Shown here: positions 1 through 64,000 of the stretch, piece by piece
How positions within the stretch are numbered: the first letter of the stretch is position 1
Layout of the letters: each line of letters begins with the position of its first letter
Program-made: the position numbers and the translations under genes
From: Apostichopus japonicus
Taxonomy: Eukaryota
Direction: 5' to 3'
Length of the DNA: 64,000 bases
Assembly (NCBI RefSeq): GCF_037975245.1
Contig: NC_092564.1
Location: forward strand, 11,487,891-11,551,890
Notes under the pieces: model-generated
The model's database searches: none
Seen by the model: the letters and a program-made list of their open reading frames with translations, nothing else
What the model was told of the DNA's origin: nothing

Positions 1-2461
1 TTTCAAAATAGACAATGCTTAGATGCAACTTACAAGGCCTGGGAAGTGTCATTTCCAGCGATCTGGGAGACATTTTCGGCCAAAATTTTTCTTGTACGCT
101 TCGCGCCAACTCATGGTGGCGCTTCGCTTAGATAGTTTGCATACAGGCTTCGCCCTTCCTTGGCAATTACTCGCTACACGCCTGTTCGAATTTGTAAAGC
201 AAAGAGCTTATATAACATCATATCAGTGAGCATTGAAATGCCTGTTCCACGATGAACAGCCTCAAAAAATGTCTATGTGTGTAGTCGAAGGCGTAGCCCA
301 ATTGGATTTGGGGCTGTAACGACTTGCCCGAAAAAAAAGCCAAAATATTTCGCGCGCAAAGCGCGCGTTCAACATATCGATGCCAATATCATATAAGCAA
401 CCATCGGTCATTACATTGCATGGCATCGTGTACCGCACGGTCCGTGAAAGTTGCACAGTATACCGCCGGATGCTAATGTAAACAACCAAATGTCTTATGT
501 ATATATAGATGGAGAAAAAGCATACAGATCCATTTATGTCAAAACTCTCTTTTACAGTAGTAATGTCGGCCAAGCTTAGAACTTTATTTTAATTACCAAC
601 GAGATAATTTTTAAGCTATTCATTGTTATTTATTTTTCTTTCAGTAAGTTCCCGAAAAAAATGGTTGCGGGGGGGGGGGGAGTGGGGACTGCAGCCCCCG
701 CCTCCTACGGGACCTACGCCTGTGTGTGTAGTGTTCGGTTTCGATATACCTGATATCGGAAATATCTGATATTTTTCTGCTCCTTCAACCAAGTTTTACA
801 ATAGCCATAATAAGAGGTTTTAATATTTGTACACCAATAAATTAACTGTGTCTGAATTTTCGAAAATTTCCTCACCAACATTCTTCATCATACTTTCCTC
901 TACTCGTGCAATTTGTACCTGTCTATTAGGGGTTCAAGGAGGTTTTTCCCTATTGGTTGTCCATAGATTGAATTTTGTGCAACATTATGGGTACGTTTTG
1001 AAGTGATTTTTATTCACGAGAAATGGGAATTTTGAAATTCTCAACAAACAATGGGCTTAAAACCTTGAAAAGTGGGGCTTTCGGATATTGTGGGCCGTGA
1101 CGTAGAATCGCCTACAAAAGCAATGATCCATAGGACATGCATGAGGTCGAACATGATGTGTGACTGGTGACAATCTTCAAAAAGGTTATGGATGGGAAAA
1201 AAATTGGGAAATACTTGGTTCTCAGGCAAAAGTGTACATCTGGTTGGTCATTTTCAAGCCCGAGAAGTGTCATTTCCGGTGATCTGGGGGGTATCAAAAC
1301 CAGAAATTTTCTTGTACGCTGCGCGCCAACCGATGGTGGCGCTCCGCTTAGATAGTAATTCGCGCCCCCCGGGTTAGAAAATCCTGGATACGCGCCTGGA
1401 TAAGGTACTTCGGTATATGCATACAGTGGCGGATCCAGGATTTCGCCGAAGGGGGGGCCCAGATTGGAAATGCCTAATCGTCGTCCTGGGGGAGGGGTCT
1501 AAGGGGAGGGGGTGCCCCCCTCCCCTTTGGAAAATTTCAAAAAATATGGAGGTCCTCGGTGCAATCTGGTGCTACTTTTCGTGAAAGTTTTGAGTAAAAT
1601 TTATTTCCAATAAATCATGTATTCATGGTTTGCCGGGCATATATTTGCAATTTCGACCAATGAGCTGGGATTTACGTCTTTGGGGAGTAGGTGGTGATGC
1701 AAACTACTTTTTACCAGGCTACTCCAGGCCATTTCATCTTGGATGCCCCTTCCAGATGGAGACTATTGATGCAGTCAGAGTGCCCCTCTCACCTTCACTT
1801 TATCAGAATGATGGTGTACTCTTTTTGCAAATTTATTTTACAAAAAATTACACGCACAGTGGCGTAGCTAGGATTTTTTGAGTGGGGGCCATGGGGGGCT
1901 GTTCTTTCTTGTGGGGGGCGGAGTTTACTATCTAAGCGGAGCGCCACCTTGGTTGGCGCGGAGCGTACAGAGAAAATTTGAGATTTCAGCACCCCCCAGA
2001 TCGCAGGAGATGGCACCTGTGAGGCAAAATAGCAACCAAAAAGATGTGCAACTTTGGTGACAGAAATGCAAAAAAAAGTTTTTTTCTCTTTCATGCTGAC
2101 TGGCCTTGCCAACTCAGCCAGACTTTTAACTTGACGGAAGATGGCATCATTTGTCGTTTCAAGCTGTCAAGGCCTTTCTCCCAACTCAAACCCCTGTGGG
2201 CTACCGGTAGATTTGCAGGATATGCCCACATGTGGACTTAAATAGCATTAGAGGAAGGGGGTGGAAGACTAACACGCATCGATGTTTTGGTAATGGTCCA
2301 CATTGGTGGCTCGGTGCTTATTAGGCCATTTATTGGGTTTCTTGAGGCAGCTGTCATCAGAATCTGGCTTTTTGTGCCAATCGATGACCGATAACATGTA
2401 TTGGTATGTAAATTTCTTCTTCATATATCTAGCAACACTCTAAAAAGAAATGAGTGGATTT

Positions 2462-2648
2462 CATTCCATTGGAGTGATCACTCGGCGCACTTCAAATTAA
2501 GAGTAAAATTTAACTCTATTGGAGTTAACCCTCACTCCTAATATTAGTGAATATAACTCTATTAGGAGTTAAGATTTACTCCAATGGAGTGGAAATTCAC
2601 TCTTATACCGGAATGTGCTCAGTGATCACTCCCATGGAGTGAAATTCA
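2462..2648. mobile_element. Unrelated small hairpin MITE-like element
   Basis: Inverted ends CATTGGAGTGATCACTCGGCGCAC (2462) and GTGCTCAGTGATCACTCCCATGGAGTG (2622). Internal direct repeats of TATTGGAGTTAA / TATTAGGAGTTAA. Confidence 0.4.
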
Positions 2649-2690
2649 CCTATGTTTTTATCAGTACAGTACAGTGCATATCATCATAGA

Positions 2691-2722
2691 CGTACGTACG
2701 TACGTACTACGTACGTTCGTAT
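2691..2722. repeat. (ACGT)n microsatellite
   Basis: gacgtacgtacgtacgtactacgtacgttcg. Confidence 0.9.
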
Positions 2723-2946
2723 ATCAGACGCACTCGATACCCACGATACGATACGGTCCTGGAGAAACTATTTCCACTCATCATTTTTTAAGGCGATACA
2801 GTAGTGAGTATTGAACAGGCACAGCCGCATGTTTGCAGGAAATTCAGAATTCCCAATATTTTATATCTCTACCAGTAGTGAAAATCATGTTTTGACAGTT
2901 TTGTGGACATAAAAATTTGTTTTGTGGAATATTCAATGACATATCA

Positions 2947-3305
2947 GGGGCGGATGCAGGATTTGTGACGGGGGGGGGGGGTCTGACTGGTCCAGCCGCG
3001 CCTGAACGTAAGACTATCTAAGCGGAGCCCCATCATCGGTTGGCGCGGAGCGTACAAGAAAATTTTTGGCTTTACAAACCCCCAGATGGCCGGAAACGGC
3101 ACTTCCCGAGTATTCTTAGCAGCATGTACCTAGCCTGAAAATATGGATCTCATGTCTGCAATTTCAGGCCCCCCGTAGCTACGCCACTGATCACGCATGG
3201 GGCCCTTTCCCTCGAACGCGGTAAAAAAAAAAAAAAAAAATCAGGATTTTCAAAAAGGGGGGGGGGGCCCGGGCCCCCCGGGCCCCCCCCTGGATCCGCC
3301 CCTGG
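2947..3305. mobile_element. MITE, complete copy (~360 bp), TIR CAGGGGCGGATGCAGG / CCTGGATCCGCCCCTG
   Basis: Perfect 16-bp TIR logic with G/C homopolymer tracts just inside both TIRs. The internal core ACTATCTAAGCGGAGC-CCATCATCGGTTGGCGCGGAGCGTACAAGAAAATTTT recurs in at least 9 copies in this window. Confidence 0.6.
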
Positions 3306-5261
3306 CATAAACCACAAAAGAGAAGTAAGGCATGGACACCATCCTTGGCTCCTTGCAGAAGTTTCTGATATATTTTTGGTCACACAATGTAAGATTCCCA
3401 TTTTACGGATGTAGGTGCATGGGCGGCGATCATGGGGGGGACGGGGGGGACATGTCCCCCCCAATATTTTAGGTGGGGGGATATAGTATCTAATATCCCC
3501 CCCAATATTTGGTGGCATAGTCTTTTTTAAGCATATGTTTTGTATTTTTTTATGGCATCGCTAGTAATTTCAAAATAGAAAATGCTTAGATGCAACTTAC
3601 AATGCCTGGGAAGTGCCATTTCCAGCGATCTGGGAGGCATTTTCGGCCAAAATTTTCTTTTGCGCTTCGCGCCAACTAATGGAGGCGCTACACTTAGAAA
3701 GTCTGGGTACAAGCTTTGCCCCTCTCTTGGCAAATTCCTCGCAAGGCGCCTGTCTAACCGTGTCACAATTTGTTATTATATATGACCGAAAGTAGTTTTT
3801 ACTTTTTTTCGAAATGAATAGCTAGACGGACCGCATCCGTAATGAAATTTGGTTTGCATCTTGTGTAAGTACGTATATGATCCACATCGATATGGGTTCA
3901 CCGGGTTTCCATTTGGCCTCTTTCCTACAAGATTTCTAACCGCAGGTGCGTAGCCAAGGGGGGTATGAAGAGTGGAGATCGCCCCCCCCCCTCGAGCATA
4001 TTTTTTGGGTATTTTTTATGATATCGAAGTTTTATAGTAACCGTTATAAGAGGTTTTAATATTTGTACACCGATAATTTAACTGTGTCTGAATTTGCGAA
4101 AATTCCTTGACCAACATTCTTCATCATATTTCCCTCTTCTCGTGCAATTTTGACCGGTCTGTTAGGGGTTGAGGGGGTTTTTCTATATTGGTTGTCCATA
4201 GATGAAATTTTGTACAACATTATGGGTATGTTTTGAAGTGAATTTATTATTCAAATTCTGAACAAATAATGGGCTTAAAACCTTGAAAGGTGGGGCTGAT
4301 GGGTATTGTGGGGCGTTACGTAGAATTACCTACAAAAGCAATGATCCACAGGAGATGCAATGAGGTCGAACATGATGTGTGACTGGTGACAATCTTGAAA
4401 AAAAGGTTATGAATGAAAAAAAACTATTAGGAAAAACTTGGTTCTCAGGCAAAAGTGTACATCTGGTTGGTCAGTTTCAAGCCCGAAAAGTGCCATTTCC
4501 GGTGATCTGGGGGGTTATCAAAACCAGAAATTTTCTTGTACGCTGCGCGCCAACCAATGGTGGCGCTCCGCTTTGATAGTAATTCCCCTGCATCCAAGCC
4601 AATGTCCCCCCCAATATTTGAAACAGATCGCCGCCCCTGTGTAGGTGTATCCCCAAGTATTCGTGGCTCGCAAATGACGTGCAAAATGTCCGTGTGACCC
4701 GCAAGATCCAATTAGTGCCCACCACTGCTTTGACCTAACTGTTGATGAAGTATCGAGACATACTGCTAAACCAGTAGGAAGGCCCGTGACTACCTTGCTT
4801 GGAAAAATAAAGTCGCAATTTAAGGACGTTAAGATTAACAATTTTTCTAGGAAGCAATAAACCCTGCGCAAGATCGTCATACGTGGCGGAGGTTAATCAC
4901 TGAGCATGTCGGATAGACGAGACTCAACTTACTACTACCAGGCGCGGCGGAACGGAAAAATTATTGGGGGGGGGCTAATGTGTGGAGACTATCTAAGCGG
5001 AGCGCCACCATCGGTTGGCGCGGAGCGTACAAGAAAATTTTGGGTTTTTTTAAACCCCCAGATGGCTGGAAACGGCACTTCCCGAGTGTTTTATGCTGCG
5101 AATACCTAGCCCTAAAATATGGGTCTCAAGCCTGCAATTTCTCAGATTGCACGTAAAAGTCTGTAAAAACATTGTAATTTGTATATTCGATGGTGTTTTA
5201 AGAGAGTAGCTATTACTCGTAGTGTACTCGCAAAGACGTTTTTGAGTGTAGTAAGGGCAGT

Positions 5262-5650
5262 GGCGGAGCTAGGGGTATTGATTAGGGGGGGGGGGGGCAA
5301 GAATGGTCTGTAGGGGCGCTTTCGACACTATCTAAGCGGAGCGCCACCACAGGTTGGCGCGGAGCGTACAGAAAATTTTTGAGTAAAGTTACTCCCTAGA
5401 TTGCAGGAAATGACCCTTTCCGGGCCTTGCTAATTTGCAGATAAACGGAGAATAAATAGGTGTCGTCGCCATTTTGTCGGAAAATTACACCAACAGAATA
5501 TGACAAATGTCAATAGGTATATGAGAGCGCAATAAAATAGTCAATAATCGCGAATAAGTTAAAAGTAGTGAAAAGCTGAAAAGGGCGCCAGCAGTCCATT
5601 TGAGTCCATCAGGAGGGGGGGGGGGGATCCGCCCCCTGACTGTATATATG
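5262..5650. mobile_element. MITE, complete copy (~390 bp), same family
   Basis: 5' CAGTGGCGGAGCTAGG...poly-G...ACTATCTAAGCGGAGCGCCACCACAGGTTGGCGCGGAGCGTACAG ... 3' poly-G-GATCCGCCCCCTGACTG (inverted). Confidence 0.55.
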
Positions 5651-6888
5651 GACGCTCCGCCACTAAGTAAGGGGATGTTGGAGAACTGGCTGAAATGAGG
5701 CAAGTCATTGGCCTAAGACGAAGTTGTGTTACGCTTACCGGTACTCACACTAACTGCTTCCACTTTTCACGGGGCCTGAAGACGCGGTTGGGTGACAATG
5801 TAGTCTATAGCCAGGGGACGGTCCGAGGGACCCCAGCAATTACTAAAATTATTACACCTATATAGTATACGTGTGCATCGGACAGATCGACAAGTATGCA
5901 TTGAAAAATGGGCAGATGCACGTTTCGGAGCCTTGGTAAATATTGGGGGGGCTTATCATGCATTTGCCCCCTCAACTTTTTCATTGGGGGGGCTGAGCCC
6001 CCCCAAGCCCCCCCGGTTCCGCCGCCACTGGGTCCCCTTCATGGCAGTAGGCTTCTCGATCCCACAAGCAGAAGTTAGAGGCTATATATGAAGTCATGAA
6101 AAGTCATATCAATACAATAATCATATTAGATAACTTAAATGATCTTAACCTTATCATAGGAACATGTTTTTTCGATTCTCGTCACACCACAAACTTGCTG
6201 GCTACGTACGAGCCTGCCTACATTCGTGTGGGCTCCTATAATACTCCAGCGCGCACACTCCCTCCTTTATAAAATACTGAATCCGTCCCTGTAGCTTATA
6301 TTATGCCTATCGAGGAATTATTAAGAAGTCCCAACGTGAAAAGGTTTCTTTCCACTGTACTGATCCCCTTTGTAACCATCCACCATCAGCGTCCGCAGCA
6401 ATCAGGTCGCATAAAGTACAGTAGTACATGATGGTACCTTACAGCAATTATAAGCTAGCAAGTCGACATCAGGTCTGTATGAGTAGGCCTACAAAAGTAG
6501 GACAAGTTATCTAAACTTTAGAAAACCAAAATAGACATAGCCCTAAAAAACTCTGGGTCTTGTTGTTTCCGTCACAACAGTATGCCATTGGAAGTTAATT
6601 ATAATGGCATTGACAGTCATTTTACTCTTCAAAAAAAATATATTTAAAAAAAACACACACACACAAAAAACGACTTAGACAAGTCTGAATGTTTATGTCG
6701 CAAAACCCATGCCACTTTTATTCAGTGTAGGCTACGTGTTGTTAAATTGTAAAATCATTGTGGTACAGTATCATTGGTCCACAGAACTGTTGAATTTCTG
6801 TGCACTGAAACCAGCAGTACTTCATTATTAAGCAGCATTAATTCGAACTTGGTGTCACAATCGTTCCAAGCTGATTGCCAAAGAAAAG

Positions 6889-6970
6889 ATGGAGTGGTTT
6901 GAAGGAGAAATCTCTGCTGGCATAGCCGAAGCGAAGAAGCGGAACACCCTTTTTGTCGTGTATATAAGAG
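6889..6970 (+). CDS. UBXN4: UBXN4/UBXD2 (erasin) orthologue, coding exon 1 (start codon)
   Basis: ATG at 6889. Translation MEWFEGEISAGIAEAKKRNTLFVVYIR aligns with the human UBXN4 N-terminus MLWFQGAIPAAIATAKRSGAVFVVFV. Donor AG|GTGAAT at 6971; ends in phase 1. Confidence 0.85.
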
Positions 6971-7455
6971 GTGAATTAGCCTATTGTTATTTAACACTAA
7001 AAGTACTTTAATATAGCGTAATATAGGCCTAGCCTATACTACTAAGTACTAGGTTAGCTATTATAATATTGCGCAAACCCGACCTTAGGCCCTTAACCAA
7101 CCCTCTAGCCAGACTTAAGTCCTAGGCCTTTGTATCATTATCTTGACTACTTGGGTTTGTCACATTCTCCCTATTTGTACCTTATCATCCAATATTAAAG
7201 GCAAGTCTGTAAAAGGAATATATATTGGCATAAAGAAGCAATGTATGATTTTAGAACTGTACCAAATTAAGTCAACGACAGTGCTGCTGTAACCAGTGAT
7301 CTAGTCTTCACTAATTTTCATTATTCCTGTTGGCGCAAAAATCTGTCAATTATGTTACACAAGATAAACAATATTAATAGTTAAAAAATATGGGATGTAC
7401 AGTATGAATTTTGGCTCAACCAAACTTCTTTTCCCTTTCCACAATATGTCTATAG

Positions 7456-7561
7456 ATGACTCAGATGATTCCAAGAAGATGGATCAAACTTGGGAATCCC
7501 CGGAAGTTGCAACAGTCTGTAAAAAATTAGGATTGGTTGCTATGCGTTTTGTAAAAGACAG
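7456..7561 (+). CDS. UBXN4: UBXN4 orthologue exon 2
   Basis: Acceptor ...tctatag|. In-frame continuation DDSDDSKKMDQTWESPEVATVCKKLGLVAMRFVKD resembles human GDDEQSTQMAASWEDDKVTEASSNSFVAIKIDTKS. Donor AG|GTATTG; phase 1 in, phase 2 out. Confidence 0.8.
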
Positions 7562-8329
7562 GTATTGTTCATCTCATTTAAGGGTTGAATATTCTTTTTC
7601 CTGCAATGAATACTTTAAAAAATAATTTAAAATTAAGTTTTGTTGTTTGATGAGTAAAGTGCTAGTTTACCAAATCATATTGTTTATTAAAGGTTCGGCA
7701 AGATTTCAGCTTTTGAATTTTTTTTGCCATTAAGTTATTTCATTCATAAACTGGTTGGAATGCCTTTGGATGTGTATGTCTTGTGCCAGGCCACAAAATT
7801 CAAGCTGTCGTCTCCAAGCAGTTGCTAGACACAACGTAATAAATATATTTCATTGAGTGCTAGTACCAAATACAGTATAGTCACATGCTCCTTTGGCAAT
7901 AAGAAATAAATACCTCTTTTCAAAATTTATTATAACTGCTGGTCCACCAATGGTTGTTACATTTTATATCATATGTATCACATTAGCAGGACCTGTTATT
8001 TAATGGCCACCATGTTGAGCCCTAAAGTATTGTTTTGTTCAGCAGTACTGTAGTTGTCATATTAAAGTTTCTCTACAGCTTTTGGCATAAATTTGGGCAT
8101 CTCTTCTCACAAATTTACCTTTCTTAAAGAATGGAGATTTTCCAGTCTACAGTTTCTGCTGCCCCTGGCCTGTCACAGTCATACTGTAATTGCTAATGAT
8201 TGTGAAGTTGACTGAAGTGGAAAGGTTGACCTGTAGGTACAACAACCACACTGTCCATGCTGTAATTTTATGAATGAAACTAAACTTTAAACAAGTTGTC
8301 ACATTTTGTTCTTCTTTTCTCGTTTACAG

Positions 8330-8358
8330 CTCAGAGTGCAAGATGTTCTCCCAATGCT
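8330..8358 (+). CDS. UBXN4: UBXN4 orthologue exon 3 (29-nt microexon)
   Basis: Acceptor cgtttacag|, donor T|GTATCC. Encodes (R)SECKMFSQC, matching human KSEACLQFSQI. It joins exon 2 (phase 2) to exon 4 (phase 1) in frame. Confidence 0.7.
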
Positions 8359-9397
8359 GTATCCTTTCTTAATCTACTGTATGAATGCCAAACTTAGACA
8401 AAAGATAGAGAAAATTTGATATAAAAGTGCAAACAATAATTGATATAAGATGGAACAAAGAGGGAAAAGTTGCACCTTTGGCATCAGTGGTATGAATAGC
8501 ATTTTTATAATTGTATGTTTTGATGTTTTCTAGAATATGAATGCAAATCCTGAGATCAACAGGTGGATGAATTCCTCCAGAGTGTAAACTCAAAGATTCA
8601 TTTCACTGTAAAGTATTCAATTAGAGGTGAAACAAACATAGGAAGTATTTAACTGAAAGTTATTTCGAGGAGTACTTGAAATGTTAGGTTTACTTATTGT
8701 ATGAGAGAATATTAAAGGTGACATGCAACCATGATTTATGATAACATTCTTTGCCTGTATCCATTTTGAATTGTAATTCAATTCTGCTAGATTAATCTCA
8801 TCATTCCTCTTTAGGAAATTATAACTCATTTTCATCCACATTTGGAATAAGAAATTTCCCCCTTTTTGGAGAAGATTTTAATAGCAGATAAAATGGTTGT
8901 CACTTGACCAACCTTAGCCATGTACTGATGTCATTTTGAAACGAGAGCCATGAAGTGATGCTATGCAGAATAACTAAACACGTTTCAGGACTTCAACTCT
9001 GCTCATACATGTTCTAGTGCCAGGTCAGATCAAGTGGTGCTAACATTCATCACATGGTACATGTACTTAAGTCCCATGGCTTCTTCGTGGGGAGTGACTA
9101 TCTTTACCTACTTTATCGTTCCGAATCTTCCCACGATACTACTGTATAGAGTGACATGAATAATAATCGCCAACCTGTTTTTTGCGTATTAGGAAGTGTT
9201 CAAGCCAATTTGTTTTGAAATTGACACTAGTTAGTGCAAAAAATTAGTAAAACACTTCAATGTGAAACTGCAACAAGAAACTACAGTATTTATATTCAAC
9301 ACCATAACTTGAACTCAAATTGTTGCATATAAAAGGCAAAATGGTACTGTACATGTTAATACACAACAACCATCTTTAACATAAGAGAAACTTTCAG

Positions 9398-9519
9398 ATC
9401 CTGTGTTGATTGTGCCTTCTGTGTCATTTATATCTGGAGAAAATGGCGTTCTCCTAGAAGCTACAGCTGGCCAAGTAGATGCTCCAGGATTCATTGAAAG
9501 GATCAACGCTGCTGCGAAG
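9398..9519 (+). CDS. UBXN4: UBXN4 orthologue exon 4
   Basis: Acceptor ctttcag|, donor AAG|GTTAGT. YPVLIVPSVSFISGENGVLLEATAGQVDAPGFIERINAAAK matches human YPVVCVPSSFFIGDSGIPLEVIAGSVSADELVTRIHKVRQ. Confidence 0.85.
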
Positions 9520-9973
9520 GTTAGTTCCCTTATTTGCTTTGGACGGTCAATTCGATACGGGATGCCTGGAAGAAAACAAGTTGATCTTCTAGTACTGTTC
9601 CGTGTACTATTTGTCCATATTTAAAGCCATAATTATATGCACAGTGGTAGTTTCCAACTTTCCCAGTAGTCAAGGACTTTGAACATGCACCAAGTTCATG
9701 AAAGATGGAAGCCTATGACCTCAGTGAACTTTGTGTAATGATTTCCTGTCATTTGTTGTATATGTACCGAATGTCAAACAGAGTTTTAGATGCTTCTCCG
9801 TATCAGAAATGTTTCTTTACTACTGTATATTTATCAAATTTCTAGTTAATATTGCATAATTATTAATCTTTTGTGTTCTACTGCTAGGTGAATCTCTTTT
9901 CTGTTGCTTTCATTATATTCTACAACAGGGTCATTTAGCGGTTCAATATATGTTTTCATTTTCTCGTTTGCAG

Positions 9974-10052
9974 ATCCAAAAAGGACAAGGAACGTCAACG
10001 ACAGATAAAAATTCAAAGCCTGAGCGTTCACAGACTACACCCGCCCAGACAG
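9974..10052 (+). CDS. UBXN4: UBXN4 orthologue exon 5 (S/T-rich linker)
   Basis: Acceptor ttctcgtttgcag|, donor CAG|GTACTA. IQKGQGTSTTDKNSKPERSQTTPAQT is a low-complexity linker like the human S/T-rich segment. Phase 0 in, phase 1 out. Confidence 0.55.
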
Positions 10053-10960
10053 GTACTACTGTTTCCTTATCACAGTCTACTTGATGTCAAGACATGAATT
10101 GCACCCATTTTGTGCTCATCAATGCAATAAAAGTATACAATAATGTGCTGTTGCTACTAGCAACATCTGTTTTTGAGGACCATGATAAGGCAATAAACAA
10201 GCTTGTACTTTCCTTCCAGGTTAATGTATGACACGATACAAATCAATTAATGCAAGTAGTAAAGCCGGAGCTCAGAAGTAAAATTTGAAAATCGCTTAAT
10301 ATATTAGAGTAACTTTTGCCCATTTTTTGTCCAGCCTGAGTTTGCTGAAATCTTTACACAAAAAAATCAAGAGACTGTTACTGAAGTTATTTACAAATTG
10401 ATCCAAGTAAGGTATCCTAGTGAAGTAGTTGATCAGAGAGTAATTTATGAGTACATGGGTGGTGACTTCAGACAGCTTTGCATATGAATTACACAATTGG
10501 CATGCCAAAGGCATATCCATAGTTTTCAACTTCTTTTACTTTTTCTTCAAAATACAGTATGTATTTGAAACTTGACTGGTCATGCCAATGAACTGTTTGT
10601 CAGTTTCTTATCCCCAGTCAATGCTAAAAGCTCTGCTTAGAGTACATGTAGTTGTTGATGATGGTTTTATGTTAATTAGAGACATTATGTTAATTAGAGA
10701 CAGCCAACTGTAATGGTTCTTGGGCAGGCAATGGAAACAAACTTGACAGTCACGTTGACAGCTTGTCATCAACGCTCTGTCGACAGATCGAATGTTTTAA
10801 TATTACTCTGTATATTGTAGAGAAGATATAATGAAAACACTTCCAACCTGTGGCAATAAATAATGATTACCAATGGCTTCTGTTTTGACAATACTAGTTA
10901 GTACCGTTGCAGAGTTTGCCGCTGAACTGTTGACAAGAAACAATTTTTTAATATTATTAG

Positions 10961-11103
10961 AGACAACATCTCCAGTCTCACCCACCCCTGAGGTCCCAGT
11001 GACAACCCCGACAGAGGAGAAAGAGAGTGTCCAAGAGAGAGCTGCACGGTTAAGGAAGAAAATGGAAGAGGTTCATGCAAAGAAAGAAGCCCAAAAGAAA
11101 GAA
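10961..11103 (+). CDS. UBXN4: UBXN4 orthologue exon 6
   Basis: Acceptor ttttttaatattattag| (alternative in-frame acceptor at 10912/10913). Donor GAA|GTATGT. Encodes ETTSPVSPTPEVPVTTPTEEKESVQERAARLRKKMEEVHAKKEAQKKE, matching the human charged coiled-coil start LEERREEKRKEEEQREIKKE. Phase 1 in, phase 0 out. Confidence 0.6.
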
Positions 11104-11639
11104 GTATGTTTTGTAGATCGTTTGTGAGAAAGTTTGTTTTGTTGGATGGTAACTCTCCCCTCACTCTTAACTCCCTTCCCCTTGCCTCACCTGCAATCAT
11201 TGACTATAGAGTGCATTTTTCATCCATGTAGTGTCCAAATTTCACTAGAAAAGGAGCATCTTGCATTGGAATCCTCAATGCTGGATTAGCTGATAGGCTG
11301 GGAGGTAAGTGCCTACGTAGTACTGTATCCCAAAGATCAAGTGGCCCCCAAGGTCAAGGGGATCACTTGGACCCAGTTTTACACTCTATGATGCCCCACA
11401 TTGAGTTGCATTGCGAGTCAAATCATTGAATCTCACAGTGTCCCCTGAACAAATTAACAACCTCATTTGAAATATTTTCTGGATCACAGAATTTAGTCGT
11501 GTCAGATGATCTGAATTTAAATCATTCAACATCAATTTTGTTTTCATTTTTTGCAGCAGATAGTTATTTGGAAACAATTGACAATCCCTTCGTGGATAAT
11601 TTACGTTTGGCTTTATACTGTTTGATACTTAATTAACAG

Positions 11640-11932
11640 ACCTTAAAGCAGAAGGAGCTTGAGAGGCGAAAGGTGGGGCAATCCATGCAGAAAGCCCAAC
11701 AGCAGAGGGCCGAGGATGAATTGAGACAGAATGCGGTAGAGAAGAGGAGGGAGAAGATGGAAGACAAAATAGCAAGACAGAGAGTTCGAGAGCAGATCGC
11801 AAGAGATCGAGCTGAGAAGGATGCCAAGTTTGCCACTGCCAGGAATGAGGAACAGAAACGTAAAACAGCAACGCAGGAAGCAAATGTTGAGCAGCAACGG
11901 GCAGATGATATAGCGAGGGCAGCAGCCAACCG
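11640..11932 (+). CDS. UBXN4: UBXN4 orthologue exon 7 (K/R/E-rich coiled coil)
   Basis: Acceptor aattaacag|, donor CG|GTGAGC. TLKQKELERRKV...AEDELRQNAVEKRREKMEDKIARQRVREQIARDRAEKDAKFATARNEEQKRK parallels human EERNREKAEDRAARERIKQQIALDRAERAARFAKTKEE. Phase 0 in, phase 2 out. Confidence 0.85.
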
Positions 11933-12571
11933 GTGAGCACTTTATCAGGTCGCTCTGATGTGGGTTATCTCCAGTAACAGTCAGGGAGAAATGGTTTAGT
12001 CTGGGCCTCTGGGGATTGCTTTTTTCATTCAGTAGGGGAAGAATTAGATGGTGGACTACTTAGTTGTCTACACATCCCTCCCCCCACCCCCCATATTTTC
12101 AACCTCACACAGAAATTCTAGAGAAGTTATTATCAGAAACATGTATTTTAACCTAAATATAGGCTAAACATGCCTCAGAATGCACCACTTGATGTAAAAA
12201 CTTCTACTTTTATCTCAGGAAGACACCAGACCCCTCTACTTAAAGTTGGCTTCAGTGATGGGAGGGTCACACACCCCTCTCCTTTATAAAATCCTTCATT
12301 TGCCTCTGACCTTTCCATAAAGGTTTATGCCCTTTATATATAAGTCAGTATGGGATAATTTAGAATTTACCCCCTCCCCCCCTCACCTTTGAAATCTTGT
12401 GCATGCCACTGCTTTAATTTGAAAGATACTACATTGCACCAATTGGCATCAAATTGTTTCTGTCAAATAAAATCTTTTAACAAACCTTTCAGTTTTGTTT
12501 ACTGAAATTACCAATCAAAATACAACTAGGGAAATGAATTTGTCTCTATTGGATCTTGATTATCTTTGCAG

Positions 12572-12674
12572 AGAGACGGCCAGGCTTCAGTTTCGCCTCC
12601 CTGATGGAAGCAAGATTCTCCATCAGTTCCCATCTTCAGCAACACTAGGAGAAGCTCGTCAATATGTCGCCGAG
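12572..12674 (+). CDS. UBXN4: UBXN4 orthologue exon 8 (start of UBX domain)
   Basis: Acceptor tatctttgcag|, donor GAG|GTGAGA. RETARLQFRLPDGSKILHQFPSSATLGEARQYVAE matches human RSTVARIQFRLPDGSSFTNQFPSDAPLEEARQFAAQ. Confidence 0.9.
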
Positions 12675-13070
12675 GTGAGAATATTAACTTGCTGCAAAAG
12701 TGCATTTCTTGAGAAATTTTTAAAATTTGCAAAAGGCCATTTCTGATGAATGACTTATAAGAAAATTGTTATCATTTAGTAGCTTTGGCAACAGCTAACA
12801 TTCCATTTTTATTGTGGAGAGGCTTTGTGGTATATCCATTCACTTTCCTCCCTGTGTAGTCTTAAGTCTTGAATTTGCATTTTTACACCAGTTTTGGTGA
12901 AGGAAAAGTACTCACTTACTGTCTGCACAGAAATATAAATGCATAAGTGAAGTTAATGAATCAGGTAGGAACAGAAAATGCAGTTACTTGTAACTTGTGC
13001 AATACGACCTTCCGGTTTGGAAAGTCACCATCAGGCTGTATCAAAGATTCTTTTTTTTTTTTACGTTCAG

Positions 13071-13202
13071 CAAGTTGGCAGTGTCCTTCAAGACTTCAGC
13101 ATGTCTACGGCTTTTCCAAGACGTCAGTTTGGCACGAGTGACATGGACACCTCGTTGCTGGACTTGCAGCTTGCCCCATCTGCTGCAGTTATCATTTTAC
13201 CA
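13071..13202 (+). CDS. UBXN4: UBXN4 orthologue exon 9 (UBX domain, continued)
   Basis: Acceptor (t)12acgttcag|, donor CCA|GTAAGT. QVGSVLQDFSMSTAFPRRQFGTSDMDTSLLDLQLAPSAAVIILP matches human TVGNTYGNFSLATMFPRREFTKEDYKKKLLDLELAPSASVVLLPA. Confidence 0.9.
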
Positions 13203-13829
13203 GTAAGTCCAGAAAAAGTTTAACTGCTTTCTAGAAGTGAGTTGATTTCTAGGAGAAATTTGTAAAAGACAGGCAAACTGATGGATCAACTTGCGGGTTT
13301 GTTAACTACCCCAGATTGCCTTGAAGCATTTGTTAAAAACTTTGCCCTTACACTGGCTGTTTACTTATGTCTTTATAACCTGATAGGGTGCAGAACATAA
13401 TAATTTTCTGTACAAGACAGCTGTACCCCCTTAAGTCCAACAGGTTAACAGTGCGTTACTAAAGGCTTTTAAGATTCGTGCATTCAACATAATAATATAT
13501 TTATTTGTCAGGAATGCTCCTATAAGGATGACGAGCATGAATATAGTGCAGGATGCTGGGTCCTACATTTTCTAAAGTTGTTAATTTAAGGCATTTGAAC
13601 AAAAAGGGCACATTGATGGATAAACCCTCTGGTGTTCACAGGATCATTTCTCCCAGACAAAGTTATTGTACCAATCTGTAGCTAGAGCTTTGTGCTCATT
13701 TGTGATGCTAATTTCCAACTTAAATGTTTGCTTGAGGGTGACTTTCTATATTGTATCTCCTCGGGAAGTAATGTCAGAAATGAATTAATGGCTTGCGGTA
13801 ACAATGTCTATATCGTTCTGTTTTAACAG

Positions 13830-14044
13830 GGGTCGCAGAGATCAAGCGCATCGACAGCTGTGGCAAGTGGAGGCGGATTAATAGCCCTGCTTCTTGCTCC
13901 CATCATTTATCTTTGGAACTTTTTATATACGTTTATTTTTGGAACACCGACAGAACACCCCGCCTCTGGTGACGTAACTTCATCCAGTCCACAAGAGCCT
14001 CCGCAGGCAGATCACTACAACACCATGGGTGCCAGACCCAAAAG
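13830..14044 (+). CDS. UBXN4: UBXN4 orthologue exon 10 (hydrophobic membrane-insertion hairpin)
   Basis: Acceptor ttttaacag|, donor AG|GTGAGT. ...GGGLIALLLAPIIYLWNFLYTFIFGTPTEHP... corresponds to human GDIWTLLGTVLYPFLAIWRLISNFLFSNPPP. Phase 0 in, phase 2 out. Confidence 0.8.
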
Positions 14045-14961
14045 GTGAGTACAAGAGCAAAAATGTACAGTATTGATATGATATGCATGTCATATTGATA
14101 TGGTTTAATACTCTTTTACTTAAGCATGCTCCTTGGAAAAGATAAGGTTTAAAAAAAATGTAATAAATTGAGACTACCTGAGCACCAGAGAGGTCATCTC
14201 TAAGAATGTGAAGAAAGAAATGTTGGCATGCCTCAGCTACAACATTTTCCTTTGGCAGGGCAGCAATCACTAGTATTTTGAAATCATTCAAGAAGAAATA
14301 AACAGCTGTGTACTACCATGCAAACAACAAGTTAGGACAGGATGCCAAAAGTATTACGGTAGATAGTTTGACAAAAGTAGAGCAAACCTTGTTAAGTTCA
14401 GGACATTAGACATATTTATAGAGTATGATATATATATATATATTCATGGAGTAAGAAAGACAATTGGGTCTTCAAAGGCCGGTCACTTTGCGAGATCATT
14501 TGTCAATTTTTTTAGCAATATGTGCACTTGGCCTGTCCCATAAAGTTGTCTAGTATAGGCAACATATCAATTTTAGGGGGCTCGGGGGAGCGGTAGCGTC
14601 CTCCAGTCAGGCTGTGTAGGACATATTCTTTTGTGCTCTCCAGTTACACACATGAGACAGCGCTGGTCTGTAGCAATAATGTCTGTTGCTTGTTGTTGAA
14701 ATCAGTCTCTGCTGCTGTGGGGTATATTGTAGCTACAGCAGATTATCTTTTTGCAGCAGGGCTCATGGGATATATACAGTCAGGTGTCAAAATATATGTT
14801 AGCATGTGTTTGCTGCATACTACAATATATTGTTAATCTTATTGTTAACAGTTCTTAAGTTATCGTGATAGGAACCTGACTTAACAGAAAATGTTTTCTA
14901 TGGTTGTCATGTTTTGTTTGTTGATTTTTTTCTTTCTTCTTTCTTCTCTCATCTCATGAAG

Positions 14962-15106
14962 TTCTTACGCCAGGAGGAGAAACCCGCCTCAGCCAGAGGG
15001 TGGATCGATCGCAAGACAAGAGGGAAATATTCACAGACTAAACAGAGATGACGACAAAGATGATGAAAATAATACTTGGAATGGGAACTCAACACAACAG
15101 ATGTAA
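14962..15106 (+). CDS. UBXN4: UBXN4 orthologue terminal coding exon (stop TAA 15104-15106)
   Basis: Acceptor (ct-rich)catgaag|. ...HRLNRDDDKDDENNTWNGNSTQQM* matches the human C-terminus YRLRTQDDGEDENNTWNGNSTQQM*. Summed CDS of the 11 exons is 1449 nt (482 aa), divisible by 3. Confidence 0.9.
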
Positions 15107-15599
15107 AAAGAGTTGTCAATGGTCAGACTGGAAGAATATAAATTACTACCGTTTTAAGGAGATGGTTACGGTTCATTGCTGGAAAGATACAATCCTATTC
15201 TCATGTAGATAACGTACATTGCATATTTCACACTACCGAACAGTCTCATATTAATGCTACCAAGTATCTTGTCCATTCCACACATGGTGTGATCAGCTGT
15301 TAATTAAACTAATTACTCCTTTAACTCTAATTACTTCTCATCAGAGCTTTGTTTGGTAATTAATTTTTGTGTATCTGGTATTAAAGAAGTATACCCAACC
15401 ACTATCAGTGGAACATTTGGAAAATTTGACACTCGGGCACCAAGAAAAGCAGACCGTGATTAATTGTGTTTTCATATGGCTATGTGGTTGCAAACAATAC
15501 ATGATTAAAGCTACTATGGAATAATTTAATGTTCTGCTCTTATGTAATTGGTTTAAGGTTTATGAGTTTTTTCTCATAATATGCTGAAACCGTTTTTTT

Positions 15600-16065
15600 T
15601 AGCTGCTATACATCATTGCATTTATGTCACAACTTGCAAGTTTTGTGTAGCACTTTTGGTACGCTGTACCAGATGCTATGTTCTATGCTATACTAGATAA
15701 ATTATTCATTTAGTATAGCATCAACAAAAATTGCATTTATGTTGCAACTTGCCAGTTTTGCGTAGCACTTTTGATACGCTGAACCAGATGCTATGTGCCA
15801 TGCTATACCAGATAAATTATTCATCTAGTATAGCATCAACACAACTGGCATTTATATTGCATTTTTGCCAGTTTTGTGTAGCATTTTGGTAAGCTTTACT
15901 AGATGCTATGTACTATGGTATGCTATACCAGATAAATTATTCATCTAGTTTAGCATCAATGCAACTCGCAATTATGTCGCAATTTGCCTGTTTTGTGTAG
16001 CACTTTGGTAGGCTATACCAGATGCTATGATGTATGCTACATGAGCTATGCCAGATGAAACATTT
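15600..16065. repeat. Minisatellite, ~115-bp unit x ~4
   Basis: Unit tgcatttatgtcacaacttgcaagttttgtgtagcacttttggtacgctgtaccagatgctatgttctatgctatactagataaattattcatttagtatagcatcaac repeated with ~85-90% identity. Lies ~500 bp downstream of the UBXN4 stop, probably in the 3' UTR or flank. Confidence 0.8.
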
Positions 16066-16752
16066 CGTAATGACGTCAGTTAGCTAGACACCGATGAAAA
16101 TATAAACGGTAATTGCTCAAAATTAAGTTTTTAAGCACAGCGTTCTTGTCATTATCAGCAGAAAAGTATTTTGTGTTTTACTTATCATGAAATAAGTTTA
16201 CTCTCTAAGAACCTTGCAAAATTATGAGGTTTTTTTTGTTGCTCTAAGGAGTATATAAGATCAGCTTTTGCTTGCTTGATACCTTAATGGTACAATTGAG
16301 TGCTTGACTATTTTTTAGGAGTATGAATTTTGTTGGGAAATATAGAAAATATTGAAAATACTGAAGTCTGTTTCTAAAGTAGTTGGTGCAAAATGATGGT
16401 TATCTTGAGTCTGCTGGATGTTTTGTGTGAGAAATCTTTATATTTCTGCATTTGACTGGTATTGAAAGAGAGGGAACTCCTCTTTCTCAATAGGGTTGAA
16501 AGATCAGTTAAAGGTTCCTTGATCTTTCCAAGGTCAGCTTTGCTAACCCTAGTGTCATATTTTCCATGGTTTTCTCCAGTAAATCTTGAGCTTTTCATTC
16601 ATGTCAGAAACTTAACATGAATTATCTTCATATTTCTGTTTGGCATAAAGCTGGTCATATTAAATAAATACTGAATAAAATGCATTGAAATAAATGATTT
16701 CATAAGTCTTAAAAATCAAACGTTGCAAAGGGTTTGTCATTATTTGATTCCT

Positions 16753-17162
16753 GTATTTGATCCTCAGTTGTATTTGATCCTCAGTTGTATAAAGAATGAC
16801 AGAGAGAAAGACAGACAAACTAATGAGGTGTTATCTAAACTAATTATGTATTTGATCCTCAGTTGTATAAAGAATGACAGAGAGAAAGACAGACAAACTA
16901 ATGAGGTGTTATCTAAACTAATTATGTATTTGATCCTCAGTTGTATAAAGAATGACAGAGAGAAAGACAGACAAACTAATGAGGTGTTATCTAAACTAAT
17001 TATGTATTTGATCCTCAGTTGTATAAAGAATGACAGAGAGAAAGACAGACAAACTAATGAGGTGTTATCTAAACTAATTATGTATTTGATCCTCAGTTGT
17101 ATAAAGAATGACAGAGAGAAAGACAGACAAACTAATGAGGTGTTATCTAAACTAATTAATTA
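16753..17162. repeat. Minisatellite, 78-bp unit x ~5 (near-perfect)
   Basis: Unit tgtatttgatcctcagttgtataaagaatgacagagagaaagacagacaaactaatgaggtgttatctaaactaattatg. It generates the spurious 146-aa periodic ORF 16723-17163. Confidence 0.9.
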
Positions 17163-18001
17163 AACATGGCATGATGAGTTTGTCATACACTTGTTGTCGT
17201 TGCTTTGACTAGTCATTTGATTCATATGTTCTACTTAAGATAAAAAAAAAATTATATTAAATTATGATACGTTTGCATGTTTAGCTGATGCATTGTTGGC
17301 TGAAATATTTTGTTGGCCTCCGGTTAATTTCTCAACTTTCATAGGCACAAGAAACTACAATTGGAGGGGAACCCATGGAAGTAATCGCCTCTCTTCTGAA
17401 GTAATCAGTCAAATAGCAACATAGTACTTTTTGAAACAAAAATAATTGAAACATGTAACCGAATCCCGCTGACATCATGACATATAGTGATAACTTAAGA
17501 ATAACTTTGTTAATATCACATGTAAGAAGGCAGTATGAAATATAGGATGCTCAAAAGATAGAGAAACTTTGGTTGTTAAAGAAAAACCGTAATGAATCTG
17601 TGGTAGGCCATGGAATCACTTTCTCGATAGCTCCGGTATAATGATTGTTGGAACGATTTGTTTAGTACGCGTATTATTAGTGGAAGTGTTAGAAGTATGA
17701 TAGGGATATATCCTGGAAAACAGGCCTGACGTGGGGGGGGGGTGGGTCATGGGGGTATATTCGACATTTTAATAATAGGGTCGGCTGACATTGTCTTAAG
17801 AGCTCGGTGTGGCTCTTGACACGTCTGCTGATAAGCTGTTGGTCAAAACAAACTAATTCTGTTTTCAGAATTGTAATTAATGTATCCAATTCAGCCATAA
17901 TGGAACCTTAAATATACTTGGGGATGGGGGGGGGGGGGGAGTGTGTGTTAGGGGAGTATAATGTTATCAATATTCTTGAGAACTGTATGATCCTCTCCTT
18001 A

Positions 18002-18265
18002 TTATGATGATTCATATATGAACAACAAGTTACTAGCCAAACCACTTCCGGGTTCTAAATCTGCGGTATCAAGGTTAACTGTGTACTCCACGGCATCCGT
18101 TTGGCTTGTCTCGTCTTTCTTGGACATAACTGTTTGACAGAAAGCCCCCCATTTTGTGGAGACTGGCTCAGACGTATCCCAAGTTTGGTCTATCATGTCA
18201 CCTCCTGGGGCCGAGCTAGGATCAATCGCCCAACTGCAAATATTGTACACGTTGTTGGCCCATTC
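18002..18265 (-). CDS. GH81 gene terminal coding exon (stop TAA at 18002-18004, minus strand)
   Basis: Acceptor ttgattctttttttcag|. EWANNVYNICSWAIDPSSAPGGDMIDQTWD...NLLFIYESS* matches the GH81 FVxEEW C-terminal block. The 10 exons form an unbroken phase chain totalling 2302 nt. Confidence 0.8.
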   Translation of the reverse strand, partial: EWANNVYNICSWAIDPSSAPGGDMIDQTWDTSEPVSTKWGAFCQTVMSKKDETSQTDAVEYTVNLDTADLEPGSGLASNLLFIYESS

Positions 18266-18490
18266 CTGAAAAAAAGAATCAAAAAGGCATCAGAGAGTTA
18301 TGAGGTATGAAAGTAAGGAGGGCCTGGTCTCGAACAATTTTCACGACCAACTTTTGGGTCCTACCCTATAGTATGCGGAATATCGCTCTAAACCAATAGG
18401 ACCTTACTTGTATTTAAACATGTATTTGCCTGCATGTCGAGGTCCAAATATCCAAATACCAAGTGACTTCTGGTAAAGCTGGGGTCTTAC

Positions 18491-18808
18491 CTGGTCCACA
18501 TACCAATGGGAGATGGACATAATTGGTATCAATTGTATTCCTACGAGACACGCGTGACGCTGTGGGAACTGGTCGGGATCACACTCCCAGTTTATCATGT
18601 AGTAAAATATGCCATCTTCCTGTAGTTGTCCCAGAACGCCGTACTTCTTTATAGGCTCTGGGAAGATGTGGCGATTATTTTCTCGGACGGTCCAGTAGTA
18701 ACGAACTGCCCGCAGCTCAGTTGCCAACATAAGACGGCCAAACGATTCCATAACGGGATCGTTCATAGCACTTCCAAGAGCACCGAGGGCGTGGTAACAG
18801 TTGATGGC
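18491..18808 (-). CDS. GH81 gene exon (C-terminal domain, continued)
   Basis: Acceptor ttattttcctag|, donor CAG|GTAAGA. 106 codons AINCYHALGALGSAMNDPVMESFGRLML...NRHIFPEPIKKYGVLG...ACLVGIQLIPIMSISHWYVDQ matches the GH81 (D)YNFaYA..LWG and HGIQ(M/L)LP blocks. Confidence 0.85.
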
Positions 18809-19537
18809 CTAGGAAAATAAGAATATGATGTCCAGTGGACAGTTCCAAAGGTATGTACAAGGAAGGGAAGGGATGGATGTGATGGGACAGAATAGGAATT
18901 CGTCACTCATCCACAAGATTGATTTATATTTCACTAGACTGCGTGTAACGTGAGTTTCCATCATCCTGCATCGGGTCATTTGACTATTGTTATAGCTTTC
19001 ATCAAAGGAAATTTTGACCGAAATTGTCTACCAACTTCTTCCCTATTTAGCTATTAATGAGCTAGTTTGTCTAGCAACATTACTGAGTAGAATTGATCAG
19101 TTCAACAAGCCTCGATTCCAGCCACTTGAAATAATTTCCTCTTATGTGGCAATTCAGATGACTTCGTACAAGTATACCCATTGCGTTTAATCAATGGGAA
19201 GTGTTTGCGAACATTTGTTGCGGGATTGTAAATATTAAAACAACGTGACATCGTTGACCTACGATTTACCACCATCGGCACGCCCCCACACCCCATCAGA
19301 GGTCTAAGTCAAAGGTCACCAGTGCATTGTTTTAAAAACGTAAAACTCTCAAGGGGGCTTAAAAATTACAAAATATCTTAACATTTTAATCATGACTGCT
19401 TAACAGAAGTAAATGCTGTGTGGTTGACAATGGAACTGTTTGACCACAATTGGCCTTTCTCTTTAGGGATGTGGGGGGGGGGGGGGGGCGCATATTTGGG
19501 GATAATGAAGATTACATCATTAGTCGAAAAATCGTAC

Positions 19538-19695
19538 CTCACTAGCTGATTCTTCTTGTCTAGCGCCTCCACCGATCCCAGTAGCCCATGATGATCCAAA
19601 ATACCAATCCTTCTGCCTTACAGTTGGGAAATACACATCTTTCTTACTTGGATTCCCGATATCTCTGGCGAGTGACGTAATGCGAATTCTGTTAT
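19538..19695 (-). CDS. GH81 gene exon with RDxxNP...FP...HSWAxG...ESxSE catalytic motifs
   Basis: Acceptor ctcgcacag|, donor GAG|GTACGA. (D)NRIRITSLARDIGNPSKKDVYFPTVRQKDWYFGSSWATGIGGGARQEESASE matches GH81 LVRDxANP..DPYFP..RxFDWyhGHSWAxG..DGKDQESsSE, which includes the catalytic glutamates. The acceptor was chosen among three in-frame AGs by spacing between DPxW and LVRD. Confidence 0.8.
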
Positions 19696-20326
19696 CTGTG
19701 CGAGTAAAGTTTTTGAAATCACAACAAATTTCAACTAGCAAAAATGTGCCGTCTAATTGTGTGTCAAGAAGGGCTGTGAAACAAATTTTTCAGCTCTTAT
19801 ATTATATATATAATATTTAAGTATGAATAAATTTATTCACATACCTTGTGCATCTCTGTACCATATATATTCTGTAGCATATATATATAGCCTACACTCA
19901 ACTGATACAGTGGCTTGAATATTCATAAAGCAAGTCTCATGTCATGCAAGTCAGAGCAGCCAAACGAGAAATGGAGTTCAGTAAATAGGAACGTCAAAAC
20001 GTGTCATCATAATATTATTGCTTTTTAACTATTGTGTTTAGGGGAGAGTAGTTTGATGGGCGGCAATTTACAGCTCAAGTTTACAATTATGATATTAATT
20101 TTCTGCATTGACAAATGTGTAATCTCAAAGAAAGTGTACTGAAGAAAATGGGGCAGAGGGTAAAGACCCAAACTGTATGATACCCGTGGGATCGATCAGA
20201 ATTGTTTTTCAGTCACTAAAGGCCTACGTCTAAAATAATGACTAAGTTGCAGTCATTCTGATCGTAGTTCAAAGTAAGTCTTTAGTAACGTCAGCATCTT
20301 CCGAAGAACTTGTCCGTTATACTCAC

Positions 20327-20502
20327 CTTCTTTGTTAGCCCATTCTGGATAATATTTAGCGTAGTAGGCAATAGCGTAGATCCAATATCCAATATGAAAG
20401 TGGTGATCCGCATAGGAAACAAAGCCAAAGTTTGTCCAAGGAAAGATAGGTTCGTTTAATCCAGCACTACGCATGTACATACCTCCCCACACAGTATCAT
20501 AC
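20327..20502 (-). CDS. GH81 gene exon with the YxDHHFHxGY signature
   Basis: Acceptor ttttccttactag|, donor G|GTGAGT. (R)YDTVWGGMYMRSAGLNEPIFPWTNFGFVSYADHHFHIGYWIYAIAYYAKYYPEWANKE contains the GH81 hallmark YNDHHFHYGY(F/W)IYAAA...DPxW. Phase 2 in, phase 1 out. Confidence 0.9.
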
Positions 20503-20756
20503 CTAGTAAGGAAAATGTGTATGAGAGACCAAGCATTGTTCAGTCTCTTTGGTCTTTAGCTTAAACATTAGCAGCCATGATTATATGACAACAAAGAGTA
20601 TGTTAACTGACTTTTCGGAGAATAAATTAACGTCAACATATCACCCCACCAACACCCAAGCGCACCCCGTTCCCAAACACCATTGTATCATAAAGGGACC
20701 TCTATTCTAAAGGTTTCCAGTGTGGGCGGAGGGTTATCGTATGGCGATAGTCATAC

Positions 20757-20992
20757 CTGAACACGTTTTCGACTGGTAGACCACTCGTTATGCCAAGCCA
20801 AAGATCTAGGCATGTTCGCAAGGATTCATCCAGTTCCACATAATGATTCGTTCCAAAGGCTCTGGATATGGTTGCTAGACGGGTTACCATAGAGATACTT
20901 TTACCCGCCCAATAACTTTGAGCTCCTGATTTGGTACAATCCTCCACCAGCGTCTCAAATGCAGCGTCTTTTTCAATTGACGCGAGAATGTG
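20757..20992 (-). CDS. GH81 gene exon (start of C-terminal (alpha/alpha)6 catalytic region)
   Basis: Acceptor ttttctacccaacag|, donor AG|GTATGA. HILASIEKDAAFETLVEDCTKSGAQSYWAGKSISMVTRLATISRAFG...LPVENVF(R). Splicing to the next exon restores the GH81 FRYDxxWGG motif; read-through instead hits a stop. Confidence 0.8.
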
Positions 20993-21745
20993 CTGTTGGG
21001 TAGAAAACGATTGAAATTAAAGAGTACGTACCAGTGGATATGATGATTGGTTTGGAAATTGATTGGAACGGAGCAACTTATTATTGTTGGGGAAACGGCC
21101 AATATATACTTGTCTCATTCTCTTGTTCTTTGTTCAACCCGACTTTCAATTTCAGGAAGAGAGAGGAGGGGGGGGGGGGGGTGGCTACCGTATTCTTTTG
21201 TGAGAGCATGTGTGTGTGAGTGGGGAGAAATAGGAGAGAATGAACGCCATTGCTATTACTACTAACCTAAAGAGAATGCTTAAATAATCGTGACCCTCTT
21301 TTTAAAGGGTTATTCTTCTACTACCCATAGATAGGCCGATCTAAGGATCTGCTTAGGACGTAACGTTTCTCGTATATCAAAGGAATTTCTTCTAGCACAA
21401 GACTAAAGGGTGACTCCCCACCCCGTTCCTCTGCGTTGCTTCTACCTTTTCATGGTATCTCATATGTAAGGAACCTGTATGACTTTCATATTATTTTTCG
21501 TTAACAAAGTGGTTGGAATTTGAAAAAAGAGTTTATTTTGATGGTGCAAAAGTATTGTCTAAGGATCTTTACGCATGATCTTTACGGCTACAACATTATC
21601 ATATAGTAAGGTCCTGGCATGAGATCCCAAAGGATTAAAAAGGTTCAAGAATCCTATATCACGTCTCTCCAAACACCGTCAACATTTACAAAGTAACAGT
21701 ACAAAGTATTAGTTTTAACTCGATAGCAATGTCCAATTTACTTAC

Positions 21746-21904
21746 ATTCAAACGGTCAGGAGTACTCTTGATTCTGTTCACAGCATCCATATCTGGTTCA
21801 AGGCTTGATATCGGGAGCTCTTCTTCCAGGATCCATCGGTCTCCCACGTGACCTTTAAACCCCCATGGGGTATCTATGAGGTTACTTGCCTCTAGTTGCT
21901 CATC
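21746..21904 (-). CDS. GH81 gene exon (linker region)
   Basis: Acceptor tcctctttctttcag|, donor AAT|GTAAGT. DEQLEASNLIDTPWGFKGHVGDRWILEEELPISSLEPDMDAVNRIKSTPDRLN. Phase 0 in and out. Confidence 0.7.
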
Positions 21905-22317
21905 CTGAAAGAAAGAGGATACATGATGAGTAGGCCTAATACTAATAAACGAACATGTGAATAACAATGGTCCACACAATTCCAAAGAATTGTAGTGCTA
22001 GCGTCTGTGCTTGTATTTGAGTACATTTTCCGTACTCATACTCATGGATTTGTACTCCAGTTGTACTAATTTGCACGCTCCCCAGCTCACCGGTCCACCG
22101 AGCCACCGGCCCACCGGGCATGCCTAAATGCCCGTGTGGCCAGTCCGCCACCGTTGACTGCTTTGTGGCCGTTATTTCCGGCGTAGGTTGACATTTTTTC
22201 TTTATCCAACTGTAGTGAAAACCGCAAATAAATTAGTAGTCTTTCTATAGCGTGGATCCGGCCATGCGCAAGTTTCGTTGATTTTTTTGACATCAATTTT
22301 AATTACATAATACTCAC

Positions 22318-22514
22318 GTGATGAGGTAGTGCTACCATTAGTAAATCATGATTGGGATTCTGTCCGAAGAAATCTTCTCCTCGTTTATTCCAATCATAGC
22401 TAATTCGTCCGACGTCTCCTTCCACACAAAAACGTGTCTTTGGTTTATAGGAGTAGACCCCTGCGTATTTATCTAATCTTTCCGCCATCGTGTAGTCCCC
22501 TTTAGCACTGGTAC
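22318..22514 (-). CDS. GH81 gene exon carrying the ALPHH motif
   Basis: Acceptor cgttgctag|, donor CAC|GTGAGT. ...TSAKGDYTMAERLDKYAGVYSYKPKTRFCVEGDVGRISYDWNKRGEDFFGQNPNHDLLMVALPHH ends in the GH81-conserved LM(Y/V)ALPHH motif. Phase 1 in, phase 0 out. Confidence 0.8.
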
Positions 22515-22599
22515 CTAGCAACGATTAAAAGCAACCAAACTGGTAAAGAAATAGCTGTGGACGCTTAAGATCAAACACTTTAACAGTACGTAACGGTAC

Positions 22600-22602
<3 letters not shown>

Positions 22603-22680
<78 letters not shown>

Positions 22681-22801
22681 TTATATATATATATATTTAT
22701 ATATTTATATATTTATATATTTATATATTTATATATTTATATATTTATATATTTATATATTTATATATTTATATATTTATATATTTATATATTTATATAT
22801 A
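22603..22801. repeat. (TA)n then (TATATATTTA)n compound microsatellite
   Basis: Direct read. Lies in the GH81 intron between the exons at 22514 and 23165. Confidence 0.95.
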
Positions 22802-23164
22802 TTGATGGGCTGATAGTGAATCAATTTTGTATAGTAACTACTAATCTCTTACCAAGGCTCTATAACTTGATTGACTTTTTTGGAAAGTGCGGTACCTTAC
22901 GCAAATAAAAATGATTGAAATTGCCCACACACACACTTTGGAAAACATTTTGCTAAGGAGCATTTTTTTAGCCTTTCTTGATCTGCTAATTGCATATATG
23001 CATAACACACAATTTTGCGAATTCTTTTTAACACGTGGCCTCCTCCCCATCCATTTAGAAGTTAGTACAATTAATCAAAACATATCAACAACTTTGGGAC
23101 ATTGGCCGTTTTCCATGAACAATTCCCTGTTTCCTAAGTTGAATATATCTTGTTTGATATTTAC

Positions 23165-23390
23165 CTGCATAGACAAGTTGCATATGTCCAGTAAACATGC
23201 CACCGGCTTGTGGTTCAAATTCAAACAACCCGTCATCATTGATTTCAACTACCATGTCCTTGTCGAAATAAGCCACAAATTTCCGAGTATTGGTTAAACC
23301 AAGTCCTCCTGGTTCGTTTAGTTCAAATATGAAAGATTTTGCTGTAATGGAAATATCTTGGGTGGTCTCTGGAACCCACGGACATTTTAT
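23165..23390 (-). CDS. GH81 gene exon (N-terminal beta-sandwich region)
   Basis: Acceptor (t)16acacgttag|, donor G|GTAAAT. IKCPWVPETTQDISITAKSFIFELNEPGGLGLTNTRKFVAYFDKDMVVEINDDGLFEFEPQAGGMFTGHMQLVYA. Phase 0 in, phase 1 out. It joins the next exon to create the codon GGT. Confidence 0.65.
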
Positions 23391-24394
23391 CTAACGTGTA
23401 AAAAAAAAAAAAAAAGAAGTTGAATGTAATATTAAAGTAAGATACAACTATTGTTTCAATAGCCAGGTACACAGCTAAGCTTAGATGCACGGATTGGCTT
23501 CAAACTCGAGATGCATCCATCCGCTTTCATCGCCTTCAGAGCCGACCTAAATTCTTAAGCCTTTTACCAGGGTGTCATCTTTAATGCTACATAAAGCTCT
23601 GTTATCACGTCCCTTCAAACCACTCTACCCTCCCTCATTTCACCCTGTGGGAATTGGTTCAAAAAGCGAAAACGTTTGAGAGGATCCACTTCTACTGTGT
23701 GTAGGTCAAGGTATTTTTGCTGGGAGTTATAAGTTTTCAAGCATGCAAGCGTTGGTTTGCAACGACATGTTATTGAATTTTCGACATTCGCTCATATGCA
23801 AATATATACGCATAATAGGATGGTAAAAAAATACACCTGGCGATTTAAATCAAACATGTCCGCACACCAAAGAATATTTAGTTGGTTAAGAGAAGGGAAC
23901 GAGCAATAGGATGGGACACTATTTGGGTCTCGTAATTTGAGTGAAATAAATCCAAATGGTGTATCACCATTCGGTCTATTAAAGTTTGCTATATGTAATA
24001 GGCTATAAGTCATAGCCTAATAAAGCATCCTAAATGGCTTTGTATATATACTAGTTTGTACGGACACCACCTTCAGCAAGGTACTGTACCTGTTCCATCG
24101 CTGCAGATAAGATATTGGGAATCATGACTATGTTCGTAGTTTCGGCAAACGAGAGACACACTAGTCTGTATGTAGAGAGGTAGAGGAACACGTCTCACAT
24201 ACCCTAGCCTGGCTACGAGACTGATACCATTGCCAACTGTGTCCAATACAATACCATACATCACCCCAGCTATGTATAACGACTAAGATAGACTTATTAG
24301 ACTCGAGTATGGGCATTAATCATATTCACATTATATTGTTTTATTCACTTTACAGTGGCCATATTTATGTTAATTTATGTTTTTATGTTCTTTT

Positions 24395-24650
24395 TGTTGT
24401 GGTTTATTATACCCTGTCTTATATCATGTTTTACTTTTACTGCTGTTGTTATTACTTTGAGGTTTTCTTAAGTTTGGTAATTTTATATTCCAGATTTTGG
24501 TTCTTTTGTACAGTGCTCTTGAGCATGTTTTACTTTTACTGCTGTTGTTATTACTTTGAGGTTTTCTTAAGTTGGGTAATTTTATATTCCAGGTTTTGGT
24601 TCTTTTGTACAGTGCTCTTGAGCATGTTTTATTTTATGATAACAGCACTA
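24395..24650. repeat. Tandem repeat, ~107-bp unit x ~2.4
   Basis: gcatgttttacttttactgctgttgttattactttgaggttttcttaagtt(t/g)ggtaattttatattccag(a/g)ttttggttcttttgtacagtgctcttga duplicated. Explains the spurious ORF 24309-24653. Confidence 0.85.
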
Positions 24651-25017
24651 TAATATATGGTATTTATATATTTATTGCAAGGGCAAAATTCATTGAAAAT
24701 ATCCGAAAGTATGTGACCTCAGTTAGATGAAGCTCAGTCCAGAAAGATGCCCTAAACGATGTGGCTATACTTGGGAAACTTTTGCAATACCTCAAAAACA
24801 AACTGGCTTCATAAATGAAATTAGAGATTTGTTTGAATTCATGGGAAATGCACTGATTGGCGTGTTCCATACCCCATAATACATCATGGCTCACAATGGG
24901 TATATCTAGGCCTGAGTAGGGTATCTAAGCCATGTTATGGAAGTAAAACGAAGCTTTCGATCAAAGTTAATTTGATAACTTGATAACTAACTAACTTTAT
25001 TTCTTGAATAAGCGTAC

Positions 25018-25227
25018 CTCTTTTGGTTGACGCCTCCAGTTCCACGGCTCTGACTTTATTATAAACTGACCATGTACGTTGGCTGCAAAATAAGTGACCT
25101 CACTAGTGGGTGTTAACGTAAAGACGACATTCATCCCGCCATCGATCAATTGGCAAACGTCCGGGGTGCAGGGGATCCATTCATGATCAGCCGTCCAACC
25201 ATCAGATGCGACTAACATGTAATCAAT
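25018..25227 (-). CDS. GH81 gene exon (N-terminal domain)
   Basis: Acceptor ttttacttcacctctag|, donor GAG|GTACGC. 70 codons IDYMLVASDGWTADHEWIPCTPDVCQLIDGGMNVVFTLTPTSEVTYFAANVHGQFIIKSEPWNWRRQPKE. Phase 0 in and out. Confidence 0.55.
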
Positions 25228-25750
25228 CTAGAGGTGAAGTAAAACAAGATGATATAAGTATACTATCTCCTCTTGTTCTCCTTTTAAATACTTATCAATT
25301 GTTGCTAAATGTTCTTACCACGAGGAAATGGCAATGATACGGGCCTACATGGACCCACCTGTTATTTTTCTTTCTTTCTGCGGGACAGATATTACCAAAA
25401 CTATACTTTTCTGACAATTTCAGGCATTCATTAGTTTACAGCTCATGTTGGTCGGGGAAACTACTGGAGGGATCCTATCACAATAATTCTTAACTTCATA
25501 GTAACGCATCAAGTTTTTGTCTTTCCAGAATTATAGTAAAAAGAACGAGACCGTGGGAGATGGAAACCATGTAATGTCTTTAATTTTGAAATATTTTTAC
25601 AGAAGTATAGGAAAATCTATTGGCTATGATTATTGGTTTTATGTGGATTGCCAAAAACATGATTACGATGATGTTTTAAGAGTTTTTTGGAGGGAGCAGG
25701 GGGAGGGGCTGACATGTGTTTGGCATCAACAGCATTTCCAATATACATAC

Positions 25751-26108
25751 TTCGTCCAGAAACTGTGCAGCATTGCTCAGTGAGAGTGTGACATCAACCA
25801 TGGCATCTGATAAGTCATTTCCATGACACTGAGCATTTGTTATGGTAGCGGTACCGTAGAACCACACGGGCATTTTACCAGCGTACATGGTAACCATCGA
25901 GGGAGTGCTGACACAGGTTGTAAGGGCTGGGTTTGGTATGTACCAGTAGGTGTAATCGCTCTGAGGGATCACTAACATATTCACGATGTTAATGGCGAAC
26001 GCCATCGTGCCATTTGCATCCGGTATGTTGATGGTAACAGTCATACCGTCACTGGCCAAAGTGCATACAGTTTCATCACACATCTTCATTTGACTAGAGG
26101 AATCCCAC
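25751..26108 (-). CDS. GH81 endo-1,3-beta-glucanase gene, most upstream exon recognised (N-terminal domain; 5' exon(s) not found)
   Basis: Minus-strand acceptor aacctgcag| and donor GAA|GTATGT. 119-codon open frame (WDSSSQMKMCDETVCTLASDG...NAAQFLDE). Phase 2 in, phase 0 out, consistent with the downstream chain. Assignment to GH81 rests on frame continuity, not on a recognised motif. Confidence 0.55.
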
Positions 26109-26590
26109 CTGCAGGTTGAGAACGAAACACGAATGGGTTCAATGCTTCTACTGATATAATATTAAACAATTACAATGTAAGAATGGGTTCAATGCCTCAA
26201 TGCTTCTACTGGTATAATCTTAAACAATTACAATATACGAATGGGTTCAATGCTTCAATGCTCAATGCTTCTACTGGTATAATATTTAACAATTACAATA
26301 TACGAATGGGTTCAATGCTTCAATGCTCAATGCTGCAATTATTCTACTGGTATAATCTTAAACAATTACAATGTACGAATGGGTTCAATGCTTCAATGCT
26401 CAATGCTTCAATGCTTCTACTGGTATAATATTAAACAATTACAATATACGAATGGGTTCAATGCTTCAATGCATCAATGCTTCTACTGGTATAATATTAA
26501 ACAATTACTATGTACGAATGGGTTTAATGCTTCAATGCTCAATGCTTCAATGCTTCTACTGATATAATATTAAACAATTACAATGTACGA
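26105..26590. repeat. Tandem array, ~60-70-bp unit x ~7 (aatgggttcaatgcttcaatgcttctactggtataatattaaacaattacaatatacg)
   Basis: Direct read. Begins immediately upstream (minus-strand sense) of the acceptor of the most 5' GH81 exon found. Confidence 0.9.
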
Positions 26591-27214
26591 GGTGCAACGA
26601 ATAGCAAAGAAGATGATGAATTATAAGGAGACCAAAAAAATTCAGAGTAATTCAGATTAGTGGCAAAACAGAGAATGGAATTGTACGCAGTCGAAAAATG
26701 AAAAAAATATGAGGAGTGTTGAATGATACTTTAGAAACAGGGCTTGCGGTAATTTTTGTTGAACATTTTCGAAATATTAAAAGCATTGCGATGTCGGCAC
26801 AATCGTGAATATGTAGGTGTTCCTAGCTCCAAAGTTCATAAAAGGATTGAATAAGCCATTTTTTTGGGCGAGTATTGTTTATAATGATGATCAATTTTTA
26901 AACCCGATTGCTTCATTTAATACGAAATCTTACTCTGATTCGACGGCAGCAGCATATTGTACGTCTGTGAGCATAGGAATCCGTTTAGTTGCGTGCACCA
27001 CAAGGGATAAGACACCCTCGTCGCTATTACACGACACTTCAGTATAGGCAGTGCCATCGTCAGCCTCTGTCGACATGAAGTAAACATATATTTAGAAATC
27101 AAATGAATTTTATAGTTTGTGTTATACATGAGAGTAACGTTGAGGAGATTAACCCAGAGCAGTCACATTTGTAAATAAAGAAAAAGAAGGAGAAGAAGGA
27201 AATGGAAATATAGT

Positions 27215-27225
<11 letters not shown>

Positions 27226-27306
<81 letters not shown>
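27226..27306. repeat. (TA)40 microsatellite
   Basis: Direct read. Adjacent to the tRNA-like sequence. Confidence 0.95.
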
Positions 27307-27310
<4 letters not shown>

Positions 27311-27359
27311 TATACGTATTTGAAATTGTAGTGAGTTGGAAGAACAGTGAAATATTTCC

Positions 27360-27430
27360 AGCCTCCACCGGGATTCGAACCCGGGCATCCCGCTTTATAT
27401 GTGGACACCTAACCACTAGACTATGGACGC
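27360..27430 (-). tRNA. tRNA-like sequence (anticodon AUA; probable tRNA pseudogene or SINE head)
   Basis: Minus-strand GCGTCCATAGTCTAGTGGTTAGGTGTCCACATATAAAGCGGGATGCCCGGGTTCGAATCCCGGTGGAGGCT folds as a cloverleaf. T-arm CCGGG/GTTCGAATC/CCCGG, D-loop AGTGGTTA. The acceptor stem has one G-G mismatch and the anticodon stem one A-C mismatch. Anticodon AUA (Tyr codon UAU) is not used by canonical tRNA-Tyr (GUA). The sequence is immediately followed on the minus strand by a long (TA)n tract. Confidence 0.45.
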
Positions 27431-27682
27431 TGATTGTCTGATTGTATGTCCAGAGGTTTTAAACCGGTAAGGAAGGTGGTAATTCCACTGTAGGCGTATG
27501 TCGTCGGTATCGAACAATACTAGTTCTATTTTTGGTGACATATTTTGCCTTACTCTATAGATCAAACATGATGGCGATGCTAACCAACTCGAAATCATTT
27601 GTGATCCCTAAAGCCGGATCTCGAAAGAGATACTTTTAACAGACTTTGTTAATGAAACGGAGGTAATAATATATATAAATCT

Positions 27683-28672
27683 AACAGGTAACACCACTGG
27701 CGGATCCAAGGGGGGGGGCCAAGGGGGGCCATGGCCCCCCCCCCCAAAGGTGAGCCAAAAAGTGTTTCCGAACATCCGCTAAATCATATGATTGGAAATT
27801 AAAAAAATCGAGAGGAATAGCAGTGGTAGACTAGTCTAAATCTTTTCGTTTTCTGTTTTAAAATTAAATGCAGAGCTCCCAACTGACCCGTAATTCGCGG
27901 GAATTAGACCCGCATTCTAACACCCAAACCCGCTGACCCGCACAAGCGTCCGAAAAAACCGCATTGTAATTGGCAAGTATACATAACAAAATATGCATCA
28001 AATTTTGACTTAGCAACCATCATTTCTTTAGCATTTAGCATAATAGAGTATAAAACCTCCTTTACAGCATCATTTGAACCTCAAATTAGCCTATAATTCT
28101 TTTCATTGGGGCGAGCAGCGAACATTTTCATGCCACGGGAAAGAATGAATTATCACCTACTATTCAATTTATTGATGTTACACACAAAAAAATGCATATT
28201 TCTCAGAAAATTTTGGGTGACAAAAGCCACCATTTTACATGTAGGCATCACCAGGATTCCAAAAAAATCAAAAGTTCCTTATACCCCTCCCCCAGGACGG
28301 CGATTCGTGGCATGGACCAGCATTTGCCTTCTCAAGAGTTGGGAGCTATGTAAATGTATGAGCATGAGGATTTACAGTTTATAACACCATTTTGCAGTTA
28401 CAGGCTGGTTGTAAGAAATTTATAACCTATAGAGAAATAAAATTTCTTGAGAAAGATGATCCCAACTTTGTTTTATAAATATTTTAGAAAATTACACCTG
28501 GGAAACATTTTTTTAGAAGTAAATTAACATCACCATTGTACACTTTTGTCTCACCAAATTGCATCTGAGGGCATTCAGCAATAGCAAATTTTCCTTAGAC
28601 CCCTCCCCCATATCACTCTAATGCCACTTTGGCCCCTCCCAAACAAAGGCCCTGGATCCGCCAGTGGGTAAC
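27683..28672. mobile_element. ~990-bp non-autonomous DNA-transposon-like element with GGATCC-containing TIRs
   Basis: Left end CAGGTAACACCACTGGCGGATCCAAGGGGGGGGG (27680-27713) is the inverted complement of the right end GGCCCTGGATCCGCCAGTGGGTAACACAGG (28640-28670). Subterminal inverted GAGCTCCCAACTG / CAGTTGGGAGCT copies at 27873 and 28330. No intact ORF inside. Confidence 0.55.
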
Positions 28673-28680
28673 ACAGGCAA

Positions 28681-29000
28681 CTAAAAATTACATTGTGACA
28701 AACGTTTTAACTTTGCAAGATAACATTCTATTCTGCGCATGGACCATGATATGTACGTACTTGTTTCTTCCTCTGGACACTCATAGCTCACGTTTTCACC
28801 GTTGATGGCGGTGAGACAATATGGTGTAATGATAGGGTTTGCATTGTTGAAGATATGGGTCAGCATCGCGCTACCTCTGACCAATGGTAGCTCTAAACTG
28901 CCTTGATCGTTTTGATACATGAAGTCAGCATACATAATATCGAAATCAACCATTTCAGCATCGCCAGAATCTTGAATCCCGACTCGAATACCAGTCAATC
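28681..29000 (-). CDS. Unassigned coding exon, possibly terminal (stop 28681-28683); internal candidate donors at 28792 and 28761
   Basis: Acceptor attcactttcag|. Phase 1 in is compatible with the 31313 donor, giving a Gly codon. (G)LTGIRVGIQDSGDAEMVDFDIMYADFMYQNDQGSLELPLVRGSAMLTHIFNNANPIITPYCLTAINGENVSYECPEEETSTYISWSMRRIECYLAKLKRLSQCNF*. No recognisable domain. Confidence 0.4.
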
Positions 29001-31312
29001 CTGAAAGTGAATTTGATTTTGAAAATCAAATCAATCAATAATACAATTTAAACCTTGGATCCACCCCCTGTACCGTGTATTACAAGATGACTTGAATACC
29101 CTTCCAACTGTTCCACTCCTTACAGATCCTTGACAATACCAATCGTAACCCGATGGTGTAAAGACATTTGTGGCCCAAGAGGACGATCTAACACCTCTGC
29201 CGCCACTCTTACACCATTACCACCATCACTAAGATACGACTACACCCGTGCCAAATCACAATGGCAGCCGTACGGAAGATGCCCGGGTTAATTCTATTTC
29301 AGTTTTTAATTTGTCAAAAAAATGGCTGTACCCACTTACTGTGGTTCTGAATTATGACAGACGAGCTTTATAGATTTAATGTGCACAACACAGCATCTCA
29401 AGAAGAAAAATTATAGGCCTATTCCGATCTAGATTTTCAAACACTGTTAAATTTGCAAAGTAAACAAATCTAAACATATCTAACACATCCTGTCGACAGC
29501 TTAAATTGTTGTTTGTTTTGTCAAGACTTGAACTTACTTTTTACTCTACAGACAAAGGCTTAATCAAAACATATTTCCTAATTTCGATCTGTTTTCTATT
29601 TATGGAAAACACAGCAACTCGACAAGTTGACTCCAGTTTTTTTTTTAAAGATTGCAATGGCTAGATCAGCTTTACAAATAAAATTTTGACAAGTAATTTG
29701 TCTTTGACTTGTTGTCAAGTTTATATGAAAACTCAACAATTTGACTTCCTGTCAAAAGGCACAAATTTGTTGCAAGTCGTCTACTCTATTAAAAGATCCA
29801 CTTTTGGTTTGTGATGTCGTTTTATTGTATCACAATAATAATAATAATAATAATAATACAATACATCTCACGTGTCCCTTCAGGACCACGGTAATTGTCA
29901 GTGCAATGTAATTTCGTTACAAGGGAAGGAAACTTAACCTGTGTAATGCATACTTATAGTTTGCAGATATGATTGAACTGACTTCCAATCTAGAGATTTG
30001 ACATTGTAATGTCAGACAAAATAAATGAATTTATATAAGACTGCATGGGAATAAACAATGAGTCAGGCCTCCTGGAGATTACGTGATCAAGGAAAAGTGA
30101 TTTGTCATTCTATAGATTGATCACGCTCTCAAACCATGGACTGCATGCAATTAACTCGTGCATGGTGAGTTTAATGGATTATTAATAAGCAATAGAAGTC
30201 AAAGTTGTTTATTTGACTTTGTGTTTGAGTATTGTTTGAGGACGTACATGTTTCCTCACGATGGCCTTTATCTCGTGGTATCATTCCTATACCCGCCGAC
30301 GCACGACAGTTTATTGAATGGTTAATATATGTTTGATTAAAACAATGCGCGTGCCCAAATATAACAATTGATTTTGTTTGACTACTCGTGAAGGTGTTCT
30401 TCCGTTAAGACTGTGTTCACTAGGGCACAACTTCTACAATTTACGAGTTTACAAACTTATGCCATATTTTAAATTTGAAGTATAACTAACCCAATAACCC
30501 CTGAGATTGCAACATTTATGTCACCTCATTGTAAGAAAACAAATATAGTAACTATTAGAGTATATATTTGTGTTATAAACAATAAATTGTCAAGTGATCT
30601 CAAAATTTATCAGGAAAAGTTGATATCTCTTCGCCTTCTTTAGCTTTCTGATATGATGCTACAAAAACCGATTTGATAGATCTCTTGGACTTTGGAAGAT
30701 AATAAATTATGTCTATGAAGATTTTATATTCCATTTTTACAAATTTTGTGCCTATTTCGTACATTATTAGATGAATATCATGACAATAATAAAAATTCAA
30801 GAAATATACGATACACCGGGTCAAATTTTCATTCATAGTGTAACATTCTATTTTTGAGTGACACCTTGTGACACATTGAGTAATGCAATACTATTACGTT
30901 GCAATGTTCACTGCACTACATGTGTTATGTCGCTGTAATGTGTGATGGACTGCATTGTTTTTTCCAATCAACTTTCACTGTATTAATTATAACACATCAG
31001 TGTATGACCGTGGACTACACTGCCATCATGGTGTAATTGTTCTTTTTTTTTTGCATTACTGTGTCTTCACCATGAATGGCTATACCTGAATTCATAATAC
31101 AGTTTTGTCGGTATAGTTTCGTTCATTTTTACACTGTTTGTAAGATTATCTATTTGTACAGATACCTTAAATATCAATATTATAGCACCTTACATGATAA
31201 TGATGAGATTTCTGACTTTCTTTACCAAAAAAAAATGGTTTGACTCAAACACCGAATCTCATTTTCACGTAGAACTGATGAGAAATACACTAATTTTCCT
31301 ATTTTTACATAC

Positions 31313-31507
31313 CAGAGAAAGTTGAGAGTGGAGATCCATCTGGCCCAGAATTTGTCTGCTGCATGCCCCCTCCAATTTCAGTTATTTTATCCCAAGGCAT
31401 ACCGTCCCTTCCAGGTGTCAGCTGATAAAATTCATCGGTTCTCGCGGGATCTGTCCATCTGTCTAAGGTGTAAGACTCATATATTATCCCTCTCTCGTCC
31501 ATGATAG
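31313..31507 (-). CDS. Unassigned coding exon (phase 1-1), same reading-frame chain
   Basis: Acceptor attctacacag|, donor TCTG|GTATGT. (A)IMDERGIIYESYTLDRWTDPARTDEFYQLTPGRDGMPWDKITEIGGGMQQTNSGPDGSPLSTFS. Confidence 0.45.
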
Positions 31508-32456
31508 CTGTGTAGAATATTCAACAAAGAATATATAGTCATTCTTCTTTCTTTCAACGCGCTTGTATTATCATAACACGTTTCCTAAGAAGTTGTGTGT
31601 AACTAAATAGTGTCGATATATAGCTATATTGGACATCATAACACAATTGAAAAAAAATGATAATGTGTACATTGAAATGAGTTTAAGTTGTAGAATTAGT
31701 CCTTTCTAGGAGAAATAAAACCAAACAAATATAATTATCTGATAGATGAAAAGTCTGCAGACTGTAGCCTGATCTTTGCTCTTTATCACTTCACATTTAT
31801 GAGCGTTATTGTCGATGGCTGATGCTATTGTCAATATTGTTGTTCAGTGATGATGCATGGTGATGCTGTCGGGTGAGTTTGTTTATATTTATGGCTTGTG
31901 TTCGCCTGCATATAAGCTATATCATTTAAATACAAGTAATGGCCAGAGAAGCTTTACCAGGGAAAGATACCAACTACTTTCTGGCCTCGCGCTCAATAAC
32001 GTTATGCAACAGTGGTATCATAAGTCTATATAGATTTTCCAACTGGTGGGTGTCAGCAGTGGGATTCTGCACACGTTCACAATTCATTAACAAACTCGTA
32101 CAGTATGCAACATAATTCCTAATCTGTGAGCTAAAGAAAGTTTTAAGGTGAACGTTTGGAAAGGTAGCGGAACATTATCATGTAACCACGAATGATATTC
32201 ATTCATTTATTTGTTTTTTTCACATAAATATTACAATGTGAATGGAAGTCTTCTGAAAAGCCTATGCTGGCTTAACAAAACAGAAGACTCCCATGAAGAA
32301 AAGATAGAAAATAGTGAAAATAATGTTAATAACAATACGTAAACGCTTCAATATGTGAATATGCTGCTATGCGACTATGCAGCTAAATCATAATTAATAA
32401 GACATGATAATTTCTTTAGTAAGACATTTACTAAATGTGATATAACCTACACTTAC

Positions 32457-32675
32457 CCGAATGAGGGAACAACCGTATTGGAGATGGCCCAATGTTAATT
32501 TGGTTTGAAGCAAAGTGTCCTGTCGGCAAGGCAGTCTGTTCTCTAAGATTACCTGTCCTAACTGGAGGACAAACGTCATTGAGGTCCGTAGAGGTTCCAA
32601 ATATACCAGAAACATCTTTCATTGAATAAATCGAGTCTTGTAGTTGTATACACGTAGGTGGCAGTCCGCCCATGT
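32457..32675 (-). CDS. Unassigned coding exon (phase 1-1), probably downstream part of the Kunitz gene
   Basis: Acceptor ttgtttatttcgacag|, donor TCGG|GTAAGT (alternative ACAG|GTAATC at 32553). Open frame (D)MGGLPPTCIQLQDSIYSMKDVSGIFGTSTDLNDVCPPVRTGNLREQTALPTGHFASNQINIGPSPIRLFPHS. Phase-compatible with the 33016 donor upstream and the 31507 acceptor downstream. Confidence 0.45.
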
Positions 32676-33004
32676 CTGTCGAAATAAACAATTAAACTTG
32701 CTTTATACATTTCATATACTTTGATCTGATCTTGTTTCTGTTAGTGTTATGCTATATTCAATTTTGTATTAGTTCAGAAATATCAAACTTTCACGTTGAG
32801 TTACACTATGCACAAAGAGAAAATTAACAAGATATATACAAATGATGACGTATGTGAGTTGTCATCCATAAGCCCTCGTGGGTTTCTCCCACTTTTGTGG
32901 TCGCTTAATCGTCGTAATCATAACTGCTGACTATTATTATTATGATATTATTATTATTATTATTAATATTATCATGGTACTTGAGAAGTATATGAGCAAC
33001 CTCT

Positions 33005-33183
33005 TTAGCTCTCACCTCCACATCTGCTCTCACAATCATCTTCACTCCTGAAATTATTGCCATTTCCTTCACAACCTCCGTATTCGAATACGTCACACTT
33101 CCCGGAGGGTGTATCGAAGTACCATCTGAGCTCTACTGCGTCACAGGGACCGACCTCAGCCGGAAGTGTACATACGTCTTCCA
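33005..33183 (-). CDS. Kunitz/BPTI domain exon (domain 2); ends at TAA 33005 or splices on at alternative phase-1 donor 33016
   Basis: Acceptor ctcgacag|. MEDVCTLPAEVGPCDAVELRWYFDTPSGKCDVFEYGGCEGNGNNFRSEDDCESRCGGES*. Second full Kunitz cysteine pattern. A good donor GGAG|GTGAGA sits 11 nt before the stop and is phase-compatible with the exon at 32675. Confidence 0.75.
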
Positions 33184-34078
33184 CTGTCGAGCAATTCGTT
33201 AAAGTACTTTTAATTGGGTACCATTCTCTGTATGCTATTACAGTGTTATACAGACAATACAACATATCAACCCCTTAGCAACCGTTTCCCCTTTAAAAAA
33301 AACCAATCGTTGCTCTACCTCTTGGTTTTGTTGTTGTTATTTTAATACCGTGCATTTTTACTGATCCCCCCCTCCTAGGGGTCAAACAGGGCACCCATTA
33401 TATTCATATTACAGTGTTGGTACGGGATTTCGTGTGGATGGAAACTAAGGGGAGACGGAAGAGGGGTTGGGCAGGGCCACGGGCCACTGATACAGGGGGC
33501 ATGGGGAAACGAAAAATAAATTCAGACATTCTTCCAAATGTCTTACATTAAATAAACTAAGCTAAACAAATGAAAGCTTATACTATACAAATGTGGTTAA
33601 GATTATGGAAATTATAGCTACCATTGTTTTCATCTAAACACTTCTATCTACAACTTTGGTGTCCGGTCCCTTATAACAATGTTAAACTTCGCGGTGAGTG
33701 ATCCGCCGAACATGTTCCTTATATTGTAATGAAGCATTAACAAGTTAAAAGGGCATTAAGACTATCAGTTTTTTAATAAGTCATTTTGATGAAAATTGGG
33801 ATCTCGGTATTTTTTCAACGGGAACCTGACGTTTCCTTTACAAATAATGGCATCTAAATTGCTCCAAAGATTCATCCTGGACGATGGTAAACAGAATCAT
33901 TGGACATCAGTGTCATTATTCTGGACCTTGGTGTCGGAAATCTTGTTAAGTTCGTCTATTATGTAATGATATGCAAAAGTGTGACATCATCAGAATATAA
34001 GCTCATATTTTCCCCAGAATACATATCATACAGGTCACGTGAGTTTCGTGACCTGTGACTTGTCCCGAGACAACTTAC

Positions 34079-34249
34079 TTTGTCCGTGACAAATCTCTTG
34101 GCATTCTTCTCTGGTCATAAAATTATTTTCGTTTCCTTCACATCCTCCGTAAATGAATTCTACACATTCTTCTCGAAGTGGGTCGTATGCCCATCGGGGC
34201 ATGTAGGCTTCACATGGACCGGATGTTATAGGAAGACGACAGTTACCGC
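34079..34249 (-). CDS. Kunitz/BPTI domain exon (domain 1)
   Basis: Acceptor tttctttgttgacgttag|, donor CAAA|GTAAGT, phase 1-1. (G)[56 protein letters not shown] has canonical Kunitz six-Cys spacing C-x8-C-x15-C-x7-C-x12-C-x3-C plus the YGGC motif. Confidence 0.8.
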
Positions 34250-34324
34250 CTAACGTCAACAAAGAAATGTGGAAACACATACATAAGGCAGGAAAAATGA
34301 AAAATTGTACAAAAAACATACAAC

Positions 34325-34383
34325 AAACATTTATATATTCATATATATGTAACCGTATATATATATGAATATATAAATGTTTG

Positions 34384-34418
<35 letters not shown>

Positions 34419-34461
34419 AATATAAATAAATATATATATATAAATGTATGTAATATAAATA

Positions 34462-34518
<57 letters not shown>

Positions 34519-34520
34519 AA
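34325..34520. repeat. AT-rich compound microsatellite ((TA)n / TATATAAA variants)
   Basis: Direct read. Sits in the intron between the TM exon and the first Kunitz exon. It inflates the listed ORF 34331-34945. Confidence 0.9.
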
Positions 34521-34611
34521 TTAATTTTGCATGTTAACACAAAGTTTTCAATAACACGTGAGAAAGCAAAATATTTGACATTTAAAAAGACGTTAACAGT
34601 AATACACCCAC

Positions 34612-34822
34612 CTATCTCCGGCGAGGATGAAGGGGTTCCCTCAAGAGGTTCCGCGTCTTCAGACGTATCCCTGAATCCATAGTAGCAAACCAAAATAAAA
34701 GCCGTAGCAACAATAAGCACCCCCAGTACGATGAAGAAAGTTGTCCAGCCACTTTTCGACTTTGTTTTACTCTCATAACTTTCGGCTGGAACACTCATTT
34801 CATATTTTTCGTTCTTTTCCAT
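34612..34822 (-). CDS. Kunitz-domain membrane protein, exon 1: cytoplasmic tail plus signal-anchor TM helix
   Basis: First in-frame ATG is at 34822-34820 (minus). MEKNEKYEMSVPAESYESKTKSKSGWTTFFIVLGVLIVATAFILVCYYGFRDTSEDAEPLEGTPSSSPEI. Donor ATAG|GTGGGT, phase 1. A 23-residue hydrophobic stretch follows a charged N-terminal tail. Confidence 0.55.
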
Positions 34823-37800
34823 GATGTACTTTAGAGAAACTAATTCTGCGTTCGACTCGACGGGATTGTGTTTATTGCATAAGTCAATAAATTTTAGATT
34901 CGTACATGCGTCAAGGTGTGCTCGAGTCGAAAGGTCTGTTGTCAATACCTCTCTGGACTAAATTGTCAGGACCAAACTACTGTAGTAAATGTCAAGATTT
35001 ACGTAACGTTGTTATCTCGCTGATGACACCATTGTAAATCGATACGAGGTGACTTTTGGACCTCGATAAGAAACCAACAAATAAAGGAAATTTATACCAG
35101 CGTGCAATCTCCAATTCGTGACCTTTGTCACTTTTTGTGATCTTGAATCCAATTAATCAATAAATATGTATTCATCATATTTAGCGTTACACGACTTACC
35201 AAACAGAGAATTGGAGACACAAGTCTAATAATAATGACAAAATTTAGCATCTAAACCTCCTTTATTTTTACCTTAGTTTCTCAAATGGGGAGGAATAATT
35301 TCCTAACCATGTGTGGAAATATTTCACAAGTTACGTTGCGCAAATATTATTCCCCTCCTTCAGGTCTTCGTACACCCTCCCGCCCCCCCCCCCTCCACCC
35401 CTCATCCCATCTCATAATTCATAGCTACAGGCCAGTGTTAAGATCAACTCAAAAGAAGGTATTTACCTACATTACTAACAAACAAAAAACACAAAAGAAA
35501 TGGTGAACAATCCTTCAATTCACAGTATGAAGCAGAAGGTGGGTTTTTGAAGCTCAATTGTCTTCTGAATACCAAAATGCATCATGTTCATTATGTATAT
35601 ATAGAGTAACATAACCATACACTAAAATATGTTTTACACCGTGGTCGTACCAGCATATTGGATATTAAAGACAATGTGCACAGAGCACAATCATCTCACT
35701 CCTTCCCGGGATCTAATATTAAAATATTGGCGACGATGAATGAATATGTCATGTATCATTACCTAACCCCACCCCTCACCCTTCCCACCACCACTGAATC
35801 CTCCCATCCCCACCTCCACCCCTCTCTCTTCACCTCTCTCTCTCTCGCTTTCCAGAAGACAACGCATCTAATAAACAAAACAAACTTGTATACTTTAAAG
35901 GAGAGATAAGAATATAATGAGTACGGTTGTTTACACTGTGGCTAAGCGTACAAGTCAAGAAACTAAAGCTTGTTACTGTATGTATATATGCTGATGTACT
36001 ACACTCAAGGCCTTTGTTTGTACATGTCGAAAAAAAAGCAGAACAGTCAATAAACAGTATAATAAAACAACTAACCGTACGACAAGACAATTAACAGAAC
36101 AAAACAGTAATGTAACGTAACATTTATGATACAATTATATAATATTGATATACATATCTGCATCAACATCGTCACCGCCAACAATAATTTTAGTCATCAA
36201 TGAGTATTCCAGAGATTTCTCACATCTTCAAAAAACCGGAATGGCTCTAAAAACGTAACGAGCACTCATTTTCTTGTTCGTTTTTGTCCCTGGACTTTAG
36301 CACATCGAGACTACAATTCTGAATTAAGCCCCTCTGAGTGGAACGAAGCAAATAAATAATTAATGTCTGAAATAACTATAGTGGCATTACTAGAACCATT
36401 TAATTTTTAACTAAAACAAATTAAATTTGCTCAGTTTGAAAGAAACAATTTTCGAGCTGTATTTTCACATTGTCGAATGGTATACACAGTGTATATGTTC
36501 AAATGATAATTTCTTTGAACAATATTAGTCATTTTGCAGTTCTTATTGCGCAAACGTATCTAGGATGGGGAAAGTTTTCTGTTAAATTTATCATTTTCGG
36601 CATTCATTCATTTGACTGACTTCATATAGTGTTGCTAATATACGTGACTTAATGATTAACTAGGGTTCATAAATTGACGAGACTTATAAACCTCCATTCG
36701 TAACGGTATTGCTGAATAGTAAGTTCTTCTCGTTATGGTTTCACGTATAGGACTTACTTCATATGACAGCCAAAGCAGAGTTTCCCCCGTTCTTCAAGAT
36801 CATTCTGCCCTCGTTGCCACGTAACATTAAAAACAATGATAATAAGACCTACAACAAATATGTCTTGAAGAAGACCAGCCTTCTCTTGTCCAGGCTCAAG
36901 CAATCTTCTCCCCGATAAGAAGATAACACGGTTAGTAATCGCATATCATGCTACAGGACAGGATAATACTACCTCTATCACAAACTGAGATATGACTTCG
37001 AATATAAGTTGATCATTATTTAGGATTAAAAGTTCTTATTTATGATTTAATTGAAACGTCTTGGTGACCTCAAAGGTCATATTCCTAAAGGAAAGATGTT
37101 CTTTTAATGTTTATTATCCATTTTATCCAGTTAATAAGCGCCAATTTTCAAGGAGTCTTATGCTAATTGTAAGCGTTATACAGGCGTCTGGTATTAATGG
37201 GGCTCGCAGTGCTAAATATCCTGTCATCAACTCAAGCAATTAGAGATACTAAATTGGTATGCTGCTTTAATTAGCAATGTCGCAACAAATGTTTTAAGTG
37301 CAGAGAAAACTCCCTGCTCTTCCAAGAAAGGGCAACAGGTTCCATTATATAGACCTACCACATTTTCATATGGCGGAGATACCTAGCCTATAGCAAACTT
37401 TTGCAAAAGAATCGGGTGTGAAGTTGTTTTTTAATTATTGTAACATGAAATGTTATTCATTAGTATGTTTATGTTTAATTTTTTTAGGAAACAGTGGAAT
37501 GTCCGGAAGTCTATAATTTAATGGTTTTCTTTCTTTTCTGACACGGTTACATAAAGAATTGCATAGAAAGTTACCCCCCCCCCCCCACCGGGCCCTTTCG
37601 CCTTCTTTCAGTCTCTCTATCTGTATCCTCAATTTCTCGCTTTCCAATCTGATTTGCAATATCCCATGAGAACGATGAAGGTTGTTGTGGACCCTTTGCG
37701 TTCCACATTGTGGAACGCCAAAAGGTCACATGGTACGTTATCGTGTACCTGTTTATTACCATCTTGTGTAAGCACGAACATGTTACACAAAGTGAAAACA

Positions 37801-39026
37801 TACGCACGATTCACATGCAGTCCTTAGCCTATACTTTTTTTATCGTTGTTTTTTCTTCTGCACCGATATTTCTGTGTAGACATTTCAAGAGTAGCTCCGA
37901 TACTCGTCTCCCGGGTTCCATCTCTCGAAAAATCCTGGAATCCGCCACATGTATATAAAGCATGTTTGTCAGAATGTTCTGTTGTAAGACCCGACACAAG
38001 TATAGTTTACAATTTGAGCTGAGAAATGGTAACCAAATTTACCTATATATAGGGTTGGCTTGCACATATGAAAGTCAACACCAGGTATATTAAGCACATT
38101 TGCAGAGATGGTAATGCACTTATTAAGTTGTTAGGATGTCTTTAGTTTTGATTACATGGTCGCTTCAAGGAATTAATACAGCTGTTAACATGTAATTTAG
38201 TTAAAATTAGTGAGCCTATTCATTGAGCATTACAACGGATTGAGTCACGAAGTATTGTTTGTATAGAGGGAGCTAGTCTTCAACTCAAATTCGATTTTAC
38301 ATTTATTTCTAAGAGGTTTCTAGGCAAAATATCTATAATTTTATTTAAATAGTACGCGTGGCTCATTAATTTGTTTCACAACGTTTCGGGAGATTTGTGT
38401 GATAAACTTGTACCGTACGTATTTAGTTTCCCAAAAGGGAAAACTATTGAGTCACTCTTACCAACCTTGCAAATTGTGAGGGGGAACGAGGATTGCAAAA
38501 GTCGGCAATGACTATAACCCAGATTGCAAAGTCGGTTAGTACTATTACGGTTAGGTTCGTCCAACACGGTAGGATACAGTTGTAATGTAAGCCGAAGCCA
38601 AAGTGAATTAATCAGGTCACACATCAGGAGTCTATGCATGCTAAGTTCTTTACTACCGCCCTCACAACCTTTCGGGGAAACATTCTATATAAAATAGTTT
38701 TGACTATGGACTCGTTCGTGTTCTTTAGAATTTGTTCGTTATCAGTAAAGCCCATGAAATTACGAGGTTTTATAGGTTGTAATTGTTATAATCAGGGTTG
38801 TGAAATTATACATTTGAACAAACGTAAACAGGGTTGAGCCCGAGCCAATGCTAAAAACAAATGAAATATGCGGCGAATTTCACATGTGGGTTTATACACT
38901 TGAGACAATCGTCAATAGTGCAACGTTATCAAACATAGGCTATATATTGCTCGTGCGATGGACGGTGTTAAGAAAATGAATGTTAACTAATTTTATCATT
39001 TTGTCTGTACTTACAGGGCCGATCCA

Positions 39027-39245
39027 AGATTTCCCCATTTATGGGCGTATGGGGATCTCCCCAGATGTTCTTCTTTTAGATGTGCAGTGGTGTATTCTGA
39101 GGCATATTCTATAAATTAGGTCTATAATTAGGTCTACACGCAAGGTCTTCAGCTTATAACCACATGTAATATTTTATGTGGGCTGGGATGGGGAGCCAGG
39201 GGGAGGGGGGCGGTATATACACTGACCCATTGGATCCGCGCCTGC
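39027..39245. mobile_element. Short MITE (~220 bp) of the GGATCC-TIR family
   Basis: 5' CAGGGCCGATCCAAGATTTCCCC ... 3' GGGAGGGGGGCGG...CCCATTGGATCCGCGCCTG. The ends are inverted relative to each other. Confidence 0.5.
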
Positions 39246-42200
39246 TTAAGAGTTCTGCTTATTCGGTTAATTATTGAATCAGTAAAATATACATGAGCTC
39301 AAAAACTCACGTCGCATTTACCCCGCCCCAAACAGTCCCTGGTTTATTTGCTGTCTCTTCATTTGACGACTTATCATTCACGATAAAGGGGAAGGGTGGG
39401 GGGGGGGGGGGGTTGTGGATCACCCAAGTCACACATGACACGAAATCCAAGAGATTTGATCCACTCTCAACGCTAGTCCAGGACGTACATCGAGACTGTA
39501 ATTGGATGATCATGTGTGGAGGTATTTCCCCGCTAAATTAATTTACATTAATAATGTAAAGAATCACGTGGTTCAATAAAGGTTTGCCTTTAGTCAACAC
39601 AGTCTTATATAGTTTCGTATAATGTCAGAATTTTAATATATGTCGCACAGTCATAAAAGTTCACACATTTGGTCAAATGTTTTGAAAAGTCACAGCAGCG
39701 CTGCAAAAACTCAACATATGCAGAGGCAAAAACAAACACACCGTAGTATATAAGCTTAACACGATTGAAAAAAAAAACGAATTCTGTACTAAGGCTTGTA
39801 AATTGGTCGATGATAGTTCTTTGCAATCGTTTTAAGTTATTTTACAACACCTTTATCTCTTTTTTCTTTTTATTCATTAATTTCTATATATTAATTTTTA
39901 TTTTCATCTGTTCTATTATGTTAGACTCACTTTGTGCGTGAATTTTGATAGTTTCCATACTTTGTATAGTAAATATCTCAACAATCCACCTCATTAGCTT
40001 AACTAAATCAGGATTTCTCTCAAATAGTGAGGAAGCAGTTCCAAATGTAGGTATTCTTTTATAATTCCTTTTAAACTGTGACAAATAGGCTACTTATCTG
40101 AAAAGAAATTTAGTATAGAGACTATAAATTTCCCAAATGGTATACCTTATACGTAAGTAACGTTTAGGTGAACTGATTTTTGGTGGGAGGCTGTCTTGGT
40201 ATTTTTAATCTAGTATTTAATTTGGGCTAGAATCGTTAGTAAAATTTATTTCTTTCCCCAGCCGGCACAAAAACCTACTTCAAATCTTAAATGTCAATAT
40301 AAACTATCAAAAACACAACACCTACATACAAAGAAGGTGGCAGTAAAAATTGTTTGTTTGGGCCACACTACCTTAGTGAAATACTGTATGTTATTATCGT
40401 GAACAAAACAACAATTATAACGATCTGTACGATTTTACGAAAGTTACAAAAGGATGATATCATTAGGTGTAATTGTGCAAGTATAGTTGTACTCTGATAC
40501 TCGGGATAAAATAAAATGCCATATCCTGCACTAGTATAGCATAAACAAGAGGCCTTTGCCAAAACGGCTACCAAAAACGAACGGGAATATTGGAATATTA
40601 CGCTATGTAATGTCTCGGCGATATATTTTCTTCATCAGCATAGCCTAAATAACAGAAAAGTCACATTTAACGAAAAAATAGCTTAAAGAAAACTTTGCCT
40701 AAGGCAGACATTGTATTATTTGTTATTACTGATGTAATTACTCATAGACGGCAACATTAAAAATATTAACAATTAATTTTCTTTTTGTAGATACGGTATA
40801 TAGCCATATGATATATACAACATAATTAATTGTGTAATTAATTTAGCTTCATATGTAGTAAAGACAAAGCTACAACTCCCTCATTTTTCCTGAGGCAGTT
40901 TCGTACTTTAAACTGCTTCTTTCATTATAAAAGTATCACGCCATCATTTTCAAGATCTTGAAATGATAGTGCGCTGCTGCTACCACGGCAACGAACGGCT
41001 AGTAAAATTCATAGATGAACAGTTTTTCTGTAGTTCCCTCCGTTTATATGCAAATTAAGTTCACATCCGTCTTTGTTCCTTTGCTGGTCATTTGGTACCC
41101 CGGTGTTTATGGTTGTTATATTGTCAAAACGTAAAAGCATATTATTTCTGTCTTGATGGGATGAGAACCTTTTATTTACGCGATTTTGTAAGCAGTTGTT
41201 GTCTTCACCACACGGTAGCTCAGGGAACCTGAAATAGCAACAGAAATAAATATTGATATAGCTAAACGACTTTGCATTCAGTTACGTAAACACTAGCCCA
41301 ATTTAGGTACAAATACTGCAAAGTGCGTTCACGAAAAACATATTGAAACACAATTTATATACCAATTAAGACTCATGAACAAAAGGAAACTTCAATATAG
41401 GATATAATAACAATGGTACTTCAGATTCATCAACCGTCAACTTAAAAATAAAGTGTAACTGTTGACTCTAACCGTGCTGAGAGTAAACTGTGTTTGATCA
41501 TATAGTCATCAAACCATGTAAAGAAACTTGACTTGAAGACCGCCAGGAAATTTCTTAAATGATCGTATAGGAACAATATATCTACGAACCTATTACACAG
41601 CGGGATTATGTATGAAACACTTCAAAGAATTAACATTAACTCATGATATGCAAGGGTCTTGTGTAACAAACGCAGTGCTATGCATTCAGATAGTGGGTGT
41701 TAATTCGTATATCTAGTGCATTTGTTGGAATATGAAACTCTGGGTAGCGGACTAATTATAATTTGCTCTGAGAGATTTGCGGACATTCCTGTTGCTTCGG
41801 AGCGCAGGTGGACAATAGGACGGTTCGCACGCGGATCTTCTGCTGCCTGTTAATAAAAACTCACAACAACCCAAATAATGCGGCCCGCCTTCTTTTTTCT
41901 TGATCTAAACGTGATTCAATTTATCCTATGAAATTTTTAAATGTGGAATTGCAACATGTACATGAACTCGCCGCCATAACGATAAGATTGAACAAAAAGT
42001 ATAGTGTTTTCCATTAATGTCACAAAAAAAAAAGATTTAAAGGTTGACTTTAAGCAGAATTTTGTTGCTATGCCAAATTGCAACAAATATCAAAAAATCA
42101 ATCAACGAACCGATAAACAAATCAATCAATAAATGAAACAATGGACATTTGAGTGTTATCTTGTTTGTACCTATACTCAGATACTTGATATATTCATGTT

Positions 42201-43648
42201 TAAGACAATGCTAAACGTCTGGGATGCTCCTTTAAGTCTTAATCAATGATGACTTCGGCTCTTCAGTCCTGTTATAAAATTTTAATGTTAATCCTTTTGT
42301 TTTAACTCAACCAATGTTCCTTTAATTTCATACCGCAACATCGCAATTACATATATGATATCTAATACAAATCATTTGAGTTTCTAATAGAATGCAAACA
42401 TGTTATTTCGAGGAATTTAGATATTTGTTAAGTATATTGCGTTTTATATTGCCGACGAGGACCATGACCAAAAGTGCGCTACTGCCCAGCTACTTTGGTT
42501 GATCGGCCACTGATGTTTCAAGTGCCCGAAAGTCTAAAAGTCTATGGTATAAAAGTAAAAGCTGGGCTTAAATTCCCAGAAAAGCGTTCAACAGGTAAAC
42601 TGTGTGTAGGCCTACCACACTTTCATAGCAGAAACACTGAACCTATCTTACGTTGCATTGACGGACGGATCTGATGTTCACCGTTGAGAAATAATTATGA
42701 GCTTATTGCTATAGATACTTAATAGAGTTCACAGACCATTGATGTGGACATTTGATCGAATCTGATAAGACATTAATAAAATATAGTGCTGATATCGAGC
42801 TCCAAGAATTGAAAAAGAAGAATATTAGAGATTATTCTTCATTTGTTGGCCTAAAGACTGGTTTTGACCAAGGAGAGGGCTGCTGTGACGTGTACCGACA
42901 GTTAGTAGCAAATCCAGTTTGCAGAAAATTCGATACTTTTATGGATGATAAATTGTTCTCTACTTTTAATTTGAAAACACAATGTTAATATCGTCCTCCC
43001 AACTGACACTACATATGGATGTTTGCATACGAACCTCTTTTTTACACCTGAAAACCCCATTACTACGTATAAGGTACAACATGATAGGTGGTATGTGACT
43101 TCATCACGCTTAATGTTCTTCGAAAGATTTACTTTCCTTTTATAGTAATATTGCTATTAAATGTATTTATACATAGAAATGTGATACATTGGGACTGTTT
43201 GCACGGTTGCCAAGGATTTCTTTTTTAAATTTAGAAATTCATTGTAAGAAATTTTATAATTCCATATGCCTTTTGTTATCGTCATTAAGTTTTTGAACAG
43301 TTAAACGAAATAACTTGTCAGTTCCATTGCCACGACTAGGACATCACTGACTCTACTGTTGCCAGATGCATTAATCTGTAGTATGTTTTTCTTTGTATAT
43401 TACCACACTACAGAATGATATATCAATGTAGTAGGACCTAAACAATGATGACGAACATTCCTAGCAATTCCTGTAAACAGTCTGTTATATCAGCTTTCAC
43501 CGCTGAAATATCCCATTAATATTTATCCCAAGTCTAGTTTCCGACAAGAGATAAAATGGCAACTAACCACCCTTATGTGCTTATCCTACTAATCTTAATT
43601 AGGTTATACTGTTTCTATACTTACATTCGTAAAAGGTTCGGTTTTTCA

Positions 43649-43840
43649 CTAATCCGTGGTATCGGTTCGCGTCAGTCCGGTATACAAAATGTAAGCAAAA
43701 ATTAAACCGATTAATAGGAAACAAAGCGACACAATCAGACTGGTCCCTACATTGGGTTTATTTTCTAGGTAATTAGTCGATTTGCTCTTATCGATATTAC
43801 CACTTTGTGAGTGAGATGGGTTCATTTTCAACTTCGCCAT
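43649..43840 (-). CDS. Small TM-anchor ORF, family member F1 (63 aa, complete ORF)
   Basis: MAKLKMNPSHSQSGNIDKSKSTNYLENKPNVGTSLIVSLCFLLIGLIFAYILYTGLTRTDTTD*. Polar tail, a roughly 19-20-residue hydrophobic helix, then the ILYTGLT motif shared with the other family members. No homology assignment possible. Confidence 0.3.
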   Translation of the reverse strand: MAKLKMNPSHSQSGNIDKSKSTNYLENKPNVGTSLIVSLCFLLIGLIFAYILYTGLTRTDTTD

Positions 43841-44836
43841 GTTCCTTTTTGTCCACCTATATATTATTTTCTCGCCCAAGTTGTGTTGTTCGTTAAACTA
43901 TAAGAGACAGTCTCATGTATTACATGTAAATGGATAAGTATACGGGGTAACATGTTGAACACGCTAAACCTATTATCTAGTTTGGCGTTCATCTTAATTG
44001 ATTGTTAGTAATTTAAGGCGTGTTTAACTTGAGTAGATCATCAACTAGATTCGTGTTTGTCTAAAGACTTTTATATGGTCTGCTCAAGAAGCGACGAATT
44101 TGTTTGAACGAGTCTATTTCGATAAATTAAGGAAGTATAATACAGGTTATTTCTTTCAAAAGTAAAAACAACATATCAGTATTCATTAATCTTCATATGG
44201 TGGAAATTCGTAGAGTCTGTTCTACGCTTATTCCAGCAATCGCAAACCGTCTATTTTCAGAATAACATTCGCTATAGGTTTGGGTCAATCTGTCAGTCAA
44301 TTCACCAAAGTTGGTCTAAATAAAGTATTTGTAGTTATATATAGCTAACATGATGATTTTAGTGCTGATTTGTACAAGCAAAAATTTTCAACAAAAGGTT
44401 TTGCATATAAGATTTTGAATTCGAGAATACGAAAATAATATTTCCGAGAAGATATATGATAAAAAATATGGACGTAGTACAAACCTTGACCGAAAATTAC
44501 GATCTACCAAAGTTTAACACTTAAACCGTCAATGTTTACATAAAATATGCAAACCCACAACAACGTAGCGAAATGTAAAGTTTTATGTTAGTTCCCACAA
44601 CCACCCTTCTACTCGATTGCAAATGATTTTCTTGCGTGCACATGTCAAATAAATCATATAGTCTCTTTGCCGGGGATTTCAGCCATTCGCCCTATCTTGC
44701 AATCTTAGAAATGTTATTTACAGTCGTGGCCTCCGATATCTTGCTTGAAATAAATTACTTAAAGGCTACTTGTTAAATTTTGTTTTACTTACTTTTTCGG
44801 TTAGAATTTTCTTTATATGTTTTCCAGCTCGTCCCG

Positions 44837-45022
44837 TTACCACGTGTCCGTTAAACCAACGTAAAGAATCCACACTATGAACCCAAGTATAACCAACAGA
44901 CATATCAGAGTAAGGGAGCTGGCAGGTAAATTACAAGAATTGTCAAGTTTATATCCGTGACTTCCATTGTTTGACTTTTTCCCACTTTCAGCTCCTGTAA
45001 ATGCGGTCTCTAATTTCGCCAT
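44837..45022 (-). CDS. Small TM-anchor ORF, family member F2 (61 aa)
   Basis: MAKLETAFTGAESGKKSNNGSHGYKLDNSCNLPASSLTLICLLVILGFIVWILYVGLTDTW*. Paralogous to F1: shared MAKL start, TM helix and ILYxGLT(D/R)T. A GTAACG donor overlaps the stop codon. Confidence 0.3.
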   Translation of the reverse strand: MAKLETAFTGAESGKKSNNGSHGYKLDNSCNLPASSLTLICLLVILGFIVWILYVGLTDTW

Positions 45023-47149
45023 TTTTAGATTTATTAGCGTACGTCGGTTTCTGATATTTTTGTGGTTCCGTTAAAGTAGTCGAATACTGTGATCGAAATG
45101 AATTAAAATCAGTGACTGATTTATAAATTGCTGAAGTAATGCCTTTAAACCGTCAAAAATAACACCTTTCTTTTTATCAGGTCGCAAGCTCATCAAGTCA
45201 ATATTTTTACTAGGGGAGAGGTTGCCTCATTTTTACATCAACTCTTCGGATCGAACTCCACTCTACCAAATCAATCGCCTTTATTTATACTTGGGATTAG
45301 GATTAAAGGATAAACACTGTAATCTAGTTCCTTACTTGTGAATGTTCGATAAATGAATAAAATTCACCGGACAAACAGTTATGCCCATCGGCGTACGGGG
45401 CGAGAGGTTTGGAAGATCACCCCCCCCCCCCCCCAAATAAAAGTAAGTGTCGAATTCAGGCCATTTGCTCTCTACTTTTCGGGGCAAATTTAACCAAAAA
45501 TTCAGGTCATGATGTTTGCCAATCAGGGAAAAGTTTCAGGGCGCTCACCTTCCGCCCCCCCCCCCCCGCTCCCTGTATAATTGAATAAGAGGAAGAGGAG
45601 CAGGCAGAAGAGTAGAAGAATTAGGAGTAGGAGGAGGAGAGAGAGAGGGGGAGGGGACGAGGGAGGGGGAGGCGGATGTTGGTCGGTAAAGGAGGGGACG
45701 AGTCAACGAGAAGACACTTTATACAGATCACATGTTAAAGATCAACTTAATTGCCAGTAGAAAGAAAGAGTGATATCGGTCAAATATATATTTATTACAC
45801 TCTCAACATTTGATCAGCTCGACAAAATAGTACCTTACTATAAACCGTTAATAATTATAGGCTACAACGTCCATAAGTTTCCATATCTTTCCTCTGTAGG
45901 AGGGCCTTCATTTCCGGGCACATTTGCTTTCAAACATAACAGGTATGGCCTTATGCCGATTTCGTTGGCGCTGCACCAGTATCTAATCACTACCTCAATA
46001 TCATATCTTCATTTTCCATATAGTCTTATATAAAATATACGCGAATGTTTATCCCTCTCTCCAAATCATAATGTATGAGGGGGGGGGGGGGGCTACATAG
46101 ATCCCTAACCCATGTATATTCGCGGTGTTACCCCATGCACGTCTAAAACCGGCCTCAGTATTGTTCTTGATTCCTCTTAAAATATGTAATATTAAGTACA
46201 ACAGGATAACAGGATTCATTTGCCCTGTCCTCCCTCAATCGCTACTTTACATGTTAAACCGAAGAAGGACTGCGTTAATGATAGGAATTATTAATGGTGA
46301 CATTTTAATGAAACTTGAATGAAACGGAAATATTTTCATCATGTAATCGAATTCAAATTTGATGTGTTTCTTTTTCTTTTCGATGAAGGAATCGACTGAG
46401 AATTACTGCAAAATATTACATTTATTGAAGAATAAAATATAGTTAAACAAACACAGTTAAACATGTAGATTGTTAAAGAAAATTCAGAAACTATTATTTT
46501 AGCATACAAAGATCATGAATCGCCACGTATATGTCGTAGGCAACACTCATCAAGGGATATATACCCTCCGGGTTGACGTCATTAAGCGAACGTCTCTATA
46601 TAAGTAAAACAAATAATCTTTATTCTGCAATACAGAGACATTTAAAAGTTTATTGCGTAATTTGTTCGTTTCGTGGAATTTTGGAGAAAGTGAAATTGAA
46701 ATCCCCCGCAATTGTATCAACCGAGTCTTGCTTAACTCAAATGGACTCTATCTTCATTGATCAGTACCTTCATAGCTTCTTCTCAATGATTAGGAGTCCC
46801 ATTCAGGTTCTTGAATTTCATTCAGTAAAACACGTGTGAAGTGACCAGATTCACATCTCATTAAAGGTCTATAAAAATGGCAGTTTTCATCGCTTCGCGA
46901 ATCTTGGAGAATGTCTGAAAAAATCCAACGGTATCATTCGTCGTCTTCAGGAATCTATGGCGTAAAGGAATAACAAAAACAAAATGACATATACTTATCA
47001 TTGTCACATTATTGTGGTATGTGAAACACATTTGGTTCAAAAAGGTTATGCCACGGGTTATAAAATACCATGGTCTGTTTTAAAAAAAAAATTGAAATAG
47101 TGACAATATTAACATGCAATCACATGAAACTCACTGATCTATAGAGCAA

Positions 47150-47790
47150 CCGATGATGTAACACAGGTGAAGGGCAGACATGTGATACATTACTACATAA
47201 CACAACCTCTAATGGTACTCCATGGAGCTGCAGCAACCATACATGGTAACTCTATCGTCCAACAACTCCCCATAGTGATTAAATCCATGTTGCTGCAACA
47301 TTAATGGTTTCACTATGATTATTGCAGCCGTCCATCATATGGTAACATAATGGTGTTAAAACATTCGATAGTAGTTTCTTAAAACCACCATGGTACCTCC
47401 ATGGTGATGTTACCCTACCTAAAGTAACTCCATGGAGCTGCATTCTTAAATGGTGACGTCACGGCGTTGAAGCCGTCCTTAGAAACCCTACGATGCTACA
47501 ACCCTCCATGGTAACTCGATGGTGGTAAAACCACCCATGGATACGCCATTATGCAGCATTCCTCCATGATAACTTCATATAACTAGAACCCCTCCACCTT
47601 TCATGGTGCTACCACCCTCCATGCCAACTGCATGGTACTACAACCCTCCATGGTAACGTCATGGTACTACAACCTCCCATGGACTCTCCATGCTGCTGAC
47701 ACTCTCCATGGTTATGCCATGCATGGTGCAACAGCCGTCTACGGCACCCTCCGCATTGTGCTACAACCCGCCATGCTAACTCAGATGTGG
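47150..47790. repeat. Degenerate satellite array (~35-40-bp unit containing CCATGG / CTCCATGGTAAC)
   Basis: Recurring ccctccatggtaac(t/g)catggt(g/a)ctacaa variants, at least 16 times. Confidence 0.75.
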
Positions 47791-48999
47791 TAAACAGCTA
47801 CAAGCCTTTATGCATGTCCAATCCACCTGAACAGTTCCAAAGACACCTTTCGTGCTTGTTACTTTAATGAGAGATTTTAAAATTTTGTAACTAGTTTCTT
47901 TGGAAATTAATTATACACCCGTAGATTACAGGGCTCTTTAATCATACACCAAATATAATGACAGAAAGGAAATAAACACGACAGAAATATAAACAGGCTT
48001 AGCGAATGTAAACAAAGCTCCCATGTTATCTTAGGTAACAATCCCTTTAACGATAACACTATACAACTGCATCCCACACGATTACTGACGTAAGCTTGTC
48101 GTTGGTAAATGCTTCACCGCATGACCTCTGCCTTGATAACCTCATACTAACACATTCAGCGTTTACTTTGAAGCATTTTAATAGACAATTAACTTGTAAT
48201 AGAAAGTAAACCACTTGGTCTCAATTGCACATATGCAGAAAGATCTAGGAAGCACGTACAGGCTACAAAGTCAATGGTAATTTTGTTGAAGCGATGTTAT
48301 GCTAAAAATATATCTATTTTCCCTTTTTCTCCTCAAACTCTAATGTTATATCTCTCCTCCCGCCCCCCCCCCCCCCCATTCTATCTCTTGGATATGTTAT
48401 GTGTATTCCAGTAATTGTTCCTCCTTTATGATTTATAGAATATTCTAATATTGTAGAATTATAATATTTATGAAGGACGTACAGAATGATGAAAGTAATA
48501 AAACAAAAAACAACAATGAAACGATTTGCACTGAATATTCTTTCGAAACACATCATTATATATGATCAAACAAATATAACATTAAATGGTCGGCGTGGGC
48601 CGGTGATGGTTGAGCAGGAAGTGGGGATATGATATTTAGATGTTTAGATAATATGTTATGTCGAACTGGGGAGGGGGGGGGGGTGTCTAAGGGGAGCTTT
48701 AGATGCAAAATGTTGTTTTATTTTTGCAACGTTTGAACCAAGTTGAATGATTTTCAAATACTAAGGTTTGTACTGTATATAAAGTCATATGTATTTATGT
48801 ACTGTACACTATGGATGTCTGTAATATTCGTCTGTCAGTGAGGGGGTGGGGTGATTACGTCCCCTCCCTCCGATGTACACCATGGTTAAGTCCATGGTTA
48901 TAAGGGTCTGAGAGACCTGTATCCATTATGCAGCAATAGAAATGAAAGTCCAAACTTTTATCGCAAAGTTGAGTTTGGAATTTGTATCATGTACTACAA

Positions 49000-49385
49000 C
49001 ATGTCTGCTTGCAACAGAACCGACGTAACGTCCGGTCGGAGGACTATCTTTAACAATCGTGCTTGCAACTGAAACGACCGACTGTTTTCAACATTCTTGC
49101 TGATAGCCAACAGAATCGACCGTGTTTAATAGATCTCCTTGAATATGACTTATGGGCCAACTGAACTACGGTCCTTTACCATTCGATCCTATAACCCTAC
49201 CGACCGACCGTCTTTAACATTCCTGTACATGACCCAGGAAACCGATGGTCCTTAACATTCCTGCTTATTATCCAGCCGACAGATCGTTTTTAATATTCCT
49301 GCTTGCTAATACTATTAGTCAACTGTCCACCTCTTTAACATTCCTGCTGATAACCCAGCCAACCGACTCGTCACAGTTAATATCC
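49000..49385. repeat. Degenerate satellite array (~45-bp unit ...ccgaccg(t)ctttaacattcctgct...)
   Basis: Unit recurs ~8 times with 70-85% identity. Confidence 0.75.
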
Positions 49386-50378
49386 TGCTAATAAAACCGC
49401 AAAGACCATAGCTATACGGTTTTTTAATTAAGACATTTTTGTTTAAAATTGTAATGGAGATTAATATGATGTTTATTCAAACTTGTTGTTTTAGAGCACA
49501 TCATCTCAAGTACTGTCTTTGTACATATAGTCAGACACATCAGGTTGCTTAGCAACCAAACCGTCATACGGTATCAACTTCGGTTTCAAGAAAGCTCTCC
49601 ATCTAATCATGCATGCTATATCGACCGAATGTTGTTTATTAAGCAATGCATCTTCTTCGGTCGAAGAGAGTATATGTTAGGCCCAACAATCTTTAGAACT
49701 ATCACAGGGCAAAACAGTTCTGTTCCAGATGTCTCATAAAGGAACAAACAAAATAATACTTTCATTACTGCGTGTTGATACTTCAGTAATAAGTACCTTC
49801 AATATCATTTAAAAGGAAACTATAGTTCTAATGCTCTAGCATCTATTTTCACCATCGGCCTTAAAGTATACACTATATATTCAACTAGGCATCTCTTTAT
49901 ATTAATTCTTAAAGATATACATGTTTTCTTATGATGACATGTCTGTATGTAGCGAGTATTTCAATCTAGTAACGGTAAGTGTTCAAATGAGATGTTGGAT
50001 CGCTTAAAGCTAACCTAGTAGTGTATTCATCTTGCTGATGGTGTTTCCGTTCATTAAAACATTACCTCTGGATAACTTTCAAGAGTCATGTGGTTAGATA
50101 GCGATTAAATAGAATAAAACACTCTATCGATATTAAGGGACTGAGTAAGACCTAAAAGCAGTGAAAATGACTGTCCTTACAATGTGATCGGTATGATTAA
50201 CGTGAGTTTTTTTTTATCTATTCACAATGATCGGTACAAGATTGAGTTTTGTAATCTGCCACTATATAGAATGAAGTAAAAAAAAATAGTTGAATCAGAT
50301 TTTTCTTTGGGGGGGGGGGGGAGGGGGTGATAATAACCAGTTGTGACTGATAATTTCCAGTCTAAGTTTTCCACTCAC

Positions 50379-50609
50379 CCTGTATGGATACAGGAACTTT
50401 CTCCATCTTCTTCCAGCTCTCCCTTCTCCTTCCGGTCCAGGCATCGTCACACCAAAGTAAATCACTGTCGCGTATACGCACGCAATGATGAAAACACAGA
50501 ATACAACTATGTATGTTGGTCTATTTCCTCTTTGCCACGCTGGCTTCATCCATATCTCAGCAACCTCTTCGTCTTCCTCCTCTAGATCACCACTACCGAT
50601 GCTCGACAT
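50379..50609 (-). CDS. TM-anchor exon/ORF, family member F3 (acidic N-terminal tail)
   Basis: MSSIGSGDLEEEDEEVAEIWMKPAWQRGNRPTYIVVFCVFIIACVYATVIYFGVTMPGPEGEGRAGRRWRKFLYPYR, then donor AGG|GTGAGT at 50378. TM helix followed by VIYFGVT. Confidence 0.3.
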
Positions 50610-51499
50610 CTTGAGAGGCAGAGATCAGATTTGAGCAACAACGATATATATATAGCCGGACGAGTGAGTGGATTATCTCCGGTTAAAAATCAAAGCACAA
50701 ACCTGCTAAGAGTGAAAGCCTGAACGATCGATCGAGAGATTTGTTCAGAAGGACTAAAATCTGCCCTCGTCTTTCAGAACATATTTAAAATTCGTCACTT
50801 AGATGCATCGCTCCTTCAGGCGAGGAGATAGATATGTTGACGTGATTTATGTCCTAAACTGAGATAGGAATGACTCGTGCGGGTAAAAAATATACATAAA
50901 ATTAATCATTGACTTCGGTGTTCGTGTTTCAATAGATTTGACTCTATACAGTGAGTGAGAGCTTGAAGGTATAACGTTATATATATTGCACAGCGGATCT
51001 TAGACTTTCGTTTTGTTTGTATTATGTGTAAATAACCTCGCCAAAATCATGCAAGGAGTGAAATGGCCAACCGGCGACGGTTGTGTAAATTGTATGAATT
51101 TAAAGAGACCGTATACTATATATATATATATGATTAAAAGTGTTGTTATATAGGCAATATCCTGTACTTTATAGACGTTCTGTTATGGGCTATGGACATA
51201 CCGATCAACGTCAACTATGCCTCACTTTTGTGTATATAGTTTGAAATTATTGGCGTAGTTTAGTACCTTGTGTAACTATGACAACATAAGTCATGAACCG
51301 TTCTATTTATAGAGATGAAAGCTCAGTGATTATGAAGAAACGTTTTCATACCATGTCATAATGTGAGTGCGTGAAATAGATTATAACAGACTATTGTAGT
51401 TTCATACCATGTAATCATGCGAGTGAATGTAATAGATTATCACATTGTGTAAAAGTAAGTTGGCCTGACGTTTCGATCCTAGCAGGATCTTCTTCAGAG

Positions 51500-51850
51500 G
51501 CTAAATGACAGGTAACAGTAACAGAAGGGACACAAACACGCACAGAATACAGACAGGTTAATGAGCACGGTGAACACGATGAGATACATGTAAGGGATTA
51601 GTAGACAAGGGATGGAGAGAAGAAAGCAACAAGGGAAGACTGGAGAGGTAGGAGATAAACAGTGGAGGGACAAAGGGAGGATTAAAGGAACGGGGTAGGG
51701 AATAAACTGGAGAAGGACAAAGACAGAAAGGTGTGGAGAGAAAGTAAAAAAGGGGTGGAAGAGAGCTGTGAGAAGAGGAGTGATGGAGAGGGGGGGGGGG
51801 GGGAGAGGGAACAAAGGGAGAAGGGGGGGGCAGAGGAAAAGTTAGTCATA
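51500..51850. repeat. Purine-rich (GA/GGA) low-complexity tract
   Basis: Direct read. Generates the ORFs listed at 51494-52063 on both strands. Confidence 0.8.
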
Positions 51851-54800
51851 TTCTTGCTGAATGGTGAGCCCATGAGGTTGAATGGTGCGAAGGCGTTGCA
51901 TCCACAGCCTCATGGGCTAACTTCCAACCCTCTTTTCCCTTTCTCTCCACACCTTTCTGTCTTTCACGTTAATTTTACTTTCGGTTACATTCTTGTAATC
52001 TTTGTTCCGCAATATATACGCTGGGGAGTAATATATGTAGTCGGTTTAGGTTACCTAACTTGATGCTTCCCCCTTTGTTGTAAATAGCTCATAATATGTT
52101 TTCTTATGTAAATAATGAGATGCGTAAAAGTTTATCTCTGAAAGCGTGGTCACATCTAACAAAATTATTATTGACCTGTTGAAATATCTTGCAAACAATC
52201 GTTCCTTAAAAGTTACAAAAGATCTCACTAAATTCACATGTAAGCACCCTTGATTCCTTGTATACCCCCCCCCCCCCCGGCAGGTAGTCGATAACATCCA
52301 CAAACCGAACCCCTCCCAATTACAAAAGAAAAACAAGGCTTGTATGGACATCAATATCAACCCAAATACTAATACATACACAACAGATGATTTTTTTAAT
52401 GTTTACTTGTACTGTATTCCAGGTTTACAGTTCTTCGTCGGTGAAAATTTGATTTAGGGTTAAAGGAGAGGAACTTACGAGGAAGGAGGGAAGGGAGAGG
52501 AGGTAGGGAGGGGGAGGGGATGGGTGGGGCAAGGTTGGTCAGTGCGTTAACGTATATAGATACTAAAACTGCGAACAGGAACCGGATAGGGTGACGATGT
52601 TGTGAATTAAAACATTTCGAGTCATCATAACATGGTGACGTCATCTAGATTTGCGATTGGAAAGTCCCTGAAATAAACCCTTCCAGGAACTTTCCGTATA
52701 TATCATTGCGAAATTTAAAACGGTTCAGACTAAATGTTAGTTGACTGATCTACTGACTATAGATCACTAGAAGCTACTAGTAGAGTCCATCACTTCTGAG
52801 GGGACTAGTGCGGTGTCCCTTCTACGGTCCCCACCCTTATACCCATCACCTCTCCCTTATAAAAAAGAAAAAAAAGAAATGAAAGAAAGCACCGGGGCTC
52901 TGATTTCGGATTTTATTTCTTACACTTTCTATATCTTATATACATTCAAAAATTCGTGGATATTCATGATAGTGTCGTAATAAAAGTCCATACCATATCA
53001 TTCCTTCCTATTAAACTCATTAATTTAAAACTTGACAAGCAACAAAAGAATAATTATGTTATAGAGAGATCGTTAGATCTCGTGAAACATCAAATAGTTA
53101 TCAAGGGTTTGTTGACCTTTAAATTATCTGTAAAAAATACTGAATGTAACTAAAACAAAAACCTGGAAAAAAAGGCAAAATATTAATATATTCTTTCGTC
53201 ACTTTCGATAATTTGAAGTTCCCCGTATAAAGTCGTACGTTTGTCTTAAGGCTGCAGGTAATACATCAACATGATTTAAAAAGGTACCAAAGGATTCTTC
53301 AACAAACTCATGAATGATTTTCTTTGCTATATATGAAAGATTTTACATGAATCCATCGGTGAAAAAATTGAATTTCTTAGTCCGTGTAACAACGTTAGGC
53401 AGAATTTTTGTAATGCAACGTATACTGTGAAGGGGGGGGGGGGGGTATTGGGGCGAGAAAATGTGTCCTAGTCCAGTCCATCCCGTGTTCATCATAGTTG
53501 TGTCACTAATTTAAGCTATCGAGAAGAGAGAAGAGGAGGGGAGGAGAGGGGGGGGGGTCCATGTCACTGTACTTTTGGCTTATTCCATCTCCCACGTCCT
53601 TTGTTTAATCTTCACAAGCAACTTATTTCACCTATACACTGCTATTACAATTATTCATTGGGAGTAGGGAGGGGGTGGGGGAGGGGACACTATTAAGGTG
53701 GTGAGATTCTCTCTCCAGAATGTTACCGATTTGCTTGATTAGGAAATATTGAAGAAACTGTTTGGTTTATTTGTGTTTGTGACTAAACATCAGTTGTTAA
53801 AATAATTACAGACCTATCTATTTTGTTTCGTCCTGTATCATGTCTGTAGTAAATCCAAACCATTGATTGTATTATCTTTTGAATACATATAGATATTAAA
53901 TATGAAAATTAAATTGCTAATCAACATCATTTATATACCGCCCGGAAAATACAATATATTCGAGATGATTTTATACCAAGAAACATGTCAACATAAGCAA
54001 CAAGACGAATTCATATTAGTTGGTGATATTTCATCTGGATCATCCTCTCACTACCCTAAAATGTCTGCTCTTAACGATGAGAGATCTTATCAACTTTCTT
54101 ATCCTGCTTATATCGTTCTCTGTGGCTGATAAAGCCACATTATACCAATCATGTTATTTGGCAGTTGTTCTCTAACTGGAGAAATTCCTTTTGTGGACAG
54201 AAGGAAATTATTCCACATGCAACTGTTAATCAAATCCAAAACTCTCAGTAAAACTGTTTAGTACGTACATTTATATAGAATTAAAGGTTCTAATCATTAC
54301 ACATGTTACAAAAACGAAATAATAAATATATTTCAGGGATGATACATCTTTACGTTTTTTTACTCAAGGTAGATGAAATTTAATGTGTTTTTTCTTTTGC
54401 GATAAAGGTTTACAGCTGATCGGCAGATGAAGATTTCTCTTGGATGATTTGATCTCTAGTTTCTTCCGAGTCGATGAAGATGAGGAAAAGCCAGCCAATG
54501 TCGATGAAATTGAGAGAGAGATGAAAACCGAAAGAAATCTTCTCGATCAAATGATGAGAAACTAGATTCTTTATTGGTATATTATCCCATCTGTATGATT
54601 ATTGATATTTTATATTGATTTCGTATTGATTCTGTTTATGGTTGTTTCTCATCATTTCTAGCACCATACGTCGCTTCGATCCATTGTGTCCGTCCGGCAC
54701 TCCGTCATACCTGATCAATCTGAAATGAATTTATGAAAGGAAGTTATTTTCATTAACTGCAGAAACGAAACTTTTTTGACAGCCTATAATAGATTTCTTC

Positions 54801-57800
54801 GGTTGCTATAGCAATATTAATGTTCATTGACCGATAAGCTCGTCGCGAACTGCCCGACGGATCACGAGCCTAGCCGACTCAACTCGACCGTCGTTACGTG
54901 AAAAACCGTCATAGCCGAGCAGTACGCTTCGGTTTAAGACTATACGACTGGTAACGATATTGCCAGTTGCCCCATTATATATACATTCAATCTCGAAGGT
55001 CTCAACAAACTGTTTTGCAATACTATACTTTGTAATAATTAAGCACACAGTCACGGTGATAATGTGCCGTTTTGGCCAAAATTTGTGGCCAAATCGCAGG
55101 GATCAAACGAATGAAGAATTCAAATCAAAACAAAGGTGTCCTGTTCTTTGTAATTGGGTTTGTTCGAGGTAAAGACATTAATCGGGGCATTGTTGGAATA
55201 CATACTTGTTACCAAATGACAGGTAAAGAACAATTCGATAGTGGTGCAAAGACGACAGGGTGTGTGTGTGTGGGGGGGGGGTGGGGAGGGGTAAGAGCGA
55301 GACGGGGGGGAGTGCGAGACTACAGCACGAGGTTAATTTGAGGCCCGGAGAAATATGTTTTTTGATTTGCATAATATACCGTATAAGAGTGAAATGCGTG
55401 GGTGCTGTGACATAATATCATAGCGAGACCCGACCTGGTTCTCGACGTCTCTACGGTTCACAATTTATAACATCGTATAGAGACTCCACTATTGTTACAT
55501 CTATTACAACATCATATAACCTATGGCACAGTGCCTGTTCGCCTGTGCCTGTGCCTGTTTAGCCACACCAAAGACAATACAACGCTTGCCAACAATCTTT
55601 TAAATTTTAAAAGCGAGCTTAATCATTTAATTATCAAGCAAATAATTAATCCCCATCAATAAACAAACTTGATACGTTTGTCCCACTGACTTCTGGCCCA
55701 GTGCAGTAGTACAGCGTGCTTGTATATGCATAGGAAACAGTGACCAGTCATGGTGCGTCACCTGCAGTGAAGATGTAACCAATCACGTTGCTGCTTTCGG
55801 TCGTACGCTACAGTATAATTGTAGACCAAACTTACTTGTGTAACGTTTTGTCAGCGATAAAATCATGTATAGGTTACCGTGTATCCTAAAGTGTACAATA
55901 TAACCGTTATCCTCAATGCTGATTTTGAAACGGTAACCAAACAAACAGATGCTTATCGAAACCACGGAACAATCCAAAGGTTGCTATTTCGAGGCAGTTC
56001 ACCGTGACAGAATGAACTTTGAATTTTAAGTTTATTTATCATGTTTGTAATTAACTTACATGCTACCGCATTAAGTAACGTACCGAAAACACGAATATGA
56101 ATGGTTGACGAGCACTGCGTTTAACACTACATACTTCAGTTTCGCGAAATTGTGGCCTCACTCAGAGATTTATGAATATGTATCATGATTCTTTTACATG
56201 ATTGTCATCACGTGACGACACTCCTAGTGTATGAGCTCTGGAACTGAGAAATGGTTCAATGAACATGACGCCATGTTTGATTGTGTCTATACATAGCTAT
56301 GCTGACCGAATTTCTTCGAAACTTTTCCATCCTTACCATCTTAATTAACCTGATAAATACCAACAAGAAATTAATTTAGAAACAGGGACATGAGATCATT
56401 TAGTGTAGAATCATCTCAAGAAGTAACGATATTATGAAAATGTTATTAATAAAGGTGAACACAATTATCAATATCTCTACTTCTCCGATAATATTCTATA
56501 ATCGCAAACAACTATAGGCCATTAGCATGACTATAGGTGACATTAATTTAAGCAATAAAGTTAAATTCGACAATTTTGACAGAAGAGATGCAGTTGTATA
56601 GACGACGAAGTTCAGAAGGTATTTCTGGTAATTCTGTATGAATCTCCCACTATCACAAATACAAGCATCACGTAATGGAATTTATCTTATAACCTTGATT
56701 AATAATTCATTAATACGTGTACTGATTTATCAGATTGATAATGCTAACACGCTTTTAGCAGCTTGTGTGGTGTCTAGATGACCTTTGGTTTGTTAAAGAT
56801 AGCAAAGTTAAGACAAGCTACTGTAAGGTTGAATTAATAAAAACAGGGATTTATTAAACATCAGCTGATCACCAGCTGGTTACCTAAATAGATCGACGTG
56901 GTTATTCACATTAATTTATCTCAATTTTTTAGGTTTACATTTTAAATGATATGCCCGGTAATAATCCAAAACATCCCTTACACTGATCGCGAGCTTGATC
57001 ATACATGGTTGCCCATTTTAGACATTACTACATGAAATTATTCAAATTTAATTAATACCCACAACCAGGTTCTAAGAAGGGCGCTATGAAAATAATAACA
57101 TCTTGCCCCCTTTTTTTAAGCCATTGTAAAGTCATGTTACAAAATTGAAAATGAATATTCATTCTTCTTTATTCAAATATTTCCTCGTTCCCCTTAATTG
57201 GCCCTATCGCTTAACGTACGCTGCCTACGAGCTTCCTAACAATATAGCTGATAGAATTGAATTCTCCGCGAAGTCACTCTAGTGTGCAGCTATAGTACTA
57301 CAGTGTTACTTTCGTTGCTATTAACGTTGTTAACTATATAAAAGTTAACCATTAACGATAATTAGCTATTTCAGTTAATGCCAATAAAAACATACTCCCG
57401 ATTTGTCACACAGCTCCTCCCCAGACCATTCCCCCATTCCTCTGCAGGTCCTTTCTGGACAATACTGTGCATCTTGCAGAAAGTCGAGGTTATTAATACA
57501 CTGCCGATGTCACGACTTAGATACGGATCGCTCTGGTCTATGTAAATCAGTGCTGACACATCCATCCTCCTACATACTCCCTGCACATACATTTACATAC
57601 AAATTCATAAGCACCTCCATTTGATAAAGCAGTATTACATCATGAGGGAAAAGAGAAACATTTCAGTATCGTAAGAGAATCCAAGTCATCAAAGAAGACC
57701 CATCGACCAATTGACCGAGGGAGCAAACCTTGTAACTTTAAAGCGTGAGCTGTGGGATTCACTACTAGAGTGAAGATGACTCCATGGAAGTTTGTTATAG

Positions 57801-59271
57801 TCTGAGGAGTAATCACGGCGGCAGGGATTTCCTGTCCCACAGAAACTGTAACCCCTCCCCTCCACCACCTCGACCTTATAATACCCTCGCCTCCAATCAT
57901 TAACTCTATATTGTTATTTGTGTGTAATATATTTATACCAGATAAACAATTGAGCTGCTTTTTTAACTCATCGGTAAACGGCGTTCATTAGACAAGAAAG
58001 AAGCTGGTCTGTGATGAAGTTTTGACAGTTGTGGCTCAAAATCGTTACTCTCTTGTTATCAGGATTCATTATTTTTGTCTTGATTTGTGCTTGAAATGTG
58101 ACGTTTGCATAGTTGTCAATGTTCTCTTCAATATGAATGTTAGCAATGCCGTGCAACTAGTCTTGAAGTAGATTATTTCATCTTCCAGTGGACAATAATA
58201 GACTTTTTCAACTCAATTGCCATAATGACATCACTAACTCTGCTGTTGCCAGTTGCATTCATAAAATATGATCATATTTAAATATCTTGTATCTCCACGA
58301 CACAAAAAAAATGCTCTAAAGATGAAGTTATGACATAAGTTATAGCAGAAGAAAATTCCTAGCCATTCTGGTATGTAATGGAATTTATCCACCAGTGTTA
58401 CTTTAATAATTCTATGATTTCATGCACAACCGTATAGCAACCCTAATACAAACGACCTCAATAGCATGGCCCAGCTCTATACCAATAATAATTGATGTGT
58501 GTGTTTCATAAACACATACAGCAAATATATACTGCTTTAGTACAGTCTAAAGTAGGTTTAAGATGATTCAATTATGCTTCAATTACAAGTTAAAAATATT
58601 TGTTCTCCGAGATTCGACAGCGGGAGATTATCTTTCCAATTCTTCAAATAGTAACAAAGATGTCAAACTACCGTGAGTTAGTACTCACGAAATCATCTTT
58701 AACCATAGTTTCCACTACGAGTTACCTATAGACAGATCAGTTGAAGAAGTAACAGTATTAAAGTCAAAAGCAATGGCTCCCAATTTGTCTTTGAAGAAGA
58801 TCCTCGAATCATCAGGCCCTCTGACTTTTATGCATTTACCTACATAGGCTATTTGAAGTTGCTATAGCAGTTTGCTAACTGAGGTTTCCCTTTTATGAAT
58901 AAAATATCGTAACATGCTTTGATGTATAGTATACAATACACCATTATCCACTAACTAATAGGCAATGCACTTCAATATGAGGAAATAAAATAAAAAAACG
59001 GGGGGGGGGGACTAATGGCCCAAGGAGGTAAGGGCGTAGGGATTGGGTAGCGATTTTAAAACCGTTGGTCTATTGCTAAATGCTATATCAGACCGTAAAC
59101 CTTCATTTTTCTCCGGCTGTAAATATTATACAATAATGGAAACAAGCCATTTCGTGACTTATTTCATGTTTTCCAAACAATGGCTCCCGGTCCATAGGAT
59201 ACCATTATCGCCTAGGATACAACTTACACGTATACATAACAAACACAAAAATGAAAACATAAACATCTTAC

Positions 59272-59428
59272 CGAAAGTACGAAAGATTGGCATTCCCTCG
59301 GTAAGGCCATACCATAATACAACGACAATAACAGCTAGTATCATTAAGAGACAAATTGTTACTACTATTCCCGTGTACCCGAATGGATGGTATCCATCGA
59401 AAACTTCTACCTCCTTATCAGATGGCAT
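59272..59428 (-). CDS. TM-anchor 5' exon, family member F4
   Basis: MPSDKEVEVFDGYHPFGYTGIVVTICLLMILAVIVVVLWYGLTEGMPIFRTFG, then donor TTCG|GTAAGA (phase 1). Read-through gives only 34 unrelated residues before a stop. Confidence 0.4.
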
Positions 59429-59988
59429 ATTGAGTAAATTGAAAATTCCAATTAAAACAAAGGTAATTCTACAAATCAAACAGCTTTATTCGGTATATTC
59501 AATGATCAATTCAGACCCAAATCGATGCGTTTAGAAGATTAGCCTAATGAAAACGTTACTTGTAAAATGGACAGAGAGACGGACAGCCTTCTTATAATGG
59601 TCACGAAGGGGTGCTCAGTTATTAATAATCACTCAAGCAGTCCACACGATAAATTAGGATGGCATAAGAATTCATATAAGGAATTCGTCGTTCACACGTT
59701 GGTCTTATCCCATCAATTTTGCATATTGAGTTTAGCCAAGACTGACCTATAAGTGTGCAGAGTTTCTACTTTCATTTGGTATTGGTCACTATTTTGATGA
59801 ATATTCATGAAATTATTACTAGAAATAATTCAGATGAAATAGTTATATACGGGTAAGTGTAAAGACAGAATTGTATAATTACTTGAGGATATTTCTACAA
59901 TTAGAGAATTCCGACCGTTAGTTGTTACAGTATTTGACACGGGAGTTTAGCCTGCAATGGATCATCCGATAGGTGAATTCCGAAAGTG

Positions 59989-60265
59989 CAAGGGCGGTGG
60001 AACCGGGGGGGGGGGGGCACAGGGGGCACGTGCCCCCCCACTTTTCCTCAGGTTAAAAATGTGCCCTTTTTCTACATAAAAATTGAGGTGTCTCAAGTTA
60101 GCAAGAGGCCAGGGAACCAGAATGAACACTCGGGAAGGGCCGTTTCCGGGCCATCTGAGGGGTTTGTAAAACCAAAAATTTTCTTGTACGCTCCGCGCCA
60201 ACTGATGGTGGCGCTCCGCTCACATAGTCGTGCATACAACTTTGCAAATCCTGGCTACGCCCCTG
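59989..60265. mobile_element. MITE copy, same family (hairpin core GCGCCAACTGATGGTGGCGC at ~60200)
   Basis: CAAGGGCGGTGGAACCGG-polyG ... TTTTCTTGTACGCTCCGCGCCAACTGATGGTGGCGCTCCGCTCACATAG ... CCTGGCTACGCCCCTGAC. Same internal core as the copies in the first 5.5 kb. Confidence 0.5.
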
Positions 60266-63124
60266 ACTTTTAATGAATTTCTGTGGGTCAAACTCAAAGC
60301 TATTTCGAATGGAAAAATTTGTAAAGATATTAACGAGAAATAAACTCTAATTCCGAAGATTCCTACATTAGCAACTAGCATGATTTCACCTCATTTTGTC
60401 TCAAAAGAAAACTTGTTCCTTGTTTCCCATTTTGCACATTGGATATTGCAGTGCTAGTATGCATATTTTTCTTTAGGGTGGGGGGGGGGGGCGTTGATGG
60501 AGTGATGTGTATACGCAAATAAGATAATACAATAAGAGTTATAATGGGTACTAAATGTAAGGCTGCATCAGTCCAATCGAATTTCTGCAAAGTGCCCTTT
60601 GATGTCGGTGCCCCCCAGATTAAAAGTGCTTCCGCCGCCCTTGCGAAAGTGTCTACCCCCCCCCTCGTCCACCACCCTTCATTTACATTTCGAAAAAGCT
60701 TTCTAAGTATGTCTTTAACTGCAGTGTACTCTTCAAATTAACTACATTCCTTATGTTCTGAGGTTACTAACAATTATCAAATATATAAGGGGGTGAGGGC
60801 GGGATGAAGAAGGGGTGTTTCCTCTTACATTACACTAAGAAAACGTTTGGGCAAAATGTTACACAACACTGAAGTGATGATGCGACTGACGTCACAGAAG
60901 TAATTAACTATACAAGCTGTCTGAGTTTTGATGTAACTATTCTCGCTATAACAAATGTTTGAACAGACTCCATATTGTTCCTTGACGTTGCGTGAGGATC
61001 ATAAAGGGGTTGAAACACTTTAAAAACATCACAGGCTAATAAAGTTAGAGAAGGCCTGACGTTTCGATCCTAGCATGATCTCCTTCTAAGTCCAACATTG
61101 ATCAAGTCTGTAACTATGGAAACAAAATACAACACTTAATCGGAACTTACGTACATTTTGCATCCAAGCACCCTCCATTTTCACAAAATGTAACCAAGGG
61201 AGGAGTGGTCATCCCTCCTCCTAATATCCCTCCCCCACGACATAACATCCCATCCCCTCTCCTCCCCTAACGAATGCAAACCAGTGAATGCCCCTCTGTT
61301 TTCATATACCAAACATATTGAGTTTACTATTCATGCTATGGTACTTTTGTGGATAGGTAACAGAATTTCAGAGGGTCTTTACATATTAGCAATAGCAACT
61401 TGAGTAATACAAGCGGGTAGTATAACGTTCACGCGAACAAGATGCCATGTGAAGGAAAACTTCATCGGTCCCTTATTGTTTCATGTAACTATGTCATTAA
61501 GTCACTGGTGCAATCATACGACAGGACATGATTGTTTGGTGTAGCAATAAACAGTAAGGTAATTGCATTAAAGTGATATTCCAGTGGGATCCAATGTAAC
61601 ATATACGTAGGAGAAAGTATTGCGGCCCTAAACACGAGATGTGGTTGATTGAATGTAACCTAGGTTCTTCCGGGAGTTGTTTACCGTAGATGTTATCACA
61701 ACAGATGTTCTTTAAAAGCTTTACTTTCATTTAATAACCAGCTTGTAGAATTATCCTTAAAACGTAATACATTTGGAATGTTAATCGGAATTGGAAATCT
61801 TAAAGTGTTCTTGGTATCTTGCATTCCATCGCAATGATGCAACTTGTTTGTACATATATTTTGTCCTCTGTGAATAAGTCAGTTTGATATGTTACAAAAA
61901 CAAACAATATGTTTGACATACACTTTGTCCTCTGCGCATAAGTGAGTTTAATATGTTATAAAAAATAAATCAAACCACTTTCAGTTCAATTTTCGTCATG
62001 AATATAATTCACTCTATTAAAATAGGTTGTAATTTACTTTTATAAGTAATAGCAAACATACATGTTATTGACTTTACATAATAAATACACCATAATACAC
62101 GCCATGGCTGGTATGGAAGGGTGGGAGGTGGGGAGGTTGGGAGGGTTCGGAAGGAAGGAGTGGTGCAAAGTAAAATCATGAAGTGAAGTATACTATAATA
62201 AGTCGTTCGTTCATGAATCCTTTTCAGTTCCTACCCCCTTACCCCTCCTCATTCACCAAATTTCATTACTGAGTTCCTGCCTGCTCAACGGTTAACTCCT
62301 TCTGTATTGATTCTCTCTGCAAAGAAATCTTTTAAAATTGAAACAACCTTTAGTCGATTTAAACTTTGAAAGCGTATAGGAAGTATGAAGCACAACTTGT
62401 CCCCTGTCACGATCTCATCATAGTTTCAATCTCTGTTTTACGCAATTGTTTCAGCAAGGGACCTAACTTCCCACCAGGAACAATCCTGATGCTAACTTTG
62501 GTTATGCTTATATTAATTTATAATATATCTGTAACAGACAGCGCACCTTTGCCTGTTCATGTATATAGCCTACTTGTTCAAAAGAGGTAGCGGTATGGGG
62601 TGGGGGGGGGGGAGCGGAACGAGGGCGTGCAAGTAGACCGACAATTCATATCCCTAACAAACTAATATCAAGGTATCATGTGTTTATATAGCAATGCGAT
62701 ATTGTTACATCGGTATACACTATATAAGATATATATTGTATTTATATACTGTGCTCGCAAAGGCCTTTCCATTAGACTGGAAAACTAAGTAGTCTTTATT
62801 ATTTTTAAAAAGCTTACCTCGTTATAGTTACAGTGTTGTAGTGAACACCATGCAGGCAGGAGCGTCAGGTATGTTGTCGATAAATTCTCAGTAATATGAT
62901 GGATTATACAAAGTATCGTATTGCCTAAGTTTTAGACTATAGGTGTGAGTTTATCTAAGGTTTGAGATCCAGAGTGGCAATACATACTTGCAAGAAAGTA
63001 AGTTATTCGTTAACCATGACATCTCATAGATGGCCAATGATTTGGCAGGACACTATTTAGATTGAATTATCTACTGTTATATTTCAGTATGTCTATAATA
63101 AAGTACACGAAAGACTCTGCTTAC

Positions 63125-63260
63125 CAAAGGTACGAAAGATAGGAAGTCCTTCCGTAAGTCCATACCATAACACGACTCCCGTAGTGCCTAAAATCATTAA
63201 AATGCATAAAAACACTACTACTTGAACACTAGAGATCGATCCGTTCTCATTGTCGGCCAT
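63125..63260 (-). CDS. TM-anchor 5' exon, family member F5 (paralogue of F4)
   Basis: ATG at 63260-63258 (minus). MADNENGSISSVQVVVFLCILMILGTTGVVLWYGLTEGLPIFRTFG, then donor TTTG|GTAAGC at the position equivalent to F4, also phase 1. The last 17 residues are near-identical to F4. Confidence 0.4.
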
Positions 63261-64000
63261 TATAAATATTATTGAATCTGACAGAAACTTTGCTTGAAAT
63301 CTGCTCTTTAATTTGGTGTCTCTGTTTGTATCAAACAGTAGCTAAGACCAAACTAATCCAGCTGATGGGTAGAAACTGCGTTTTTATAGTCTCAACCTCT
63401 TCTTATACATAATTATGTCTGTATGTCCTTGCACCGTATTCGTGGTTATCTCATAACTAAGATATCTAATTAATAAAACCTATAATAGTCCGACGACTTT
63501 GTGTTTATAGTGAATATTCAAGCATATAAGTGACCAAACGGCACCCTTGTAATATTTATCGTTACACGTGATCTTAATAGGCGGGACTTTTTGTTGTCCT
63601 ATTCAAGGTCAAGGACAGCTTAATTGTATTCATAATCGAGTGAACTGCTGCTTCCAAGCTTGTTATTTATTGTGTGAATATTCATGTCCTAAATGACCAC
63701 GGGTATATAGTCATACAAATTATATTTATCAGTTAGTTTACCTTAATACTTCTTAAATGGCTATAGATTCAAGGTCAATTGTAGATTAAATAATCGTAGA
63801 GATAGAAGAGATTACAGCATCGTTGCTTCATTGTTCATTTTAATATGAACAATGTATTATGTACAGAGAGCTGCACAACACTGTTCTTTCGGCAACTGTA
63901 CAATAGGTGAATCATGCACTAACATACGTGACAGTTTGATTCCACATTTATGCTTGCCAGTAAAAAGCAACGTATATACTATACGTTTGATTATATAATC

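Follow-up and report, generated by a model that had tools for sequence, protein, structure and literature searches.

The UBXN4-like locus and its repeat nest

The window, by which we mean the whole 64-kb stretch of DNA that was analysed, contains a UBXN4-like gene at positions 6889-15103 on the + strand and, ahead of it, a crowded nest of repeats within positions 1-6100. The exons of the gene are colinear by tblastn to 15103, and its closest named protein is the Apostichopus japonicus UBX domain-containing protein 4, with Pfam UBX. The first coding exon (6889-6970, + strand, MEWFEGEISAGIAEAKKRNTLFVVYIRG) lies outside the repeats and is mentioned for context only. The initial annotation had estimated that the nest ends about 800 bp before the UBXN4 start codon, and the distance from the last nest element end (6030) to the ATG was indeed found to be 858 bp. 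Its description of the nest as lying next to the UBXN4 promoter is accurate for position, and position is all that this adjacency denotes. In an annotation of this region, the first 6 kb call for masking as hAT-type repeats; neither a regulatory sequence of UBXN4 nor a duplication specific to the locus should be read into them.

The nest elements are non-coding, are approximately 75-94% identical to one another, and range in size from MITEs to 1.2 kb. The first of them is the 3′ part of a core-bearing element that is truncated by the start of the window (1-184, + strand; core 34-139, end ...ACACGCCTG at 184); it was located by blastn, nhmmer and core alignment and is 87% identical to 3568-3753. 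An orphan end-like fragment at 655-722 (- strand), read in the sequence as CAGGCGTAGGTCC... followed by G/C runs, has no partner end that could be found. A longer non-autonomous element is represented by its 3′ part at 791-1398 (+ strand), which includes a shared 570-bp segment and a core (1256-1361) and has its end, CCTGGATACGCGCCTG, at 1398. It is followed by a further orphan element end, CAGTGGCGGATCCAGGATTTCGCCGAAGGGGGGG, at 1424-1560 (+ strand), whose first ~30 nt recur without change in an element end on contig L031, and by the 3′ end of an element on the - strand (1857-2056; end CAGTGGCGTAGCTAGG at 1857, core 1924-2024).

At 2945-3304 (- strand), a 245-bp MITE-like unit (2945-3189; core 3008-3114) with both ends is joined to an extra end fragment (3190-3304). 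This had been called a complete copy at 2947-3305; the ends and the core are there, no duplication flanks it, and it contains a further end at 3189. The largest member is a 1,222-bp composite non-autonomous hAT element (3418-4639, + strand) with ends CATGGGCGGCGATC / CAGGGGCGGCGATC and an exact duplication, TGTAGGTG, at 3410-3417 and 4640-4647. Its interior holds two cores (3601-3704 and 4479-4584), two internal ends (3752 and 3943) and the 570-bp segment (4027-4585). The ends CAGGCGCGGCGGAACGG / CAGTGGCGGCGGAACCGG delimit a candidate 1,092-bp element on the - strand (4939-6030; core 4985-5090); judged by the similarity of the ends, they probably belong to one element. It is interrupted by a 408-bp MITE on the same strand (5258-5665) with ends CAGTGGCGGAGC / TAGTGGCGGAGC, a core at 5323-5428, a relic internal end at 5638, and an exact duplication, AGTAAGGG, at 5250-5257 and 5666-5673. 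The MITE had been recognised earlier as a complete copy at 5262-5650; the element stands with corrected boundaries.

Three further elements are found elsewhere in the window. A 972-bp non-autonomous relative at 27695-28666 (no strand assigned) has ends CACTGGCGGATCCA(A/G)GG, a G/C-run palindrome at one end, and an exact duplication, GGTAACAC, at 27687-27694 and 28667-28674. It had been proposed, at 27683-28672, as a larger relative or a carrier of the family; it is a relative that has only the end type in common and is neither a carrier nor an autonomous copy, and neither a core nor a transposase was detected in it with the nhmmer core profile and the ORF/tblastn search. A 231-bp unit at 39014-39244 (no strand assigned) carries the end-like inverted repeats CAGGGCCGATCCAAG / CAGGCGCGGATCCAAT, and its flanks match over 4 bp (CTTA); lacking both a core and an 8-bp duplication, it is not the complete copy that had been listed at 39027-39245. 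The third is a 655-bp element at 59989-60643 (+ strand; ends CAAGGGCGGTGGAACC / CAAGGGCGGCGGAAGC, core 60125-60232) with an exact duplication, CGAAAGTG, at 59981-59988 and 60644-60651. It had been given as 59989-60265, a boundary that proved to be a relic internal end at 60265. Element sizes across the window are 245-1,222 bp, and the larger ones are thus non-autonomous elements and not strict MITEs. Neither the list of ORFs nor tblastn with fragments of the transposase-bearing contig L001 revealed a transposase in the window. A tRNA-like gene at 27359-27431 (ARAGORN) is unrelated to the repeats.

Element ends and target-site duplications

The 16-nt end motif matched 13 times in the window at ≤2 mismatches, compared with 0.09 expected, and G/C runs of ≥7 numbered 18 in 1-6100 and 30 in the remaining 57.9 kb. 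These runs adjoin the element ends. Both the shared end motif and the G/C runs inside the ends, as they had been described in the initial annotation, are therefore confirmed. The two ends of an element differ in layout. At one end, the short inverted repeat CAG(K)GGCG(K)... gives way to a palindrome made of a G run and a C run; at the opposite end, a conserved subterminal core of about 100 bp precedes a spacer that varies and includes a C run, and the inverted repeat comes last. Paired ends agree at 11-14 of 14 positions and start with CAG, CAA, CAT or TAG, the exception being 27695-28666, which begins with CAC.

Among 153 candidate end pairs from the window and nine related contigs, seven had flanks that were identical at 8 of 8 positions, where 0.002 were expected; controls with displaced flanks gave 1, 0, 0 and 0 exact matches. 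Four of the seven are the window elements 3418-4639, 5258-5665, 27695-28666 and 59989-60643, and an eighth exact duplication flanks the element at 4898-7908 of contig L008. No target-site duplication was found for 2945-3189, 2945-3304, 4939-6030 or 39014-39244. The search for target-site duplications that had been suggested thus gave a positive answer, and with four exactly duplicated 8-bp targets and a dispersed core, the proposed reading as a family of small inverted-repeat DNA transposons holds against one of local duplications.

hAT elements have 8-bp duplications and inverted repeats of 10-25 bp (PMC3942097), and their ends begin with (C/T)A(A/G)NG, the third base being G (PMC1131882). 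The 8-bp duplications and CAG ends of the present elements fit this pattern. The initial annotation gave no superfamily name; the assignment made here draws on the duplications, the ends and the transposases of the relatives. Within hAT, the target consensus nTnnnnAn is reportedly that of Ac and nnnTAnnn that of Buster, as Arensburger et al. in 2011 are said to have described. In a small sample of nine duplications, none fit nnnTAnnn and one fits nTnnnnAn, and membership in the Ac or Buster subgroup was set aside on that count. In five of the nine, positions 2-4 read GTA or positions 5-7 read TAC.

The subterminal core and its transposase-bearing relatives

The core is present in nine copies in the window, eight of them inside 1-6100, which is 9.5% of its length (binomial P ~6e-8). 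The 20-nt sequence GCGCCAACCGATGGTGGCGC had 8 matches at ≤3 mismatches in the whole window, where 0 were expected, and the ninth core copy (1924-2024) was picked up by blastn and the nhmmer profile. Since two of the eight nest cores lie in copies that had been called complete, the further core fragments number six and not at least nine, as had been counted. The core comprises the blocks GGGAAGTGCCATTTCC..ATCTGGG and AAATTTTCTTGTACGCTNCGCGCCAACNNATGGTGGCGCTCCGCTTAGATAGT. It had been described as a palindromic hairpin core. In the alignment of core copies, it is not central: it is a subterminal module on the 3′ side, with one element end always next to it, and the distance from the core to the element end ...CGCC(N)CTG is 35-95 bp for all nine window cores and for most cores on related contigs.

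Column conservation in the core is approximately 90-99% in a comparison that spans at least six end subtypes and several assemblies, and the surroundings have diverged beyond alignment; only the nine window copies form an unbiased sample, as copies fetched with the translated core or the core pattern lean towards a conserved core. Between window copies, or between the window and other contigs, the alignable stretch is the core alone, at most 136-156 bp. The palindrome has a 6-bp stem only, and the fold of the whole core was no better than that of shuffled sequence (z -1.07 as DNA and -0.44 as RNA). Three changes in the palindrome arms were seen when core copies were compared, each of them single-sided and uncompensated, so there is no covariation. 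A hairpin function was rejected on these grounds. A search of Rfam with one core at a permissive E-value gave no RNA family match, with one chance-level hit, and a search of the whole window at the gathering threshold returned only a tRNA unrelated to the repeats. The blank result on the core and the unremarkable fold scores give no support to a structured RNA element or RNA gene.

Copies of the core are also scattered over unrelated contigs of ENA, Logan and JGI origin. Searches with the translated core retrieved 39 ORFs at E<1e-3 when word-indexed and 99 cluster representatives when exhaustive. Full cores were profiled on the window and 13 contigs (25 copies), and 8 more lie on three further contigs. 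A metagenome pattern scan (JGI/GenBank) gave 20 matches, of which 7 were full cores and 13 were chance matches in high-GC bacterial contigs. Some related contigs carry short head-to-tail arrays of core-bearing units.

One ENA contig, L001, contains a 4,195-bp element (5960-10154) with a duplication that agrees at 7 of 8 positions (CTCGTATC / CCCGTATC), a related end, CAGTGCCGGATTAAGG, and a core that lies 58 bp from the 3′ end of the element. Its 5′ boundary is backed by a second copy on contig L009 that is 91-94% identical. The transposase of L001 is decayed, frameshifted and inactive; Pfam Dimer_Tnp_hAT matches its C-terminal ORF with 29.1 bits (cut-off 21.4), and the transposase can be aligned from end to end, at 38-51% identity, with hundreds of animal proteins named "zinc finger MYM-type protein 1-like" or TTF-type. 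In these homologues, DUF4371 is combined with the FAM200-ZBED5 RNase-like domain and the hAT dimerisation domain. The L008 element, flanked by the exact duplication TACATACC, encodes an intact 583-aa transposase and has the same end type. Its transposase is 51% identical to that of L001, and the two elements have the terminal ~55 bp in common. No core was detected in contig L007 or L008, even with the nhmmer profile, and from L008 it follows that not every member of the clade needs the core. As to the transposase partner sought in the initial annotation, L001 combines the core with a hAT dimerisation domain, and no autonomous copy with the end subtypes of the window (e.g. CAGTGGCGGATCCAGG) was found in the window and the contigs searched. 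What L001 has in common with the window copies is limited to the core and the overall pattern of the ends.

Related systems and alternative explanations

A full-text search with the 16-nt end motif returned no paper, and shorter strings led to the silkworm families BmMITE-13 to -16 (PMC2997013). These families are 263-431 bp long and have 8-bp duplications of any sequence and ends nearly identical to those described here. The published end of BmMITE-13, CAAGGGCGGATCCAG, matches CAGGGGCGGATCCAGG and CAAGGGCGG of the window, that of BmMITE-15, CAGTGGCGTACCTA, matches CAGTGGCGTAGCTA of the window, and that of BmMITE-14, CAGTGGCGGATTA, matches CAGTGCCGGATTA of L001. By string comparison with the published ends, the window elements also show the Pegasus-like combination of an 8-bp duplication and the end type CAGTGGCG... 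/ CAAGGGCGGATCC. The silkworm families are from an insect and the present elements from an echinoderm, and the likeness is one of end strings, duplication type and size; the available portion of the report mentions neither a conserved 100-bp core nor G/C runs for BmMITE-13 to -16. The analysis connects the insect "Pegasus-like" MITE ends with the ZMYM1-like hAT transposase of a deuterostome invertebrate, and so points to a candidate for the autonomous lineage behind an old and widespread MITE end type.

Similar to the BuT2 MITEs and Mar of Drosophila (PMC3942097, PMC3517528), the window elements are short non-coding derivatives with hAT ends and copy-specific 8-bp duplications that are probably moved in trans. 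Unlike those MITEs, they are not simple internal deletions of L001, and they have several end subtypes. hAT elements require approximately 150-220 bp of subterminal sequence at each end; in Hermes, Tol2 and Ac, short repeats found there are binding sites for the N-terminal zinc-finger domain, and one end is not equivalent to the other (PMC10368747). By analogy, the two unlike ends and the conserved subterminal block seen here would fit that layout, although the core is one long block and not a set of scattered short repeats, and its motifs are unrelated to the AAGT of Hermes. A reading of GTGGC, which occurs in the end and in the core, as a Hermes-type transposase site was dropped because the Hermes site is AAGT (PMC10368747).

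We consider it probable, at roughly 85%, that the nest consists of old non-coding elements of the hAT superfamily that were mobilised in trans by a ZMYM1-like transposase, and that it grew by insertion. The window elements, which encode nothing, would have been moved by a "zinc finger MYM-type 1-like" hAT transposase with DUF4371, an RNase-H-like fold and a hAT dimerisation domain, supplied by 3-4.2 kb relatives elsewhere. Each integration would duplicate 8 bp of target, and recurrent insertion into and beside earlier copies would enlarge the nest and give rise to chimeric copies that retain internal relic ends and share internal segments. Apart from one unusually well-kept core of about 100 bp, the repeats are of an ordinary type for animal genomes. 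A very different account, in which an intergenic region was duplicated locally or segmentally and the repeats were never mobile, could draw on the packing of the cores, on the head-to-tail arrays of related contigs, and on three paralogous pairs (1-185/3568-3753, 791-1361/4027-4585 and 3011-3165/4986-5141) that are alike in order, orientation and identity (~86.5-87%). The spacers between the paired segments do not align, however, so a plain segmental duplication is rejected. The direct repeat 791-1361/4027-4585 (86.5% identity over 577 columns), reported earlier as a 570-bp duplication at 795-1365/4040-4580, is real; it is a segment common to two elements with different ends, since 4027-4585 sits inside a duplication-flanked element and 791-1361 terminates in an end of its own, and it does not represent a plain local duplication. 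Together with the four exact duplications and the core at 60125-60232 and in unrelated contigs, these findings make a never-mobile origin very unlikely, and local duplication as the sole cause is largely refuted. Even less probable, and scarcely to be expected, is that these are MITEs of the P-element superfamily. An 8-bp duplication alone cannot separate P from hAT, and the matching silkworm families received no closer class than Pegasus-like, on the strength of duplications and ends (PMC2997013). Against this, every transposase-bearing element found with the end pattern encodes hAT-type domains and no THAP/P-type transposase, one of them has the core, and the ends begin with CAG as in hAT, under which Pegasus of Anopheles gambiae is listed (PMC1131882).

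For the core itself, we infer that it was retained as a cis requirement of the transposase, for recognition of that end or for assembly there. A possible but doubtful alternative is that the core was captured or swapped among hAT lineages by recombination or template switching, and persists by boosting amplification or by binding a host factor. The identical core under at least six end subtypes would suit such an add-on, as would alignments confined to the core, chimeras with relic ends (5638 and 60265), the 570-bp segment in two elements, and L008, which keeps the terminal ~55 bp of L001 and yet has no core. The constant position and orientation of the core relative to the end are, in contrast, what an inherited subterminal region predicts, and nothing seen points to binding of a host factor; no Rfam family matched, the fold gave no signal, and the changes in the palindrome arms are uncompensated. 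It is unlikely that the core is a module under selection of its own, beyond a leftover from one parent transposon; if it were, it could be a portable cis-element that raises MITE amplification, or a host-factor site spread near genes by the elements. Should the core turn out to bind the transposase or to promote amplification, the family would be a handy case for the study of hAT end recognition; otherwise it is routine repeat biology. Partial resemblances of GGTGGCGCT to a CTCF half-site and of TTGGCGC to an E2F site were set aside.

Core copies and target-site duplications

By self-blastn and an nhmmer profile, the ~100-bp core, a conserved block inside the elements, has exactly nine copies in the window (34-139, 1256-1361, 1924-2024, 3008-3114, 3601-3704, 4479-4584, 4985-5090, 5323-5428 and 60125-60232), and the first 6.1 kb holds eight of the nine (binomial P about 6e-8). 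The 20-nt core gave eight window matches at ≤3 mismatches and none in 100 shuffles, and the 16-nt end motif gave 13 at ≤2 mismatches against 0.09 expected. The direct repeat of ~570 bp described in the initial annotation exists (791-1361 and 4027-4585; 86.5% over 577 columns).

All end-like motifs in the window and in nine related contigs were listed for either strand, ends were paired at 100-5000 bp, and the eight bases outside each pair were compared. Identical flanking 8-mers were found in 7 of 153 end pairs versus 0.002 expected by chance, and a control in which the right flank was displaced by 8, 16, 24 and 32 bp gave 1, 0, 0 and 0 identical pairs. The target-site duplications anticipated by the initial annotation are present, as exact 8-bp repeats, around four window elements: 3418-4639 (TGTAGGTG), 5258-5665 (AGTAAGGG), 27695-28666 (GGTAACAC) and 59989-60643 (CGAAAGTG). 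The other three flank elements on related contigs, at L003 687-951 (TCAACACC), L006 3256-4113 (CTCCTTAG) and L008 4988-5127 (GGTATTCG). Within each of these seven elements, 11-14 of 14 positions agree between the two ends. Duplications of 8 bp together with short inverted repeats that begin with CAG characterise hAT elements (PMC3942097; PMC1131882).

In terms of the copies previously taken as complete, the true limits of 5262-5650 are 5258-5665 and those of 59989-60265 are 59989-60643, the earlier boundaries being internal relic ends (5638 and 60265). Of the other two, 2945-3304 has no duplication and contains a further end at 3189, and 39014-39244 has end-like repeats but lacks the core and shows a flank match of only 4 bp.

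G/C runs of at least 7 nt are enriched in the nest (18, versus 30 in the other 57.9 kb), and long poly-G runs also occur window-wide without an adjoining element end. Thirty G or C homopolymers of 7-16 nt lie across 17733-62612, most without a neighbouring element end (for example 19473-19488, 39398-39412, 45420-45434 and 48363-48377, all outside the nest); these could be a genome trait, or an assembly or sequencing artefact. An imperfect palindrome of 197 bp (74% self-complementary) inside the nest at 2454-2649 resembles a MITE-like unit of another kind that is not related to the core family.

Element anatomy and formation of the nest

When the core copies were aligned with their flanks, the core was never central in the elements. 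All nine window cores are followed 35-95 bp downstream by an end of the form ...CGCC(N)CTG, the reverse complement of CAG(N)GGCG, with a C run before the end that is absent from one copy; most copies on other contigs share this layout. At their other end, complete elements have the inverted repeat and then a G-run/C-run palindrome (for example CACTGGCGGATCCAAGGGGGGGGGCCAAGGGGGGCCATGGCCCCCCCCC at 27695). Because the core-side and palindrome-side ends differ, the elements have two unlike ends. At least six end subtypes carry the common core, namely the GGATCC/GCTAGG, CGGCGATC, CGGCGGAAC, GTGTAGCGAG, CCGGATTAAGG and GTGCGGATG types, and the core-to-end spacer is highly variable in both length and sequence.

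The insertion 5258-5665, with its own duplication, sits between ends at 4939 and 6030. The common CGGCGGAAC subtype of these two ends points to a nested insertion, in which 4939 and 6030 would be the ends of one element; no duplication surrounds this outer pair. Within 3418-4639, an element whose ends and duplication are clean, there are nonetheless two cores, the 570-bp segment and two internal ends. The segment recurs at 791-1361, where it leads into another end, at 1398, and the limits of the similarity are sharp on either side. A plain segmental duplication was rejected because the spacers between paired segments do not align; chimeric elements, arising by nested insertion and template switching during gap repair, would fit better.

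Dispersal and transposase-bearing relatives

The dispersal search used a profile of the translated core built from seven window cores (frame ...KIFLYAPRQPMVALRLDS...). A word-indexed search picked out 39 predicted ORFs (E<1e-3) on contigs from ENA and Logan, and an exhaustive search returned 99 cluster representatives. Copies beyond the window were found as 17 further full cores on the nine core-carrying contigs fetched and as 7 further cores, on low-GC contigs, when JGI metagenome contigs were scanned by pattern. The core was the sole sequence common to the window and the related contigs (≤136 bp at 74-96% identity), in a core-based retrieval that favours copies with a conserved core. The family is thus dispersed. 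It also amplifies locally, as shown by core-bearing units repeated head to tail in short arrays (period about 390-495 bp) in ENA assembly ERZ26859072, on L031 (2141-3226), L032 (6617-7178) and L002 (9545-10146). The L031 end at 3226 is identical to the window end at 1424 over ~30 nt, so this assembly is probably from the same or a close species. The core-carrying contigs are rich in other mobile-element genes, including reverse transcriptase and further DUF4371/hAT fragments (L001 1062-1889, 10337-11002 and 17141-17770; L003 7976-11051), a density that fits repeat-rich eukaryotic DNA under metagenome accessions.

On L001 (ENA ERZ25073789), a core at 10003-10096 lies 58 bp from the end CCTTAATCCGGCACTG at 10154, and frameshifted hAT transposase ORFs lie upstream of it at 7087-9509. 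The C-terminal ORF matched Pfam Dimer_Tnp_hAT at 29.1 bits (cut-off 21.4), and the gene caller's precomputed hits also place DUF4371 in this transposase. The 5′ end of the element is CAGAGCTGGGTTAAC at 5960, its flanks CTCGTATC / CCCGTATC match at 7 of 8 positions, and a further copy, on L009 with 91-94% identity, ceases to be similar exactly at the 5′ boundary 5960. From these ends, flanks, ORFs and breakpoint, L001 5960-10154 is a 4,195-bp autonomous-type hAT element, now dead, with the core 3′ subterminal.

The stitched L001 transposase retrieved 687 proteins at E<1e-20 (38-51% identity, full length), which contain DUF4371, a FAM200-ZBED5 RNase-like domain and a hAT dimerisation domain and are named in the sources "zinc finger MYM-type protein 1-like" or "TTF-type domain-containing". 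An intact 583-aa ORF for such a homologue is carried by L008 4898-7908, a 3,011-bp element whose ends are CAGGGCCAGATTAT / CAGAGCCGGATTAA and whose duplication, TACATACC, is exact; its terminal ~55 bp align with those of L001, and no core was found in it. The 5′ region of this intact autonomous hAT element also contains a nested mini-element of 140 bp, 4988-5127, with the exact duplication GGTATTCG and the ends CAGTGCCCGATTAACC / CAGGGCCCGATTAAGC. No transposase lies within the 64-kb window, and among the related contigs searched there was no autonomous copy whose ends are of the window's own subtypes.

Five of nine duplications (window, L001 and L008) carry GTA at positions 2-4 or TAC at 5-7 (TGTAGGTG, AGTAAGGG, GGTAACAC, GGTATTCG and TACATACC), which may be a target preference in a sample as small as n=9. 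Compared with the consensus strings of the two groups, this small sample gave 0/9 matches for Buster and 1/9 for Ac.

Proposed role of the core and setting of the nest

An alignment of 25 copies showed two conserved core blocks, GGGAAGTGCCATTTCCNGCNATCTGGG and AAATTTTCTTGTACGCTNCGCGCCAACNNATGGTGGCGCTCCGCTTAGATAGT, with most columns at 80-99% and a variable linker of ~15 nt between them. The hairpin core proposed earlier corresponds to a palindrome, GCGCCA-N8-TGGCGC, in the second block. Folding of the core alone gave no gain in stability over shuffled sequence (z -1.07 as DNA, -0.44 as RNA), and the three arm changes seen are all single-sided. No Rfam family matches the core. hAT elements need about 150-220 bp per end, with unlike ends, and their subterminal sites are bound by the N-terminal zinc-finger domain (PMC10368747). 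Our best reading, a tentative one with a probability slightly below one half, takes the core as the cis-acting subterminal region of this hAT lineage. As the core-less L008 element shows, the core is not required throughout the clade, and this leaves room for the core being a swapped or acquired module. Whether cis-acting region or module, the conserved 3′ subterminal core is the sole feature of the nest worth following up.

Silkworm BmMITE-13 to -16, classed as "Pegasus-like" with 8-bp duplications, have the ends CAAGGGCGGATCCAG, CAGTGGCGGATTA, CAGTGGCGTACCTA and CAGTGGCGGATTT (PMC2997013), which hardly differ in sequence from the ends described here. Pegasus counts as a hAT element, and Repbase holds sea-urchin hAT-N entries (PMC1131882). 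The kind is therefore well known, and Repbase or Dfam may already list these very families. The non-autonomous hAT elements of window 1-6100, upstream of UBXN4, form a nest of an ordinary kind; the initial observation was confirmed in part, and its interpretation as a MITE family nest by UBXN4 is likewise supported in part.

The UBXN4 label itself was borne out. With a human UBXN4 sequence as the tblastn query, colinear exons were found from 6889 to 15103 (+ strand), and these exons as query retrieved UBX-domain proteins (closest named protein, 74% identity), which points to an echinoderm-like deuterostome as host, possibly a sea cucumber. The ATG at 6889 is separated by 858 bp from the last element end (6030). 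The window DNA is eukaryotic; its G+C is about 44-45% in the first 6 kb and ~37% in the remainder.

Elsewhere in the window, a tRNA-like gene at 27359-27431 (- strand; Rfam tRNA, 42.6 bits; Tyr with the unusual anticodon ATA by ARAGORN) adjoins a (TA)n tract, about 260 bp from the element 27695-28666. An ORF with a Kunitz/BPTI-like cysteine pattern at 34035-34319 (- strand) probably belongs to a neighbouring gene as one of its exons. AT-rich, (TA)n-like, self-complementary tracts at 22600-22800, 27200-27320 and 34320-34520 are related to one another. Tandem repeats occur at 16769-17158, 15598-16059, 26138-26590 and 24425-24635; the first consists of five perfect 78-bp units, while the other arrays are diverged.

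Follow-up and report, generated by a model that had tools for sequence, protein, structure and literature searches.

A 17-exon gene, probably for a membrane-anchored Kunitz-GH81 glucanase, in Apostichopus japonicus

The minus strand of the window (the whole 64,000-nt stretch of Apostichopus japonicus DNA analysed) carries a 16.8-kb gene of 17 exons, at 18002-34822, for which the best overall explanation, held with high confidence, is a host gene for a membrane-anchored Kunitz-GH81 glucanase. It is an ordinary, uncharacterised member of a known family and a normal host gene. On sequence comparison, that family is a single animal clade that bore introns before the deuterostome-spiralian divergence.

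Gene structure and product

Every intron is spliceosomal with GT-AG boundaries (32 correct splice sites), phases 0, 1 and 2 are all represented, and the 3639-nt open reading frame runs unbroken for 1212 codons, with an in-frame stop upstream of the ATG. The ten 3′ exons (26108 to 18002) proposed in the first-pass annotation are all real, each with an AG acceptor and GT donor where it had been placed, and the claimed frame of at least 766 aa is borne out: when joined they give a single open frame of 766 codons and then TAA, the other two frames having 57 and 39 stops. However, they amount to the C-terminal 63% only. What had passed for the first exon (26108-25751) is internal, with an AG acceptor and phase 2, and seven further upstream exons, located by tblastn with the ortholog P0001 and checked at their splice boundaries, complete the gene up to 34822; what had been overlooked runs from the start codon through the membrane anchor and both Kunitz domains to halfway along the GH81 N-terminal domain. 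At the other end, an ATTAAA at ~17773 is 228 nt downstream of the TAA. Transcription of a close ortholog is shown by an intronless 4152-nt Logan contig (SRR29838370) from a related species; it codes for a protein of 76% identity (P0001) and is collinear and gapless with the model over 15 of the 16 junctions, the exon 1/2 junction adjoining a 3-aa indel relative to that transcript.

Table 1. Exons of the GH81 gene and of the neighbouring UBXN4 ortholog (UBXN4 exon borders are approximate)
Feature	Position	Strand	Content	Basis
Exon 1	34612..34822	-	ATG at 34822, cytoplasmic tail, signal-anchor helix aa 24-52; donor GTGGGT, leaves phase 1	tblastn of P0001; boundary check
Exon 2	34079..34249	-	Kunitz/BPTI module 1, phase 1-1, six Cys, Glu at P1	Pfam, splice sites
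Exon 3	33016..33183	-	Kunitz/BPTI module 2, phase 1-1, Asp at P1	tblastn, splice sites, Pfam
Exon 4	32457..32675	-	Start of region conserved across all animal GH81 proteins (GGLPPTC...)	86% identity to P0001
Exon 5	31313..31507	-	First part of GH81 N-terminal beta-sandwich	tblastn, splice sites
Exon 6	28761..29000	-	First part of GH81 N-terminal beta-sandwich	tblastn, splice sites
Exon 7	26934..27066	-	Inserted Cys-rich module 1 begins	tblastn, splice sites, module HMM match aa 429-496
Exon 8 (first exon of the earlier model)	25751..26108	-	Remainder of inserted module 1, linker	Frame, tblastn, module HMM
Exon 9	25018..25227	-	Inserted Cys-rich module 2, aa 556-640	Internal repeat, module HMM
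Exon 10	23165..23390	-	Return of GH81 N-terminal domain (FIFELNEP...)	Frame, tblastn
Exon 11	22318..22514	-	GH81 N-terminal domain, last residues LLMVALPHH	Pfam Glyco_hydro_81 best stretch aa 696-783
Exon 12	21746..21904	-	Linker domain	Frame
Exon 13	20757..20992	-	(alpha/alpha)6 catalytic domain begins	Pfam Glyco_hydro81C aa 850-1133
Exon 14	20327..20502	-	FRYDTVWGG (across 20757/20502 junction), YADHHFH with Asp940	Translation, alignments
Exon 15	19538..19695	-	SSWATG; RQEESASE with Glu1015, Glu1019	Alignment to CtLam81A and RmLam81A
Exon 16	18491..18808	-	Catalytic domain, NCYHALGALG ... GIQLIP	Frame, Pfam
Exon 17	18002..18265	-	C-terminal helices, TAA at 18004-18002	Frame
UBXN4 ortholog, 3′ part	9412..15106	+	Context outside the GH81 gene	Pfam UBX, PDB match, frame translation
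UBXN4 coiled-coil exons		+		
UBXN4 UBX exons	~12567-12668, ~13089-13205	+		Pfam UBX 2.4e-19
UBXN4 hydrophobic hairpin exon	~13860	+		Frame translation
UBXN4 last exon	stop 15104-15106	+	...NTWNGNSTQQM	Frame translation

Read from its N-terminus, the product begins with a short tail and a single signal-anchor helix; a pair of Kunitz modules and then the GH81 domain follow. The lysine-rich cytoplasmic tail is of 23 residues, and aa 24-52 form the only segment above 1.6 on the Kyte-Doolittle scale (peak 2.86); judged by hydropathy alone, this would very probably be a type II membrane protein. Pfam matches on the 1212 residues are to the GH81 C-domain (6e-48), the GH81 N-domain (1.3e-10) and, in two stretches, Kunitz_BPTI (1e-39). 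The HMM search suggested earlier for the 766-residue part returns scores past the gathering threshold for both Glyco_hydro81C (E 2.4e-48) and Glyco_hydro_81 (E 3e-6), and GH81 chains in the PDB match in sequence at E ~1e-22. The family motifs listed in the first reading are likewise present: LLMVALPHH, FRYDTVWGG across the 20757/20502 junction, YADHHFHIGYWIYAIA, LARDIGNP...VYFP...DWYFGSSWATG, EESASE, NCYHALGALG, GIQLIP and DQEW. The GH81 domain is complete, with N-terminal beta-sandwich, linker and (alpha/alpha)6 barrel. In structure models of moderate confidence (pLDDT 68-72), all 15 Foldseek hits at E <= 0.001 to an AF2 model of the 760 C-terminal residues (pLDDT 72) are GH81 structures, and the full-length Lytechinus ortholog model gives TM 0.68-0.71 to RmLam81A, with Fab-like and Kunitz hits too.

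Two tandem Cys-rich beta-sandwich modules, which match no Pfam family, interrupt the GH81 N-terminal domain. They form an internal repeat (BLASTP E 4e-6; module HMM E 2.7e-33), and the module HMM hits every animal GH81 protein that was tested; it hits none of five non-animal ones and has no match among the tested GH81 proteins of fungi, algae, Amoebozoa and viruses. The membrane anchor and Kunitz modules are probably later, echinoderm-side gains via exon shuffling. Glu or Asp at the Kunitz P1 position is atypical of trypsin-type inhibitors; protease protection is a tentative suggestion for the role of these modules.

The animal family and its origin

Orthologs occur in echinoderms (Lytechinus, Diadema, Strongylocentrotus, Patiria, Acanthaster, Antedon, Anneissia, Holothuria), a hemichordate (Glandiceps), amphioxus (Branchiostoma) and molluscs, brachiopods and annelids (Lottia, Patella, Mizuhopecten, Argopecten, Ylistrum, Plakobranchus, Lingula, Owenia), so that the earlier placing of GH81 outside the metazoan repertoire was overstated; the literature also lists GH81 in molluscs (PMC7560691) and in clitellate annelids (PMC11083476). 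The echinoderm proteins from Lytechinus variegatus (LOC121410825, P0003), Diadema antillarum (P0004), Patiria miniata (LOC119729546, P0005) and Antedon mediterranea (P0006) are 49-58% identical over the full length, with the same anchor-(Kunitz)-GH81 order and two inserted modules. Kunitz exons number two in the window gene and P0001, one in Lytechinus, Diadema and Antedon, and none in Patiria. The mollusc, brachiopod, annelid, hemichordate and amphioxus proteins (Lottia, Patella, Mizuhopecten, Lingula, Owenia, Glandiceps, Branchiostoma C3ZD25) are 36-47% identical to the window protein and lack Kunitz domains, but are in the same monophyletic clade (50/50 neighbour-joining bootstraps) and have in common with it the animal-specific module (1-3 or more copies), five introns and the catalytic residues. 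More distant are fungal RmLam81A (4k35, 5xbz) and bacterial CtLam81A (6fop) and BhGH81 (5t49), which have the same three-domain fold (Foldseek E 1e-15 to 1e-22) and the DHH(F/Y)H and E-x3-E catalytic motifs at 13-18% structural-alignment identity (~27% locally), but are soluble and without Kunitz or the two inserted modules.

The intron map gives the family its minimum age. Fourteen of the sixteen introns are matched in exact position and phase in another species, 13 of them in Lytechinus, also a 17-exon gene, and 13 in Patiria; both introns flanking exon 4 are common to other species. Five, among them those after exons 5 (aa 322, phase 1), 6 (aa 402, phase 1), 11 and 12, are common to all six genes compared (echinoderm, hemichordate, mollusc, brachiopod), and since these span deuterostomes and spiralians the intron-bearing gene is older than their split. 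The earlier alternatives, an old acquisition or a lineage-retained gene, are thereby narrowed in time.

That the sequence is an assembly chimera, a contaminant or a decaying pseudogene has a negligible probability. It runs continuously to a plus-strand neighbour that, as first proposed, is UBXN4: Pfam detects a UBX domain in it (2.4e-19), its best PDB match is human UBXN4 (2kxj, 1.3e-24), with other UBX proteins at 1e-4 or worse, and its stop is 2,895 bp, tail-to-tail, from that of the GH81 gene. Fragments of the window's dispersed repeat in intron 6 also count against chimera or contaminant, as do orthologs on chromosome-scale scaffolds of six other animals, on multi-megabase chromosomes near genes such as Med14, MAGUK kinase and Tctex-1 (UBXN4 was not found within 10 kb of orthologs in other species). 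The suggested codon-usage comparison gives a GC3 of 0.434 vs 0.444 for UBXN4, introns being 35% GC, and with the spliceosomal introns and animal neighbour it upholds the claim of true integration. Decay is at odds with the unbroken frame and correct splice sites, and with a pN of 0.155 vs a pS of 0.83 (pN/pS ~0.19), which points to purifying selection. Recent, lineage-specific acquisition from a fungus or bacterium is prompted by GH81 being best known in fungi, plants and bacteria and by a copepod GH81 reported as a recent transfer (PMC12198962); here it is highly improbable. It is contradicted by the intron map, and also by the host-like codon composition and by the BLASTP and phylogeny checks proposed at the outset, in which the best fungal match has 27% identity vs 49-58% in other echinoderm classes and animal monophyly has full bootstrap support.

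For the deeper origin, the choice is between vertical inheritance and an ancient horizontal transfer whose donor would be a microbial eukaryote or a giant virus. The transfer reading, which concerns the origin of the family and not the present-day nature of the gene, would have the whole animal clade stem from a single transfer into the bilaterian stem from an alga, an amoeba or a giant virus, with introns and animal-specific beta-sandwich inserts gained later. When 1.84 billion representatives were scanned in full with HMMER, named hits of at least ~390 bits were all bilaterian, scores then dropped sharply, to Volvox at 324 bits, and no cnidarian, sponge, ctenophore, placozoan or choanoflagellate was among the named top hits, though many top hits are without a name and absence from non-bilaterians depends on database content. 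By distance or neighbour-joining tree the nearest non-animal sequences are giant-virus contig P0034, P0035 (whose gene sits among eukaryote-type neighbours on a compact contig of 822 kb), Amoebozoa and MMETSP protists, and a fungal representative ranks only 95th of 131. Yet the tree is neighbour-joining only, was built on 439 columns and has a long stem, support for the sister group is divided (36/50 and 15/50), and the presence of GH81 in both Fungi and Amoebozoa makes vertical descent with losses equally simple. Such a transfer is possible but doubtful.

Predicted function

The catalytic Asp/Glu/Glu is intact, the Asp lying in DHHFH and the two Glu in E-x3-E: E1015 aligns with CtLam81A E515 (6fop being the E515A mutant), and E1019 and D940 are in (nearly) invariant columns among 15 sequences. 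Because these are conserved the ectodomain most likely cleaves beta-1,3-glucan, the activity expected by homology being endo-beta-1,3-glucanase (EC 3.2.1.39), and the protein is probably an active enzyme. The GH81 enzymes listed in PMC9609564 are fungal, soybean and bacterial only, and the searchable literature holds no biochemically characterised animal GH81.

Might the protein instead be chiefly a beta-glucan-binding receptor, for surface pattern recognition rather than digestion? The membrane anchor with its cytoplasmic tail would suit this, the extra beta-sandwich modules could bind carbohydrate, and a characterised GH81 member, the soybean glucan-binding protein, figures in the reference list of PMC9609564 as a bifunctional binding protein. 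It is likewise eukaryotic and cell-surface-associated, though of the plant lineage and of an architecture that is not shared, so its receptor role serves as a literature lead. The idea is unlikely given that the three catalytic residues and surrounding motifs are kept in ~15 animal sequences, which speaks for retained hydrolysis, and that Pfam recognises no signalling domain in the ~23-residue tail. Further, the hemichordate, mollusc and brachiopod orthologs examined lack Kunitz, and the hemichordate one has at its N-terminus, instead of tail-plus-anchor, a brief hydrophobic run that looks like a cleavable signal peptide, so that these may be secreted, which fits an enzyme.

For the enzyme, candidate substrates would be algal and diatom laminarin or chrysolaminarin, or else the glucan of fungal walls, and hydrolysis is predicted to take place at the surface of cells, the gut being the most plausible site. 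Mollusc GH81 is reported to be expressed chiefly in hepatopancreas (PMC7560691), and by extrapolation from those data the case for a digestive role may be put as evenly balanced. The likely function is that of a surface or digestive laminarinase.

Structure of the gene and its surroundings

The ten minus-strand exons from which the first-pass annotation had built a GH81 gene, each located through its end motifs and each bounded by an AG acceptor and a GT donor, join to 2302 nt with a single open frame of 766 codons followed by TAA, the other two frames having 57 and 39 stops. All the proposed borders and the unbroken frame were reproduced, every GH81 signature motif that had been quoted is present in the spliced frame, and one of them, FRYDTVWGG, does come into being only on joining at the 20757/20502 splice. 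Though the ten exons are real, the model is incomplete: because its first listed exon opens at a phase-2 AG acceptor and homologs run to 1,000-1,250 aa, it is 5′-truncated, and when the window is searched by tblastn with the closest homolog (P0001, 1216 aa), seven further coding exons emerge upstream. The refined gene has 17 coding exons, a CDS of 3639 nt and a 1212-aa product, with an in-frame stop upstream of the ATG; its introns (35% GC) are GT-AG in 16/16 cases, with phases 1,1,1,1,1,1,2,0,0,1,0,0,2,1,0,0.

P0001 derives from a 4152-nt Logan contig (run SRR29838370), which can be taken as a transcript because its 3651-nt ORF is uninterrupted. This 76%-identical ortholog is gapless over 15 of the 16 junctions of the window gene, the exception being the exon 1/2 junction, where the linker has a 3-aa indel. 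Since synonymous sites are saturated, pN (0.155) and pS (0.83, saturated) between the two coding sequences are given rather than a dN/dS ratio; as a sequence comparison they indicate strong purifying selection. The sole strongly hydrophobic segment of the protein is aa 24-52 (Kyte-Doolittle 2.86), and together with the Lys-rich tail that precedes it this fits a predicted type II signal anchor. In the ectodomain there are 32 cysteines.

Identification of the tail-to-tail neighbour as UBXN4 (UBXD2/erasin), some 2.9 kb off, was sound, the stop-to-stop distance being 2,895 bp. Its plus-strand UBX exons match Pfam UBX at 2.4e-19, human UBXN4 (2kxj) at 1.3e-24 and mouse UBXD2 at 2.2e-24, with other UBX proteins at 1e-4 or worse; a hydrophobic (hairpin) exon can be read in translation after the UBX domain, and the C-terminus is ...NTWNGNSTQQM. 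In composition the two genes are alike, with GC3 of 0.434 for the GH81 gene and 0.444 for the UBXN4 exons. UBXN4 is not within 10 kb of the GH81 ortholog in Lytechinus, Patiria, Glandiceps, Lottia or Lingula, and the adjacency is therefore lineage-specific and uninformative on the age of the gene.

The repeats of the window are listed in the table. Two tandem arrays occupy the spacer between the genes, and a satellite lies immediately upstream of the acceptor of exon 8. Copies of a dispersed repeat of about 100 bp, 75-90% identical and in both orientations, number at least eight at one end of the window, with one more towards the other; just two fragments of it are inside the gene, in intron 6, and as a host marker they lend weak support. 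The ARAGORN tRNA-Tyr call (anticodon ATA) in the same intron, adjoining (TA)45, is probably spurious, the sequence there being AT-rich.

Upstream of the gene are five short minus-strand ORFs, each encoding a hydrophobic helix behind a Met and a short polar tail, and so resembling a signal-anchor first exon. The two most distal share VVLWYGLTEG[ML]PIFRTFG, with 82% nucleotide identity over 57 nt, and have GTAAG donors in phase 1, the phase accepted by exon 2 of the GH81 gene. As alternative GH81 first exons two of the five are phase-compatible, with no ortholog or transcript in support; the five may belong to unannotated genes, as their first exons, or, with lower probability, be such alternatives.

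Coordinates of features in the window
Feature	Position	Strand	Detail
Dispersed repeat	1-5500	both	at least 8 copies
Dispersed repeat	60120-60240		one copy
Duplicated segment	791-1361 and 4027-4585		570 bp
UBXN4 stop codon	15104-15106	plus	
Spacer array	15618-16039		115-bp x 3.6, 83% matches
Spacer array	16769-17158		78-bp x 5.0, 100% identical
GH81 gene	18002-34822	minus	ATG at 34822, TAA at 18002
Ten first-proposed exons	18002-26108	minus	exons 8-17
Intron repeat	22603-22800		(ATATATTT)x25
Intron repeat	24425-24636		99-bp x 2.2 duplication
Satellite	26138-26590		58/73/139-bp
Intron repeat	27217-27306		(TA)45
tRNA-Tyr call	27359-27431	minus	intron 6
Dispersed-repeat fragment	27699-27745		47 nt, intron 6
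Dispersed-repeat fragment	28277-28305		29 nt, intron 6
Kunitz module 2	33016-33183	minus	P1 Asp
Kunitz module 1	34079-34249	minus	P1 Glu
Intron repeat	34356-34519		(TA)83
Upstream ORF	43652-43897	minus	
Upstream ORF	44840-45070	minus	
Upstream ORF	50298-50624	minus	
Upstream ORF	59162-59485	minus	shared motif
Upstream ORF	63096-63341	minus	shared motif

Catalytic core, Kunitz modules and inserted modules

Membership of GH81 is evident from several directions. The C-terminal catalytic domain (Glyco_hydro81C, PF17652) is matched at 164-166 bits against a cut-off of 25.6 (E 2.4e-48, the value with the ten-exon spliced protein, and 6e-48). The N-terminal beta-sandwich domain (Glyco_hydro_81, PF03639) is at E 3e-6 with the ten-exon protein, also above gathering score, and at 41.4 bits against 25.6 with the full protein, its match being broken in two by the interruption of the domain. 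By sequence the best solved structures are GH81 enzymes, the fungal RmLam81A (1.9e-22) and then the bacterial CtLam81A and BhGH81. In alignment, window RQE-E-SAS-E corresponds to NNQ-A-SSS-E in the E515A mutant of CtLam81A (6fop) and to RDQ-E-SVP-E in RmLam81A, which puts E1015 in the same column as the residue mutated, and window ADHHFH aligns with SDHHYH. D940 of DHH(F/Y)H, and E1015 and E1019 of E-x3-E, are fully or almost fully conserved across an alignment of 15 sequences.

An AF2 model of the 760 C-terminal residues (pLDDT 72), of moderate confidence, has 15 PDB matches at E <= 0.001, all GH81, with E from 7e-19 to 1e-14 and TM of 0.47-0.60; a model of the full-length Lytechinus ortholog (pLDDT 68, pTM 0.63) finds GH81 at E 5e-22 and TM 0.68-0.71. 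The predicted structure has the three-domain GH81 fold, i.e. beta-sandwich, linker and (alpha/alpha)6 barrel.

The core carries additions of two types. Kunitz/BPTI (PF00014) is matched at E 1e-39 over two stretches, with the six Cys of each module read directly, and Kunitz matches also come from Foldseek of the Lytechinus model. Each module is a single phase 1-1 exon, the classic exon-shuffling unit. Trypsin-type inhibition uses a basic P1, and an acidic residue there is unusual for inhibitory Kunitz domains; a basic residue is absent from this position (after the second Cys) in both modules as read from the sequence, and since it is Glu in one and Asp in the other, and acidic in the P0001 transcript too, trypsin-type inhibition is unlikely. 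Protection from other proteases, or docking, are speculative alternatives.

The other addition, of about 230 residues, is what splits the GH81 N-terminal domain. It comprises two related Cys-rich units, at aa 429-496 and 556-640 (BLASTP E 4e-6, Cys spacing kept), and matched no Pfam family, even at E 10. An HMM built from its unit 2 finds two copies in the window protein (E 2.7e-16 and 2.7e-33) and at least one in all 14 other animal GH81 proteins on which it was run: two in every echinoderm and mollusc tested, three in Glandiceps, Lingula and Owenia, at least two in amphioxus and one in the second Lingula paralog. In the five non-animal proteins (giant-virus, ENA-contig, fungal, Volvox and Copromyxa) it finds none. 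The region is all-beta in the Lytechinus AF2 model, with tandem immunoglobulin-like (Fab) matches in Foldseek, and these beta-sandwich modules may bind carbohydrate as a candidate role.

Distribution in animals and the question of origin

That the gene is an integrated host gene, as had been concluded, is correct; the accompanying view of GH81 as alien to animals is wrong. The named best matches are all from echinoderms (echinoids, asteroids, a holothurian and crinoids, 49-58% identity). The named echinoderm homologs are those of the sea urchins Lytechinus (57%), Diadema and Strongylocentrotus, the sea stars Patiria and Acanthaster, the crinoids Antedon and Anneissia, and a fragment from the sea cucumber Holothuria. 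Orthologs are also in a hemichordate (Glandiceps), a cephalochordate (Branchiostoma), molluscs (Lottia, Patella, Mizuhopecten, Argopecten, Ylistrum and Plakobranchus), a brachiopod (Lingula, two genes) and an annelid (Owenia). A profile search with the full alignment returned, among the matches listed, the Holothuria fragment and Closterium. The ortholog genes are on scaffolds of 0.47-76 Mb, and in three of five fetched loci ordinary animal genes are close by (Med14, a MAGUK kinase, Tctex-1, a LYR-motif gene and an SRCR/7TM receptor), whereas for Lytechinus no neighbour was called out to 10 kb. Earlier papers list GH81 from the genomes of molluscs, where it is expressed in the hepatopancreas (PMC7560691), and from transcriptomes of clitellate annelids (PMC11083476), and one describes the GH81 of a copepod as a recent transfer in its own right (PMC12198962). 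For echinoderm GH81 no paper was found in the literature searched. The gene belongs to a known, already-annotated invertebrate family, within which the anchor-plus-Kunitz architecture is echinoderm-specific.

Exact exon chains were rebuilt for five ortholog genes and their introns mapped onto the protein alignment. In position and phase 14 of the 16 window introns match another species, the two unshared being those that flank the Kunitz exons, and five (after aa 322, 402, 777, 830 and 1020) are common to all six genes, from echinoderm, hemichordate, mollusc and brachiopod. An intron-bearing animal gene therefore existed before the separation of deuterostomes and spiralians, and introns common to the two exclude a recent horizontal transfer.

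Deeper in time the choice is between a very ancient transfer, with a microbial eukaryote or a virus as donor, and vertical descent with long branches and losses, and the sequence data are compatible with either. An exhaustive HMMER scan with an animal profile over 1.84 billion representatives gave 2,949 matches, animal-type sequences scoring about 390 bits or more before a drop to 324 bits (Volvox) and below; no non-bilaterian animal or choanoflagellate is among the named high scorers. In a neighbor-joining (NJ) tree of 132 core domains (439 columns, 50 bootstraps) the 16 animal sequences, the window's included, are monophyletic in 50/50 replicates. Their sister is P0035 in 36/50 and P0034 in 15/50, these being the closest non-animal GH81 sequences, both from compact, intron-poor contigs. 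That of P0035 (ENA ERZ25039465 contig_88582, 822 kb) is metagenomic, with eukaryote-type neighbours (a Sec2p/Rab3A-like gene, CorA and ribosomal L11), and that of P0034 (GCA_943297745.1 OW988992.1, 548 kb) is deposited as an uncultured (giant) virus. Further near relatives are from Amoebozoa (Copromyxa, Amoeba proteus) and MMETSP protists, and the single fungal sequence in the set is 95th of 131 by distance. The NJ tree cannot choose between old transfer and vertical descent. One elaboration of the former, doubtful though specific, is that the bilaterian GH81 family goes back not to the opisthokont ancestor but to a single Precambrian transfer, in which stem bilaterians received the gene from an alga, an amoeba or a giant virus. 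Introns would then have been gained and the animal-only modules inserted, with fusion to the anchor and acidic-P1 Kunitz modules in echinoderms; if true, this would have produced a cell-surface laminarinase that no other kingdom has.

One GH81 sequence recorded for the locust Schistocerca gregaria (LOC126323934, 256-kb contig) is placed with protist-like sequences and not in the animal clade; it may reflect an acquisition of its own or a scaffold that is a contaminant.

Proposed function and wider relevance

Few marine polysaccharides are as abundant as laminarin and chrysolaminarin, and their digestion by animals is usually credited to GH16 enzymes. As the only activity reported for GH81 is endo-beta-1,3-glucanase (PMC9609564), the ectodomain, by homology with characterised enzymes, should cleave beta-1,3-glucan internally. 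The anchor would hold the enzyme at the cell surface, with the gut epithelium as the most plausible site, given mollusc expression and the place of laminarin from algae and diatoms as a major glucan in the diet of such animals. Those characterised enzymes are fungal, soybean and bacterial only (PMC9609564), and no biochemical characterisation of any animal GH81 was found in the searchable literature.

As this locus shows, an intact and constrained GH81 gene is part of the standing repertoire of echinoderms and of at least five other invertebrate phyla. For biochemistry, concrete targets are the inserted modules peculiar to animals and the echinoderm fusion of anchor and Kunitz modules. For annotation, the lesson is that with a 'microbial-looking' invertebrate CAZyme, comparison with other invertebrates and of intron conservation should come before horizontal transfer is invoked.

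Follow-up and report, generated by a model that had tools for sequence, protein, structure and literature searches.

What protein is specified by a run of six exons, joined throughout in phase 1, on the minus strand of the window (the whole 64,000-nucleotide stretch of Apostichopus japonicus DNA that was analysed)? The original prediction read these exons as a modular gene comprising a signal anchor, two Kunitz domains and an unrecognised C-terminal segment of ~215 residues. The six exons are the first third of a longer gene, and the module called unrecognised is the start of a well-known enzyme domain; the finding is real and largely ordinary. It is quite probable that this one 17-exon gene encodes a type II membrane-anchored Kunitz-GH81 protein that hydrolyses β-1,3-glucans at the cell surface.

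Gene structure and transcript support

The gene occupies minus-strand positions 34822-18002 (Table 1), with an open frame of 1212 codons (1212 amino acids) over seventeen exons and with GT-AG introns only. An in-frame stop lies upstream of the start codon, with no earlier ATG between. The first six exons, with their AG acceptors, GT donors and phase-1 junctions (split codons Gly, Met, Asp, Ala and Gly), are as originally placed: direct reading agrees with a homology-guided junction search, in which orthologue P0001 served as guide and the top-scoring boundaries were identical to those proposed. The gene does not end near 28761, as had been thought; exon 6 closes there in phase 1, before a GT donor, and the frame is carried on by 11 more collinear exons. 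(The earlier lower bound, 28681, simply marks where read-through into intron 6 meets a stop.) An ATTAAA is found at ~17773, near exon 17.

Table 1. Exons of the Kunitz-GH81 gene, in window coordinates
Feature	Position	Strand	Content
Exon 1	34612..34822	-	ATG 34822-34820; cytoplasmic tail, aa 1-25; signal anchor, aa 26-48 (34747-34679); linker; phase-1 end
Exon 2, phase 1-1	34079..34249	-	Kunitz/BPTI domain 1, aa 74-124; six Cys; P1 Glu84 (34211-34209); Pfam PF00014
Exon 3, phase 1-1	33016..33183	-	Kunitz/BPTI domain 2, aa 132-182; six Cys; P1 Asp142 (33142-33140); Pfam PF00014
Exon 4, phase 1-1	32457..32675	-	GH81 ectodomain start (GGLPPTC...ALPTGHF...)
Exon 5, phase 1-1	31313..31507	-	GH81 N-terminal β-sandwich, continuation
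Exon 6, phase 1-1	28761..29000	-	GH81 N-terminal domain with LPLVRGSAMLTH motif
Exon 7, phase 1-2	26934..27066	-	Animal-specific insertion begins; Ig-like repeat 1
Exon 8, phase 2-0	25751..26108	-	Remainder of Ig-like repeat 1; first half of repeat 2
Exon 9, phase 0-0	25018..25227	-	Second half of Ig-like repeat 2; insertion ends at ~aa 635
Exon 10, phase 0-1	23165..23390	-	GH81 N-terminal domain taken up again
Exon 11, phase 1-0	22318..22514	-	GH81 N-terminal domain (YSYKPKTRF...ALPHH); PF03639 positions 198-279 = aa 696-783
Exon 12, phase 0-0	21746..21904	-	GH81 N-terminal-domain match ends; segment toward C-terminal domain
Exon 13, phase 0-2	20757..20992	-	GH81 C-terminal (α/α)6 domain begins; PF17652 on aa 850-1133
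Exon 14, phase 2-1	20327..20502	-	ADHHFHIGYW motif; Asp940 at 20408-20406
Exon 15, phase 1-0	19538..19695	-	QEESASE motif; Glu1015 (19552-19550), Glu1019 (19540-19538)
Exon 16, phase 0-0	18491..18808	-	GH81 C-terminal domain
Exon 17	18002..18265	-	GH81 C-terminal end; stop 18004-18002

That this is one modular gene, as first proposed, is borne out by a single transcript contig, L001 (intronless, 4152 nt, run SRR29838370, from a related species), whose single 1216-codon ORF is laid out as anchor, Kunitz, Kunitz, GH81. Its blastn breakpoints on the window fall 0-3 nt from most exon ends, and within 9 nt at the exon 5/6 overlap. Two of its HSPs abut across the 33016->32675 junction, which had been in doubt and which thereby gains the support of a relative that is deeply diverged from the window, with saturation at synonymous sites.

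The doubt about this junction arises from a TAA at 33005: read-through of the exon 3 donor gives a stop after three codons (GGES, stop), and there is a Met codon at the start of exon 4. These features would suit two products, a membrane-anchored double-Kunitz protein terminating at 33005 (intron 3 retained) and a separate GH81 gene starting from ~32675. That arrangement is very improbable. The donor at 33016 is preferred over read-through, to judge from the orthologous contig, which is continuous there; GTGAGA is a good donor and ...TTTCGACAG a good acceptor, and their phases match; five other echinoderm gene models fuse Kunitz and/or anchor with GH81; and a GH81 protein starting at Met185 would lack a signal sequence, whereas all its homologues are secreted or anchored, and cysteine-rich. 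A minor truncated isoform ending at the TAA may nevertheless accompany the main product of the single gene.

The GH81 ectodomain

Searched with the complete gene model, Pfam returns, all above gathering score, both PF00014 matches (1e-39), the GH81 N-terminal domain (PF03639, 1.3e-10) and the GH81 C-terminal domain (PF17652, 6e-48). The ~215-residue segment by itself scores 17.4 bits against Pfam, under the gathering cut-off of 25.6, and a profile of the leading GH81 part alone (aa 186-335, or the ~215-residue segment) matched nothing in the PDB. To this extent the segment could pass for a novel C-terminal domain with which the gene stops after three exons, and it does hold just four cysteines (counted in residues 186-402), as had been noted. 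The chance of that reading is now next to nil, and it is already refuted. The frame runs on through the exon 6 donor into 11 collinear exons, extending the GH81 part by another ~810 residues. When the segment and its counterparts in 10 homologues are searched, PF03639 is the sole family matched, in 11 of 11 (best E = 2.5e-5). The segment can be aligned with residues 128-187 of the GH81 enzyme RmLam81A, the exon 6 motif matching these same residues and PF03639 positions 103-145, and in every animal GH81 compared it constitutes the mature N-terminus, exon 4 starting at the point where the mature protein starts in secreted homologues. For the first ~150 GH81 residues (aa 186-335) the assignment is made from collinearity together with a weak profile match. 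The segment is thus neither C-terminal nor novel, and a new module was rejected on the sole PF03639 match, the collinear downstream GH81 exons and the PDB matches.

Sequence matches in the PDB are to GH81 enzymes only: RmLam81A of Rhizomucor miehei (4k35/5xc2; 4k35 at 5.7e-24), CtLam81A of Clostridium thermocellum (6fop) and BhGH81 of Bacillus halodurans (5t49), all characterised endo-β-1,3-glucanases. The window protein shares with them both Pfam GH81 domains and the DHHxH and E-x3-E catalytic motifs: its ADHHFH and Q-E-E-S-A-S-E line up with those of the family, and Glu1015 falls opposite the Ala that the E515A mutation introduces in CtLam81A (6fop). The catalytic Asp and both Glu (Asp940, Glu1015 and Glu1019) are retained, and are nearly invariant (at least 90%) in an alignment of 14 sequences, 13 from animals and one from a diatom. 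The three-domain fold also appears to be shared, judging from the AlphaFold model of a 79%-identical orthologue (low confidence at model residues 219-269), which compares with RmLam81A at a target-normalised TM-score of 0.71-0.75 (E ~1e-21). In contrast, overall identity to the characterised enzymes is only ~12-14%, and the N-terminal domain is barely recognisable by sequence. In the window protein two tandem Ig-like modules, an animal-specific insertion of ~235 residues (aa ~402-635), interrupt the β-sandwich of this domain, and a membrane anchor and two Kunitz domains take the place of the signal peptide and the CBM-type accessory modules of the characterised enzymes. Relative to L001, non-synonymous differences amount to 0.10-0.25 per site in every folded part, against ~0.8 per site for synonymous differences, and conservation is greatest in the C-terminal catalytic domain (pN = 0.099). 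On these sequence comparisons, aa ~186-1212 make up a complete GH81 endo-β-1,3-glucanase ectodomain.

Kunitz cassettes, intron phases and ancestry

Each Kunitz stretch (PF00014, E = 1e-39/1e-40) is one complete six-cysteine domain on its own exon, so that "textbook Kunitz" is right for the fold. It does not extend to inhibitor character: trypsin-type inhibition is unlikely, since the P1 residues are Glu84 and Asp142. Sea urchins have Gly at P1 and the crinoid has His. Because this position is both acidic here and non-conserved, we infer that these are not classical trypsin inhibitors and that they form a disulfide-rigid, protease-resistant stalk or bind a non-trypsin protease or another protein.

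The orthologues of Lytechinus variegatus (LOC121410825), S. purpuratus (LOC581748/XP_786827.2), Diadema antillarum and Antedon mediterranea, all annotated "uncharacterized protein", have the same order of tail, signal anchor, Kunitz and GH81 with Ig-like insert, equal intron positions and phases, and 50-57% identity over the GH81 part. They differ in carrying one Kunitz exon, against two in the window and L001, and in the P1 residue; Lytechinus has one intron more. The sea star Patiria has the anchor and GH81 without Kunitz. Secreted animal GH81 proteins (Mizuhopecten yessoensis "Endo-1,3(4)-beta-glucanase 1", and those of Mytilus, Patella, Branchiostoma and Glandiceps) belong to the same subfamily, with the Ig-like insertion (three repeats in hemichordate and amphioxus), 37-43% identity, phase-1 introns in common within the N-terminal domain and a mature N-terminus at the same L-P-x-x-C motif. 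Anchor and Kunitz are both absent from these proteins of hemichordate, amphioxus and molluscs, which start with a cleavable signal peptide.

Intron phases agree across echinoderm classes: 1,1,1,1,1,1,2,0,0,1,0,0,2,1,0,0 in the window, 1,1,1,1,1,2,0,0,1,0,0,2,1,0,2,0 in Lytechinus and 1,1,1,2,0,0,1,0,0,2,1,0,0 in Patiria. The chain of 1-1 exons had been taken for a hallmark of exon shuffling, and at typical animal phase frequencies six phase-1 introns in a row would arise by chance with a probability of ~0.3^6 = 7e-4. Three of the six were, however, inherited with GH81 from the bilaterian ancestor and are therefore not independent events. Shuffling holds for the Kunitz exons, which behave as a 1-1 cassette, since at one and the same phase-1 intron Patiria has none of them, sea urchins and the crinoid have 1 and the window lineage has 2. 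It does not hold for exons 4-6, whose intron positions and phases (including those of exon 5, also found in hemichordate and limpet genes) are common to hemichordate and mollusc GH81 genes without Kunitz; by this comparison exons 4-6 are ancient fragments of one β-sandwich domain. The ancestral bilaterian GH81 would have been secreted, with a cleavable signal peptide that was replaced by a signal anchor in the echinoderm stem; a phase 1-1 Kunitz exon would have entered the phase-1 intron directly before the mature N-terminus, to be duplicated later in the window lineage and lost in a sea star.

Membrane topology and probable function

In exon 1 a charged tail precedes the 23-residue hydrophobic segment WTTFFIVLGVLIVATAFILVCYY, which is followed by an acidic, Ser/Pro-rich linker. 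An internal hydrophobic run of 23-28 residues without charged or strongly polar residues is present in 7 of 7 echinoderm sequences (best 19-residue mean Kyte-Doolittle value, 2.7-2.9), in most of them with a Lys-rich N-flank and an acidic C-flank. This supports the signal-anchor topology first suggested, and the protein is predicted to be a type II (N-in, C-out) single-pass membrane protein. HAI-1 and HAI-2 (SPINT1/2) are type I, with a C-terminal anchor, a basic P1 in the inhibitory domain and no enzyme domain. They resemble the window protein as single-pass membrane proteins with two extracellular Kunitz domains, but homology is limited to the Kunitz fold; the anchor here is N-terminal (the protein is not HAI-like, as had been argued), P1 is acidic and the bulk is a glycoside hydrolase. 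Another parallel is sucrase-isomaltase of the vertebrate brush border, in which a type II signal anchor and a stalk carry a large luminal glycoside hydrolase ectodomain. This is functional analogy, not homology (GH31 rather than GH81, another substrate, and an O-glycosylated stalk in place of Kunitz), and can serve as a working model.

Most likely, to judge from sequence, the protein is a cell-surface laminarinase. It would be displayed most plausibly on digestive epithelium. Its substrates would be β-1,3-glucans, such as the laminarin of algae, the chrysolaminarin of diatoms or the glucan of fungal walls, and it would cleave them by the inverting mechanism that GH81 enzymes are known to use. 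Endo-β-1,3-glucanase is the sole activity reported for the family (PMC9609564), and the hepatopancreas is where mollusc GH81 genes are mainly expressed (PMC7560691), a site documented, among secreted animal GH81 proteins, for molluscs only. A literature search on the echinoderm members found nothing on enzymatic activity, localisation or tissue.

The protein might instead be a cell-surface β-1,3-glucan receptor of innate immunity, with GH81 binding and perhaps trimming microbial glucan and the Kunitz domains modulating a serine-protease cascade, by analogy with the arthropod β-glucan recognition proteins and the soybean β-glucan-binding protein (GBP). Soybean GBP is tied to membranes and β-1,3-glucan recognition; it is a plant protein without Kunitz domains, Ig-like insert or signal-anchor exon, and no animal GH81 is known to have an immune-receptor role. 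A reference listed in PMC9609564 does name it as a bifunctional GH81 member. An anchor with a short cytoplasmic tail fits a receptor and Kunitz domains are modules for protease interaction, yet no signalling motif can be recognised in the tail, which is little conserved; the varying P1 residues argue against a conserved protease target; the digestive gland is where the mollusc homologues are expressed; and nearly all homologues, like the window protein, keep an intact catalytic triad. The receptor is therefore unlikely. In the crinoid orthologue Asn replaces the motif Asp, so catalysis may be dispensable in part of the clade; this hints that binding could outweigh it, and would equally suit a catalytically dead, lectin-like GH81 kept for glucan binding, for whose altered function the large Ig-like insertion and the far-diverged N-terminal domain leave room. 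Such a pseudo-enzyme is decidedly improbable, given the three catalytic residues, their near-invariance and the strong conservation of the catalytic domain.

Extent of the gene and continuity of its transcript

Six exons had been placed on the minus strand in the original prediction. Reading of that strand over 28400-35400, with the exons spliced, finds AG before and GT after every exon and phase 1 at all junctions among them (split codons Gly, Met, Asp, Ala and Gly); in this respect the prediction is accurate. Its placement of the end of the gene near exon 6 is wrong, in that the coding sequence runs on to 18002. Minus-strand ORF fragments downstream of the six exons match both GH81 domains in Pfam, including the signature DHHFHIGYW, and the last three of the six exons already match the GH81 N-terminal domain weakly in a first Pfam scan. 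A rough concatenate retrieved full-length relatives, all composed of Kunitz, GH81-N and GH81-C: P0001 (a 1216-aa orthologue; 70% identity, 99% coverage), Lytechinus variegatus LOC121410825, an Antedon mediterranea protein and S. purpuratus XP_786827.2. With P0001 as guide and every in-frame GT/GC...AG combination scored, the coding sequence consists of 17 exons, 34822 to 18002, specifying 1212 aa with zero internal stops (intron phases 1,1,1,1,1,1,2,0,0,1,0,0,2,1,0,0). For annotation, the gene becomes about 17 kb long instead of about 6 kb, and an apparent orphan domain becomes a well-defined enzyme. The composition of the window is that of an animal genome (35-45% GC, introns, microsatellites) and the closest protein matches place this DNA in the echinoderms.

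Whether exon 3 is joined to exon 4 (33016 to 32675) or transcripts terminate at the TAA at 33005 determines whether the anchor and Kunitz exons belong with the rest. (A GH81 product started at Met185 would be without a signal sequence.) The transcript contig that encodes P0001 (L001, 4152 nt, run SRR29838370) carries a single 1216-codon ORF, has no introns and is interpreted as mRNA. Its blastn blocks against the window end 0-3 nt from most exon ends of the model, and the two blocks flanking the junction in question abut (query 898-964, then 963-1181). Five further echinoderm gene models make the same join. The orthologous contig accordingly favors the splice, and the continuous contig together with the five gene models essentially excludes that the main products come from two separate genes. 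A minor isoform retaining intron 3 and ending ...GGES* may exist.

The neighbouring features of the window are collected in the table. The series of UBX pieces is probably a separate, convergent UBX-domain gene lying about 4 kb past the 3' end of the GH81 gene. In the 78-bp array the copies are identical, which suggests very recent expansion; the same array yields a spurious 146-aa plus-strand ORF. Among the other repeats, introns 1 and 6 of the GH81 gene contain (TA)n, intron 7 a 73/139-bp array, intron 9 a 99-bp repeat and intron 10 (ATATATTT)25, while a 115-bp array sits 3' of the gene. The upstream minus-strand ORF runs up to a phase-0 donor of consensus sequence, AGG|GTGAGT. As an alternative first exon of the GH81 gene it was rejected, since this phase is incompatible with exon 2; it resembles the opening exon of a different, upstream gene for a type II membrane protein.

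Features of the window neighbouring or interrupting the GH81 gene
Feature	Window position	Strand	Description
UBX domain	10873-14048	+	series of ORF pieces jointly matching Pfam PF00789 (1.1e-15)
Perfect tandem array	16769-17158		5.0 copies of a 78-bp unit, 100% identical to one another; begins the repeats some 850 bp beyond the GH81 stop codon
Micro- and minisatellites	34356-34519, 27217-27306, 26138-26590, 24425-24636, 22603-22800, 15618-16039		introns and 3' side of the GH81 gene
ATG-initiated ORF	50379-50609	-	acidic tail and 23-residue hydrophobic segment (TYIVVFCVFIIACVYATVIYFGV)

The GH81 domain and its Ig-like insertion

In the full model, all four Pfam matches (GH81-C, GH81-N and both Kunitz domains) exceed their curated thresholds. 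The GH81 C-terminal (alpha/alpha)6 domain, PF17652, is matched over aa 850-1133 (164.3 bits against a cut-off of 25.6; 6e-48) and the N-terminal beta-sandwich, PF03639, over aa 696-783 (41.4 bits against 25.6; 1.3e-10). Sequence searches of the PDB with the full model match GH81 enzymes only: aa 337-392 align with residues 128-187 of RmLam81A, a characterised enzyme of the family, and the part starting at aa ~769 with RmLam81A 296-619.

Exons 4-6 (aa 186-402) had been described as an unrecognised module. The alignment with RmLam81A 128-187 falls inside it, and PF03639 is the sole family matched by this segment and its counterparts in ten other animals (11/11), which makes the module the N-terminal part of GH81. 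Taken alone, the 216-residue segment scores 17.4 bits with PF03639, below the 25.6 cut-off, and its profile finds no match among PDB sequences even at E <= 10; hhalign of the echinoderm profile with a diatom GH81 aligns only the second half of the protein. Few parts of the protein are more conserved than this segment (pN = 0.107). In all the non-echinoderm homologues the mature protein starts exactly here, with L-P-x-x-C, right after the signal peptide. Structure prediction covering the segment was done on the 79%-identical orthologue P0001 (aa 50-1216) in place of the window protein. The AlphaFold model (pLDDT 67.5, with Kunitz 1 and residues 219-269 at low confidence) matches RmLam81A in Foldseek (4k3a/5xc2) with E about 1e-21 and a target-normalised TM-score of 0.71-0.75; that is, P0001 is modelled with the three-domain GH81 fold. 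Assignment of aa 186-335, part of which is modelled at low confidence in P0001, to GH81 rests on collinearity, the single-family Pfam match and the whole-chain fold match, this stretch being too divergent for independent assignment by sequence. With these GH81 matches, a novel C-terminal domain as the reading of exons 4-6 is essentially excluded.

Relative to RmLam81A, the GH81 N-terminal domain contains an insertion of ~235 residues (aa ~402-635, exons 7-9) made up of two repeats with conserved cysteines, which a dedicated model (pLDDT 80.4) folds as two beta-sandwiches. All animal GH81 proteins conserve the insertion; among the enzymes examined, those of fungi, bacteria and diatoms lack it. 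The number of Ig-like repeats is two in echinoderms and molluscs, three in the hemichordate and amphioxus and zero in the diatom protein. An exhaustive profile search with the insertion yields 73 matches among 1.84 billion representatives, most of them fragments of animal GH81, plus weak matches to HYR/Big-type Ig repeat proteins. (The long multi-repeat matches were rejected as specific relatives of the insertion: they are Ig proteins of this HYR/Big type.) A putative role of the insertion, offered as a hypothesis, is to bind glucan. What is documented in this way is an old, little-noticed bilaterian GH81 lineage with an Ig-like insertion. The Glandiceps and Branchiostoma proteins are secreted, and low-complexity linkers separate their three repeats: a poly-Asp run in the former and a Thr/Pro-rich, mucin-like stretch in the latter.

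Anchor, Kunitz domains and history of the exons

Exon 1 encodes MEKNEKYEMSVPAESYESKTKSKSG, then WTTFFIVLGVLIVATAFILVCYY. The hydrophobic segment (aa 26-48; mean Kyte-Doolittle 2.86) is flanked by KTKSK on its N side and by RDTSEDAEPLE on its C side. All echinoderm sequences (7/7) contain an internal hydrophobic stretch, 23-28 residues long with mean Kyte-Doolittle values of 2.7-2.9, that begins 24-88 residues from the N-terminus; in most of them the N-flank is rich in Lys and the C-flank acidic. In its place, the homologues from the hemichordate, amphioxus and molluscs carry a short signal peptide at the N-terminus. Signs of cleavage were read manually: the h-region, which begins at residue 26, is long, and bulky residues (Y-G-F|R) follow it. 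The single internal hydrophobic segment with positive charges on its N side fits a type II signal anchor, with the Kunitz and GH81 domains predicted to lie outside the cell; the N-terminal signal-anchor topology originally proposed is supported by this stretch, here and in the other echinoderms. The comparison points to a change, confined to echinoderms, from a secreted GH81 enzyme to one that is probably tethered to the membrane. HAI-1 and HAI-2 (SPINT), in contrast, are type I proteins with a C-terminal anchor and without an enzyme domain, whereas the window protein has its predicted anchor at the N-terminus and its C-terminus is the end of GH81, a second hydrophobic segment being absent.

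Exons 2 and 3 each encode one six-cysteine Kunitz domain (Pfam PF00014, E = 1e-39 to 1e-40, two stretches) with the pattern C-x8-C-x15-C-x7-C-x12-C-x3-C. In fold and cysteine spacing these are the textbook domains that they had been called, but in their P1 residues, which are acidic (Glu84 in domain 1, Asp142 in domain 2), they are not. Kunitz inhibitors of trypsin-type serine proteases require a basic P1 (Lys/Arg) after the second Cys, and neither domain has one. The orthologues have Gly (urchins), His (crinoid) or Glu/Asp (P0001) at P1, and because of these residues a conserved trypsin-like target is unlikely. The domains are nonetheless under constraint, with pN 0.21-0.25 against pS about 0.8, a level at which synonymous sites are saturated. 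Identities among the Kunitz domains (47-75%) do not date the duplication. In the Diadema antillarum protein the second Kunitz cysteine is apparently missing, and a ~21-residue unit (MATIGENGVGNT.KEASSSI.) occurs three times in tandem in its cytoplasmic tail.

The run of phase-1 exons had been taken as a hallmark of exon shuffling. Exact exon maps of the orthologues (Lytechinus, Antedon, Patiria, hemichordate, limpet) split this claim in two. Intron phases are conserved across echinoderm classes, and the Kunitz 1-1 cassette exon occurs in two copies here, one in Lytechinus and Antedon and zero in Patiria, where the signal-anchor exon splices directly to a GH81 exon in phase 1 and a search of the 794-bp intron 1 for a hidden Kunitz exon finds no Kunitz-like ORF. 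Exons 2 and 3, each a whole domain with phase-1 flanks and varying in copy number at its site, therefore do have the properties of a shuffled module. Exons 4-6 do not: they are parts of one GH81 beta-sandwich domain, and the phase-1 introns after exons 4, 5 and 6 have identical position and phase in the hemichordate and limpet. Beyond the Kunitz exons, then, the phase-1 run is the inherited structure of one domain, which shows that the GH81 gene has a long history in bilaterians and is not a recent transfer. With 0, 1 or 2 copies at a single intron, the phase 1-1 Kunitz cassette is a clear, natural case of its kind.

Individual loci differ in detail. In Patiria miniata (locus L002, 2001-12548), which keeps the signal anchor and lacks the Kunitz exon, a single fused exon corresponds to window exons 4 and 5. 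The annotated Lytechinus variegatus gene (locus L003, 1280-11750) has an intron 1 of about 10.5 kb, in which a GC donor is the sole junction reproducing the annotated protein, and an extra phase-2 intron inside the equivalent of window exon 16.

Catalytic residues and possible function

The motifs ADHHFH (Asp940) and QEESASE (Glu1015, Glu1019) align with those of the family and of RmLam81A, and Glu1015 lies opposite the mutated Ala in the alignment with 6fop, described as the E515A mutant of CtLam81A. The Asp of DHHxH and both Glu of E-x3-E, which we take to be the catalytic residues (partly from the title of PDB entry 6fop), are thus all present in the window protein, and the three positions are at least 90% conserved in a 14-sequence alignment (13 animal sequences and one diatom).

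A literature search (Kunitz-GH81, echinoderm/sea urchin GH81, orthologue locus names) found no relevant paper, and public databases already contain orthologues with identical automatic Pfam architecture, labelled "uncharacterized protein". In its architecture the gene is a new and uncharacterised form within an enzyme family already known; current understanding is not overturned by any of these findings.

Among the major carbon stores of the sea are laminarin and chrysolaminarin, and for that reason a laminarinase bound to the surface, if the enzyme so acts, would bear on the nutrition of echinoderms as grazers and deposit feeders. The protein would most likely be such a membrane-tethered laminarinase, at the surface of a digestive epithelium, with the Kunitz pair serving as a rigid, protease-resistant stalk or as an atypical binder. 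Endo-beta-1,3-glucanase is the sole activity reported in GH81 (PMC9609564), and the mollusc GH81 homologues are hepatopancreas genes (PMC7560691); an immune sensor of beta-glucan in place of a digestive enzyme is the less likely reading, although a membrane anchor would suit it too. A lectin-like pseudo-enzyme is also less likely, the catalytic carboxylates being in place. More elaborate, and a long shot, is the proposal that the echinoderm-specific combination of signal anchor, Kunitz and GH81 does not serve as a gut enzyme but senses beta-1,3-glucan at the cell surface, the unusual acidic-P1 Kunitz domains linking the binding or trimming of glucan to protease control, and/or that the Ig-like tandem represents a new, animal-restricted family of beta-glucan-binding modules.

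The crinoid orthologue (P0003, Antedon mediterranea, locus L004) has SNHHIH where all other animal GH81 proteins have (A/N/S)DHH(F/Y)H. The catalytic-motif Asp is thereby replaced by Asn, and GH81 activity may therefore be reduced or lost in that lineage.
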